A stretch of DNA of 63,771 bases from Rhynchobatus australiae (Eukaryota): positions 26,783,628 through 26,847,398 of the forward strand of contig JAUZTB010000063.1 of assembly GCA_034780895.1 (NCBI GenBank). Direction: 5' to 3'. The notes beneath the pieces are model-generated. The model did not search any database, was not told the origin of the DNA, and worked only from the letters and a program-made list of their open reading frames with translations. Below, in pieces: positions 1 through 63,771 of this stretch. Within the stretch, counting starts at the first letter, position 1. Every line of letters begins with the position of its first letter. The position numbers were made by a program, and so were the translations under genes.

Positions 1-328
1 ACTCCCTGCAACGTGCATTCCTGTGCATTTGAATTGCTGTACCAGACCATGAGACAACCAGTTAGCATATTTTCAACTGTGCTGTATATCTGTAGAAGTT
101 CATTAGTATTCAGTATGCCGTCAAACATTAATGTTAATCATAATTTCTGTATTTTAATAGAGAAACTAGATTGTTTCTGTTCAGTAGCAATCTGAACAGA
201 AGCTAGGTTGTTAATGAACTTGAGTATTTTTGTTTCACATGCAAAATATTAATACTTGATTGTGTATACTTGAAATAAAATGTTTCTCATGAATAACCCT
301 CAGTGATTCAAATTGACAGTCTGGTCCT

Positions 329-607
329 TCATGCAAAAAAATTGTATGCTTCTGCCTTAAATGAAACTTGTGGTTCCATTTGCTTCTGCTTTGACACAGT
401 TGTGAACTGTGGCAAAACTGTAGGCTTTGCATTAGTGGGCACCCAATATATTTGTTGTATACCTTGCTGACACAAGACTTCATAATGGCCTGCCACAGGT
501 GTCAGGGCCTGTAAGTCCTTTTCAACATCTGACACGGTGAATGTTCCTTCAATAAATTCCAGTTTATCAATGCCAATGACATTGTATTGCTGACACAAAC
601 ACCAGCT
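329..607 (-). CDS. Candidate exon of an unidentified gene antisense to CERK (SWCLCQQYNVIGIDKLEFIEGTFTVSDVEKDLQALTPVAGHYEVLCQQG...)
   Basis: Minus-strand pyrimidine tract cttgtttctttt-AG ending at 608 opens a 92-codon frame to TGA at 331-329. ATTAAA on the minus strand at 158-153. Not recognised as a repeat; no homologue recognised. Confidence 0.35.
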   Translation of the reverse strand, partial: SWCLCQQYNVIGIDKLEFIEGTFTVSDVEKDLQALTPVAGHYEVLCQQGIQQIYWVPTNAKPTVLPQFTTVSKQKQMEPQVSFKAEAYNFFA

Positions 608-769
608 CTAAAAGAAACAAGTAAAATGCTGATAAGTGATTTGTGGCAACTGGCATGCTATTTTGGAACTTGCTGTCTTTGAAAACATCTAAATCTGCCT
701 ACTGTAACCAAAAGTATGGGAGCAGGCACATTGGTAAGCACCACCTGTAGGTGCTCTCCAAGTCACACA

Positions 770-1000
770 TCTAGCTAGAAATACTCAGTGGGTCGGACCA
801 CATCAGTAGGAAGACAAACAAAGCTAATGTTTCAGGACAAAGATCCATCATCAGAACAGTTTCAGTTGGCAGCTCTGACAAAGAGACTTGAACCTGCAAC
901 ACTAGCTGTGTTTCTATTCCTACAGCTGCGGCCTGACCTGCTGAGTATTTCCAGCATTTTTTGTTTTAAGTTTCTACAACCTGCAGTTTTTATTTTAGAA
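770..1000. mobile_element. Short non-autonomous Penelope-like element made of two inverted terminal-repeat halves, each with a hammerhead-like motif
   Basis: Minus copy 858-823 reads CTGATGA...GAAA-ca-TT. Plus copy 871-906 is degenerate and followed by gacctgctgagtatttccagcattt. It interrupts an older LINE tail (about 715-770 and 1005-1200). Confidence 0.65.
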
Positions 1001-1076
1001 GTTGCACGTCTTGCTGACTTGGAAGTAAATCCCCATCCTTTCATTGTTTCTTGGTCTAGGTCTTGGAAAACCTTAT

Positions 1077-1276
1077 CCAAGAGTATTGTAGTACAAGCTT
1101 CACCAGAAGGTCTGCAGCAGTTCTAAAACGTGCCTTACCATCGCCTCTTTGGGAGTAATTAGGAATGGGCAATTGATGTTGGCCTTCCTAACCATGCCTG
1201 AACAATGAAGATGTTTGGAAAGAATTTTTTTTCCATCTGTGAAAGGCAGCTTACCCATTAGCTTCCCCAAAAGCCA
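1077..1276 (+). repeat. Arm A of a local inverted duplication (partner 4441-4683)
   Basis: Manual alignment to the reverse complement of 4441-4683: 7 mismatches in 1077-1200; about 2 mismatches plus a T-run indel in 1199-1276. Confidence 0.9.
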
Positions 1277-1489
1277 GCTGGAACCCTTGCCTTTCTGCCT
1301 AATTGAAGTTTTCACAAATAAAAACAGCAAAATGTTAAGGATGAACCTGGTCCAGAAACATTTCTAAGAGTCATTAAGAGCTCAGCCAGAACATTCTGTA
1401 CCATACAACTTGCCCTGGTTGTAGTCCTGCTGCAGAATACTGCTCTACCTTGTGAATGTGATAGAAGTATACAGACTGCAGAATAGTAT

Positions 1490-1780
1490 GGACAGGGTGG
1501 TTAATGGGATTCTGTTCTCATTGGTGCAAGAATGGAGGATGAAAAGTTATAGGTATAAAATGAAGGGAAAGGAATTAAGAGCAACATGAGGAATAACCTT
1601 TTGCACAGCATATTGTTAGCCTCTGGAATGCATTGTCTGGAGTTGTGGGGGAGATGGGTTTCATTGTGGCCTTTAAAAGGAATGGATAAATGATGGTGGA
1701 GAAAAACTTGCAATGTTATGGTGAAAAGGTCAGCATAGACATGATAGGCCAAATGGCCATCTCCTTTGTTGCAACTTTTC
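1490..1780 (+). mobile_element. CR1/HER1-like LINE 3' fragment
   Basis: Decayed CR1 3' sequence (atgaggaataaccttttgcacagc...tggaatgcattgtctgg). Confidence 0.55.
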
Positions 1781-2009
1781 TTCTCCACTTATTTCTGTCA
1801 AGTATCATCTCTGAATTCCAACAGCTACAAGCTCAGCCTGTCCAATCTTTCTTCAGAAGGTATCAGTGCAATAAAGCATATAAAATGATGCTAACCATTC
1901 CTGGAAACTGGTAGGAACTGTAGTCCCCACACAGTGTAAAGAACAAATCCCATTTTATTCTCCCATAGTCTTAAGTCCTTCCACATTCTATCACTTGCTT
2001 ACACATTTG

Positions 2010-2165
2010 CTGCAATTTACAGTAGCCAATTAACCTACAACCAGTGTGTTTTTGTGATGTGGGAGGAAACCAGAGCACTCGAGGGAAACCCATGCAGCCA
2101 TGGGGAGAATATGCAAACTCCACACAGATAAATTCAACCCTGATCTCTAGTACTAAGTTGCTATG
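2010..2165 (-). mobile_element. V-SINE (HE1-like) fragment
   Basis: Reverse complement of the V core (gtgggaggaaaccagagcactcgagggaaacccatgcag...gcaaactccacacaga). Confidence 0.75.
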
Positions 2166-2274
2166 AACTGCTATTGATTATATAGTTAGCAGAAAGAGCA
2201 TTAGAAATGGGAACAAGTGTACGTCAGATGATCTTTCAAGCCTGCTTTGCCATTTGATAATATCTAGTTGGTCC

Positions 2275-2712
2275 CGTCGGATCCAGTTACTTTCGAATCC
2301 GCAGATTCTTTCAGGAGTCCAGGAATGTGTTGAAAACAACTTGGTGCTTCACAAAGTTTTATTGGAAAAGTTTAAAACAAAGAAACAGTCACAGAGCACA
2401 TGGTGCTAGCTTTGATGAGCCAAAAGAAGGGAACAAAGGATGAGTTTAGGCCAGGGGGGAGGAAGAGCAAGAGTGTGATTAACAAAAGAATGACACCTTT
2501 TATACCCGAGATGAGAGGTACTTCTCAGCTAACAATAGTCCAATCAGGAAACTAATTAAATACTTGTGGCCAAACCAGCCAATGAAAAGACCACATGTCA
2601 CCTGATGGACGAACCAATAAACTAGTAACTGACCATTCCTTGTGCAGCCACTTGAGGTGTATTAAGCACTATACATGTTTAAAAAAACTAATTAAAATAA
2701 TTGAATCCAACA
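2275..2712 (-). mobile_element. Solo LTR (438 bp) with 4-bp TSD GTCC
   Basis: GTCC at 2271-2274 and 2713-2716. Short inverted termini (minus strand TGTTGGATTC...GGATCCGACG). On the minus strand, CCAAT boxes, then TATAAAA (~2500), then AATAAA (~2360), in U3-R-U5 order. The flanking repeat resumes on both sides. Confidence 0.8.
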
Positions 2713-3049
2713 GTCCTCTCAACAATCCATAACCCTTCATTTCTCAATCATTCAAACATTTTTCCAACACTGCTTTGAATAAAATGTCACAGCATCCACC
2801 TCTCTGAAGTGAAGAATTTTATAGATTTGGCGCTCTGAGAGTAAAATTCTCCTATCTATTTAAAATGTATGACCCTTTACCCAGTTCAAGACTTTCTCAT
2901 AAAGGGAAACTTCCTCGCAGCAAGTCTCTACAGAACTTCATATTTCAAAGAGATCACCTTTTATTGTCCAACTCCAGTAGATAAAGATTCGTTCTGCTTC
3001 GGTATTACTCCTATGTTAGTGGATGACCTTGTATTTCCCTTCGTTATCC

Positions 3050-3980
3050 ACCATTTGAATGACTTTGTATTCTCACAATTTACTCCTAATCAATGGTCCA
3101 CTATGGACTCCCTTTCAGTTCAAGCAAGGCTGTGACAATGCCAACTCCCTTCCTCATTGTAACACTATGTCTCACTACTAATAAGATTTCCACTAAAGTG
3201 ATTTTAATCTATGGGTTTAATGGGGGACTATTCTGCCTTCATTGTCTTCTCTCTTGAACTAAGATCACCTCAGCCTCAGTCATCAAATTACAGTATGAAG
3301 ACAATGCCAGCATGTGTTTATAGTCAGAGACTGAGCTCCAAGTCGTTGCTGACTTCTTTGCTGAAGCATTCAAAAGGTTGGGCCTTATACTGAACATTTA
3401 AACACAGATGTCTTCTGCCAGCCTGGCCCATTATGTTGCCATCAACAATCCAAATCCATGAAAACTTGGGTAGCTGTCTATGGAACCACCTTAATGAAGG
3501 CAGACTTAGATGGCAAAATTTGCCACTGTCTTCATTGGTCCAGCATAGTTTTCAGCTGACTGGCAAAAAGAGTGAATGAAGTCCCAGACCTGAAACTTAG
3601 TGCCAAGCAGCAGTGATCATCACCCTCCTTTACACATTGGAAACGTTGACAACCTTTTGTTGGTGCATTCGGTTATTGGACATATCCCACCATTGCTGTT
3701 TCTGCAAAATCCACAAAATCTAATTTATTTGACTATCTTGCCAGTGTTGGCATCCTTTCCCAGCTAACATACCCAGCATCAAAGCTCTTGTCATGCTCAA
3801 CCAGGTTTGGTGTGGGTGGGGGAGGTGATGGATGACACACTGTTCACATTGCTGAACGTCAGATTCTCAAAACAAGCATTCAAACTCTGACACGAGAGGC
3901 TGGAGCTCTTTCACAATAAGGCTGTTCTCAAAGTTTCCTAAGAACAAAGTTTAAAATAGTCATCCTTCCTGGCCCATGGA
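3050..3980 (+). mobile_element. Highly decayed RTE-like LINE fragment
   Basis: Remnant similarity to RTE RT/C-terminus (tttgctgaagcattcaaaaggttgggccttatactgaacat...). No intact ORF. Confidence 0.4.
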
Positions 3981-4089
3981 GGCCACTGAGTGCCTCATCT
4001 CTATAATGTGAGAACTTGGTGTGGGGGGTGGAGTTAGGGACATTACATACTCTTTGCACTGTTTGTGTACTTTCTCCAAGTACCAACAT

Positions 4090-4430
4090 TGAACTAGCTT
4101 AGGAGTCAAAGACAGCGGTTAGAATGGAATGCTGCTCAGGGTCAGCCTTGCAGACTGAATAGAAGCATCTTCAAAGTAGTCAATATTTCAATGTTCCATT
4201 TCTCCAAAGAAAAGGAAACCACATCTTAAGTGCTGAATGGAGTACACAGGATTGGAAGAAGTGCAAGTGAATCACTGGTCCAGCTGGAAAGACTGTTNNN
4301 NNNNNNNNNNNNNNNNNNNNNNNNNNNNNNNNNNNNNNNNNNNNNNNNNNNNNNNNNNNNNNNNNNNNNNNNNNNNNNNNNNNNNNNNNNNNNNNNNGTT
4401 TCTAGATGGTGGGAAGGGATGAGGGCAGTG
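4090..4430 (-). mobile_element. Penelope-like GIY-YIG-region fragment
   Basis: Resembles the better-preserved copy at 54330-54700. Interrupted by an N gap. Confidence 0.4.
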
Positions 4431-4440
4431 GTTTTGTTAT

Positions 4441-4683
4441 TGGCTTTTGGGGAAGCTAATGGGTAAGCTGCCTATCATAGATGGAAAAAATTCTTTCCAA
4501 ACATCTTCATTGTTCATGCGGAATGCTGACACTACTGTCTTAAACAGATTGTCAGGATACAGGCATGGTTAGGAAGGCCAACATCAATTGCCCATTCCTA
4601 ATTACTCTCAAAGAGGTGATGGTAAGACACGGTTCAGAACTGCTGCAGACCTTCTGGTGAAGCTTGTACCATAATACTCTTGG
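4441..4683 (-). repeat. Arm B of the inverted duplication, with an extra ~43 nt at 4517-4559
   Basis: Reverse complement of 1077-1276. Confidence 0.9.
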
Positions 4684-5339
4684 GTAGGATCTTGGCTTTT
4701 TTCCATTCATTGTGCTGTTGAAATTGACAGGGTGAGGTAATGGAAGTAAAAGAAGTTTCTTGTGACTAGCAAGTAAGGGGTGGAGGTGGAAGTGTAGATC
4801 ACAGTGGATTGGTTTACTGATGGTTTCACAGTCTCTGTCGCAGCATGTTTCCGATATGAGGAGAGGTTGATATTCAACAGTTTGTATGGGACTTTCTAAA
4901 ACAGTGTCACCGTGGCATGCCATTTCCTTTTTACTGGCAAGAAAGGAATTTCTGGGCTACTAGCTCTGCAGTAGAGCTCTTTCACATTTTCTCTTTAAGT
5001 ATCCCTTTGCTCCAAAAGGACTGATGAGACACTTGCATCAATCATTATTCTAATTAAATTTTCTATTTAGTTGTCCAGTGACAGGGCAGAAACACAAGAT
5101 GGATCTTCCGAACTTCCCCCAACCCTGATGTCAATATTTGTGAATCATTCCTTTGTTTTCTTTTGCAAGAACATTCTTTTGGTCTCTTCTAAGCAGAACC
5201 ACCAGATAAATGAAACTTTTGCCCCTCCTCTCAGTTTTATTGATTGTTACACCCACACACAGGAATTTTTCTAAACTGTACCCTTGCAAAAGACATTTGC
5301 CTGCTTCCTACTGCAAAGTCAGTGCTGCCCACTGTTCTG

Positions 5340-7320
5340 TGTGTTGTTGTTTTCATGGGTATCGTACTGTCTGACAGGGGAAATAGATGCTTCCTGTTCA
5401 CCCTGTCCAGGCCTCTCAGAATGTTACGTACCTTAATTAAATCTCCCCTCAGTCTTCCTTGATCCAAAGAAACAACCTGTTTGTCATGTATCTCCTTGTA
5501 ACACTAATTCTCTAGCTCCTGTAACACCCTCAAATCTCATCAACCTTCTTATCTCTTCAAAAACTTAATCAAGTTGGTCAGACGTGAAGGTAATTAGAAT
5601 ATCACTCCAGTGGAAAATCATGAAATCAATAGACAAATGCCAAGAGACCTCCCAGACAACAGAATTTGTCATTATTTGAGAATCATCCTTTGTTTATCTT
5701 GTACAAAAACATTTTTTAGGTTTTGGCAGGGTTCCCACCACTATCTTGAATGATCCTTCTCTGCTTTGGGTATTCATGGACAGATTCCCAAGAGTCAGTG
5801 CCTGACAAGGACATAGCGAGCTGAATGGCCTTTCCATGCCATATGTTTCTATGATTCAGTAATATGGTTTGTTTGTTTTAAAGTTTTCTTAATCCTTAAG
5901 CTATTGCAATTTTAGGAGCATTTTGCTTCAATTAAATATTATCCTTAATTAACATCAAAAACAGATCGATTACTATCCACGTGAAGTCTCTATTTCAGTC
6001 TTGCTTGTAGTTTTGTTGAGAAGTTCTCTGCCACGTTTTGCTAACTCACCCTTATATCTTTGGAATTGCTTTTATTTGTTTCAGTTCCATTCTTAAGTTT
6101 ATCGCTTTCAAACTGAATGTGAAATTCTATCAAATTATATCATGCTGCCCCAGAGTTTCCTTTACCATGAGATTGCTGATTAATCCTCCCTAATTCCACA
6201 TGATCAAATCAAAAGGAATCTGTTTCCTGCATGAATGCACAAAGTATTGTTGTAGAAGGTTCTCAAATGCATTCTATGAACTCCCCCTCAAGACAACCTT
6301 TGCCAATTTGATATTGTCCAATCTAATAGAAGTTTAAAGTCCTCTGTAATTTTTACATCGACTATTTCTCAATTCATAATCTACTCATAGAGCCTATAAA
6401 ATCATTCCATCAGTGTTTTCTGACCTCTTGTTATTCTTTATCATCACCCAAGCTGATCCTGATCTCTGTTGGATAAATGTTAAGAGTACCTTTACCGATA
6501 ATACACTATTACCATTTTCTGAGTTTCCCCTCATCTGAACTCTTTTCACTACCTTTGCTTCCCACCCCTTTGCTCCTTCTATCCTTGGTACTGGTTGATG
6601 CCTGTGTCTCATGAATAAAAATCCTTTTTCTCTTGTATTAATTTTTGTTCCTCATTTAAAACTCTCTGATCTCTTTGCCCTTGACAGTATGCATGTGGCT
6701 CAACTAGTAATCCAGAGATTATTATCTTTTGTGGTTGTGGATGTTAATTTGGAACCTGTCTCCTCATAGGCCTTCAAATAGATCTTTTTTTCAGTTCTAC
6801 CTACATTGTAATTTTCTTTCTTGGCCACGGTAACCAGATCCTCCATTTGCAATCTATTCATCTCCAGCCCAAAGGAGATATCCTTTCCCTGGAACCAGAA
6901 AAGCAACACAATCTTCAAGACCTGTGTTTGAGGCAGCAGAGAATGGTATCTATCTGCTTGACTATACTGGCCCCACCCCTACCCATCTTCACTACAGTTT
7001 TAACACTCTTTCAGGTAATGAGTGCCTTGTACCTGNNNNNNNNNNNNNNNNNNNNNNNNNNNNNNNNNNNNNNNNNNNNNNNNNNNNNNNNNNNNNNNNN
7101 NNNNNNNNNNNNNNNCTCTTTCTAACAACTTGCAAAATCCAGGCAACTATCTAATGTGAGGGTTGTAACTGCCCCCAGGATCAAACACTCCAGATAACAA
7201 TATTTTTCTGATCCATCATAAGATCTGCATCTCTGTCTCCAGCTCAACAACTCAAAGTTCCTAAAGATGCAGATATTTCCCAAGGATGTGGTTTCTGGGG
7301 ATCTCTATTATTCACTAACT
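5340..7320 (-). mobile_element. Cluster of decayed CR1 LINE fragments (3' end, endonuclease and ORF1 remnants)
   Basis: ORF 5237-5467 gives RLRGDLIKVRNILRGLDRVN, the typical CR1 ORF2 C-terminus. Esterase-like ORF1 remnants around 6700-6950. Confidence 0.55.
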
Positions 7321-8823
7321 CCCTGCTTTCTATATCAAAACTTGTTTTCATACATTTACATAGTGTACATTTCTATTAACTTGATATTTATTTTTCAAAT
7401 GAATTCCTTCCTAATTAGCTAGTTAGCCTATTTTACTTTTCTACCTTTTAGATTTTTTTTACAATGTTTAAAAAAACACTTTACACGAAGCACCAGACAA
7501 AATTTAAAATTTATTGCCTGAAGCTAACACAGACTAAGCATTGGAAGCACCAAACAGCACATCCTTCTTTCTGTTTCTTCACCAGGTTTGTGTGTTCACC
7601 AAATTCCTGACTTTTCAAGCAACACATTGCCCACTCTTTGTTAATCTTGCAAATTAGGCTAGTAAAATGACAAATTTTGCTTACTGGCATATTTTAACCA
7701 TTTTCTCATTAATCATCAGGGAATTTGATTAATTAACACAGGCCAATTATCCTTGTATTGTGTGCATTGAATCTATATGCCCTATGCAAATAATACCAAA
7801 ATTTATTGCTGTAGCCAGTGGTTAGATAATGATATAATTAAGCTAATTTATTATTCATCTCTTCATATTTCATCTCTGTGTATATTAACATGTATGTCTA
7901 NNNNNNNNNNNNNNNNNNNNNNNNNNNNNNNNNNNNNNNNNNNNNNNNNNNNNNNNNNNNNNNNNNNNNNNNNNNNNNNNNNNNNNNNNNNNNNNNNNNN
8001 CATATTTCATCTCTGTGTATATTAATAAACATAATTTGGTCTTTTACCAGCTAGAGAGCTATTGAACTGATTTTTTTGCTGGGTCAGAACATGAGAAAAT
8101 AGGAGCAGTTGTTGGCTGCTTGGCTCCTTAAACCATTTAATATGATCGTGGCTGGTGTGCCCAGGCCTCACCTCTTCTTCTGTGCCAGTTCCATGTAGCC
8201 CTCAATTCTGTGATCTTTCAAAATAAAGTTACCTCCTTCCTATGTAAATACCCCCAATGATTTAGCCTCCATGGCACTCCAGGGTAAAGAATCCAGAGAT
8301 TCACCACCCTTGTGAGAAAGGTTGCCAAATAATTTTTTTCATTTACTTCTCAAGATATCAAATGAAAGATTTGTATTACCTGAAGTAGCAGTGTGTAAAA
8401 ACCAATCAGTGTTCTATTTTCTTCATGCCTGGTTTAGTGAAAACGTAAAGAGACAATGGATTGTTAGGTATTTTGAATAAATATGCAGCCACTTATGTGC
8501 TTGGATGTGATGTAAATTTACAGGCCCATCAAGGTAGTTAAATTGAATGTTTCAATTCAGAATGTGGTGTGAAACAGGCTTCTCAGTAACTTTCTCCCAT
8601 TATGCTGAACGTTTGCTGGAGAATTTTTGAGTGGAGTAAAATAAAATCAAATTAGATTAGGGAATGGTGGAATAGAAATCAGCCTTTTTGCTGAATGGCC
8701 TTGAAATTTCATTAGACTGATACCCAGATTAGCACTACTCTGCAGATTGTTGATTCGTTATGGTGCATAGAAACACTCGTACAAATCCCTCGTACTGTTT
8801 AAAAAAACATTTGCTCAGGGTAT

Positions 8824-9433
8824 GCACTGCTGTACCAGGAATCTGGTGCAAACCCCTACCTCCCCGACCTTACAATGTGCTGTGCTAGGAACCTGTGTCC
8901 TGGGAATTTGGTGTGAACCCCAGTATTCCATTGGGGCTCTCTCAGCAATAAATCACCACACAACTCAACGTAGTGAAGCTGCCTCTAGGGGCTGGTGTTC
9001 AGCAGCTGAGCACTGTGATGTGGGGTTCAGGGCTGCATCATGAGTGGCACACTGAGTGCACACCATTGCTGGTGATCGGCAGCAGCTACCCCAGGTGTTG
9101 ACAGTCCGCATGGATCCGATAGTGCCTCTCATCACCACCTGGCGGATATGAAAGTTGCCATCTCTCCCTCCTTTTTTGGCTATACAGCTCTCATGAGCCT
9201 CGTCATTTCTCTGGGGTAACGAGCTCAATCACCAGTGACCATTTGTGTAACCTGAGGCCCAGTATCTCAGTGCTGAGTGGCAGCTCAGCTTGCCCCGACC
9301 CTCCCAGTTTCAGCCGTCACAGGAAGCCTCTTCACTGTGAGTGTTCACTTCTTTCAGTACAGGATTTGTGCAAGATTTCTGACACACAGCAAGGGATGGT
9401 GGGTTCTGAACCAGGTTCCTGGTACAGCAGTGC
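8824..9433. mobile_element. MITE / non-autonomous DNA transposon with ~40-bp imperfect terminal inverted repeats
   Basis: Left GCACTGCTGTACCAGGAATCTGGTGCAAACCC versus reverse complement of right GCACTGCTGTACCAGGAACCTGGTTCAGAACCC; first 18 nt identical. Interior is GC-richer than the flanks. No clear TSD. Confidence 0.75.
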
Positions 9434-9479
9434 TGCCAGTAATGCAATTTTCTATTTATAATGCTCTAATATCCCAAGA

Positions 9480-9780
9480 GTGGCATAATGGGGCAGCAAT
9501 TGGTGCTGCAACCCTGGATTTAATCCTTACCTGAGGTGGTGTGGAGTTTGCACATTCTCCCTGAGTCTCCCTGGGTTCTCCACTTTCCACTCACATCCCT
9601 CATCAATATTGGTTGATGTTAATTTCCTACTGTAAATTGCCCCTGATATATCTGGGTGGCAGGAAAATCAGGGGGAATTCATGGGCATATGAGTACACTT
9701 AGGTTACAGGGAAATAAGTGGAGGAATAGGACTGATAGGAATACTAAGAGCCATCTGGCCTCCTGTATTAATGGAAAGTA
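9480..9780 (+). mobile_element. V-SINE (HE1-like)
   Basis: tRNA-like head followed by the V core tgtggagtttgcacattctccc...taaattgcccct. Confidence 0.75.
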
Positions 9781-10659
9781 TAATATAAAAATATGAGTAA
9801 TGTGACTCCTTTTAGCACTGATTCCATTAGCATTCTCATTCCTGGGAACACATCTTGAGTGCTAGTGAGATCCCAGGTCTAATATCAGGTATGTTTTTGA
9901 CCAGTTACTTTAAAAGAGTGAATGGTCAGAGACAACCTGATATTGGACCCTGGCCCTCATTAATATTGAGCTGAGAAACCCAATTTGACAACCACAGCAG
10001 CCTGCTGTCAAAGTGGANNNNNNNNNNATGGAAGATTTGGCTGCTGTAAACAAGGAACCCTGGTGAAACTGAACCAGTTAGAATAGTCCAGATATTCTGG
10101 CCATGTTTGCCAGAACGGAAGATTGCTGTCATCATTCGAGACTAAACATCTCTTTCCAGGGCATTGCTACAATTTCTCAATCCAGTACCCAAAGCCAAAC
10201 TATCTTCACCAATGACCTTCTCTCCATGGTTAGTTTAGAGATTTGGTAGAATGTGTTTGAATTATGAATCTGTATTGTTGTTCCATTTAAATTTGTCAAT
10301 GGAATAGCTTGTGTTGGAAAAACTGAAAGGAAGATGTTCAGTTTATTGTGATTGNNNNNNNNNNNNNNNNNNNNNNNNNNNNNNNNNNNNNNNNNNNNNN
10401 NNNNNNNNNNNNNNNNNNNNNNNNNNNNNNNNNNNNNNNNNNNNNNNNNNNNNNNNNNNNNNNNNNNNNNNNNNNNNNNNNNNNNNNNNNNNNNNNNNNN
10501 NNNNNNNNNNNNNNNNNNNNNNNNNNNNNNNNNNNNNNNNNNNNNNNNNNNNNNNNNNNNNNNNNNNNNNNNNNNNNNNNNNNNNNNNNNNNNNNNNNNN
10601 NNNNNNNNNNNNNNNNNNNNNNNNNNNNNNNNNNNNNNNNNNNNNNNNNTCTTTTCCAG

Positions 10660-10723
10660 TCACTGAATGTGCTAATCATGCCAGGGATTATTTGTTGGAA
10701 GCTGATCTGGAGAAATATGATGG
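10660..10723 (+). CDS. CERK: Ceramide kinase, exon equivalent to human exon 5 (64 nt; (V)TECANHARDYLLEADLEKYDG)
   Basis: ttttccAG acceptor at 10658-59 and GTAAGT donor at 10724. Translation aligns with human CERK VTEHANQAKETLYEINIDKYDG. Phase 1 to phase 2. Confidence 0.93.
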
Positions 10724-12018
10724 GTAAGTGTTTATTATGTACAGTATTATTTCAACTTGATCAACTATTTAAGCATTTGGAGATTTTTGAGTTTTGAAAA
10801 AGGTAAATTCTAATTTTATTATATTTCATGTACAAGATTCATTTCAAAAAAATTATGAAATCTAGAAACTTAGTTTTCTTTCCACTAAATAATCCAGAAT
10901 TATCAAAAGTAGTGTGATTTATTTATGGACCTCCATGTACACTGAATTAGTATTACTTTTTTAAGGTACTATTATGATTTGTTCATTGTGGATGCTTACA
11001 AGATGTGTTAATTTTAATCTGAAATTAATGTTGTTTTGTGACTGCCTAAATTCTTAGGATTGATAGTCAAAAATTAAGATTTATAAAGTAAAAGTCTTGT
11101 TGATATTCAGGGAAGATACAATATCACTAGTTACATGAAGTTCTCTTATAAGGATGCTAGAATCAAAAAATGCATTTTGGTTTTAAATTTCAGGTAAAGG
11201 TTGAATAACCATTGTTTTACATAATTATTCTTGCTAATAAGATTAACTTGTAAATTGTTCCCTTAGTAATATTACATCATTGCATGTGCTGTTCATTTTT
11301 GTATTTCAATTTACAAATTAAAATTTATTTTAAAACTTCCTTTGGGATACATGAGTCTATTGTGGGTTTCATTCTCAGCAAAGTACCAACAATTTAAAAA
11401 TGTAGCTCGCTATTCAAGGATGGTCAATGGTCAATGATAGTACTCAAGTACCTTTACAGCATGCTGTGATATCCAATACATCCACAGGTTTCTTTTAAAT
11501 AAGTATGAATAATGAAATAAAAATGATAAAGATTTTTTTTAAATGGGCAGGGGACGACAGATGTTTTGAATTAAGTTATAAATGACTATTGAGCCAGCAC
11601 TTTAGAAAAAAAGAAGCAACTGTAATGGCCTATTTCATTGAGTAAGGAAAAGGGGGATTTCTGTTTTGTCAGCTATTGTATTGTGCATCACTCAGATCTG
11701 ATGTTAACACCAAATTTACTTGTTCTTTTAAATGTTTAAAACATTTTTTTATCATAATTCTTTTCTTCTACTCTCACAATTTTCATCTGTGCACTATTTT
11801 ACCATTAAAAATCACCACTTTGATGAATCTTAGCCATACTTCTGAAGTATTTATGATGGAAATTAAGCTAATGGGTTTTTTGAAAGAGTCAAATTCATAC
11901 ACATTAGAGAAATACAGGTGTTTGGTATATAAGAAAAGGAAGCATATTTTGAACTATACCTGGAATATTAATCAAATTTTGACCCAAGTATTGATGGATT
12001 TTTATATCTTTTTGCCAG

Positions 12019-12164
12019 GATTGTTTCTGTTGGTGGAGATGGCATGTTCAGTGAGGTAATGCACGGTGTGATTGGTCGGACACAGAAGAATGCATGCATT
12101 AATCAAAATAATCCCAATGCTGAACTGGTTCCATGTGATTTGAGGATTGGAATTATCCCAGCAG
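12019..12164 (+). CDS. CERK: Ceramide kinase exon 6 (146 nt; IVSVGGDGMFSEVMHGVIGRTQKNACINQNNPNAELVPCDLRIGIIPAG)
   Basis: tttgccAG acceptor and GTGGGA donor. Contains the DAG-kinase-family GGDG ATP-binding motif and the GIIPAG motif. Confidence 0.97.
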
Positions 12165-13139
12165 GTGGGAAATATATTTCCAGTATCAAAAGCCAGTGCA
12201 AAAGATCAAAATATTCTTTTAAAATACAATGCAGAATACATAATGAATATCTATAAGTTTATAATTTTATTTCCACAGAAGAACTGTTAAATTTATATTA
12301 ATAAATTTAAACATGAAAATTTTTCCCCCGATACTTTTATCTTCCATGTATTATTATGTAATTTGAATCATAATCTAGAAAATAAGGGACTATGTTTGTA
12401 TCATATGGTTCTTCCCACTTCTGGACTAAATACCTATTCCTGCTGTGGATTTTCTTGGACTTTGCTCAGATGTTCTTTAGAGCATTGTAATGATTCTGTC
12501 AAAGGAATTTGAGCTTACATCAATAAAATACAAGAGTCTGTGAGCCCCCCAGACTAACAGAAAAGTTAATTACAGGATGATAACAAAAGTGTATGTGTCT
12601 GCAGTTTAGAAGGCTAAATGCTGACCATTTCATTTGGAAGTGATTGCAACAGCTAGCAAGATACAGCCCAAGAAAGTAAGCTAAGGTTCTGAACAGGGGA
12701 ATTATCAAACACGATTTAATAGCAATGGAATGAAATGTTGGGCCAGGTGACCAAATAGTAAGTCAAAAGATGTACCTTAAGAAGCATCGTAAAGGAGGAT
12801 AGAGAGTTAGAGAGAAGAAAATGTTTTGTGAGTGGATTGCAAAGCTCAAAGCCATCGCTGCCCAAGGTGGAGCATAAAAAATGAAGGGAAGTTTTCCCAG
12901 AGTACTGCAGGGCTGGTTGAAACATTTTAAATTTAGTTGTTGCTTTTTTAAGAGTCAATGTTAATGATTGAACAAAAAAAATATGAATTAGGACGTGAAC
13001 GAAAGAGTTTTCTAAGACCTTTGCTAACAGGTAAAATGTTGGAGACTGAGCAGGAGGACATTTTACTATGTCTTCCTCCTCCACACTCAAGCTGCTATTT
13101 GATTTCTAATAGGAGTCGCATCTTTCTCATTTTCCCTCC

Positions 13140-15370
13140 ATTTACCCTATCTAAACTAGTCATGATCTAGTTTGCAATCAAATTTCCACCACACCATTAT
13201 CAAATCTCACCTCGCCCTTCTTTGCTCCAACAGAAACAGCCCATCTTCTTCAAAATTACACTATGGCCACCATTGTAGTAAATCTTTTCTGCACCTCTTC
13301 AGGACCTTCAGGACCATTCTTCTTAAAGTAGGGTACCAGTTTCAAGTTCAGTATTGTAATGGTAGCCTAACTAGGTTCAACATTGCTTCCTTGCTTTTGT
13401 GATCTGTACCTATATTTATGAATCTCAGGATCCCATATGCTTTACTTACCATGCTTATAAAGTGCCCTGCGCATGTACTTTGGCAGGAAGAATGAAAGCA
13501 GGATCATTGGGTCCTGGATGCATATCACCATTTTAAATTTCATCTGGCTTGTTTGCTTGTTCTGCCAGCCTATCTCTGTCTTCTAATACTGTGTTCCTCA
13601 CTGCTTTCTGCACTTCATGTCATCTGTAAATTTGGAAATTCCACCCTTTACACTCTGTGTAAGTCACTAATATATATGGGAAGAAACAAACTCTGATCCC
13701 AGTATCGACTCCTGGGAAACACCATTCTGTACCATCCTCCAGTTTGAAAAACAACTGATTAATACAACTCTCCGCTTTCTGCCTTGAAGCCAATTTCCTA
13801 TCCATGCTGCTCCCAATCCCTTAATTCCAAGTGTCTCAATTTTGCTAATAAGCCTTTTGTGTAGGACGTTATCAAAAACCTTCTGAAAATTAATGTAGAT
13901 GGCAATTATCACATTCCTCTCATCTGTTAACTGTTATACTCTCTGAAAATTTAGTCAGATTAGTCAAACGTGGATTTGTCATTAAAAAAAATCAATCCTA
14001 GCGCTCTTTTATTAGCTCAGACTTCAAATCCTTACTCATTTGTTCCCTGATTATCGTTTCTAATAACTTCCTCACATTTGCGATTAAACAGACCTATAGG
14101 CACATTCTTTCACCTCTTTTTTTGAACATGGTTGCCATTTTCCATCCCTCTGATAACTCTGCTGGGAAAGATAATTATGGCTTGTTCCTCTTCCACTCAC
14201 GCCTTCCTCAGCAACCTAGATGCATCGAACCTGACTAGGTGACCTGTTTACTGAAAACATTGCCAGCCAATGCTATTCCTCCCCCTCCTCAATTTTCACC
14301 CCATCCATTATCTCTATCACCTTCCTTCCACTGAGATTTTCGCAAAATTCTCTGCCTTAAGAACTCATTGAAAACTCTAACTATGCCTCTGCCTCTATGC
14401 ATAGATCACATTTTTTAAATCCCTAATCAGCCTCAAACCTCACCTCTCTTTCTACTCTTTTTTTTCCTCCTTACCTTTGACCCATCCCTTAGTGGATCTG
14501 CTCTTCCTCCTCCCCCCCCCCCCCGCACCTGCCTATCACTATCTCTTACCTGCATCTACCTATCACCACCTTGTGCCTACCCCACCTCCCCACTTTGGTC
14601 CACCTATCACTGCTCTGCTTTTCCCTCCTATATATTGGGCTTCCCCTTTTCCTTTCTTCAGTCCTGAGAAGGGTCCTGACCCAGAACGTTGACCACCTGC
14701 TTTTCTCCATGGATGCTGCATAGTTTGCTGAGTTTCTCCAGCATCATCGTGTTTTTCATCAAGCCTTTTCTTAATGCCCACTTGTATTGACTTGCCTATT
14801 GTAGACCTTTATTGATTCTTGTTTATGTTAACTTTAATTCTCTCTCTGCTTGTCCCAGTTTCTCTTTTCAGTTTCCACTCTCGGCTTACAATGTTCAGCC
14901 TGGATCTCACTGGAGTTATTCACCTGATCAAACACTTTTTTTAATCTGATATCTACTCGNNNNNNNNNNNNNNNNNNNNNNNNNNNNNNNNNNNNNNNNN
15001 NNNNNNNNNNNNNNNNNNNNNNNNNNNNNNNNNNNNNNNNNNNNNNNNNNNNNNNNNNNNNNNNNNNNNNNNNNNNNNNNNNNNNNNNNNNNNNNNNNNN
15101 NNNNNNNNNNNNNNNNNNNNNNNNNNNNNNNNNNNNNNNNNNNNNNNNNNNNNNNNNNNNNNNNNNNNNNNNNNNNNNNNNNNNNNNNNNNNNNNNNNNG
15201 ATCTGATGGTTGCTATTCCCTGAGTGTTTTTCCACTGATTCTTGGTCCATTTCACCCACCTCCTTTCCCGGAACCAGATCCAGCAATACTTTCTTCCTCA
15301 TTGGCATGAACCATGCTGATCAAGGAAGTTGTCTTGAACATACTTTAGATTTTCCTCCCTTCTTTACCTA
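13140..15370 (-). mobile_element. Decayed CR1 LINE (RT and endonuclease remnants), interrupted by a Penelope-like end and a gap
   Basis: ORF 13667-13912 gives INFQKVFDNVLHKRLISKI...WLQGRKRRV...NGVSQESILG (CR1 RT). ORF 14834-15307 gives LLDLV...GNSNH (APE C-terminus). Confidence 0.8.
14465..14760 (+). mobile_element. Penelope-like terminal repeat with a degenerate hammerhead at 14659-14694
   Basis: C-rich tract, then cagtc-CTGA-GA-agggtcctgaccc-AGAA-cgTTgacc, then gatgctgc...tgctgagtttctccagca. Confidence 0.7.
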
Positions 15371-15551
15371 AATTGAAGTACATCAGTCTTTTCCTTTTTC
15401 AATTACTTTACCTTCTGGTTTAAGTCAAACAGCAGCATCTTCTCACTTTGACAAAAATCATGAGTTTAAAAACTGTTCTGTGTTATCATAATCATGACAG
15501 CAAAATAAAAGTAATGGCAAATTATACTGTGAGACGTATTGTCTGTTCCAG

Positions 15552-15626
15552 GTTCAACAGACTGCATATGCTATGCAACAGTTGGAACAAATGATCCAGT
15601 GACTTCTGCCTTACACATCATTGTGG
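15552..15626 (+). CDS. CERK: Ceramide kinase exon 7 (75 nt; STDCICYATVGTNDPVTSALHIIVG)
   Basis: gttccAG acceptor and GTTGGT donor. Completes the CERK GSTD motif. In frame with its neighbours. Confidence 0.97.
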
Positions 15627-15924
15627 GTTGGTATCTTGATTATTAGATGTAGTCTGAAATGCAAAGAGCCAGAAAACATTAATCAGCTTTTGAAAAGCAT
15701 TGTGAGTTTCCTGAAAATGACTTTGGTTCCCAGGCTTACTTGGGACAATGAATGCTAGTTGTTTTGGATTTTCCTGCTTTGGGGATTTAAGGGTCTGTCT
15801 CATCTTCTCTCTGAGTTATTATAAAGGCTGGCAATAAACATGTTATTACTGCACCATTAATTCCTTTAAATATATTAATTAGATGGAACAATGTAAGTTT
15901 AAGCAATAATATCTCTTAAAATGA

Positions 15925-18480
15925 CATTGTTGAACTTAAAGAACATTACAGCACAGTACAGGCCCTTCAGCCATTATGTTGTGCTGATCTTTTAACCTAC
16001 TTTGAGATCAATCTAACTGTTCCCTCCCACATACCCCTCCATTTTTCTATCATCCATGTGCCTATCTAAGTGTCTCTTAAATCTCCCTAATATATCTGCC
16101 TCTACCAGCACCCCGGCAGTGTGTTCCACACACCCACCACTCTCTATGTAAAAAAAAATTACCTCTGATATCACCCCAAACTTTCCTCCAATCACCTTAA
16201 AATTATGCCCGCTCGTGTTAGCCATTTCAGCCCTGGGAAAAAGTCTCTGGCTGTCCACTCAATCTATGCCCCTTATCATCTTGTACACCTCTATCAGGTC
16301 ACCTCTCATCCTTCGCTCCAAAGAGAAAAGCCCGAGTTCACTCAACCTATCCTCATAAGACATGCTCTCCAATCCAGGTAGTATCCTGGTAAATCTCCTC
16401 TACACCCTTTGTGAAGCTTCCACATCCTTCCTATAGTGAGGCACCCAGAACTGAACACAATATTCTAAGTGTGGTCGAACCAGGTTTTACCTGGTGGCTC
16501 TTGAACTCAATACCCTGACTATTGAAGTACAACTGCTTCTAAATTCCTGCCTAATAGCATTATAGTTCCCCCTCCCCTAGTTAAATACTTTCTCATACCG
16601 TCTGCTCGTATCCCTCTCCAAGGCAAGGGTGAAGGTCAGAGTTGTGGTCACTGTCTCCGAAATGCTCACCCACGAGAGATCGGACACCTGACCAGGTTCA
16701 TTGCCCAGTACCAGATTCAGAATGGCCTCTCCCCAAGTCGGCCTGTCTTCATATTGTGTCAGGAATCCTTCCTGGACAGACCTAACAAATTCCATCCCAT
16801 TGAAACCTTTTGCACTAAGGAGGAGCTAATCAATATTAGGGAAGTTGAAATCACCCATGACAACAGCCCTGTTTATTTTGCATCTTTCCAAAACCTGCCT
16901 CCTGATCTGTTCCTCAGTCTCTGTTGCTATTGCAGTGGGGGGGGGGGGTCTGTAGAATACTCCAAGTGGAGTAATTGTTCCCTTCCTGTTTCTGACCTCC
17001 ACCCACACTGACTCAGTAGACAATCCCTACAGGATATCTTCCCTTTCTGCAGATGTGACACTGTCCCTGATTAGCAACACCACTCCCCCACCTCTTTTAC
17101 CTCCCTCCCTGTCCCTTTTGAAACATCTAAACCACGGATAATCCAGCAGTCATTCCTGCCATTGTGACAGCCAAGTCTCTGTCATGGCAACAATATAGTC
17201 GTTCCATGTTCTAAGTTTGTCACCCTTGTTCCTGATACTTCTTGCATTAAAATAGACACATTTCAACCCATCCAACTGACTGCAATTATGCCCAATAAAA
17301 TGCCTATCCTTCCTCACAATCTCCCTTCACGCTGCATCAACCCATACACCAACTGCCCCATCCTCTGACCTATCACTCAGGTTCCCATCCCCCTGCCAAA
17401 CTAGTTTAAACTCTACACAATAGCTCTAGCAAACCTGCCTGCAAGGATATTGGTCCCCCTGCAGTTCAGGTGTAACACATCACTTTTGTACAGGTTGTAC
17501 CTTCCCCAGAAGAGATCCCAATGATTTACAAATCTGAAGCCCTGCCCCCTGCACCAATTTCTCAGCCACACATTCATCCACCAAATCAACTTGGTCTTAC
17601 CCTCACTGGCACGTAGCACAGGCAGCAATCCAGAGATTACTACCCTTGAGATCCTGCTTTTCAGCTTCCTACCTAGTTCCCAATATTCACTTTCCAGGAC
17701 CTCATCCTTTTTCCTACCAACATCGTTGGTACCAATGTGTACCATGACTTCTGACTGCTCCCCCTCCCCCTTTAGAACGCTGTGGACCCAATCTGAGATG
17801 TCCCTGACCCTGGCACCTGGGAGGCAACATTCCATCTGGGAGTCTCTTTCACGTCCACAGAATCTCTTGTCTGGTCCCCTAACTATAGAGTCCCCTATCA
17901 CTATTGCTCTCCATTTCTCCCCTCTTCTCAGCCATAGAGCCAGGCTCAGTGCCAGTGACCTGACCGCTGTGGCTTTCCCCTGGTAGGTCGTCGCCCCCCA
18001 ACAGTATCCAAAGTGGTANNNNNNNNNNNNNNNNNNNNNNNNNNNNNNNNNNNNNNNNNNNNNNNNNNNNNNNNNNNNNNNNNNNNNNNNNNNNNNNNNN
18101 NNNNNNNNNNNNNNNNNNNNNNNNNNNNNNNNNNNNNNNNNNNNNNNNNNNNNNNNNNNNNNNNNNNNNNNNNNNNNNNNNNNNNNNNNNNNNNNNNNNN
18201 NNNNNNNNNNNNNNNNNNNNNNNNNNNNNNNNNNNNNNNNNNNNNNNNNNNNNNNNNNNNNNNNNNNNNNNNNNNNNNNNNNNNNNNNNNNNNNNNNNNN
18301 NNNNNNNNNNNNNNNNNNNNNNNNNNNNNNNNNNNNNNNNNNNNNNNNNNNNNNNNNNNNNNNNNNNNNNNNNNNNNNNNNNNNNNNNNCCAGGTCACAG
18401 CCCTCCATATCTGGAAAAGAACTGGGTCCCGACACTCGCTTTATGTCTCCCACTTCTTGCTCCAAGTCACGGCCCTCGCT
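15925..18480 (-). mobile_element. CR1 (HER1-like) LINE with SGNH-esterase ORF1, APE endonuclease and 3' end, but RT domain absent
   Basis: ORF1 17413-18465: IVIGDSIVRG, CLPGARVRDI, VHIGTND, DVLHLN. Endonuclease: GVFYRPP, VVMGDFNFPNID. Abrupt junction near 16527 to the C-terminal KTLVRPHLEYCVQFW-type region. Confidence 0.88.
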
Positions 18481-18764
18481 ATCCTGATCTTCTAAATGTA
18501 TTTATAACACTTGTTAATCAGATTATAAAAAATGAAAAAGCTGCAATTTATAACTTTGTGAGCAGTTGAGCTCTTGATAATTGCTCCAGGTTGCATCCCA
18601 ATAGTTATTAAAAACTATAAAAATTGTCCACCATATCTTTCTCTTCATAGAAAAGGGAGAGCGAGTAATTTCTTATCAGTGCCTTCAAACCTGGAGTTCA
18701 AAATTTACAAGTTGTTGCCAAACTCTGAACTTTTGCTATCAGGTTGATCTTTATTTCTTAAATA

Positions 18765-19105
18765 TTATAACACAGAGGGAGGCTATTCCACCCATCGGGA
18801 GAAAGCCGGCTTCCAACAGAGCAATATCATTGGTCCTCTTTCCCCACTACTTATTTAACTGTATCCCTGCTGCAGTAAAATTAGTAGTAGGGGAATGATA
18901 CTAATGCCTATCAATTCGCCTTTTACACTAAGGGGTAATTTACAGAAGCCCATTAAACTGCCATCCCACCTCTGGAAGGAAAGTGGGGCACCCAGCAGAA
19001 ATCCATGTGCTCTCAGGGACAATGCACAAACCCCACAGACAGCACTCGAGATCAGGATTGAACTCAGGACCCTGGAGGTGCGAGACCTCAACACTAGCCA
19101 CTGTG
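18765..19105 (-). mobile_element. V-SINE (HE1-like) with CR1-type tail
   Basis: tRNA box-B-like gagttcaatcc on the minus strand (~19055-19065) plus V core. Confidence 0.7.
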
Positions 19106-20756
19106 TTTATTTCTCTGATCCTACCATCGCAATTTCCAATTGACCTCAATATTCCTGGTATTCCCATGTATGTATGCTGTATTTCTTCCAAAGGAAATAT
19201 GTCTAACACTAAATGTGAGATCAGATACATGTTAAGTTATCCCATGTTGCTTCAAAGTCGGTGAGCTGGAACTTCAACAGGTTCAACATCTTCTGCGATG
19301 GTTTCTCCCACTCATCAAAACCTTAACTCTTATTTCAACAGCTCCTCCCCATTTTAACAATTTTGTATGCCTTCTGCAAACTTGAATATTCAACTTTCTG
19401 TTCCTTTACCAAAGTCATTAAGTCTTTTCACACAAAGTGCAATTGGTATCTGGACTGAGCTGCTAGAGGAGGTGGTGGAGGAAGGAACAGTTAAAAACAT
19501 CAATGAGGCATCTGGATAAGTCTTTGAATGACCAGGGCATAGAGGGATATAGAATCAATGCAGACAAGTGGGATTAATATAGATAGGCATGATGATCGGC
19601 ATAGATGGAGTGTGCCATATTGCCTTTTTCTACGGGATACTACTCAGTGACTCTGTGCTGAAAAGTGAAATGCCTGGATAAATCTTTGGGGAAATTGCCA
19701 ACAATTTGATAATATTAATTTTGTCAGTACTGTTTCTCCTACCAAATAACAGCCAATATCATGTTTGCTCCAAATACCATGCACTTTTGCTTTTCATAAT
19801 GCAGAACCTAATCAAATATCTTCTTAATTATATGTTCACATAGGCAACATTCATTGATATTTCCCAATATATTGTGACAGTACCCACATCATGGAAAGGA
19901 AGTTAATTAATTAAGTCAGCTGTTGCCTCACCTCCCCACCAAGCCCTGGAGAGTTGCCTCTTAAGACCCATTATTTTCTCTTTACTATTTTCTTGCATGT
20001 ATTTAATTCATGTGGTTCCTTTCCTTGAATAACTTTAATTTTTTTTCCTGTGCTAATTTTATTTCATCATTGTCCACTGTGATTAATTAATTATTCATTA
20101 TTGTATCACTGGCACTTGTCTTTAGTAGAATGTCATGCTCCATTATCACTCTTGTTCTCAGTTAAATCTTTGGCTATTGGATCTGCATTTTTATTTCGTA
20201 CTTTATATTTCTTATTTCTCTTTTGTATACTGTTGTCGCTTTTATAGCTTTAACAATGTGTTGGATTTCCATTATATTTAATGGGGCCTTTTGTTTTACT
20301 AAGTTTGATACATTTTTAAACTAGTTAATTGACCACAGGTTGCTTAACTACACAAGTAGAAGATTTTTCTTTAGGGGTCGGTTTTTCTACTGTATCTTAT
20401 ACTTTGTTTACTTCTTTTTGGATTTGCCAATGAATAGTTCAGTAAATTGCAAATTTGGCCATTTTGCAGTAAAGTCTCTGAAGGTGCCCATCTCATTCTT
20501 CTAGCTGATTTTGTGATTCTTGGTGGTGNNNNNNNNNNNNNNNNNNNNNNNNNNNNNNNNNNNACCCCCACTTTTCACTTGTATTTAATATTTCCAATCT
20601 TTTATAAAGTTGTTACATTTTTTATTCAATTTTCTGATTTATTCCCATGTGAAACTATAATAATGATAAATACAACAAAATTTAACAATATATGTTCTCC
20701 CTAGAAAGCTTTCTTTTACATTTGACGTAATTGTTGCATTTTATGTTTTTTTGTAG

Positions 20757-20909
20757 GTGACTCGCAGCCCATTGATGTCAGTTCAGTTCATCATAAAAAC
20801 GTGTTTTTGAAATATTCAGTATCTCTATTAGGATATGGATTTTATGGTGATACAGTGTCGGACAGTGAAAAGAACCGTTGGATGGGTCCTTCGCGATATG
20901 ATTTCTCAG
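20757..20909 (+). CDS. CERK: Ceramide kinase exon 8 (153 nt; DSQPIDVSSVHHKNVFLKYSVSLLGYGFYGDTVSDSEKNRWMGPSRYDFSG)
   Basis: tttttgtAG acceptor and GTAATC donor. LGYGFYGD...SEKxRWxGxxRY motif of ceramide/sphingosine kinases. Confidence 0.97.
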
Positions 20910-21179
20910 GTAATCTCTATTATTTACATTCGATATGACAGTTTATTCTTGCTCAGGTTGCCAGGTTGTTTTAGTTGTAACATTGTGCACCTCTGAACGA
21001 ATTGTCAAATTGTATCTTTTTCATTTTCTTCAGTTCCATTAGTGACTGAAGGTGGCTTTTGTCCAGTTTTCTGCTTCCAAAAGTGTCTACTCTTTCTGCT
21101 AAATATATTTATGGCTTATTAATGTCAAGGATATATTCTCAGTCATTGCTTAAGTACATTTGCTGTTGAAGCTCTCTGT

Positions 21180-21541
21180 TCTTTTGTAACCTCTGGACTC
21201 AACTATCACAAAGCCCTCCAGGCTGCCCACTTATCTTTCACATTCTATAAATATGAGTCCATACAAAACTTTTGTGTCTGTATCCTCTCATGAAATCCCA
21301 TTCATCTATACTTGCTGGACCTACATTAATTCTTGTGTGGAAAATTATTATTTTAAAAATTCTCACCCTTGTTTTCATATTGCTCCATGGTCTCGTCCTT
21401 CTTCATTTCTGTAACGTGCTCCATCCCTTAATCTTTGCCTGAACTCTGCCCTCCTCCATCTCTTGCCTTTTGCACTATGCTGATTCTCTTTACCACGATT
21501 ATTGGCTGTACCTTCAGCTGCCTGGATCCTAAACTCTGGAT
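21180..21541 (+). mobile_element. L2-like LINE 3' fragment
   Basis: ttttaaaaattctcacccttgttttc...ccttcagctgcctggatcctaaactctgga, the decayed FKIL...AFS...PKLW end typical of L2. Confidence 0.55.
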
Positions 21542-21766
21542 NNNNNNNNNNNNNNNNNNNNNNNNNNNNNNNNNNNNNNNNNNNNNNNNNNNNNNNNNNN
21601 NNNNNNNNNNNNNNNNNNNNNNNNNNNNNNNNNNNNNNNNNNNNNNNNNNNNNNNNNNNNNNNNNNNAAAGTGGAACTTAACATTTCCATTCACCATCAA
21701 TTTATGACTCAACACCTATTGACCCAAAACCCAAGCTAAAACTGTTTAACTTATTTTGCCACGTAG

Positions 21767-21872
21767 GTGTTAAGGCCTTTCTAACTCACCAGTGCTATGA
21801 AGGAGTAATTTCTTATTTACCAGCGACTGAAACACTTGGCAGTCCAAGAGATCAGAGACCATGTACAGCTGG
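21767..21872 (+). CDS. CERK: Ceramide kinase exon 9 (106 nt; VKAFLTHQCYEGVISYLPATETLGSPRDQRPCTAG)
   Basis: acgtAG acceptor and GTAAGT donor. Has GSPRD and the first Cys of the CxxxCxxC motif. Confidence 0.96.
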
Positions 21873-22317
21873 GTAAGTAGTCTTGTATTCCACTTTTTGC
21901 CATTCTGTTCCTCGCCAATAGTCATGTATCTTGTACATTTTTTTGATTGATTTTCTTTACTGAGATTCCATCAATGAATTAGTTTCTGCCAACTCACAAA
22001 CCTGTCCGAATGTTAGACAGTTGAGAAGATAATTAAATTTTAATTAAAGCAATTAAAAAATACAACTTACTGACTTTAGATATTTTAAAATAATTACTTT
22101 ATTAAACAAAAGGTGAAATCTGAACATTAGTTCAGTGCTTCTCAACAATATGTGCTTTTCTAAAGTTAGTGATGGCCTAATCAAAGGCAAACAAATGACA
22201 CTAGCCAGCTGTCATGTTTACATTTACCATGTGACTTACGGTTGTTAGAGAGTCAAAGCAGTAGCTGGCCTCTTGAGGGGGTCTGGGATCTGTGAATGGA
22301 GCAAACAATTGTCTCGC

Positions 22318-22418
22318 AAAAAACAAGCTGCTGGAGGAACTCAGCAGGTCGGGCAGCATCTGTGGAGGCAAAGGGATAGTTGATGTTTTGGGTTGAAATC
22401 CTGCATCAGGACTGATTG
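22318..22418 (-). mobile_element. Penelope-like terminal repeat with CpG-decayed hammerhead at 22378-22414
   Basis: Minus strand: cagtc-CTGATGC-aggatttcaaccc-AAAA-caTCaact...gatgctgcccgacctgctgagttcctccagc. Confidence 0.7.
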
Positions 22419-22987
22419 TGAGAACAATTGTGTATCTCTAACAGNNNNNNNNNNNNNNNNNNNNNNNNNNNNNNNNNNNNNNNNNNNNNNNNNNNNNNNN
22501 NNNNNNNNNNNNNNNNNNNNNNNNNNNNNNNNAGACAAGATGAAATGTGATTGAAAAATATGAAACAAAGAAAAGAATATTAAAATTGAATCACGAACAA
22601 TAATTAGAACCAGAGGCATGATAAGTAATTGTTTAGTACCAGTGAGGTTGTTTGGAAGTAGTTAAGACATAATGTACTTAAGTGGAAAGTAATTTTGATG
22701 TGTTCAAGGAGTAAGTAGCACATCTTCGCACCTATGTGTATTTGAATATCAGGTCTCTCAACGAGACACCAATGTAATGAAGCATATTGTGAAACCAGGC
22801 CATTTGGACATTAATTTTCTGATTTACAATTGCTGCCAGATTTACATCCTAATATCAACGAGTACTGATAGAAATGCATAATGAGACTATTACAAACTGC
22901 AGAGCCAGGTTGCTCCAATGTGTGTTCTTGCATGCCTGGTATGTGAAAACATAATACTGACCTTAATATTGGATGCTTTTCTTTTAG

Positions 22988-23064
22988 ATGTCATATCTGT
23001 CAGCACAGTGGAGAGGAATTGAAGGCATCACAAAAAGAAAGGGAATTCAAATTTCTTAATAGTG
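22988..23064 (+). CDS. CERK: Ceramide kinase exon 10 (77 nt; CHICQHSGEELKASQKEREFKFLNS)
   Basis: tttcttttAG acceptor and GTAAGA donor. Completes CxxxCxxC (CTAGCHIC). Phase 2 to phase 1 fits exons 9 and 11. Confidence 0.93.
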
Positions 23065-23269
23065 GTAAGATTAAAAACATTTCTGGTTACATGAAGTATC
23101 TAACAGACTTATCCATATACTCAAAAGTCTTGTTTCCAGTACACATGATGCATGGAAAAATTATCTATGATGGTTGATATTGTCAAATTGTGATGAGTCC
23201 ACAGACTTTTTGGAAGTGCCATATAGAATCAATTTATCTTTGTTCTTTTTCTGCCTATATAAATCCACA

Positions 23270-24820
23270 ACTACAGTCTTGTAGGTGAGGACGTAGGTGA
23301 AGTCTTAAACGAACATCACTCATCTTTATTCACCATGGAGAAGGATGTTGTATTTTAAGAATTTGGGAGGGGGCACTGGAATTCTAGAACAAATTACCAG
23401 TGGAAAGGAGATGTTAGATGTTTTAGCAGGTTTAAAGCCTGATAAATTCCCAGGGCCTAATGAGATATTTCCCAGGAGGCAAGTAAGGAGATTGTGGGGG
23501 CTCTGACAGAAATTTTTAAATCTTCATTGGTCACAGAAGAGGTGCCAGATGACTGAAGGACAGGAAATGTGCCTTTTTGCAGCAGGAATAAGCCATATAT
23601 TTATAAACTGTTTGGTCTAACATCAGTGATAGGGAGATTACTAAAAAAAATTCTAAGGGACAGGATTAATCTGCACTAAGAGAGCCAGAAGATTGTACAA
23701 TGGTTTTGCTGTTGGGAATTTGCATCTGATTAATTTGTTAGAATTTTTTGAGGAGATCACAAAATGTGTCAATGAGGATAGTGTGATTGATGAAGTCTAG
23801 ATGAACTTCAGTCAAGCTCTTGAAAAGGTTGCACATGGGAAACATGCAAAAANNNNNNNNNNNNNNNNNNNNNNNNNNNNNNNNNNNNNNNNNNNNNNNN
23901 NNNNNNNNNNNNNNNNNNNNNNNNNNNNNNNNNNNNNNNNNNNNNNNNNNNNNNNNNNNNNNNNNNNNNNNNNNNNNNNNNNNNNNNNNNNNNNNNNNNN
24001 NNNNNNNNNNNNNNNNNNNNATTAATGACTTAGGTGTCAGTGTAGAACTTATTAATAAGTTTGTGGATGACACAAAGGCTGGTGATATTGACAGTGGGGA
24101 GGGTGGTTTTTGGCTACAGAATGATATTGACTAGTTGATAAGATGGGCAGTGAAATAGCAGATGGAATTTAAACCTGAAAAATGTGATGCGATCCATTTT
24201 TGGAGGAATAATAAGACTAGGGCCCCAGAAAGAACAAAGAAACCTGGGTGTATATGTCCAAGTATAAGTAGATAAAGTAATTAGGTAGACACAAAGAATA
24301 AAACTTCATTAGTTAAGACATAGAATATAAAAGCAAGGAGATTATGGTGCAACCATACAAAATATTAGTTAGACTACATTTGGAAAATTGTGTCTGATCA
24401 AAACGCTATCAGAAGAACGTGATTGCACTAGAGAGGGTAGAAAGGAGATTCACCAAAATGTTTCCTGTGAGATGGAGGATTTCAGCAATGAGGAAAGGCT
24501 GGATAGGCTGGCTTTGTTTCTCTTTGGACCAGAGTTTATGCTGAGGTCTTCCTGACGAATATAAAACTGTGAGGGCATGAGTAGGGCAGAGAATGAAAAA
24601 TGTTTTGCCTTAGCAGGTGTGTCTATAACAGGAGTGCACAATAGAAGGAACAATTGTTTCACCCAGTGGGTGGTTCAACTCTGGAATAGGCTGCCTGGGG
24701 GCGGTGGTGGAGGCAGATGCTCTCAAACATTTAAGAAGTATTTAGATAAGTACCAGAAATGTCATAGCTGGAAATTGGAATTAGTACAGCTCGAGGACCT
24801 GTTTCTGTGATGTATGCCTT
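23270..24820 (+). mobile_element. Decayed CR1 LINE ORF2 (RT to 3' end)
   Basis: NFSQALEKVAHG, INDL...INKFVDDTK (the FADD motif) and FTQWVVQLWNRLP. Many stops and frameshifts. Confidence 0.85.
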
Positions 24821-26152
24821 TAAATCTATAATAATGGCAGTACGGGCAACCCTTGTGTTACAGCTGTTTGGGTAAAGTAACTTCACAAATCACCACTTAA
24901 AAATCTAAGATATGGAATAAAAATTTGCTCTTACAGAATATATGTGGAAAAAAAATGTACACTTATAACTTCCCAACAATAATCAAATAGACCCCACTGT
25001 CTGTAAATATTGCAGCTGCTGGTTCACAGCAGGGAGCCACTTAAGAGATTTGCTTTGGAAACTGACAAGGCAATCTCTTCTATTGATCCTTACAGATTGA
25101 TTAAAATAACAACCTTTTCTCTTCTGCCTACATTCAATTTGGATTCCATATGAATTGTTCAAACTGCTTACCTTAAATATTTGATATGGTTGCGTCTTTT
25201 TAGCTTTCATGTAAATGTAGATAGAGGTCTTTGATGAGAATTACAAGGAATATTGATTACAGGATTTCAGTTGTGGAGATCTTTTTCAAGGGCATTTGAA
25301 AATCTGCTTGTAAGTGACGATATGAACTCCAGTTCATTGTTTTAATTCAGTATCCGTCCTTGGCTTCAATTGTTGCCTTTCTAAATCTAGTTTTAGGAAC
25401 TGTTGTGCTTTGACCTACCAATCTAGATAAGTCTCATGTTTTAATGACACCATTTCAATCAGCTTGTTTATAAGCGTCTGTTCAGGAATTTGAATTTCTC
25501 TCATACTCTTGGTTTATATTTTGTACCGCCTACATTTTTCCTATAGATCTCATCAAGAGAGTGGGATGTCTTTTGCAGAATAAATAAATTTCATTAAATT
25601 GAAACAATCCAGTTGATTCCCTGGCTGGAGATTACTGCACATGTGGGTTACCGTGTGTGGCATTCTTCAACCAGAGGAACGATTGCTTTATTTTAATATA
25701 ATGGGATACATCAAAGTGCATATTTCTATTCTCTTGACTGAAACTGGTAACTTGCAATGATTTTTTTTCCTAGCTTAGTTCAGAATTCCTTTGCCTGTAG
25801 ACCTTGCACCTGAAGGGTCATTACTATTGAGAGAAAAACATCCCATAGGAACACATCTCCCCTTATAACATGGGATTCAATAGGAAAGGGATGATTTTCT
25901 GGGAACACAACCCCAGTTCTGTCATACTGGAGTTGCCTATGATCATGGGTCATGGATAATGTTGCCTAAAGCTATTGTTTTATCAAAAATTACTTGTTTC
26001 TGATCACTTCTGAGACATTATCATTTTCAGCAATGATGTTCTTTTCATCTAATAGTTTCAGGTTACTTGATGTCTATCTGTGAAATGAAATCTAAGCAAC
26101 CTGATGCAAGGATAAGTATAGTTTATGTGAAAACTTGTTTCTCTTGTTTTAG

Positions 26153-26358
26153 ATGAGCACCAGCAATGGAAAGTAATCAAAGGAAAGTTCCTAGCTATAA
26201 ATTCAGCAAATATAAGTTGTGCATGTCCAAAATCTCCTAAGGGTGTCTCGCCTGCTGCACACCTAGCTGATGGGACCATGGACCTTATTGTAGTCCGCAA
26301 ATGTTCAAGACTCAGTTTCCTGAGGTATCTCATTAGGCACACAAACAGCAATGATCAG
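26153..26358 (+). CDS. CERK: Ceramide kinase exon 11 (206 nt; (D)EHQQWKVIKGKFLAINSANISCACPKSPKGVSPAAHLADGTMDLIVVRKCSRLSFLRYLIRHTNSNDQ)
   Basis: ttgttttAG acceptor and GTACAG donor. Has SPAAHLxDG and the calmodulin-binding-like segment (human RFNFLRFLIRHTNQ). Confidence 0.97.
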
Positions 26359-26999
26359 GTACAGATCTATTGAATTTTTCTTTCAATATTATGTATTTAA
26401 CAGTATGAAATTGAAATAGCTCTATAATTCAACAGTAAAGATACAGTAAATATTGTTTATTTTATTCAAGGCACTCTGGCTGCTTGTGAAAAGTTGCTTT
26501 CTTTCGTTTTATAGTATTAGGAAGATGTTAGTGCTATTTTGACAGAGTTAACAAGCTGAGAATAAACCTAGACAAATGAGGATTAGAAAACAAAAACTCT
26601 GGAGCTGGTACCTGAAACACCAGGTAGTTTAATCAAGACAAAGGAAAGGTTTAATGGTTTGAGGAATTAGCTGCTGAAAGACCNNNNNNNNNNNNNNNNN
26701 NNNNNNNNNNNNNNNNNNNNNNNNNNNNNNNNNNNNNNNNNNNNNNNNNNNNNNNNNNNNNNNNNNNNNNNNNNNNNNNNNNNNNNNNNNNNNNNNNNNN
26801 NATATTTAAATGAAGTTAAAACCTAGAAAGAGTATAAAGTCTGGAAAAGTCTGAAAAATTGGGGCAAAGAGAATCAATGATCATTTCATTTGAGGACTTT
26901 ACACTAAAAAAATCATCATTCTATACAGAATAGGCCGTACAAAATATATGAGGGGCTGTTTATTCCTGCATTGCACAATGCCAGAATTTGAAGGACAAG

Positions 27000-27110
27000 A
27001 AACAAAAGCAAAAATTACTACAGATGCTGGAAATCTGAAAGTTAAAAACAGAAAATGCTAGAAGTACTCGGCAGTTCAGACAGCATCTGTGGAGTGAGGA
27101 ACAGAATGAA
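27000..27110 (-). mobile_element. Penelope-like terminal repeat fragment (hammerhead part missing)
   Basis: cagatgctggaaatctgaa...aaaacagaaaatgctagaagtactcggcag...cagcatctgtggag. Confidence 0.6.
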
Positions 27111-28117
27111 TGGCTCAGCACATGGGGCAAGATTTGGGATGTGCAAATAATGGAAAGAAGCCCATGAGTAGGATGAAGGAGCTCAGAGTGTCCGAGGGCA
27201 GGGACTGGGTCCACAACAGTGAGACTGGATCAAGTGGAATCATTGACATTAGTAAGGTAGGGTGCGGGAATACTATCTGCTGCTAGGGATGGTGAAAATT
27301 GGGCTCATGGTAAAATTAGAGGGAAGGGATCCAAGGTTTGTTATAGATAGTTAGTCTCGAGATTGGTGTGGGGAATTAGGGTGGTTATGGATATCGAAGG
27401 AAGGTCGGGTAAAGAGGTGAGGTTTATTGGAAGTGGTTGAAGAGGATGGCCAAGAGATCATGCTCTAGGAGGCGGTAAAAGGATAGGCCAAGACATCAGG
27501 ATAGAGGGTGGCACAATGCAAAGGCTGTGTAGAACTGGTATGGGTGGGGTACAGTGGTGAGGGTTTAGTTAGTGTTGGAGTTGGGGAGGAGCTGAGGATC
27601 ATACTGGATATGAAGTTGTTTGTAGACTAATGTTTAAGACTTACTGGAGAACCGACCCCTTTAACAAATGGCAAAGCAGATCTTACAAGCATTATGAAGG
27701 CCTACTTCTGCATGTGTGGCCAGATGCACTTGCAACAAAATCATGAAAAAGGCATCCACTTGCTTGCCTTTGGACACCAGTGTGCTTCTCTGAGCTCCTC
27801 TATATTTGTACATTAGTTACATTATGCATGTGACAGTTTCCAGGCCTAAATATTTCCAAATTGGGAAAATAATGGAAAATGAAGGGAAGTTTGAAGTTGG
27901 TTTCATGTAGCATATATATGAAGAGACAACTGGGTCAAGTTAATTGGATGGTACTCAAGTATAATCGTAAGGAGATTGGAAAACTACTGCAGAAACACTT
28001 CCTAATTGAACTTTTTAAACCAGTATTTTACTTCAATATTTATTTGTGCTATATTTTGAGATACCTGTGCATTAGAAAGTCTTAACATGCTGAACACAGT
28101 TCTTTTGATATTTTCAG

Positions 28118-28326
28118 TTTGACCTTGCATTTGTCGAGGTATATCGAGTGAAGAGATTCAAATTTACACCAAAATACTGTGATGAGGAGGACAGTGATAT
28201 CCAGGAAGTTAGCAAAAATCTCTTTGGACAGTTCTGTAGAGATCATCCCACTTGTAGCTGTGTGCAGCTTACTAGCAGTTGGAATTGTGATGGAGAGATA
28301 ATTGAGCATGCAGCCATTGAAGTGAG
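28118..28326 (+). CDS. CERK: Ceramide kinase exon 12 (209 nt; FDLAFVEVYRVKRFKFTPKYCDEEDSD...SSWNCDGEIIEHAAIEV)
   Basis: attttcAG acceptor and GTATGG donor. WNCDGE motif. Overlaps ORF 28148-28435. Confidence 0.97.
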
Positions 28327-31099
28327 GTATGGTATTCTCTTTTTACCTGATACATTGTCCAAGTCTGTCAGCCGAAATGGTTGTCTTCATGAGAAATTAA
28401 TTGCTGTCATTTTGGTACTATTCACTAATGTGTGATCTTTGACTTAAATCAATGCACTGCATATTTCTGGTCTTCATAAATGTGATTTCATGTTTTATCA
28501 TTTAAATTATTGAGTTATTCTTGTGCCTAAGTTATCACTGAGCCAGTGAGCTAGATATAGATTGTGAGGTGAGTGTGCTGCCTTTGACCATGATGTTTTA
28601 GAAACACAAGGCACTTTGAGTGAATACATTTACATACCGTATGACATAGATTGACACATGCAAATACCCATCTGCTCATATGTTTATATTTCCAAATCAA
28701 ATCATTGATAAATCCACATGTTGTTTTAGTCCAGCTGCTATGGAATATAGAATTCATTCCCACAGTGATTTATACCTATTGCCTACATCCTGTTATGTGA
28801 TCCATAAATCCATTAGCGTTTATTGGAAAGAACTAAGTCTTGCAGCCCTTTGTCTCCATGTGTTTTTCTGCAGTTTAGAAGGATAAAACTATGCAGTCTA
28901 CTCATCAGGATTGCTGGCAAATTTCTTGTGTGTTATTCTTGGTCTACTCTACTTTTTGGGCCAACAAATCCTTGCTAATTCAAATCATCTCATCAACTCT
29001 TCGTAGGCAGCAGAGCTCACCGCATATTGAGTAAATTGTCACTGGCCCATTGACCACGGCACTAGCTCAGTGATTCAGCAGGTTTGTTTCTTCAGCAATA
29101 AGTCCCTTCCCTCTCTTGAATAGGTGTTATATATGCAACTTTTAGATGATACTAACTGGCATCTATCATTAGATTTATTTTCCAGATTTTAGATTGATTA
29201 GTTTCAGCATGGTAGAAAGATCTATGCAGCACAATTTACAATGTCAGAGCACCTATTTGTTCTAGATGTTCAATTTAATTGCAACAAGCTTATTTGCCAT
29301 CATTTGTCCAAACTGGCCTTTTGCTGGAAATGTGATGCAAATCAAAGGCAGATTTCTGTGTAGCTTCGCTTGTTTATATTTCAAAGATAAAAGCATTGCT
29401 AAGAGAAACATCTCAACCAATACCTTAAAGTTACAAAAAATTTACAGTGCAGTTTTCAATTTGGAAAGTAAACAATGATTTGTTCACCTGGAAGTAAAGG
29501 TCACAATATTTGTTGCACAGTCTGTGTAGGGGTCTCAATTTATTACTAGTNNNNNNNNNNNNNNNNNNNNNNNNNNNNNNNNNNNNNNNNNNNNNNNNNN
29601 NNNNNNNNNNNNNNNNNNNNNNNNNNNNNNNNNNNNNNNNNNNNNNNNNNNNNNNNNNNNNNNNNNNNNNNNNNNNNNNNNNNNNNNNNNNNNNNNNNNN
29701 NNNNNNNNNNNNNNNNNNNNNNNNNNNNNNNNNNNNNNNNNNNNNNNNNNNNNNNNNNNNNNNNNNNNNNNNNNNNNNNNNNNNNNNNNNNNNNNNNNNN
29801 NNNNNNNNNNTTGGGTAATATGGAAAAAGTCTAAAACATTTCCCACGTGCTCTAGCTGTCCAGATCAGTATAAATCATCTTTGGTAAAGCATTGATCTAA
29901 TTTGTTTAAACAGGAAACAATTTAAATTGTCATTCTATCAACATAATGTATCTTAATTTATTTAGGTTTCATTTATTTATTTTTATTTCTCAGTATTACT
30001 GATTTTAGAATGGACTAGCTGATGCATTTTGTCACTATATTTGAGTTTTTGTTCCTTTGACAATGAATTGTTGCCTAACAATTAAAGAGTGTTCTCATCA
30101 AGGAGGGCATGATTAAATTGCATTATAACAACCACATTATAGTAACCTTTGAACACTAGTGAAGATCAAAATTGTACTGAAGACTCCTTTCTGTAGTATT
30201 GAATGTACCTGCCTCTGCTGCTTTGATCATTTACTTGTCTTCTCTATATGATTTGTTTGCATTATTCCCATGTTCGCATTTGCATTACAATTTGATGTGC
30301 CCAGACTAAGGAGACTGTACTTATGGAAGAACTTGAAAGTGTGTAGTAAGAGATATCAATCTTCAGTCAATTTTCCCCAGAGTTTTTCATCCCTAAACCA
30401 ACATTGGTTGCACAATATTTCTTGTTTAGAAGGGTTTTCACATTTGCTCAATAGTAATCATAAAAGCATATTATATCGTGAGATTAAATTCAACAATCCC
30501 TGAAAATGGGGATGGGAATTCCAAAGTTCAATTAAGCCACAGCTATTGCTTCTGATGCTAGTAGCATGCCAAATTCATGTTGTCTGTTCATTTGAATAAC
30601 TTCTTCAAGCAGCCAGTGCTTACTGCCCTATTTATTGGCTTCATATCTCTGTGTCTTGAATGACTAGCAACATTTAAAGGGAAGCTGCGATTCATTGATA
30701 CTACAGCAAATGGTGGTGTCATTGTGAAACTAACTCTGACATAGAAAAGCTGTAATCATGACATGACACAACACAGGAGTGCCTATCCCATGGTTTACTG
30801 ATGCTGCTCTGCAGACATTTTTGAAGATGGTGCAAAGTAGGAGAGAGAGGTTTTAACTGCTGGGAACCAGGACACCCCACAGCCAAGTACTTCAATGTAT
30901 TGATGGGGTTCCAAGCCAGATTGTGAGACCAAAGACCTGCACTCAACTCAGTCACCTCACCCTGTGCTCAATGTCATTGAATTCATCTTCAAATCCAATC
31001 TCTTCCCAATAGCCCTATTGGTCTCAGACATTGCACTATAATCCTGAGCAATAGTCATTGTAATCAATTATGCATTTCTAGTATATAAATGTCCCACTG

Positions 31100-34000
31100 T
31101 ATTTTCACACATTTAATTCAGCTGTAGCCTTTCCTCTCTCACCTCGCAGCTTACACACACTGTTAGCTATTTAGCCATTCATATCATCAAACAATAGTCA
31201 AAAACATATTTCCCCCTCCCTTGCAGGTAAAAGAGATACAGAACTGGAGAAGCTGCATGGGCTCAGCAATGGTCACACCACTTCCAGCACCCCCTCCCCA
31301 CCCAATCCCAGGAAGTAGTGCTCAGCATTATTAGAATGGTCTTTACCAAGGCTGACTGGCTGCTGAATTTCAAGCACAGGAGATGATACCTATAATTGTG
31401 AACCAAAGCCATAAGAAATTGTGGCATTCTCACATCAAATACATTTTTACATCCCATTATTCTTCGTGCCACGATTTCTATTTCTGCACAAGTTGCAGAT
31501 GGTATAAATGTGCTTTTATTACTTGCTACCACCTTTGCACTCATCTCATATTGTGCTTATGATTTTTTTCCCATTAAGAACAGTATACTGACCAAGCATT
31601 AGTAAAAGAACAAAGATAATTACATTAAAGACACTGTCATTGCTCAATTTAATGACCATATGCACCAGCTAAGATACTGGCAAGGTATAATTTAGAGGTT
31701 AGCTTTGAGGAGGTATTTGCACGTGATGAGATTTGTGCCATGAATTCCTTCAGGCAGGGCAAAGGGAAAGGAGAGCGATGATATCAGTTTCCACCAAGGC
31801 AAGGTTACATAAGAGTTCTGCTGCAATAGTATCAAACACTTTGAAAGAAAAGCGTACAGAAAAAGATAGATGTGTACAATGAAATGCCCAGTGAATTGGC
31901 AAGCCTGGCAGAAAAAACTTCATGCATTGTTAAGGAACATTGAGTCCAGTATCAACATCAACTATTTGCAGAACCTCGAAGCCATGCTGTCCAGCATGGA
32001 GGTGGTGACCAACTCCATTAGCACACATGTTGGACTAAGCATCATGCAACATTGCATCTCATCTTATAATGTAGTACAAATCAAGCCTCCCATTGCCTGG
32101 GTACCACAGTGTAAGTTCATATCTTGCCATGAAAACACAGATTGCTGCATTAAAGCTGTAAATATCAATGTGCAAATGGCTTGCAAGATATTATGGAATC
32201 CAGTAATCTGTCCTTCAAAGATTGTTGGAATTGCTGAGACACAATCCTGGGAGGTTGAACACAAATATGTTGTTCTTTCTTCATGTTAGCTGAGATGATA
32301 CAGTACAAAGCTATGCCTTTTAAGCCTAGTTTCTTGACGTCCTCCTCCAAGGTTGTTTGCAGTCTTCTCCACTAATGGCCAGCGGCCTTCTACTATCTTT
32401 ATTCTAGCCATAAGGCATCACTACCTGGGAACAATTCAACAGAGAAAGGCAGAAGACAAGGCTGCAAGCAAATGCACAAAGACAGTTAGTTTACTTTTCA
32501 ATGCAATATGCCATGCATTGAAACATGGAACAAATTGTGCAAAATCTGGCTCATTGCTTCCTATCCCTGCACTTATCTGGGTAGATGTGAAAGGCCAATC
32601 TAGTTGACCATCTGCACCCAGCAGCTGGGCAGCACCAAATGCCAAGTTGCTGAGGTTCAACCCCAGAATGCCTGACAAGAGGCAAAGTTTTTTTTTAATG
32701 TTTCTGATATTGACATTTAAAAATTGTTAAAATTTCTGCAAATAATTTTCTTTTAATTGTTAAATTCAGAAAAAAGTTAACAGGAATTGGCATTGTTTAC
32801 AGGATTGCCATCAGATGAGTGTTTCACTGACAACCCAGATAGAACAAAGCTGTTAGGATGTCTTCTTCCTCCTGTTCCTGCTCCACATGATCTTAAGATT
32901 GTGTAACATGCAGCAGACCTCGACAAATCTTGGCACACAATTTATTCAATCCTTCAGCGTTTTTGCAAGCAGCAGGATTGTTTCAACACAATAAACAGTT
33001 ATATTTTGTGAGGGCAATCCCTTGGTGTGCATATGCACATGCATCAATCTCATAAATCATCAGAAGCCACCCCTTATTCCACAGTTGTAGCCAATTGGTT
33101 GGTGGCTCATATATGTTGCTGCAAAATGAAGGGACGATGAAAGCTGCTGAAATACTGTGCATAATGTGTTAAGGAAGGTCATGCTTGGGACAGTAATCCC
33201 TATTTTTGTAGTGTATCCCAGGATACTACATGTGCTAAGTACATATTCAATAGCATCTAGCGCCATAGTAAGGCCGCAGTCTTTTCAAAATCGTGTGCAA
33301 TGCCGTCCACCTGCCTACTCGTAAGAGGAAATGAAATATGATCAGCTGTCTTTGAATAGAAAGCAGCAACAACACCCAGTACAGCACATTATGAGAATAC
33401 ACAGGTTTTTGCAGCTCCAGCCCTGAAGCAACTAATAAATAAATGTTCACTGAGCTCGAGAGCCATTGACAATGTGGCCCCACCCTCTCTCAAATTGCAG
33501 TTGTAGATTTTAGAAGATATTGCAAACTTCGTGTCATGGTGCCAGAACGACAACCCCACCATTAACATCAGCAAGACAAAAGAGTTGGTTATTGACCTAA
33601 GGAAGCTGGGGGTTGGGTGGTGAGGCGGGCGTGGTGGCTTACTTTCTTGGGCGTCTCAGAAGATTCAGCATGTCCATGAGGATTCTCTTGAACTTCCACA
33701 GCTGCACTATAGAAAGTATCCTGTCAGGTTGCATCTCAGCCTGGTATGGCAACTGCTCTGTTCTGGACAGATGAAACTTGCACAGAATGGTAAACACAGC
33801 CCATTCCATCAGACTCATTGAGTCATCACTTCCTTCTATCCAGTCCACCTTCACAGTCATTGCTTCAGGAAAGCTAACAGTATTAGCAAGGATGCCTGCC
33901 ACCATGGCCATTCCCTTTTCTCTCTTCTCCCTTCTGGGAGAAGATACAGGGGCTTGAAAGCCCAGACATCCAGACTTAAGAACAGTTTCTTCCCCACTGC

Positions 34001-34520
34001 TATCAGACTTCTGAACCAATCACCTCATTCACATTCCTTTCCCAGTGGTGCTGCCATGTTCTCGTACTCTTAATTCTACCTCTTTTGGTTATTCTGTTAT
34101 TGTTACTTCAGCATTTTTTGCGCTATTTCAGTTTTTGCACTACAACCTTTGCACCATTCTGCTGTTTTGCACTTATCACTGTATTTATTGCTGTATTTAT
34201 TATTACCATGCATACTTTTACTCTGTGAGCTTCATGCGAGCAAGGAATTTCATTGCATACTGGTGTATGTGACAATAAACTAATCTAAATCTAATGAGGA
34301 CATACTGCTGAAATGTAGGAAACTCATGGCTTGTTCCTTGAAGACCTACAGGTAGCAATGTTGCTCTCTGAGCAGGCTGGCCAGAGGTGCCATTCTCTCC
34401 CTCTGCCCCTCCCATTCCCATTCCCTTTCATTTCTCACAACTTATTCCACTCTCCCCAATCATGCTGTACCCCAAGGGGAACACCTACCAAATGATCCAT
34501 CCCTAGGAATATCTCAGTGG
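31100..34520. mobile_element. Decayed PIF/Harbinger transposon: transposase on minus (~32880-34500), probable Myb/SANT-type second gene on plus (~31200-32300)
   Basis: Minus-strand remnants in HARBI1-family order: VFKEQAMSFLHFS (~34310-34350), ADHISF (~33330), ALDAIEY (GAID-like, ~33250), IVLKQ..CL (~32980), VPRFVEVCCMLHN (32897-32938). The second gene is inferred from weak similarity only. Confidence 0.6.
33495..34292 (+). mobile_element. Rex1/Babar-type LINE, 5'-truncated, inserted in the Harbinger element
   Basis: NISKTKELVID, then YFLGRLRRF and TIESILSGCISAWYGNC. Ends tgacaataaac followed by a taatct-type repeat tail. Confidence 0.8.
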
Positions 34521-35033
34521 TGCNNNNNNNNNNNNNNNNNNNNNNNNNNNNNNNNNNNNNNNNNNNNNNNNNNNNNNNNNNNNNNNNNNAAGGTTTTAAC
34601 TTTATAATTGAGGAGAGACCACAAGTAACAATGAGTGGAAATTGAGCCACAACTAATACACTGATAGTTGACAATCCTCTGATGCTGAACATATATTTAA
34701 CTGTGAGTTTGATGATAATGCTGGCATCAGATCTGTATCACACACTGAAGCTGCAATCAGCCTTCTCTGCCAACTTTGAACAGTGCCTGCTGACAGTTTG
34801 ACACCTATGTTCTGATTTATAAAGGAGTTTGTACTTGCATCAAGTGCCACATTGGAACTAATTTGATGCAAGTACAAAAAAAACTAAAAAGAAATGCTTC
34901 AGTGGAAGGTGTTGTAGTCGATGTTCCTTATCCACTTGTATGTTTTTCCTGTTGAGATTTTCCCATTCCCTCATTACTTTTGTTGAAAGATAAACAAACA
35001 CATTCTTACTAATTTGATTTTATTTATTTCTAG

Positions 35034-35118
35034 AGTTCATTGCCAGCTGTTAAGACTTTTTGCAAGAGGAATAGAAGTGCTTTCTTCAGAAAAGGGCAAC
35101 AGCAATTCAGTTGTTTAA
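35034..35118 (+). CDS. CERK: Ceramide kinase last coding exon 13 ((R)VHCQLLRLFARGIEVLSSEKGNSNSVV*)
   Basis: tatttctAG acceptor. VHCQLxRLFARGIE matches the human CERK C-terminus. TAA at 35116-35118. Confidence 0.95.
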
Positions 35119-36200
35119 GCATATTCCAAGAGGATCTCAGGATTCCACACACCATTCATTCAAAGGTTGAAGTCTGATATCTAAGTTGTGAAACTTACTT
35201 TTATAACTTGAGATTCTAAGTTTATTTACATAATTATTAAAGTCATAGATATTTATTTATTACACAAATTGTAAGCATAAGAAGCAACAAACAACAAATT
35301 TAATGTATTGTCTCAAGATCTCAATATGTAGATTCTGCTTTAAGGATTAAATTTCAAATGGAGAATCTAATACATGGTATTTGAGATTTAAAAATTAAAG
35401 TCATTGGTGTGTTGCAAGAAGCTTGAAATTGGCAGAATTTTTTTTGTGTACACTTAAACAGTGGAACAGAGTTTAGAAGATGGTCATTTATAAGCATCTG
35501 CATCATTTTAAATTGATATGTGTCTGTCGTTATTTATTGCCAGCCACTTCAAATTTAGGTGATAGATTTCACTTATTTTTAAACATAGATACCAAATTGC
35601 TTTTGTAAGTACGTTCTTAACTTTAAGATAAAACCTAGATTTTTTCCAATTTCTTTTACTGCACCTTGCAACTTATCAATGCAATCTGATTGCAATTTCT
35701 AAGCAACGATAAAAGAAGCTATAGTTTGAGAACAGATTATTTTAGTAAATGTTAATAGAGAAAAATGTATAAATAATGAATTGTTGAATATTTGAGTTTG
35801 TAAATACAAATATAAAATATATTTATTGTATATGATTAAGCTAGATTTTGCTTAGCTTAGTATGTGTTCACTATGTGAATAGTATGTAGTCAGTCCTGTT
35901 AATGCCCTAATGGAGTATATCTAACAACAGAAAGCAGCACTCACCCTTTGTCTTTTGTATTTTACATTCCTCTGTAAAACTTTTCAAGAATAATGTATGC
36001 TGCGCAGAAGCTTACTGATGTTGTTGATCTTTGTTCCTTGAAACAAGTACTAATGCTTTCTTTCTAGGATCACTTATTTCAAAAATATTTGCCCAACTCT
36101 TCACGTGTTTTGTGTTTATTTAATTCCCTGTATTTTCTTTGCATAGCTAATGTAAATAGCCAGAAGGGATATCATTGACAATGTCCTTGAAGGGTGTGAA
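35119..36200 (+). other. CERK: Probable CERK 3' UTR (end undetermined)
   Basis: AT-rich, repeat-free sequence directly after the stop. ATTAAA variants (e.g. 35236-35241). First AATAAA I found is at 36550. Confidence 0.5.
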
Positions 36201-37459
36201 TTCTTTTGCATTCTTTGGCCCCATTACATTTTCTGGTTTGTTGGTATTTAAACATTTTTTCCTATTCAGGGAAGCTTTCTGTCAGGAAGTTCATTCAGCA
36301 GGCTATTTCTTGTTGACCTGCTTCAGATCCAGACCAAATAACTTTGCAAATATANNNNNNNNNNNNNNNNNNNNNNNNNNNNNNNNNNNNNNNNNNNNNN
36401 NNNNNNNNNNNNNNNNNNNNNNNNNNNNNNNNNNNNNNNNNNNNNNNNNNNNNNGAAGATATGAACAGGTTGCATGAATGTGCTAAATCACGTCAGATTG
36501 AAAATAATATGAAAAATGTTTGTTAGGAATTGGTGGATAAAATGCCCAAAATAAAATAATTGAATTCAACTCAATAGTTTAATTTATTTGCTTCCTCCTC
36601 CCCCTTTTCTCTCTTAATTCACCTACATTTCTGGAATGGTAGCTTTCTTTCTCTACATAAAGTTTCAAATGTAATTATTAGAAATTTAGTATTTTAATAC
36701 ATCCTGGTGTTTGAAAAATCTCATGTCTTGTACTTTCACTAGTGTACATCAACAATTTCTTAACTGAACCGGGCTACTTTGAAAGATGTCAGTAGTAGAG
36801 AGCAAACTGTTTCACAATTTGGTCTAAGGAGCCAGATGCCCTAAATAAACAGTTGAATTGGTACCAATAATCTACTAGTACCAATTCTCTGCTTGAATTT
36901 TAACGTTTCTCCATCTGGTAGTATAACTGTTTCAAATCTGTTATAAGCAAGTGCAAGTAGGACTTGAGTTTATGGCTCATTTCTTTTGGTTTGCCAGTCT
37001 TATGCGTTCTCTCTGAGTTGACAACAGGAAACTTGGTGGTCATCCTGGGATAGGAATGCAAGCAACAGATTTGAATAAAACAGAATCTCAAGAGGAGGTA
37101 AGTTTAAAATTTAAGCAGAGAGACAGCAAGTTTAAAGTTGCTGGATATGATGAGGCCAAATTGAAAGCTAATTAATAGGCTCATTATTTTTCTTTCAAGT
37201 ATTCTCCCTTTGGTATGGTAGAAGAACCATATTGTTTAAATTACACATCACCTACTTTATTATTCCCACTTGCTGGTGCAATGACACAAAAAGTTCACCT
37301 ACATGCGGGGAAGTGGGTTGGGTTTGAGAATACTGGTTAAAGTCTTCAAAGTGGAATATTCAAGCCATGTACTTAGTAAGAATAGTGCAGTTTTCACATA
37401 ACTATAACATAGAGATAATGAATAAACCATTTTCACCAAGTCTTCAAAGAAAATATTCA

Positions 37460-37810
37460 TTGGCAGGATCTGGACAGTGCTGACAGGGCTGGAATTTTGT
37501 TGTTAATCTCTTTTCGACGTTCATCCATTTTCAGAGAGCAATTAAGTTTCAGTCACATCGTTAGGTATGGAATCATGTAGGCTGGACTAAGGAAGGCTGG
37601 CAGATTTGCTTCCTCAAAGGACATTAGTAAACCAGATTGTTTTTGCAACAATTTCATGATCACCTTTACTGAAGACTTTTAATCCAGATTGATTTAACTG
37701 AATTTAAGCCTCAGCATCCATGGTAGAATTTTAACTTGCTACACTGGATCAATTGCTTTGACCTCTGGATGTTAATCCTGTAATTTAACCACAATGCTAC
37801 TGTACCTCCA
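37460..37810 (-). mobile_element. Old tRNA-derived SINE; second copy near 46740-46950
   Basis: tRNA-like head near 37800. Core ggcagatttgcttcctcaaaggacattagtaaaccagat is shared with the 46.8 kb copy. Confidence 0.55.
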
Positions 37811-39714
37811 AAATATTTTTTTTACAGTAGAATCCTAATACGTATTGGTTAAGAAAATAATAGGATCAGGAATAGACCATACAGCACCTCTACTTGCTCC
37901 ACCATTCAATAAAGTCATGACTGATCCTGTGCCTGCTTAATTTTCTCACATAATTTCTGTCTCCTTTGATTGCTTTGTGATGAGAAATCTTTTGATCTCT
38001 GCCTCAAATACAATAAATATGCATCCACAATCCTCTGAGGTAAAAAAGACAAATAATATACAATTTGAGTAAAGATTTTTCTGCTCATCTTAATCCAAAG
38101 TGCCAGCCTCTCTACTATTAAATCCGTGTTAGAGGAAGTAGTCTCTTCGCATGCACTCTGTCAAGCAATCTCAGAATTTTGTGTGTCTCAATGAGATGAA
38201 CACTTTTGCTTCCTGTCTCCAGTGAATATAGGCTGATTTTGCTCATTCTTTATTCATTGGATAACCCCCTCCTCACAGGACTAATGGGAATGAATCCACA
38301 CTGCACTGACTTTTCAGGACAAAGAATCTTTGAAATGTATGGCACAGAAAGAGGCTATTTGGCGCACTATGTCCATGTGAGCCAAAAGTAAACTCAAGGT
38401 TAATTCCACTCACTGGCTCTCCAGATTCGGGGGAATTTAATGCTCTTTGGGAAAACAGATGCAATTGTGCAGGTTGTAACTCACAAAATTCCAGAAAATC
38501 TCAGCAACTCCTTTTCATTCTCCAACTTCCCACAGTACAATTTGTCTTCCTAATTGCATGCTAGTTTTGCAAGTTTACTTCCTGCATCTTCTGAAACTGC
38601 ACACCCAGATCCCCCTGTACACAAACATTTTAAACAGTGAGAAACTCCCAGTAAAAGTATTGCCTTTATAGCTTTACACCTAATGTCCTTCCTCCTATTT
38701 TCCCACATGACCAGCCTTCCATCTGATACTTTGCCCACTTGCCTAACCTGAATGTATTCCAATTACAGACACCTTCACGCATTCCTGTCTAGTGTTGTAT
38801 CATCAGCAGACTTGGATAGTTTGTTTCATTTTGGCTATTTATATCGCTGAGGGCACAGTCCTGATCTCTGTGACATCCCGGCTAGCAATCTGTCGACCTG
38901 TATAGGACCCATAAGCTATTATTGTTTCTCATCCTCCAGATAATCTTATTGAAAAAATGATTATCTAGAGAGGATTGACAAGGTAGCTGTTTGGAGGGTG
39001 TCATCCCCATGGGGAAATCTAGAAACTTCAGAATAAGAGAAAATTTAAATTGAAGAAAAAAAAATTGCCTCTGCTGTGAATCTTTAGAATAATTTACCCC
39101 AGAGAGCTCTTGTAGCTGGGCCATTGAATTTATTTACTGCCAAGACGAATAGATTTTTGGAACATGAGGAAAATCAAGTGCTATGGCGAGCAGGCAGGAA
39201 AATGGAGTTGAAACCAAAGTCAGATCTCCCATGGACTTACTGAAAGGCAGAGAAGGTTTGAAGGGCAAACTGGTCTGCTCCTGATCTCATTCCTCATCTT
39301 CAGTCCCCTATCTGTGCTAAAATGTTACTTGCAACCTCATGAGATCTTACTTAATGGAAACAACCTTTTGAGTGAGACCTTATCAATTGCCTTTTAAAAA
39401 TTAGTATCTGCTATGTTCCTTCACTGGTATTTTCCTGATAACTTGTCTGTAATTTACTATTTTTTTCTTCTCTTACTGAATAGTCTTGTTACATGTTTCT
39501 ACTCTCTGAAGCTCAGCAACATTTAGTGTTCTCTGTGGGGAAGATAAACACAATATCTGCCTGATGTCTGAGCCATTCGTTTCCCCATTATAATTTCTCC
39601 TGTCATTGTCTCTATTGGACCTGCACTTACTTTATCTATTAAATTTTTATAATTCTCTAACATTTTTAATTTCTTGCTGTTTTAGCCTTATTTATCTTAT
39701 CCAGCTGTCATTCT

Positions 39715-40197
39715 TGGTTCAGAAACAGAAAATGTTAAAGCAATCAGCAGAACAGACAGTATCAGTACGGCAAGAAGCAGAGTCAACATTTCAGGTCAAG
39801 GACCCTTCATCAGAACTTGAAAAGTCAAGTGAGTTTTAAGTTTCAGAGCAAGGGAAGGATGGAAAGAACAAAGGGAATGTCTGTGATAGAGTGCAGACTG
39901 AGGTTGGCTAGGTAACAATTACTTCAAACAAACAAGTTGGAGACAGAAAAGAGAAAGGAACAAATTGAAACAGAAAGGTACACCCATATCTCTGGAGAGA
40001 CAGACATTAAAAATAAAAGTAACTTCTCCATCACAAACATTCTCTCTGTTCCCTCCAGCCCTCTGCAACTGAACACATTTATCTTCTCAGTTCTCCGGTT
40101 TTGACTTCCTTTCTTTCCCATGAGGCTGTTTGACCTGCTGAATGCCTGCAGTGTTTTCTGTTTTGTGGAGGATTCCAGCATCTGCATTTTGCTTCAA
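39715..40197. mobile_element. Non-autonomous Penelope-like element with inverted ends
   Basis: Minus terminal copy 39715-39820 and plus terminal copy 40100-40197 (tttgacctgctgaatg...attccagcatctgca). Internal inverted similarity (39865-39890 versus 40030-40055). Confidence 0.65.
39781..39817 (-). ncRNA. Minimal type I hammerhead ribozyme motif (Penelope-associated), best-preserved core in the window
   Basis: Minus strand agtt-CTGATGA-a-gggtc(ctt)gacct-GAAA-tg-TT-gact. Catalytic boxes intact, 5-bp stem II, stem I agtt/gact. Stem III palindrome decayed from AACGTT to AATGTT. Confidence 0.6.
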
Positions 40198-40294
40198 ATA
40201 TAATTTTTTGTTGATGCTTCCTGAAACACAATCCTTGCCAGTTTTCCTGACATTATAAGTGTCCTGTTTAATCATAAAACTAATCTAGAGCATT

Positions 40295-40690
40295 TCAGTT
40301 AATAGGAGAGACTGAATAGGATGGATTTGTTTTCCCTGCAGCAAAGGAGGCTGAGAGGTGACTTAATGGAGGTATGTAAATTATGAGGGGTATAAATAGG
40401 GTAAATAATAAAAATCTTTTTCCCATGGTGGAAGTGTATAAGACAAGAGGGCATAGGTTCAGAGAGGATCTGAGGGGGAGTTTTTTTTTCCACACAGAAC
40501 ATGATTGGAGTTTGGAATGTGCTGCCTGAAGAAGTGGTGGAGGCAAATATGCTCATGACAAAGCATCTAGAGAAGTTCTTGAATTGACAAGGAATAGAAG
40601 ACTATGGATGTAATGCAGGTTAATGGGACAGGTACAACGACATGGTTGGGCAAATGGCCCTTTTCAATGCTGTATGTTTATTTGATTCTA
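40295..40690 (+). mobile_element. CR1 LINE 3' end
   Basis: RLNRMDLFSLQQRRLRGDLMEVCKL...FFHTEHDWSLEC, the decayed CR1 C-terminus and 3' UTR. Confidence 0.8.
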
Positions 40691-42029
40691 TGACCCTAAA
40701 CACACAGAGCACTTTTTATAGATAAGGTAAGATTTCCTTATTAGTCTCATGTACATTGGAACACACAGTGAAATGCATCTTTTGCGTAGAGTGTTCTGGG
40801 GGCAGCCGGTAAGTGTCGCCACGCTTGAAAATTGGTTATTTCCAAAGTGGAATATAATTGCAATGATTTCCAGGCGGAATATTACCACTGAAAATTCAGC
40901 TAGGTGCTACTTGTCATGATTTGCAGCTACACCGATGATGCAATTTTTGTTGAAGCTGTACTCATCCAGGGCAAGTGGAGAGTATTCCATCACACTCCCA
41001 ACTTGAGCCATGTAGGTGGCAGAGACCCTTTGAGGAATTAGGAGGTGAGATACATATAATTATTAATTGCACAACAGAATTCAAACAAATTGAACCAAAA
41101 TGAGGAATGTGTGAAATTTGAGTTGAAATTTGGATACCTTGTGTGATGTTGGAGGATTAAAAATGCCACCTGATGAGCACTCTTTTTTCTGTTATGATCA
41201 TACCTGGTGTTATGTCAGGAAGTCCTTTACACCTGTGCAGTTAGCACACACAGAGAATGCACAAAGCATCCACATCAGGATGGATGTTAGTCAGTGTGAA
41301 ATGTGGATTTGATGCCAGTGCAGATCTTCTGGGCAACAATGTTCCTGGCCATATCTTAATAACTTGCCACCTTTGAATACATGTTGGCAGCTGGAAGAAC
41401 CCTATTAATACTACTGTAAAGAGGAATCATCAACCACTTGTAAGTTAACTGCTAAATCATTTTTCTGGCATTTCTTATTCTACAAGAGGCCCTTTCCAGT
41501 GATGTTGCTAGTTGCAGAAATCTACAGGTAGCAGTGCCATAGGTGCTGCCTGGTTTAGTCCTCAACTTGTGGTTTGTGCACGTTGGTGGCCGTCAGCTTG
41601 GAAGTTTTGGTTGGCTTTGCGTAATTGGGACAATGAAAGAGAACATGTAGTGTGAATTCAGCTGCTGAAGTGGGAGTAGAGGAAAGAAGAATTTTTAGCA
41701 CAGGGTGTTCAGGGACCAATTCTTTAACCTCAGCAAGAAATAAAGAAACAGACTATACTTCAATAAGCACATCCTCACTAAAAACTGCCACCTTAAACTG
41801 GCACAGCTTCAACTTTGGCAGGGCAAGAACCCATTAGGCAATGGCTGTTATATATGCATTTGGCTCCTTCCATTTGGAAGCTGAACGTATCTGCAACACC
41901 CCTCACTGTGGGTAAAGAAGGTTACTGACTTTCAATTTGAGACAGCAATCACCTTTATTTGTTTACACTTCCCATGAGCCAGAGCTATGAACTGTACACA
42001 TTGCTTTTTGATGTTGCATGCCAGTACTG

Positions 42030-42905
42030 ACAGAATCAGAATCAGGTTTATTATCACTGACTTACATGTCATGAAATTTGTTTTGTGGCAGCAGTGCACT
42101 GTAAAGACATAAAATTACTATAAATTACAAAATAAATAAATAGTGCAAAAAAAAGAATAACAAAGTAGTGTTCATGGACAGTCCAGAAATCTGATGGTGG
42201 AGGGGAAGAAGCAGTTCCTAAGTCGTTTAGTGTGGGTTTTCAGGCTCCTCTATCTCCTGCCCTATGGTAGTAACAAGAAGAGGACATGTCCCAGATTGTG
42301 AAGGTCTTTACTGACGGATATTGCCTTCTTGAGGCACTGCCTCTTGAAGATGTCCTCGATGGTAGGGAGAGTTGTGCCTGTGATGGAGCTGGCTGAGTCG
42401 ACAACCCTCTGCAGCCTCTTGTGATCCTGTCCATTGGAGNNNNNNNNNNNNNNNNNNNNNNNNNNNNNNNNNNNNNNNNNNNNNNNNNNNNNNNNNNNNN
42501 NNNNNNNNNNNNNNNNNNNNNNNNNNNNNNNNNNNNNNNNNNNNNNNNNNNNNNNNNNNNNNNNNNNNNNNNNNNNNNNNNNNNNNNNNNNNNNNNNNNN
42601 NNNNNNNNNNNNNNNNNNNNNNNNNNNNNNNNNNNNNNNNNNNNNNNNNNNNNNNNNNNNNNNNNNNNNNNNNNNNNNNNNNNNNNNNNNNNNNNNNNNN
42701 NNNNNNNNNNNNNNNNNNNNNNNNNNNNNNNNNNNNNNNNNNNNNNNNNNNNNNNNNNNNNNACAACACCACTTAACCAGCTGACCTATCTCACTCCTGT
42801 ATGCCTCCTCATCACCATCTGAGGTTCCACTGACAATGGTGGTGTCATCGGCAAATTTATAGATGACATTTGAACTGTGCTTAGCCACACAGTCATGAGT
42901 TCAGA
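42030..42905 (-). mobile_element. Rex1/Babar-type LINE, 5'-truncated
   Basis: ORF 42262-42888 gives IYKFADDTTIV and QDHKRLQRVVDSASSITG. (gattct)n tail near 42032-42045. Confidence 0.85.
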
Positions 42906-43924
42906 GAGAGTATTGGATTGAAAATGATTCTATCCCTTGAACACCCACTAAATGTTGTTTCAACATTAATAGCAGGTTTCTGTACCTTTACAGCTATGTT
43001 CAAATTCAGCCTCTATTAACATGAAGTATCAAAAGAACCAATCTGCAGCTAAATTTTTCCTGCTGCCTTCCAATATTTTCACCTTCCAGGAAGATAGTTT
43101 CATCTTCATGAAGGACATTACTTATTAGATTGTCCGTTTTATTACAGTTGATCAGTTTCAAGATCATCTGTATGAGTATGTATGATTACTTCTCAAATAG
43201 TTCCACAGTTTTTGTTAACTGAGGTGTTCTGTAAACTCTAATCTTAATTTTGATTTACCTTCTAATATAGTAGGTATATGCTGTAATTTGTTGTGTGTTT
43301 CCCCCAATTTTTATGTACTTGCTAAAGTATCAAAGACCTCAAATCCACTATGACTTGTCTAGGGGTAAAGTAGAAATTTTGTACTAGTAGAATTGTTATC
43401 AATTTCTTAATGGAAGTTGTTTACCATTGGTGAATCATCTCTGTGGTGCATTTCAAAGACATGGATATTTGTCAGCTCTGAATTTGGCCTGCTCTTTGAT
43501 TAACCTCCTGGTTTTATGGAATAGGACATCAGATTCCATTTTTTGGTACCTTCTGACAGTCTTAATCATCACCATACTTCAGCTGCATTAACTTCCCTGC
43601 AGCATGGCTGTGATGAATGAATACCATTAGTCACTGCAGCATCTGAGTAGTCTCTTGGCTTTTTGAGAGATAGAGATTGTATTATCACCTGTTAAGGTTT
43701 GGTTAACTCAGCAAGTTGATTAATTGCATTTTTAAACCAACTCAAAAGAGCAGGAAATATTTCTCAACTAAGTTTCTGTTAAATATTGCTAGCTTCAAAA
43801 TAATTGAAATTATTCAGGATTAAATTAAAAGCACCCAGGAGGAAATAGAATATTTAACAAAGAATGTTGGAAAGATGGAAATAAAATGTTTTTGATGTAA
43901 AAAAGAGCAGTCTACTTTTATAAA

Positions 43925-44110
43925 CATTCCCATTCCTTGGTCTGGAGAATAGCAGGAAGTTATCCTCAAGCCCTGGCCAATATTCCTCAACTGTTCTTGT
44001 GAAAACTGATGATGTGATTACTTATCTCATTGCAGGAAATGTACACATTTTTCCATTGTGTTCAGTGACAGAAGTTTAGGTTCACTTCATTTCAAGATAT
44101 ACTATAAGGT
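43925..44110 (+). mobile_element. DeuSINE-like remnant; opposite-strand piece near 44490-44545
   Basis: gaatagcaggaagttatcctc...ccctggccaatatt resembles the Deu domain of AmnSINE1/SacSINE1. Confidence 0.45.
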
Positions 44111-47049
44111 AAAAAGACAAATCACTTTGATGCACCACTTTGATGTCATTTTAAAGGCATTCTCAAATGAGGAAGCAATTCTGACAAGTAAGTGTGCATC
44201 ACTGTAAGAGTAAGCTATTGAACAAAATTTTACATTTGCATTTCTTTAATTGCATGGAAGCAGGGAGATCACCCTCTAAGAAAGCAAGGATGAAGGGATT
44301 GTACTCTGACCAATGAGACAGGAGAAGAGATGTTCAGGTGCTCGCAAAGATTTACTTTGTGACTTGATTTTATCATCAGCAAGGGAATGTTATTTATTAT
44401 GATTGTGTATGCAGGCAATGTGAACATATTGGGTGAATGGGCAGNNNNNNNNNNACTCATTTTGGATTCAAAAAATTCAAACTAAAGTAGTCCGGCCAGG
44501 ACATGAAGAGAACTCCCCTACTCTTCTTCAAACCATGTAGCAAGAATGCACAGGGCTTCAGCAAGAATATTCTCTATGCAGTAAAGTCTGCTTTTGCTTG
44601 ACAAGAAAGGTGATGACAGCAGATCTGCAGGTAATGGGGATAGTATCTAAGGAGAGGTGACCATTAATACTATCAGTTAACATGGGGACCATGAGGAGAA
44701 GTCAGGTCAGCAGTTTAGTAGGCACGGAATTGAGATATCAGGATGTGGGTCTTATGAACAAAGTGCTGTTTAGATAGAACATGCAAGCAAGTTGGAGAAA
44801 CAAGAGGAAACGTGTGTTTGTGGTCAGGTGGAAGGTTTCATTAGAAGATTGGCTCAGTGGTTAAAGAAAGAAAGAGGCAGCAGATCTGATGATTTTCGTC
44901 TTAGCAAAAAGCATTCCTTGAGCCCTTTTCACTTGCTATCCATGAAAAGCACAAAAGGAAGGGGAGAAGTGTTTAAGGAGACAAGTTGCTGTAAAAAAAA
45001 AATAGGGGTTATCCTGACATTCCATGACTTTTGTAGAACAGTGAGAAATTTTGGCAGATTTGAGCAGGAACTAACGATGTTTTATGTTCTACTTAAAATT
45101 CTGTTGCTGTTAATTTATTCCAAGAATCCTGAAAATATAAGTGCCATTTGTATAAGGGAGGAAGGAGAAATGGTAAGTGATTTTTACAAAATCATTTTTA
45201 TTTACCATCATAAATCATTTCCTAGGGATATGCATCTCCTTACAAAGAATACAGAACATCTCCAGGCCCTTAGAGAGATGAAAGATTATTAGAAATGGCT
45301 CTTTATTTCTAGTGTTTAAATAACCATCAAACAATAAGAAAGCTTTTCATCAAAGACTGAACATACAACAGTAACATTTTTGAAAGTTGAATGTTTTCCT
45401 GAGCAATGATGAATTCCATCATCTTGTATTCTGTTATTTTCTATCACTCTTCTTGATAATACATTTCATTCAAACTTTTATCAACGTTAGCAGAATAAGT
45501 TCTATGTTCCTGAGCATGGATATCCAACTTTCATTGTTAGCAACATAAAACACGACAGAACGAGGAAAGTAGGCAATAGGACTGCTTTGCAGTGCTTAGC
45601 TAACCTTGACAGTACCAATTAATAAGGGTGTATGTTTGATTAAATTTTCTTTAATATTTCCTTTTGAATTTACAAACCACACCAGCAGGTTATTCCAGGG
45701 GTTCATTTGCATATTTTAGGGCTTGAATCTTATTTTGTTTATGAAAATAGTACTCATTCCACACTTTGTCAAGTTATCAGTTTTACTTTTGGGAACAATT
45801 ATTGTCACACTGAATGAGATTCTGATGCTATGGTAGGGGATCTGCAGTAATTAAATAATGATATGAAGGAAGTGACTACTCAGAGTCTGCCCTCCCTGGA
45901 GTTTTGTCAAGAGCCTGGTGTATACTGAGACTGATTATTTTATATTGAATGACATTCATTCAAAAAGGAAAAATTGTGAGTTTGGAGTATTAAGAAGAAA
46001 ATATTACTCCCTTTGGATGAATATCTGAGCTTTATTAAACCAGAGTGAAAATTATTCATGGCCAAGTAAAGCATCATGAGTTAGAAGCTTGCTNNNNNNN
46101 NNNNNNNNNNNNNNNNNNNNNNNNNNNNNNNNNNNNNNNNNNNNNNNNNNNNNNNNNNNNNNNNNNNNNNNNNNNNNNNNNNNNNNNNNNNNNCACTTCA
46201 ATTAAGGATACTAAATCATTACACTAATTTTACATAACGCAGGCAGAATTTTTATTTACCAATGCTTCAGGTTCAGCTAGTTTTTTTTAAACTTCAAAAC
46301 CATTACAAAATACGGTCAGTGAGAAATTGGGACAATTTGCAATCATTAGAAATGAGTGCATGTATATGTGCTTCCAAAATACCTTTTGCATTAACACCTG
46401 TACTTTTGTGGGGAGAGTTTCACCACTGCCTTCCTGGCAGCAACATCAGCAATATTGTTTTATTTTACAAGTTTGTTGCAAATGTCAATGGAGATGATCT
46501 GATGGGTGGAAATGACTTTTTTTGCTAACTTTAGTGCTTCAGCTCAAACCAATTGCTGCCAAATATTGATACATTCAAAGGTGTTCCCCTTGGAATACAG
46601 CAGGACTGGGAGGCTGAGCAGAGCCCACACAGATCAGGCAAGCAACTGGAAAGGGCAGGAGAAAGAGGGGGAGAAGGAATTAGCAGGAACTTACATTTGC
46701 CCAGGATGTACAGAAAGTTATTCTGAACCTTAGTTAAGATGCCATTTCAAAGGACGTTTCCGAGTCAACACCATTGATACAGGTTTGCAGTCACATACTG
46801 ACCAGATCAGGTAAGGATGGCAGAGCTCCTGTCCTGAACAGCATTGATGGACAAGTCGTTTTTTTATAACTAATCAATAGTTTGGTGGTAATCATTTACT
46901 AAAGCCAGTTGTTTTGTTTTAATTCCTGATCAATAACTGAATTTATTTGTGGGTGAAGTGGTGGTGCAATGGTCAAGCTGCCATACAAATTCTGATGGAG
47001 CACAGTGAAACTGCACTGACATTGAAATGCTGGAATAACATTTCTGTTG

Positions 47050-48780
47050 TGAGGCTGCTGTGGAGGAATGCCAGTTAGAGTTTACCAAGATTTGTACTGT
47101 TTGCAGCATGCTTAACTGTGACCTCATTCTGAGGCCTTGCCACCAACGATGTGGGGTTCTGCAGATCAGGGGAATAAGCAGGAGAAGAAAGGTAGGGAGG
47201 GGGTGGCAGGCCACCCCCCCCCCTTACAGCTTGGGCTGCCTGTGAAGAACACAGGATTCCAGCAACAATGACCCTAATTCCCATTCAGCACCGCACCATG
47301 CCTCTACCACGAATCATCACACTATTCATGTAGTCACATTGCTAAAATAAAAGCCACCATCAAATCCAAGCCAAATTTGTAAATGAAGTCTAGCCATAAT
47401 GCAAACCAACATCAACAAGTTACTCTTGTGCATTCTATTAGAGTTTGTGTGCCCTTATCTAGCCCATGGTGGAAGCCTCCTGACTTTCAGTGCAGAGGGA
47501 TTAGGAAAGTGACCTTGAGTAGTTCTCTGCCACGATTGTCTATGACACTATCTCTGCATGGGCTGGGTGATAGGNNNNNNNNNNTCTTGAGAGAGATCAG
47601 CAGCTTCATGCTTGGTGGAGCCCCTGTCATTTCCTCTGGGAGGCACCTCAGCAATCCTCATGATCGCCTGGCAGGCAGCATACTTGACTGCTCTGACACC
47701 TTGCCAGCACACGTTGTAATCCACACCCACAACAGCTGACGTCAAACCTTACGCATCAGTAGGTTTATCTTGCATTTCAGGAATGTGATCTTCCACTGCT
47801 GGACTGAGGTGTTGGCAGGTGGTTTCTTGTACTGCAATGAAGACTTGTGGTCTTGGTTGGATTCACAAATTTGAAAACAGAATCAACCATCGCTTCCACG
47901 CTAAACACGATGCGTTCCGAGCACAAAGCAGCTNNNNNNNNNNNNNNNNNNNNNNNNNNNNNNNCAATGAAAGCAGGATGTCTGGCAAGCGTCCCAATGC
48001 GTTGAGTATTTCACTGAACACACCCTTCCGATGTTTTCTGTAGCCTTCCCCACCAAACCTCCCATATCAGAACCTGCAACTGAACCTGTGTGCAACTTTG
48101 CCCACTGCCAAGCTGATACCTGCTCTATATTTGCCCTCGCCCCCAGTTATAAGCAACCCAATGTTTTCCATGCAGATCCATACTCTGCTCTAACTTGCAT
48201 GCAAATCTGCCAGGGATGGTATATCCTTATCACCAATCTTGCCTGCTGTTGTTGTATGGGCTGGCAAGATTGCATTTCATATATACTTGGAGTGAACTAG
48301 GAAGCCATAAGAAACAGGAGAAAGTTACAGGTGCACCTTGCCATCATCTCCATCTTATAATTCAGGAGAGTGTAGTTTCAGAGGGAGAGATGAGATGGGG
48401 AAAGTGGATTAGTTATGATGGTACCACCATTGTCAATGGTTTCAGCTCCAGTGCTGACGTGGCCTCAGCATCAGATTTCTCCTGTTTTAGTGAGGTTGTG
48501 AGGGCACGACTGTTCCTATCTAATCAGTAGCTGTCCCTCTGCAGGGCACCACACTCTGGTCAAGATACCTGCAGGGTGTTGTAAGCAATGAAGGCTAACA
48601 ACACTACTGGGTATGGGACGGTGAATGTTAGAGATGAGTTGTGGAGATTGTTGGAAGGTGTGTGATGGGAAGAATGCCTGAGGCCAGTGGTGAAAATGGT
48701 AAGATATGGCATTGGAAGATGCTGTCACTGGCCTTGACCATCAGCAAGGTCATTGGACATTGCAACACTGAACCAGGATA
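47050..48780. mobile_element. Second decayed Harbinger element: transposase C-terminus on plus, probable convergent second gene on minus
   Basis: FTKICTVCSMLN (ORF 47060-47245) resembles the VVCCMLHN motif. Followed by AATAAA near 47346 and GC-richer decayed coding-like DNA. Confidence 0.4.
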
Positions 48781-48782
48781 AA

Positions 48783-49701
48783 CACACAAAATGCTGGAGG
48801 AACTCAGCTGGTCAGGCAGCATCTATGGAGGGAAATAAACAGTTGACATTCTGGGTCGAGACCCTTCATCAGGACAAGAAAGGAAGAAGGCAGAAGCCAG
48901 AATAAAAATGTAGGGGGAGGAGCACAAGCTGGTAGGTGATAGGTGAGTCCAGGTGAGGGGGTGGTAGGTGGGTGGGGACGGGGAATGAAAGGGAATGATG
49001 TGAGAAGCTGGGAGGTGACAGGTGGAAGAGGCAAAGGGCTGAAGAAGGAATCTGATAGCAGGGGACAGTAGTCCATAGAATAGAGGGAAGGAGGTGGGGA
49101 AAACAACTCCAGGTCACCAGTCCTCTCTGTTTTCCCTCCCCCTCTTTGTTTTCCCTCATTCCTGTGGCCCCCTCACCCCTTCACTTTCCCTTCCCCCACC
49201 CTCACGACCTCTCATTGCCTTCCTCTGGTTCCCCACCTCCTTCCCTCACCTGGATTCACCTATCACCCGGCAGCTTGCTCTCCTCTCCCTCCCCTCTTCC
49301 TTTCAAGTCCAGATAAGATTTCTTTATTAGTCCCATATACAGAGAAATGCATCTTTTGCATAGAGAGTTCTGGGGCAGCTCTCAAGTGTCGCCGTGCTTC
49401 CGCGCCAACATAGCATGGCCACAGCTCCTAACCTGTACGTGTTTGGAATGTGGGAGGAACCTGGAGCACCCAGAGGAAACCCATGCAGGCACAGGGACAA
49501 TGTACAAGCTCCTTCCAGATAGAGGCCAGAATTGAAACAGAGGTGCTGGCACTGTAATAGTGTTAAGCTAACCACTACACCACCATGCCACGAAATGTCA
49601 ACTGCTTATTTCCCTCCATTGATGCTGCCTGACCTGCTGAGTTCCTCCAGCATCTTGTGGGTGTTGCTCCAGATTCCGGCATCTGCAGAATCTCTTGTGT
49701 C
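48783..49701. mobile_element. Inverted pair of Penelope-like terminal repeats (minus 48783-49105, plus ~49110-49701), with a SINE inserted in the plus copy
   Basis: 48783-48845 is the reverse complement of ~49595-49665. G-rich tract mirrors C-rich tract. Hammerhead motif on minus at 48839-48876 (CTGATGA-a-gggtctcgaccc-AGAA-tgTC). Confidence 0.8.
49311..49590 (-). mobile_element. V-SINE with Rex-type tail; partial second copy at 40722-40826
   Basis: tRNA-like head tggcatggtggtgtagtggttagc, V core, and aataaagaaatcttatct tail on the minus strand. Confidence 0.8.
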
Positions 49702-52700
49702 ACTGATTATATGCTCATACTGCCTTCTGTGTGCATATTTGGAGGGCATTCTGTCTATTGGTGGATTTCTCTTCTGCTTTGCACCTTCTCTAACAAGGAA
49801 TCTGGAAGAGTGTCTCAAAACATCTCCCACCCTCTCCCATGAACCATGATTCTTCACGATTTCCCTGGTCTTCCACTTCCTACACAGCAGCCAGCAACTA
49901 CTCCAGACAGATTACATCTTCCCTTTTAAATGATACAGTTTAGGGTTAAGCAATGCAGACTACTTTTAACTAAATGAAGCTAACTATTTATATGAATGGC
50001 CTTCATATGGTTAGCACAATGGCTGGTTGCTGAAGCCATTCAAATTTGCAGGCAGGATAGATTACTGGACAAACTGCGCTGCAATCAATTGGGGCAGATT
50101 AATCAAACATGGAGNNNGGCATGCCCACTTCAGATTAAGTTCCTAGTGCCTCTTCCTGCTAGGATAAGGACACTTCCAACAATTTCTAAAACAGACCATG
50201 ACAGGGGTATAATTGTAAAACTTTTTCCAATTCCTGGAACCTGTTTAAAAATATCAAATTACATCATTTATAAAACAGCTGTTGAAGACTATTCTCTAAC
50301 AGGAGTGATTTGGAATGTGGTGAGCATATCTGTCCAAATGTTTTGGCATTGACTGGCCTTCAATTCTTATTCTTCTCAGACATTAACTCAACAATTTCTT
50401 AAGATTTTCTTTAGTGAGGTTATTGTACAAGACAGACAGCCTAATGTTTATGATGCCATTCCCTATTATTGTAGTCAAATGTTTTCTCAACTGATTGGAG
50501 AGACAGGTAAAATCTAACAATCTGTCAAAATATGGAACATAAGCTTTAATAAGACCATCTGTTCACTTTCCATATGTCAAAGGAATGACCCATTCTTCCC
50601 TCTTTCTCGATTTTGATAGTCTTAAAGGAAATATTCTTTATCTTCTGTAAAACTCTGAATTAAAGTACAGTAAGTAAGAACCATATAGGAACAGTGGTCA
50701 CAGAAGATAATTGTTAGTAACTTACGGATCCCAATTCCTTCTGGACTTGAATGATTTTATCTTCAGTGATATAGAAAATATTGTATGTGAATATAGAAAA
50801 CAGTAAAAATAACATAGAGTATTGACACTTAATTAATTACAACTGGAAGACTGNNNNNNNNNNNNNNNNNNNNNNNNNNNNNNNNNNNNNNNNNNNNNNN
50901 NNNNNNNNNNNNNNNNNNNNNNNNNNNNNNNNNNNNNNNNNNNNNNNNNNNNNACTGTTTCTATTAAATTGTGCTTTTTAAAGTAGGCCATTTAGTCCAT
51001 CTTTATTGATCCATTCGAAAAGACCTCACAGTTTCTACATTATAGCATGTAACAGTTTTTTTTACATAATTGCAATAATTTTGTTCTTTCCACCTAATCT
51101 TCATCAAATGCATCTTTTTTTTTACATGAAGCAGAACTTCCCAAATTCAATCATAAGTTTGCTTTTGGCTTGTTTCAACTTGCTTGTACCATCACATCCC
51201 ACTAACTTGGTTTAATTTGAAGTTCCTGATCTACCTTTTCTAAAACAAAGTAACTGTGCTGGATCTGCCTCTGACATAGAGGTGATGCTGCTGATCATCT
51301 GCCTGCTAAACCCACTCATACCTGGACCAGGTCTCAGGGAGTAGTGCAGGGCTGCAAACTTCCACAAGAAAGACAACTCCCATTCAGCATGGGATTTTCA
51401 GTTCTCATGCCAAGCATCCCTGAAAATTGCTTTGACAACCAGTGAAGCCACTCTTCCAGGCTTTCTGGCTATCAAAACCATCAAAGAGATTGCAAGTTTG
51501 TGAATGCCTCTTGACAAAGACAAATAATCAAAAAAATTAAATCGAATGTAAATGTAAATTTTACTTACCCTTCCTCACAGCCGAACTCTGTTCAAATGAA
51601 TGGACTGACTTGATTGGTGTCCAATGGCAAAGCACAATCAGGACTCCCAGCAATCAGCTGTGTAGAAGTTTGGATTTCCATGGAATGAACATTCTCATTA
51701 CGGACACTATCGGGGTGCATAAATTCCATCTACTTCACATTGTCTTATTCCAACAAGCAATTATGGAGATTGTCACAATGTAACTATTCACTGGCAATGC
51801 AAGTACTACACAAGATGCATGTAAGATTGTGAAAATTAAATATACTGCATCACCAAACTTATTCTGAGCAATTTGAACTGTCCCATTATATTTTCAGAAG
51901 CATAGTTCTGATATAGACAGTCATGCCTACCTCCACCAATATTAATAATGGCCATCTTTGGGATCAGCTGAACAAGAAAATAATTTTAAGTAACTGCAGC
52001 ACTTCAGTGATGGTTGGAATATCTCATCCATAAGGTGCAAACCATTAATCGATCTTCATTGTTTTGGCCTTTTTTTGTGAAATGTTCCTTGAGCCAAAAT
52101 AGATCAAGTAATCAGCAATGAATGCTGTTCACATATAAAACGTGCTTTTTTCTTCTGTTTATCTTCAAAATCACTGTTTCTTATGTAATAGAAGCTGATG
52201 GTTGTGCATAGTGATTTATTGCAGCATGAGTACGAGATCCTAGTAAAACCTCCTCACACTGCAAGATGAATAAACATTCCAATTTCAGGAGACAATCCAA
52301 TTAGGGCTGTAGATGAGCCTTTCATCTTCATTTTCCTTCTGGTTTTCATGCTCACAAAGTGCATCTGACTGCCACAGAAGGCACCCACTATCAACCATTT
52401 ATATGCATCTGAAAGTTTCATTTTCTGCAGAATGGACATCAAATCAATTTGTTTAGAAAAGTATTCACAATCTCCAATTAAATATAAACCTACCAATTGA
52501 GAAATAATTTGGTGTCTTCTTATGGGCAATTAATTTTAACCCACAGTGTAACATTACATTGAAATATTCACCAACATCTACAGAGTATGTGAATTGATAA
52601 AAGCAGATTCTAGATACATCTAAATTGTTACTAAATCGAATTTTGTTTTTGCATAATCAGTTTAATTCCTGATATATGCAAGGCTGCTCTGACAGTGCTA

Positions 52701-53090
52701 ACTTACTGCCCATAATAAGATTCCACTGTTATCTTTAGGGCAATTACATAAACATGATAAATCCTCATTTACCTCAAGCAAAACACTCATCATACAGAAT
52801 CTATTGTTAAGGCTAAAAAAAGCCTTTGTTTAAAGTAAATGCTTACTGTTTTAGAAAAAGAAATGTTCAATGCAAATACTAAAGAGTGAAATTTTGACCA
52901 CATCTAGGTGGTGACATGATGCCTGATTTTCACTCTATCATGACCAATCTGGTGCCAAAGAGAAAATTTAAGCTCATTTAATCTCACTGGCTGTTATTAT
53001 TATTGCCACTTTCTGCTTCATGGCTTTATGCCTGTTTGTGTTTTTTTTTATATTCTCCTCCACCTGCTCTCTGGAAAGATGGGATTTAAG

Positions 53091-53763
53091 AAAAGCAGAT
53101 AAATTTGAATTTCATCAATCTTCTACTCATTTCTAGGTTTTGTCATTGCACCCAATCTGATTCAAATGGACAATAGCAAGGTATCTGCAGTGTTAGACTG
53201 GCCCATACCCAAGGATAAAAAACAACTGAATAGATTTTTGGGGTTCACCAATTTTTATAGGCGATTTATTAAGAACTTCAGTAGTATCGCCAGTCCTCTC
53301 CATGCACTCACATCACCCACTACTAAGTTCACATGGACTTATGCCGCTGACTCTGCATTATACAAACTCAAAACCTTGTTCTCCTCAGCTCCCATCCTCT
53401 ACGCCCCTGACCCTGAAAGACCATTTGTTGTAGAGATAGATGCCTCTGGGGTTGGTGCTGGGGCTATTTTAAGTCAACATGGTGAGGATGGGAAACTTCA
53501 TCCTTGCGCTTATTTTTCTAAGGGTCTCACTCCTGCCAAACGCAACTACGATGTTGGAGAGCGTGAATTACTGGCTGTGAAGCTCGCGTTGGAGGAGTGG
53601 AGGCACTGGTTGGAGGGCACCAAGGTTCCATTTCAGGTTTGGACCGATCATAAAAAAACTTAAATATCTTAAATCGGCCAAACGACTAAATCCCAGACAG
53701 GCCAGGTGGGCATTATTCTTCACTCGCTTTGATTTTACGTTGTCTTACAGACCCGGTCATAAA
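53091..53763 (+). mobile_element. Ty3/Gypsy (Sushi-like chromovirus) pol fragment: RT C-terminus, connection and RNase H
   Basis: ORF 53166-53663 gives [57 protein letters not shown] and WTDHK. After a frameshift in the A run it continues [26 protein letters not shown] and runs into a gap. Confidence 0.93.
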
Positions 53764-54329
53764 NNNNNNNNNNNNNNNNNNNNNNNNNNNNNNNNNNNNN
53801 NNNNNNNNNNNNNNNNNNNNNNNNNNNNNNNNNNNNNNNNNNNNNNNNNNNNNNNNNNNNNNNGAATTAACTGAAGTTATTGGTTTGATGTCTGTTCCAT
53901 TTATCAGCATTTTGTTTCTCAGCTGGACAACTTGGCAATGGCTAAGATCCTGCTTTACTGTTTTAAGGTGCCCAATGCATGTTTTATTTGCACATCTAGA
54001 ACACTGAAAACAAAGGGCCTCTCTCACTTAGCAGTGAGAAAGTGTTTGAGCATCGGGTGCAAGCCATTTTACTGCTAATCGAAATGGCCACCTGGTTTTC
54101 ACCCCTTAATTAAGGAATGTACTTCCTTTCCATTTACTCCATTTAGAGCTGTCATAATTTTATACACATCAGTTAAATGTTCCTCAACCTCCTTTGATCC
54201 AAGTAAAAAACAAAATAACGTATTCAATCCTTCCTCTTGACAACATCCTAGTAAATCTCTGGTACAATCATGCATTTCCTGTAATGCAGTGACCAGGATT
54301 ATAATCAAAGATATTGATATAGATCTCCA

Positions 54330-54700
54330 GGGTTTATTTCAAGTCAGACATATTTAAGAGCACAGCTGTCAACCTCTGCTTCAGTTAGGAAGACAGTTTG
54401 GATCGCTGGTTGGTGGGAAGGGAAGAGGTGAAAGGACAGGTGTTGCGTCACCTGCAGTTGCAAGGGAAAGTGCCACACACTCAGCAGTGGTTGGTGGAAT
54501 GGAAGGGTGGACCAGGGAGTCACAAAGGGAGCAAATCCTTCAAAATGCTGAAAGAGGAGGGGAGGAGAGTATGTGTCAGGTGGTGGAATCTTGTTGGAGC
54601 TGATGGAAGTTGCGAAGGGGGATCTGTTGAATGTGGAGGTTGGTGGAATGGAAGGTAAGGACCAGGAGAGTTCTGTTCTTGCTTTGTCCATGAGTGTGGG
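54330..54700 (-). mobile_element. Penelope-like ORF fragment (linker and Cys-rich region upstream of GIY-YIG)
   Basis: KNRTLLVLTFHSTNLHIQQIPLRNFHQLQQD and GTFPCNCR..TCPF remnants. Confidence 0.7.
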
Positions 54701-55429
54701 CAGAAGTGCAGCAAGTGGACAAACAATACCCATTTTTTGATGTTGGGTTACTTTTTAAGAAACATTTAATTTTTCTTTTCATGTCAAGATAAGATTTCGT
54801 AAACCTGAATAAAACAGCTGTCTCTCTAACTACCCTTTCTTTTCTCGAAACTCTGTTGTGGCTCTTGTTATCATGTCTAAGGAAGGATATGAGAACATTG
54901 CATAGTTAAGATGCAAGTGTGGTTTCTGCACTTATGCCAGACAATTACCCTCTATTTGCCAGCACAGTTAATGGAACAATGTAATCTTCAAGTCACTGTG
55001 GGATTTAGAGGGATTAATGTTAAATCAGCATATGGTGGCAGATCAAAATGATTAGAGTTGTTAAATTCATGCTTATTTTACGATTGAGTTACTGCAAAGT
55101 GACAGGGTACCCATAATCAACTAAGTACATGAGATTCCTACTTCACTCAATCACCCAGGAAGACATTAAGAGAAACTGGGTGCTTTTTACAATGGAGGGG
55201 ACAAAATTACACTCCCTCCATTAACCATTCCATTCTTCATTAAAAATTTCAATCAAACTATTAACAGATCCACACTGTATTTAATTTAGCATCCAATTCT
55301 TTTCAAATGCCAATCATTTTGTTTCAAATCACTGTCTCTAAATACTTCTTTACCACCAACATTAAGATCACAAGCCTATAGTTGCTATGTTTGCCCTCTC
55401 ATTTTTTTTAAATTAGGTACACAACTTGT

Positions 55430-56350
55430 AATCCTCATGTCCTCTAGAGTCCATTCAGCCAATACCATATGTGTTTGTTCTTTCAGTCAACCTGTCTCAC
55501 AGTTTATCACATTACCCTGTCATTGCACCATATCAAAGAGGGATTGGAAGGTTGTGACCAAAACCATTGCACTTTCAACAATTTCAGTTACTTCCCTCAT
55601 AGGATTGTCTTCCATCTTGATGATGTTTGGGTTCTGCTCTTTAATTGTATCTAATCTATCCAATATGACTACTAGCATCTCCTTTACTGTTACATTGACA
55701 GTATAATCTCCTGAAAATAGAAGACAAGTACTCAATTGTGTCTTCTGACACAGAAAAACATCTCCTTTTGTCCTCAAACCAGCCTTACCTTTCCTTTAAC
55801 CTTTTTTTTCTATTTATGAAAAGCATTTGGGTCATTTTTTTTTATTTCAGCTTGTAGTTTATTCTCATATATTCTAATATATTCTCTTTCCCTCTTCTTT
55901 GTTTTCTTATACTTCCTTTGTACTTTCTGTATTATGTGTTTTGTATTTGTTATAAACCTTTTTCATCTGTCCTATTTTAGATACATTGTTTATCTAACAG
56001 GGAGTTCTAGTTTTGGATGCTCTTTTTCCCTGAGAGCATATCTGTTTGTTCCTGAATCAACTCCCCTTTGAAATCCTCCCATTGTACAATTGCTATTTTG
56101 CCAATTAATTCTCATTTCCAGCTCAGCTGAGCCAGATGCTTCTTCATCTCACTGTGATTAACCATTCTCCAAATAAGTAATTTAAGCTTGATAATTCCTT
56201 ACCTTTTTTCATAACTACAGTAAAAGTCCAATAATCCCTTAGCAGTATGTTTTGGCACCTGCCTCTCAGAATGCTGGTCTGGGATTCCCCTGCTTCCATC
56301 AATACACTCAGGCCCGAGGTTCCTATGCTTCCTTCAGCCAACCAAAAATC
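55430..56350 (-). mobile_element. Very decayed CR1 ORF2 fragment
   Basis: ILDRL...MREVTEI...TFQSLFD resembles the CR1 pre-RT segment. Confidence 0.5.
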
Positions 56351-59300
56351 GGCCAGTCCAGCACCACCAAGGTCCTGACTATGGGAATTATCAGTTTTAT
56401 TGTGTTCTGAAATCTGATGATATGAAGATCATAGTTACTCAGTGAAACATGCATAATTTGTTCAAACTCAGTCCCCAAAATCGGATCCATATTTTGCAAT
56501 CNNNNNNNNNNNNNNNNNNNNNNNNNNNNNNNNNNNNNNNNNNNNNNNNNNNNNNNNNNNNNNNNNNNNNNNNNNNNNNNNNNNNNNNNNNNNNNNNNNN
56601 NNNNNNNNNNNNNNNNNNNNNNNNNNNNNNNNNNNNNNNNNNNNNNNNNNNNNNNNNNNNNNNNNNNNNNNNNNNNNNNNNNNNNNNNNNNNNNNNNNNN
56701 NNNNNNNNNNNNNNNNNNNNNNNNNNNNNNNNNNNNNNNNNNNNNNNNNNNNNNNNNNNNNNNNNNNNNNNNNNNNNNNNNNNNNNNNNNNNNNNNNNNN
56801 NNNNNNNNNNNNNNNNNNNNNNNNNNNNNNNNNNNNNNNNNNNNNNNNNTGAATACCTAATGGATATATACAATGAGTTCCCAAATCCTCCTTTATTTTG
56901 AGGCAGATCTCTGTTATTGCTACTATAATATTTCCATGTAGTAATGTATGTGTGCAGCTGACTAACTTCAGACAGAAGAAAATCAAAAAAAGTGCAAACG
57001 CTGGAAATCTGAAATAAAAATTGCAACTGCTGAAAAAACGCAGCACCTGTGGAAGGAGAAGCAGTTAATGTTTTATGTCTGAGCCACTTTTTAAATACTA
57101 CCTGTAGTCACAATATGCATACCAACCCAGAGTAGAATGTACTCATCTCATCCCTGAACAAATCTTTCCTCTAGTGCATTGTTTCTATAATTCGTTATTT
57201 TATCCTGATGCCATCACCCTGATTGTCTTTCTCCATAAAATTTGTTCACAAGAAACAATGGGAGCATAGCTGATAGATTTTCACTGTCCTGCATGCACTG
57301 CCATGGTTTCAAGTTTGTTATAATGATATTTTATCTATTCAAAGCCAAATAGCCTGACTAATCCTTCCTGTCTCTATTGTATATGTACTGTACAGTTCAG
57401 CTCAAAACCAATAAATAATAGAATCAATGGACCAAATGTGCTGTAACAATTCTGTGATTCTAATTATGCAACAGTAATCATTCANNNNNNNNNNNNNNNN
57501 NNNNNNNNNNNNNNNNNNNNNNNNNNNNNNNNNNNNNNNNNNNNNNNNNNNNNNNNNNNNNNNNNNNNNNNNNNNNNNNNNNNNNNNNNNNNNNNNNNNN
57601 NNNNNNNNNNNNNNNNNNNNNNNNNNNNNNNNNNNNNNNNNNNNNNNNNNNNNNNNNNNNNNNNNNNNNNNNNNNNNNNNNNNNNNNNNNNNNNNNNNNN
57701 NNCCTTTTGTACATTTAACCTATCAGTTCAATTGACTTCTTACTGTATTAAAGGTTGTTTTTCAAGCCTAGTGGGAGTTACTCCACAGTTTAGATTTTGC
57801 ACAGATGCTACCACTACGTCTCAAAAGGCTGCAGTTCAAGGTCTAAACAAATGTCAAAAATATCTGGAGAATAAGCTTCCAGCTGTTCGTAATAATTTGA
57901 CACTAAGATACCCTACTAAGTGACTGCAGAGGATCTATCTGCTACACTGGTCTGCTCTGTTTTGGAAAAGCCCTGATTATTGCTGGAAGAATAATTATTT
58001 AATTGAGCTTTACAAATCCATCAGGGCCTTTACTTTGCCTTCAGAGCCCAGAATGACTGTAGGTGTCAAGACAGAAATGTATGACTAGCAAATGAAACAA
58101 GGAGTTTTTTAACTGGTTCAGTGTCTCTTCATTCACTATTAAGCACATACTAGCAGAATCCAATTAACGTCACATGAAATAATTTTTATTGGTTACTTTT
58201 CCCCTTCTCTGATTAATTTTTCTGCATGTTGACTCATCCTAATGAACCCTTTCCCCATTACCCCTGACCTGTTGTGCATGATGTATCTCTTCTTTATCAC
58301 ACTTTTAATTGGTTTGATGAATCTTTTAAAGATACATTCATTTAGTCTGAGTTTGCTGGTGTTGGCAGAATGTTTCTCCTTCCTGCTCTGTTTTCTATCT
58401 TTAATTGTGTTCCAATTCAATTCTACTGAAGAAGAGTTGAGCAAACTCTAGCTTAATTTATTTAACAGAAAAGATTTTGTCTAACTTCATACTGAACACA
58501 GAGGAATAGTCATTATGAACACCATTGAATGAAGCTTTCTTCTTCCAGCCCTGTTTGGAGAGTGGCCTTGACTCAGTGCAGTGTTTACAACCAAAAACTC
58601 CTTTGCAGTCATGGTTTTGGCCAACTGATCCTTTCGAAAAGTACAAATAAACATTGAGAAAAAAGAAATGGCAAAGCCCTAGTACTATTCAGTAGTTATT
58701 CAAACTGAATTGACATGCAGAACATAGTAAATACCAATACTAAACATAGTATAGATGAGTTGACATCTGTATGTACATGTCATGCTTTACTGAAATAGTT
58801 TGGTTTGAATGATGTCTCCCAGTTTCAATCTATTGTTTGAAAACAGCATGGAATGAATAGTATCAAATTCATTTGTCTTCCTTNNNNNNNNNNNNNNNNN
58901 NNNNNNNNNNNNNNNNNNNNNNNNNNNNNNNNNNNNNNNNNNNNNNNNNNNNNNNACAGAAATTAAATTTTAGCAGCTGTGGTTCATAATTTCTTGCAGA
59001 ATTGCAGAACTACTCCGTACATTACTGTGGGGTATACAGCTGCAGAGCTTTTGCTGAAGAAAAGGTTGAGAAAGTACTTGAGCACTGTTCAAATAAATTT
59101 AGCTTCTGGAGTGAATAGTAGTTGAGTCAAGGTTGTCACCATGAAACTAATCAGAAAGAATGCATTTTCAAGGAAAGAGAATGTGTTCACATTCTTAACC
59201 GATCTAGTAAGTCAAACTCACAGAAGTGGAAGATAGGAACCAAAGGAAAGGTTTGCAGAGCTAAGAGATAAGTGATTGAAGATGGTGGCAGACTCCAATG

Positions 59301-59789
59301 TGCTCACATGACTAGAGATGAACCAAGTCTAGATGGTGAACCACTCATTTGTGAAGTTCTGTTGAAATGGATCCAGTGTAAACTTAAGGATGTGAAGTAT
59401 CAAATATGAGCTAGTCTGGTGAAGAAACAAAAGCTTCTTGGTGTTTAAATCCAGAACCAAACAGTCTGAAAGTTGATTTTATACAAAACATTTAAGGAAA
59501 TCAGGAAGACTCCAAGAAAATGGTTACCAGACTAAATTTGTAGTTATTCATTTAACAGGTTTATTGATAGGTTACTTGTAGTTCACTCTTGTAAGAGTGA
59601 AAGACCAAAATACCTTTATCTTTAGGTGTGTAGCACAATATGCTGTTTTCTATGTATCTATCTAGATGTGTGTTCATACAGTCATCCTAATGATACTGGA
59701 AAATCACATGATACTCCAACTTTACAGCAAAGCAACAATATCATAGTTTAAAATATATAGTTTGTTGATTCTGCAATAGGAGTTTGAAG

Positions 59790-59797
59790 TCTCTCTC

Positions 59798-59836
<39 letters not shown>
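59790..59836. repeat. Compound microsatellite (TC)5-(TA)17
   Basis: Directly visible. Confidence 0.95.
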
Positions 59837-59839
<3 letters not shown>

Positions 59840-62099
59840 AAGTAGATTATTACTTCATTAGACATGTATCCTCTGTCTCAATGCATTTGTGAAGACATTA
59901 TACTCACCTCAATGGACTTAGTACCTTTAAAATTATTTGTTATTTATAACTACAGATCAAGATGATGCTATCTTTTAATTATCTTTTAATTGTTTTTTAT
60001 TGCTTCCTTCATGGGTCAAATATGGTCATGTTTTGTGTCTACCAACTCCAGATGTAAATAATTTGTGTTGTCCTTATTTATTTTTGATTTATTGAACTCT
60101 CCCATTATATTGCCTTTCCCATTATTGCATATTCTGCCTATGTTTTCATAGAACATTGTATTTGCTTCGTTTTATTGAGCAGATGCTCACTCTTGTCACA
60201 CTTTGGGTTGTTTTTAACATTGGTGACATTCACCCAGAGTAGCTCCTTTTGTGGCTTTCAACCCCTCTCACAATCACCTTCTCAACACAGAGGCATTACC
60301 CCACTTTTCTCTTTCTTTTCTCAATGCTATATCCACTGGAAATTATATACATTTCCATTGTTAATGTCAAGTTATGTTTTACCCATCATATAACTTATAT
60401 TACTTATATTACTCTTTCCCAATAGGGTGCCATCACTCTTTTCTAGTTTCCTATTTTATATTCTACTGATGATTCTGGGAACAGTTTAATTCTGATTATT
60501 TGTGAAATCCTACTCAGTAATAGCTTCATGAAAAACAGCAATATTTTATCGTCTTGTTGTTCATATGGTATTTAAATGAATGTGGCTNNNNNNNNNNATA
60601 TTTTTATGAAGAAGTATTAATCTAGAATAATGAACATTTTTATATCTCCTCTCAGCCTGCCCTTGTGAAAGAATGCTGAAGAAGGATTCTTCAGTGAAGC
60701 GAACATCAAATTCATAGAGCCTACTACATCAGTGACTTTCTCTGGTGTCTCTACATCTTCTCAAAAGTGTTTTGCTTGGATAGCTGTGGGCCTTTGGAGA
60801 CAGCATTACAGTGCAGGGCTCTAATGAAGTATCTTCATTAACATCAGAGACAAAATGTGGCCCTTCAGACATGCACTTCTGTGGAACACTTGCTCAAAAA
60901 GGCTCATGACCTCTGAACTGTTTCCTCATGTCACCATAAGAAGGAATGGTTAGGGAAGCCAACTGATTCCTTCAGAAGAGCTGATAAAGGATAAAATATG
61001 ATAAACAGACATGTAACATCTGACATGTATGGATATTGGTCATGCACCTTTTAAGGATTTTACCATATGACCAACTGTTCCCAATGTTCAGTGTTGAAAA
61101 GACTTGAACCAGTCATCTGTCTGGTAGTACGTGCACAGAAAAAGAAATGCCGTGTCTCTTTCTATTAAGTACTTTGCATAATAAAGCTCTTTAATAGTTT
61201 AACTCACCTGGCTAGCCTCCAGTACCTTACAGAGAAACTGATACAGGTCACTTCTACTGTGTTAATTAATTCTCTTCTTACAGATGTTGCATGACCTAGT
61301 ATATATTTCAACTTCTTTTTGCTTTTGTTCATTTGCAATTTTATGTTTGGAAACTTGTGAAACGTGTCTTCAATTCAGTTTGTTAAGTGGAGAATTTAAC
61401 AGAAAAAGAAAAAAATAACTTCCATACGCATTAATGAATGTGATTCTGGAATATTGTTCCACAATAAAACATTTGTACAGATTGTGTCACAACAGCTGTT
61501 TCTCATGCTGTGGTGTCTTCATTAATAGGCGCAGCTATATACATCAATGTGGCAGCAGAGTGGTTCCATAAATACTCTTCGCAATGTCAGCTCAAAGAGA
61601 CACCTTAATAAAAATTCAAGAGAATGTATAATTCCTTTAAAAACCATCTCAAATTCCAGAAAGTCTATGGAAGTTAGGTTAAAGTTAAACATACATTGTA
61701 TACCAACATTCTTTAAATGCAATGACTTTATGCTGGCGTGTCCTGTTATATTTACCATGCTTTGCCTGAGAAGTGCATATTAAAGACAATGAATTCTGAA
61801 TTAACTTATTGGTGGAAGCTAAATTTAATTTTATCCTTTAAAAGAAATGTTTGAAATTCCAATTTTTACCCCATTTGTGCAGAGTTTTTGAGACATCAGA
61901 GGAATGGTTGGTATATCAGGGTGATTTCTGCCTGTGTTTATCTGTCACCAGTTGATGATCCTGGTGTGGGAACTGAAGTGCACCCGTGGTGTTGAGGCTC
62001 TTTCCCTTCCATCAGCTAATAACCTTTTCTTTGCTCTGTAGTGGCAATTCAGCTTCATCAATTATTTTAATTGATATTCAGTCAAAAATTACAATTTTT

Positions 62100-63215
62100 A
62101 TAACTCCAAGACCTGGGACTCAACACCTCCCTCTGAAACTGGATCCTTGACTTTCTGACCATCAGACCACAGTCAGTGAGGATAGGCAGCAACATCTCCA
62201 GCACGATTATTCTCAGCACTGGTGCCCCACAAGGCTGTGTCCTCAGCCCTCTACTCTACTCCCTATATACATATAACTACATGGCCAGATTCTGCTCTAA
62301 CTCCTTCACAAGTTTGCAGATAATGCCACCATAGTGGGCCATATCTCAAATAACAATGAGTCGGAGTACAGGAAGGAGAGAGAGAGAGCTTAGTGTCTTG
62401 GTGGCATGGCAACAGCTTTTCCCTCAATGTCAGCAAAACCAAAGAGCTGGTCATTGACTTCAGGAAAGGGGGCAGTGTACATGCACCTGTCTGCATCAAT
62501 GGTGCTGAAGTTGAGAGGGTTGAGCTCTTCAAGTTACTTGGAGTGAACGTCACCAACAGCCTGTCCTGATCCAACCACGTAGATGCCACAAGCTCACCAG
62601 TGCCTCTACTTCCTCAGGAGGCTAAAGAAATCTGGCATGTCCCCTTTNNNNNNNNNNNNNNNNNNNNNNNNNNNNNNNNNNAGAAAGCATCCTATCTGGA
62701 TGCATCATGGCTTGGTATGGCAACTGCTCTGCCCAGGACCTCAAGAAACTGCAGAGAACACAGTTGTGGACACAGCCCAGCACATCACGGAAACCAGCTT
62801 CCCCTCCATGGACTCTGTCTATACCTCTCGCTGCCTTGGTGAAGCAGCCAACATAATCAAAGACCACACCCACCCAGGTCAATCTTCTCACCTCTCCCAT
62901 CAGCAGAAGATACAGGAGCCTGAAGGCACACACCACCAGGCTCAAGGACAGTTTCTATCCCACTGTGATAAGACTATTGAACAGTTTCCTTATACAATGA
63001 GATGGACTCTTGACCTCAGAATCTACCTTGTTATAACCTTGCACCTTATTATCTACCTGCAATCCAGTTCCCTGTAGCTGTGACACTTTATTCTGTATTC
63101 TATTATCGATTTTACCCTGCACTACCTTAATGCACTGTGTAATGAATTGATCTGTACGAACGGTATGCATGACAAGTTTTTCACTCTACCTCGGTACAAG
63201 TGACAATAATACAAA
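62100..63215 (+). mobile_element. Rex1/Babar-type LINE, 5'-truncated, with RT
   Basis: [56 protein letters not shown] and AHQCLYFLRRLKK. Ends gtgacaataat. Confidence 0.9.
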
Positions 63216-63771
63216 TACTTTTCATTAACTAAAAGTTAAAGAAACTAGTTTTCATTAAGTATATTCAGAGTGAATAAATATTAGAGTGGAATTGTTCTGT
63301 GTGGATTAATAATGCTAATTCTTCTACAGTACAGAGGAAGCATTAAACCACAGATGTGAAGTCTCTTTACTTTCGAAAGCTTTAAAGGACAGTCTGTACT
63401 GAGCAACGTAAATGATACTGACTCCTGCATTCAATGATTCATCTGTGTAGTTCTGCCATGCTCGCCAGGCTATTTTTGAGCCACAGGATGCATGATTAAT
63501 GTGAGGTAATTTGCATTTAAGGAATAAACACATTGATCACATTAATCTAAAGAAACGCCTTCTCCCCTTCTAACTAGGACTTATGAAGGGCTAGAGTACA
63601 TTGGAACCTCCCTACCACTTCACAAATTTACTTCAAGGAAAAAAAGCTCATTCAATTAATTGGCATTTGTCTTTGGTTTGTATTTTTTTTATGGTGAAGA
63701 TGGTGAAGAAGTGAAAATGGAGACATACACCTCAGATTTACTGCAAGACTTAAATTTTGAAGGCGGGCGTT

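Follow-up and report, generated by a model that had tools for sequence, protein, structure and literature searches.

A motif resembling a hammerhead ribozyme recurs at seven places in the window, as we call the whole 63,771-nt stretch of Rhynchobatus australiae DNA analysed here, which raises the questions of what kind of element carries it, whether that element forms a ribozyme-bounded family of its own, and whether any copy still works as a ribozyme. The motif runs through stem I, CUGAUGA, one extra base, a stem II of 4-5 bp, GAAA, a palindromic CG, UC or UU, and stem I again, and the family has the core of the minimal hammerheads (CUGANGA and GAAA-NN-UH, helices I and II, palindromic 15.2-16.2). 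It reads as a type I hammerhead of the minimal sort, located in the pLTR (end repeat) of a Penelope-like element (PLE) of Neptune type. The suggestion in the preliminary description of a minimal type I hammerhead at a PLE end, with a palindromic and near-absent stem III, is borne out by a genome pattern search, in which a single subfamily had 339 letter-perfect copies. An Rfam scan of the window gave no match to a hammerhead family even at E 10, and the family was therefore identified by homology instead.

Sequence related to the motif is present at all seven places first reported, far above chance, but most of these copies are broken as hammerheads. The catalytic core is intact in only two (39781-39817 and 823-858), and none of the seven has every hammerhead feature. 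At 39781-39817 all four pairs of stem II (with a G-U closing pair) and all four of stem I are present, the CG of the stem III palindrome has decayed to TG, and cleavage is predicted after the UU downstream of GAAA-UG. At 823-858 only two of the four stem II pairs form. The CUGANGA or the GAAA box is broken in each of 871-906, 14659-14694 (where CUGANGA lacks one nucleotide and GAAA is broken too), 22378-22414 and 48839-48876. The copy described as split across 49305-49604 is indeed interrupted by an insertion, but its core and stem II are missing and not merely split: CUGAUGA and stem II (~20 nt) are absent where a 288-nt SINE-like element sits. Three window copies lie beyond the original list (27009-27118 minus, 40105-40186 plus and 56992-57085 minus). 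The features are as follows, E1, E2 and E3 being the three inverted pairs.

745..859, minus strand: E1 left copy, arm-only PLE end from the hammerhead's 5' edge; hammerhead 823-858, stem II broken
867..988, plus strand: E1 right copy, head-to-head with the left; hammerhead 871-906, core broken
4191..4292, minus strand: weak remnant of the PLE GIY-YIG region (tblastn E 0.009 and 0.064)
14440..14761, plus strand: solo 5'-truncated copy with ~215 nt of 3' UTR; hammerhead 14659-14694
22316..22415, minus strand: arm-only copy from the hammerhead's 5' edge, CUGAUGC-A subfamily, GAAA broken
27009..27118, minus strand: arm and tail without hammerhead core, additional to the seven (HMM)
39712..39970, minus strand: E2 left copy, 5'-truncated PLE end (~150 nt of 3' UTR, hammerhead, arm, short 3' end); HMM match 39824-39712, inner boundary approximate
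39781..39817, minus strand: putative minimal type I hammerhead of the PLE pLTR; intact core, stem I 4 bp, stem II 4 bp
39985..40186, plus strand: E2 right copy, inverted; 3' UTR remnant, arm, partial tail; HMM match 40105-40186, inner boundary approximate
48782..49101, minus strand: E3 left copy, 320 nt of PLE 3' end with the short 3' terminus; hammerhead 48839-48876, GAAA broken
49104..49304, plus strand: E3 right copy, part 1, from about the ORF stop codon through a 3' UTR with internal deletion to the 5' strand of stem I (alignment to locus L027)
49305..49592, minus strand: SINE-like insertion, presumably tRNA-type, at the site of the missing hammerhead core and stem II (A/B-box-like head, by eye)
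49593..49701, plus strand: E3 right copy, part 2; GAAA, 3' strand of stem I, arm, 35-38-nt tail
54361..54698, minus strand: PLE reading-frame remnant, end of the RT region and CxxC linker (tblastn with protein P0001, 57% over 63 aa, E 4e-13)
56992..57085, minus strand: decayed arm, additional to the seven (HMM)

The upstream part of the E2 left copy matches another genomic locus (L150) over 153 nt, while the right copy has its hammerhead core deleted near 40090-40105 and forms a fold-back with the left. In a second organism one contig covers the whole of E2 and differs from it by 32 substitutions, so the E2 insertion is old and shared. The left arm of E3 and the 3' end of L061, a near-full PLE copy, are 83.5% identical across 340 nt. 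The arm-only copy at 22316..22415 has a likely 11-bp target-site duplication (22304-22314 and 22423-22433, 10 of 11 letters matching); none that convinced was found for E1, E2, E3 or the SINE. The SINE-like repeat recurs at 2039-2130, 18973-19029 and 40725-40826 and in four other loci (L005, L012, L015 and L016), and it is very high-copy, the summed contig depth exceeding a million at 40727-40857. Other repeats in the window include an inverted pair of ~250 nt at 77% identity (1074-1276 and 4441-4686), unrelated to the PLE arm; a near-perfect hairpin of ~95 nt with weak miRNA-model matches (9865-9960), possibly a small DNA-transposon remnant; and further dispersed repeats at 33918-34016, 42181-42261 and 62885-62982, and at 16204-16312 and 40348-40455.

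The link to a PLE comes from what lies beside the arms elsewhere in the genome. Among 30 loci picked solely by a GIY-YIG fragment, a same-strand arm lies downstream in 16 (the seed locus being one) and six have an inverted arm upstream; five of the 30 are contigs too short to tell. The end of the reading frame lies upstream of many arms. When loci were picked by the DNA of the ORF's N-terminal part, 9/30 had an arm or tail immediately ahead of the ORF, in the same orientation and running into it; across loci, a pLTR is thus found at both ORF ends. Longer loci carry RT motifs, a C-x4-C-x2-C linker and GIY-YIG (translations of L061 and L063). A 281-aa ORF piece matches 10 proteins, all but one with an RT family, the best from Chiloscyllium (61%), and the element's best protein homologues come from Chiloscyllium and Hypanus. 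Pfam gave no matches on five raw ORF fragments, and the domains were therefore named through these homologues, which match RVT_1 and GIY-YIG; P0004 and P0007 match GIY-YIG as well and align across L061 and L063. A PLE-type RT followed by a C-terminal GIY-YIG, linked to the repeat, is accordingly present on broken copies and in homologues. The element's layout, assembled from overlapping broken copies among which neither an intact ORF nor a complete copy was seen, is hammerhead-arm-tail, ORF (N-terminal part, RT, CxxC linker, GIY-YIG), ~350 nt of 3' UTR, and hammerhead-arm-(tail). It has two fixed 3' ends ~36 nt apart, the tail being present in 32 and absent in 30 of the 62 readable perfect-motif copies (72 in all, 10 masked). 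An optional tail of 30-40 bp is a PLE signature in the available portions of the literature (PMC11167929; PMC8557442). The CX2-5CxxC linker between RT and EN belongs to Neptune, shared with Nematis, in the part of PMC8557442 available to us, and on this linker Neptune is the likely clade. Some PLE loci are rearranged: L063, a long one, contains inverted ORF pieces and an arm joined straight into the RT region, so that inversion occurs deep inside the ORF too, and five others (L115, L118, L120, L124 and L126) have ORF N-terminal DNA joined directly to the 3' arm at breakpoints that all differ, likely through template jumps.

Abundance and decay were assessed with an HMM of the arm, built from genomic copies and run on the window and on 80 stretches of 10 kb taken at even intervals from the 2.23-Gb genome, with 668,504 unmasked bases between them. 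It found 10 arms in the window, 137 in the sample and none in the same sequences read backwards, a density of about one arm per 4.9 kb or, scaled up roughly, ~450,000 genome-wide. Column conservation is 0.865 in the core and 0.872 in the block downstream, and among the 52 gap-free arms of the 137 the core is intact in nine and every feature is present in one. PLE copies decay like their flanks, and the core of the sampled arms bears no sign of selection. The stem pairing noted earlier among copies is real and shows compensatory changes from one subfamily to another, but these changes are no stronger than non-structural subfamily markers. Three stem pairs switch between subfamilies (C-G 22 and T-A 25; G-C 22 and A-T 22; C-G 42 and T-A 15), other column pairs covary more, and the covariation score on 20 hand-picked rows was reached by 30 of 500 shuffles, which is borderline. 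The switches fit with selection in active ancestors, but each represents one inherited change.

Two subfamilies depart from the usual core. In one, represented in the window by 22378-22414 (minus) and elsewhere by L307-L312, position 9 is a C (CUGAUGC-A); it accounts for 25 of the 91 sampled arms covering that position and for 63 otherwise perfect copies genome-wide, having been amplified with a non-consensus core. Changing A9 of a hammerhead is harmful. The subfamily of 39781-39817 (minus; also L313-L316) has U at 11.1 in 26/34 copies and A or G at 10.1, where G10.1-C11.1 is usual, and a U-A pair closes its stem I.

It could be argued that the copy at 39781-39817 still works as a ribozyme, or has been adopted by the host, and cuts one of the host's transcripts, given that its core and both stems are intact and that the two stems fold in isolation (computed probability of stem I, 0.66-0.92). 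Within the left copy or the whole of E2, however, the predicted probability of stem I is 0.00. Its stem III palindrome is decayed, there is no partner close by on the same strand, and the other arm of E2 is without a core. An intact core also persists in the nine sampled arms mentioned above without sign of selection, and monomers of minimal hammerheads failed to cleave in the portion of PMC4209133 available to us. We consider a live ribozyme at this position extremely unlikely; the copy is most likely inert. In active master elements the ribozyme was probably functional, as a dimer or protein-assisted.

The preliminary description saw in E1, E2 and E3 three ORF-less elements with inverted termini, belonging to a non-autonomous, retrozyme-like family bounded by ribozymes. 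A family of that kind, separate from the PLE, would consist of short ORF-less, hammerhead-bounded units that are excised, circularised and copied by the PLE enzyme. The ends are inverted, as described: all three are head-to-head pairs of 5'-truncated copies. They are ORF-less only through truncation, the arms of E3 being a PLE 3' end and a copy that begins at about the ORF stop codon. A hammerhead-like motif occurs in both arms of E1 only, and the hammerheads, rather than bounding the element, sit within the arms near the pair's centre, with 60-100 nt between them and the outer ends. Because the arms of the window pairs are on opposite strands, they cannot form the same-strand tandem dimer used by retrozymes.

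In the genome sample, neighbouring arms within 100 nt of each other are head-to-head in 19 cases, tail-to-tail in none and direct in one; within 1 kb the figures are 25, 7 and 12. All 19 short head-to-head pairs have different junctions, with overlaps of 1-14 nt in nine, and the inverted elements are thus one-off rearrangements and not a multi-copy family, an outcome that the preliminary description itself had named as refuting its proposal. Each short pair having its own truncation points, the palindromes were made per insertion and not copied as a unit. No fixed monomer copied as a unit was found, the junctions and the spacings of direct pairs all differing, and the window, with its inverted pairs and solo copies, has no same-strand tandem repeats with a complete hammerhead per unit. 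Internally deleted copies have differing breakpoints, and a family of internally deleted 500-650-nt tandem units was rejected for that reason. Nor do 5' ends show an excess at the cleavage site (16 at +33 versus 17 at +37, counted from the first base of stem I), where the retrozyme-like proposal would put them; they lie ~30 nt upstream. On the other side, arm-only copies are abundant, target-site duplications of 11-13 nt were seen by eye at 5/14 non-inverted loci, the 12 same-strand pairs of the sample have arms 97-970 nt apart, and non-LTR retrozymes derived from PLE pLTRs, also in one chondrichthyan, are reported in the available portion of 10.64898/2026.07.22.740005. Metazoan non-LTR retrozymes, as described in the accessible text of PMC7229834 and 10.64898/2026.07.22.740005, are non-coding, carry a type I hammerhead and are linked to PLE pLTRs, like the elements here, whereas they form same-strand tandem repeats of a fixed monomer with circular RNA and the window elements are inverted, differ in length and in most cases lack an intact core. 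We judge a retrozyme-like family very unlikely overall, and for the three elements of the window it is already largely refuted; they are truncated, variable-length pieces of an autonomous-type PLE.

What remains, with high probability, is that the motif is the minimal hammerhead of a PLE end repeat, likely Neptune, and that the window copies are decayed 5'-truncated insertions, often in head-to-head pairs likely built anew at each insertion. Published work on PLEs would supply most of the steps: the RT-endonuclease would nick the target and prime reverse transcription at either of two internal sites that lie downstream of the hammerhead, and microhomology would serve to join on a fold-back or another copy in the opposite orientation. 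The shortest copies, we infer from the counts given below, would be run-off cDNAs of uncleaved RNA starting at the hammerhead's first base. Points against this explanation are the 12 same-strand neighbours within 1 kb in the sample and one perfect tandem pair 406 nt apart; short tandem templates may exist. That pair, at locus L237 (contig C64, positions 3329602 and 3330008), consists of two perfect same-strand hammerheads, the stretch after the first being masked, and is the best natural dimer candidate.

Hammerheads in PLE ends and inverted stumps are an already published kind of feature. An inverted 5'-truncated copy beside the pLTR is a PLE pattern in the available portions of PMC8557442 and PMC3846280, and PMC4209133, likewise in part, describes opposite-strand pairs of minimal hammerheads 100-700 bp apart tied to truncated PLEs. 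Like the element here, the EN+ PLEs of the Neptune clade described there (PMC8557442; PMC3846280) have a single ORF with RT and then a C-terminal GIY-YIG, a CX2-5CxxC linker, a pLTR with hammerhead, heavy 5' truncation, an adjacent inverted truncated copy, an optional tail of 30-40 bp, and target-site duplications or microhomology junctions. The ray genome differs in its very many arm-sized stumps (~one per 4.9 kb) and in a sharp 5' edge at the hammerhead's first base, a feature not found in the accessible portions of PMC8557442 and PMC3846280. The metazoan minimal hammerheads of PMC4209133, as far as its available text goes, share with ours the type I form, the lack of a real helix III, the palindromic 15.2-16.2, the extra base between 9 and 10.1 and a helix I of 4-5 bp, and are mostly solitary or in opposite-strand pairs tied to truncated PLEs. 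In contrast to them, helix II here has 4-5 and not 7-8 bp, G-C is replaced by A/G10.1-U11.1 in one subfamily, and position 9 is a C in another. The same source reports such ribozymes in fish Xena, Poseidon and Neptune, with no cartilaginous fish named in the portion of its main text available, and our literature search, which left most subscription papers outside its reach, returned nothing relevant on hammerhead ribozymes in shark Penelope elements.

The sharp 5' edge emerges when the first base of stem I is numbered +1 and exact patterns with a non-templated purine flank are counted. Copies begin at about +1 in 136/5154 cases, compared with 6/4704 at -4 and 16/5982 at the cleavage site, +33; raw counts without denominators are 71 at +3, 61 at +6 and 17 at +37. 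The valid upstream control is a single position (-4): a control at about -20 gave 107 matches that were mostly one-letter mutants of the element's own flank and is confounded, and an all-against-all upstream-extension test was confounded by inverted partners and is excluded from the counts. Of the nine copies with a 5' pLTR, three start no more than a few bases away from +1. The +1 position lies within an initiator-like word, and 8/20 arms have a TATA-like word at -32 to -25, compared with at most three in other bins. Such a concentration of 5' ends on the opening base of the hammerhead suggests that uncleaved RNA is copied by run-off from the RNA start. We tentatively propose, at somewhat less than even confidence, that the PLE mRNA starts at that base from a TATA-plus-initiator promoter, that RT, priming within the 5' pLTR some 95-130 nt further downstream, copies as far as the capped 5' end of the uncleaved RNA and runs off there, and that the resulting strong-stop-like cDNA goes directly into the genome, singly or in head-to-head pairs. 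The base preceding +1 is C in 52, G in 29, A in 14 and T in 5 of the 100 matches listed of the 136 (hand count; G versus A, p = 6e-4). A reverse-transcribed cap as the source of this G is unproven, the G in L298 and L304 coming from a host duplication.

The edge at +1 could also owe nothing to a transcription start, and come from joining chemistry, with the cDNA end folding back or annealing through the stem I complement, or from a 3' splice acceptor; this is a distinct possibility, albeit one we doubt. At 16 of 30 inspected +1 loci an inverted arm lies directly upstream, and four loci join exactly through the 5-nt stem I complement; these four junctions could reflect fold-back priming, or else an arm beginning at the cleavage site that the +33 test would fail to detect. 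Several host-flanked copies have 1-4 nt of microhomology at AGTC, and self-priming has been inferred for head-to-head palindromes in the available part of PMC3846280. As for splicing, several subfamilies have a pyrimidine tract and YAG ahead of the motif, giving a site that resembles a splice acceptor, and the intron end of Drosophila virilis Penelope abuts helix I in the portion of PMC4209133 at hand. Against both versions, the other 14 of the 30 loci have no inverted arm directly upstream and share no upstream exon. The ends retain AG, unlike spliced RNA, a spliced junction from the ORF end to the hammerhead was found in 0 copies with one guessed junction pattern, and branch-point words show no peak, whereas the TATA-like word does.

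The start-site proposal can be set beside PAc, the Poseidon element of Anolis carolinensis, for which the available text of PMC11167929 describes two internal RT start sites that define the tail, as here. In that system cleavage is unnecessary for insertion, uncleaved RNA is the main template, and 5' truncation of the template shortens the product (PMC11167929, in part). PAc differs in clade and in having its start codon within the hammerhead, the likely start codon here lying, by eye, ~45 nt after the tail. Our literature search, with most subscription papers outside it, found no account of run-off or strong-stop cDNA from a PLE pLTR.

For annotation, these results mean that hammerhead-descriptor matches in such genomes are mostly dead and that the short repeats are pieces of a PLE and not a new ribozyme-bounded element. 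For the role of the PLE hammerhead, the 5'-end counts agree with the uncleaved template seen for PAc in vitro and name one base as the candidate start site. If the proposal of a start at that base is true, the PLE start site is recorded across the genome in hundreds of thousands of stumps, hammerhead cleavage does not make the template ends, and the C9 subfamily would fit a ribozyme that is dispensable for transposition.
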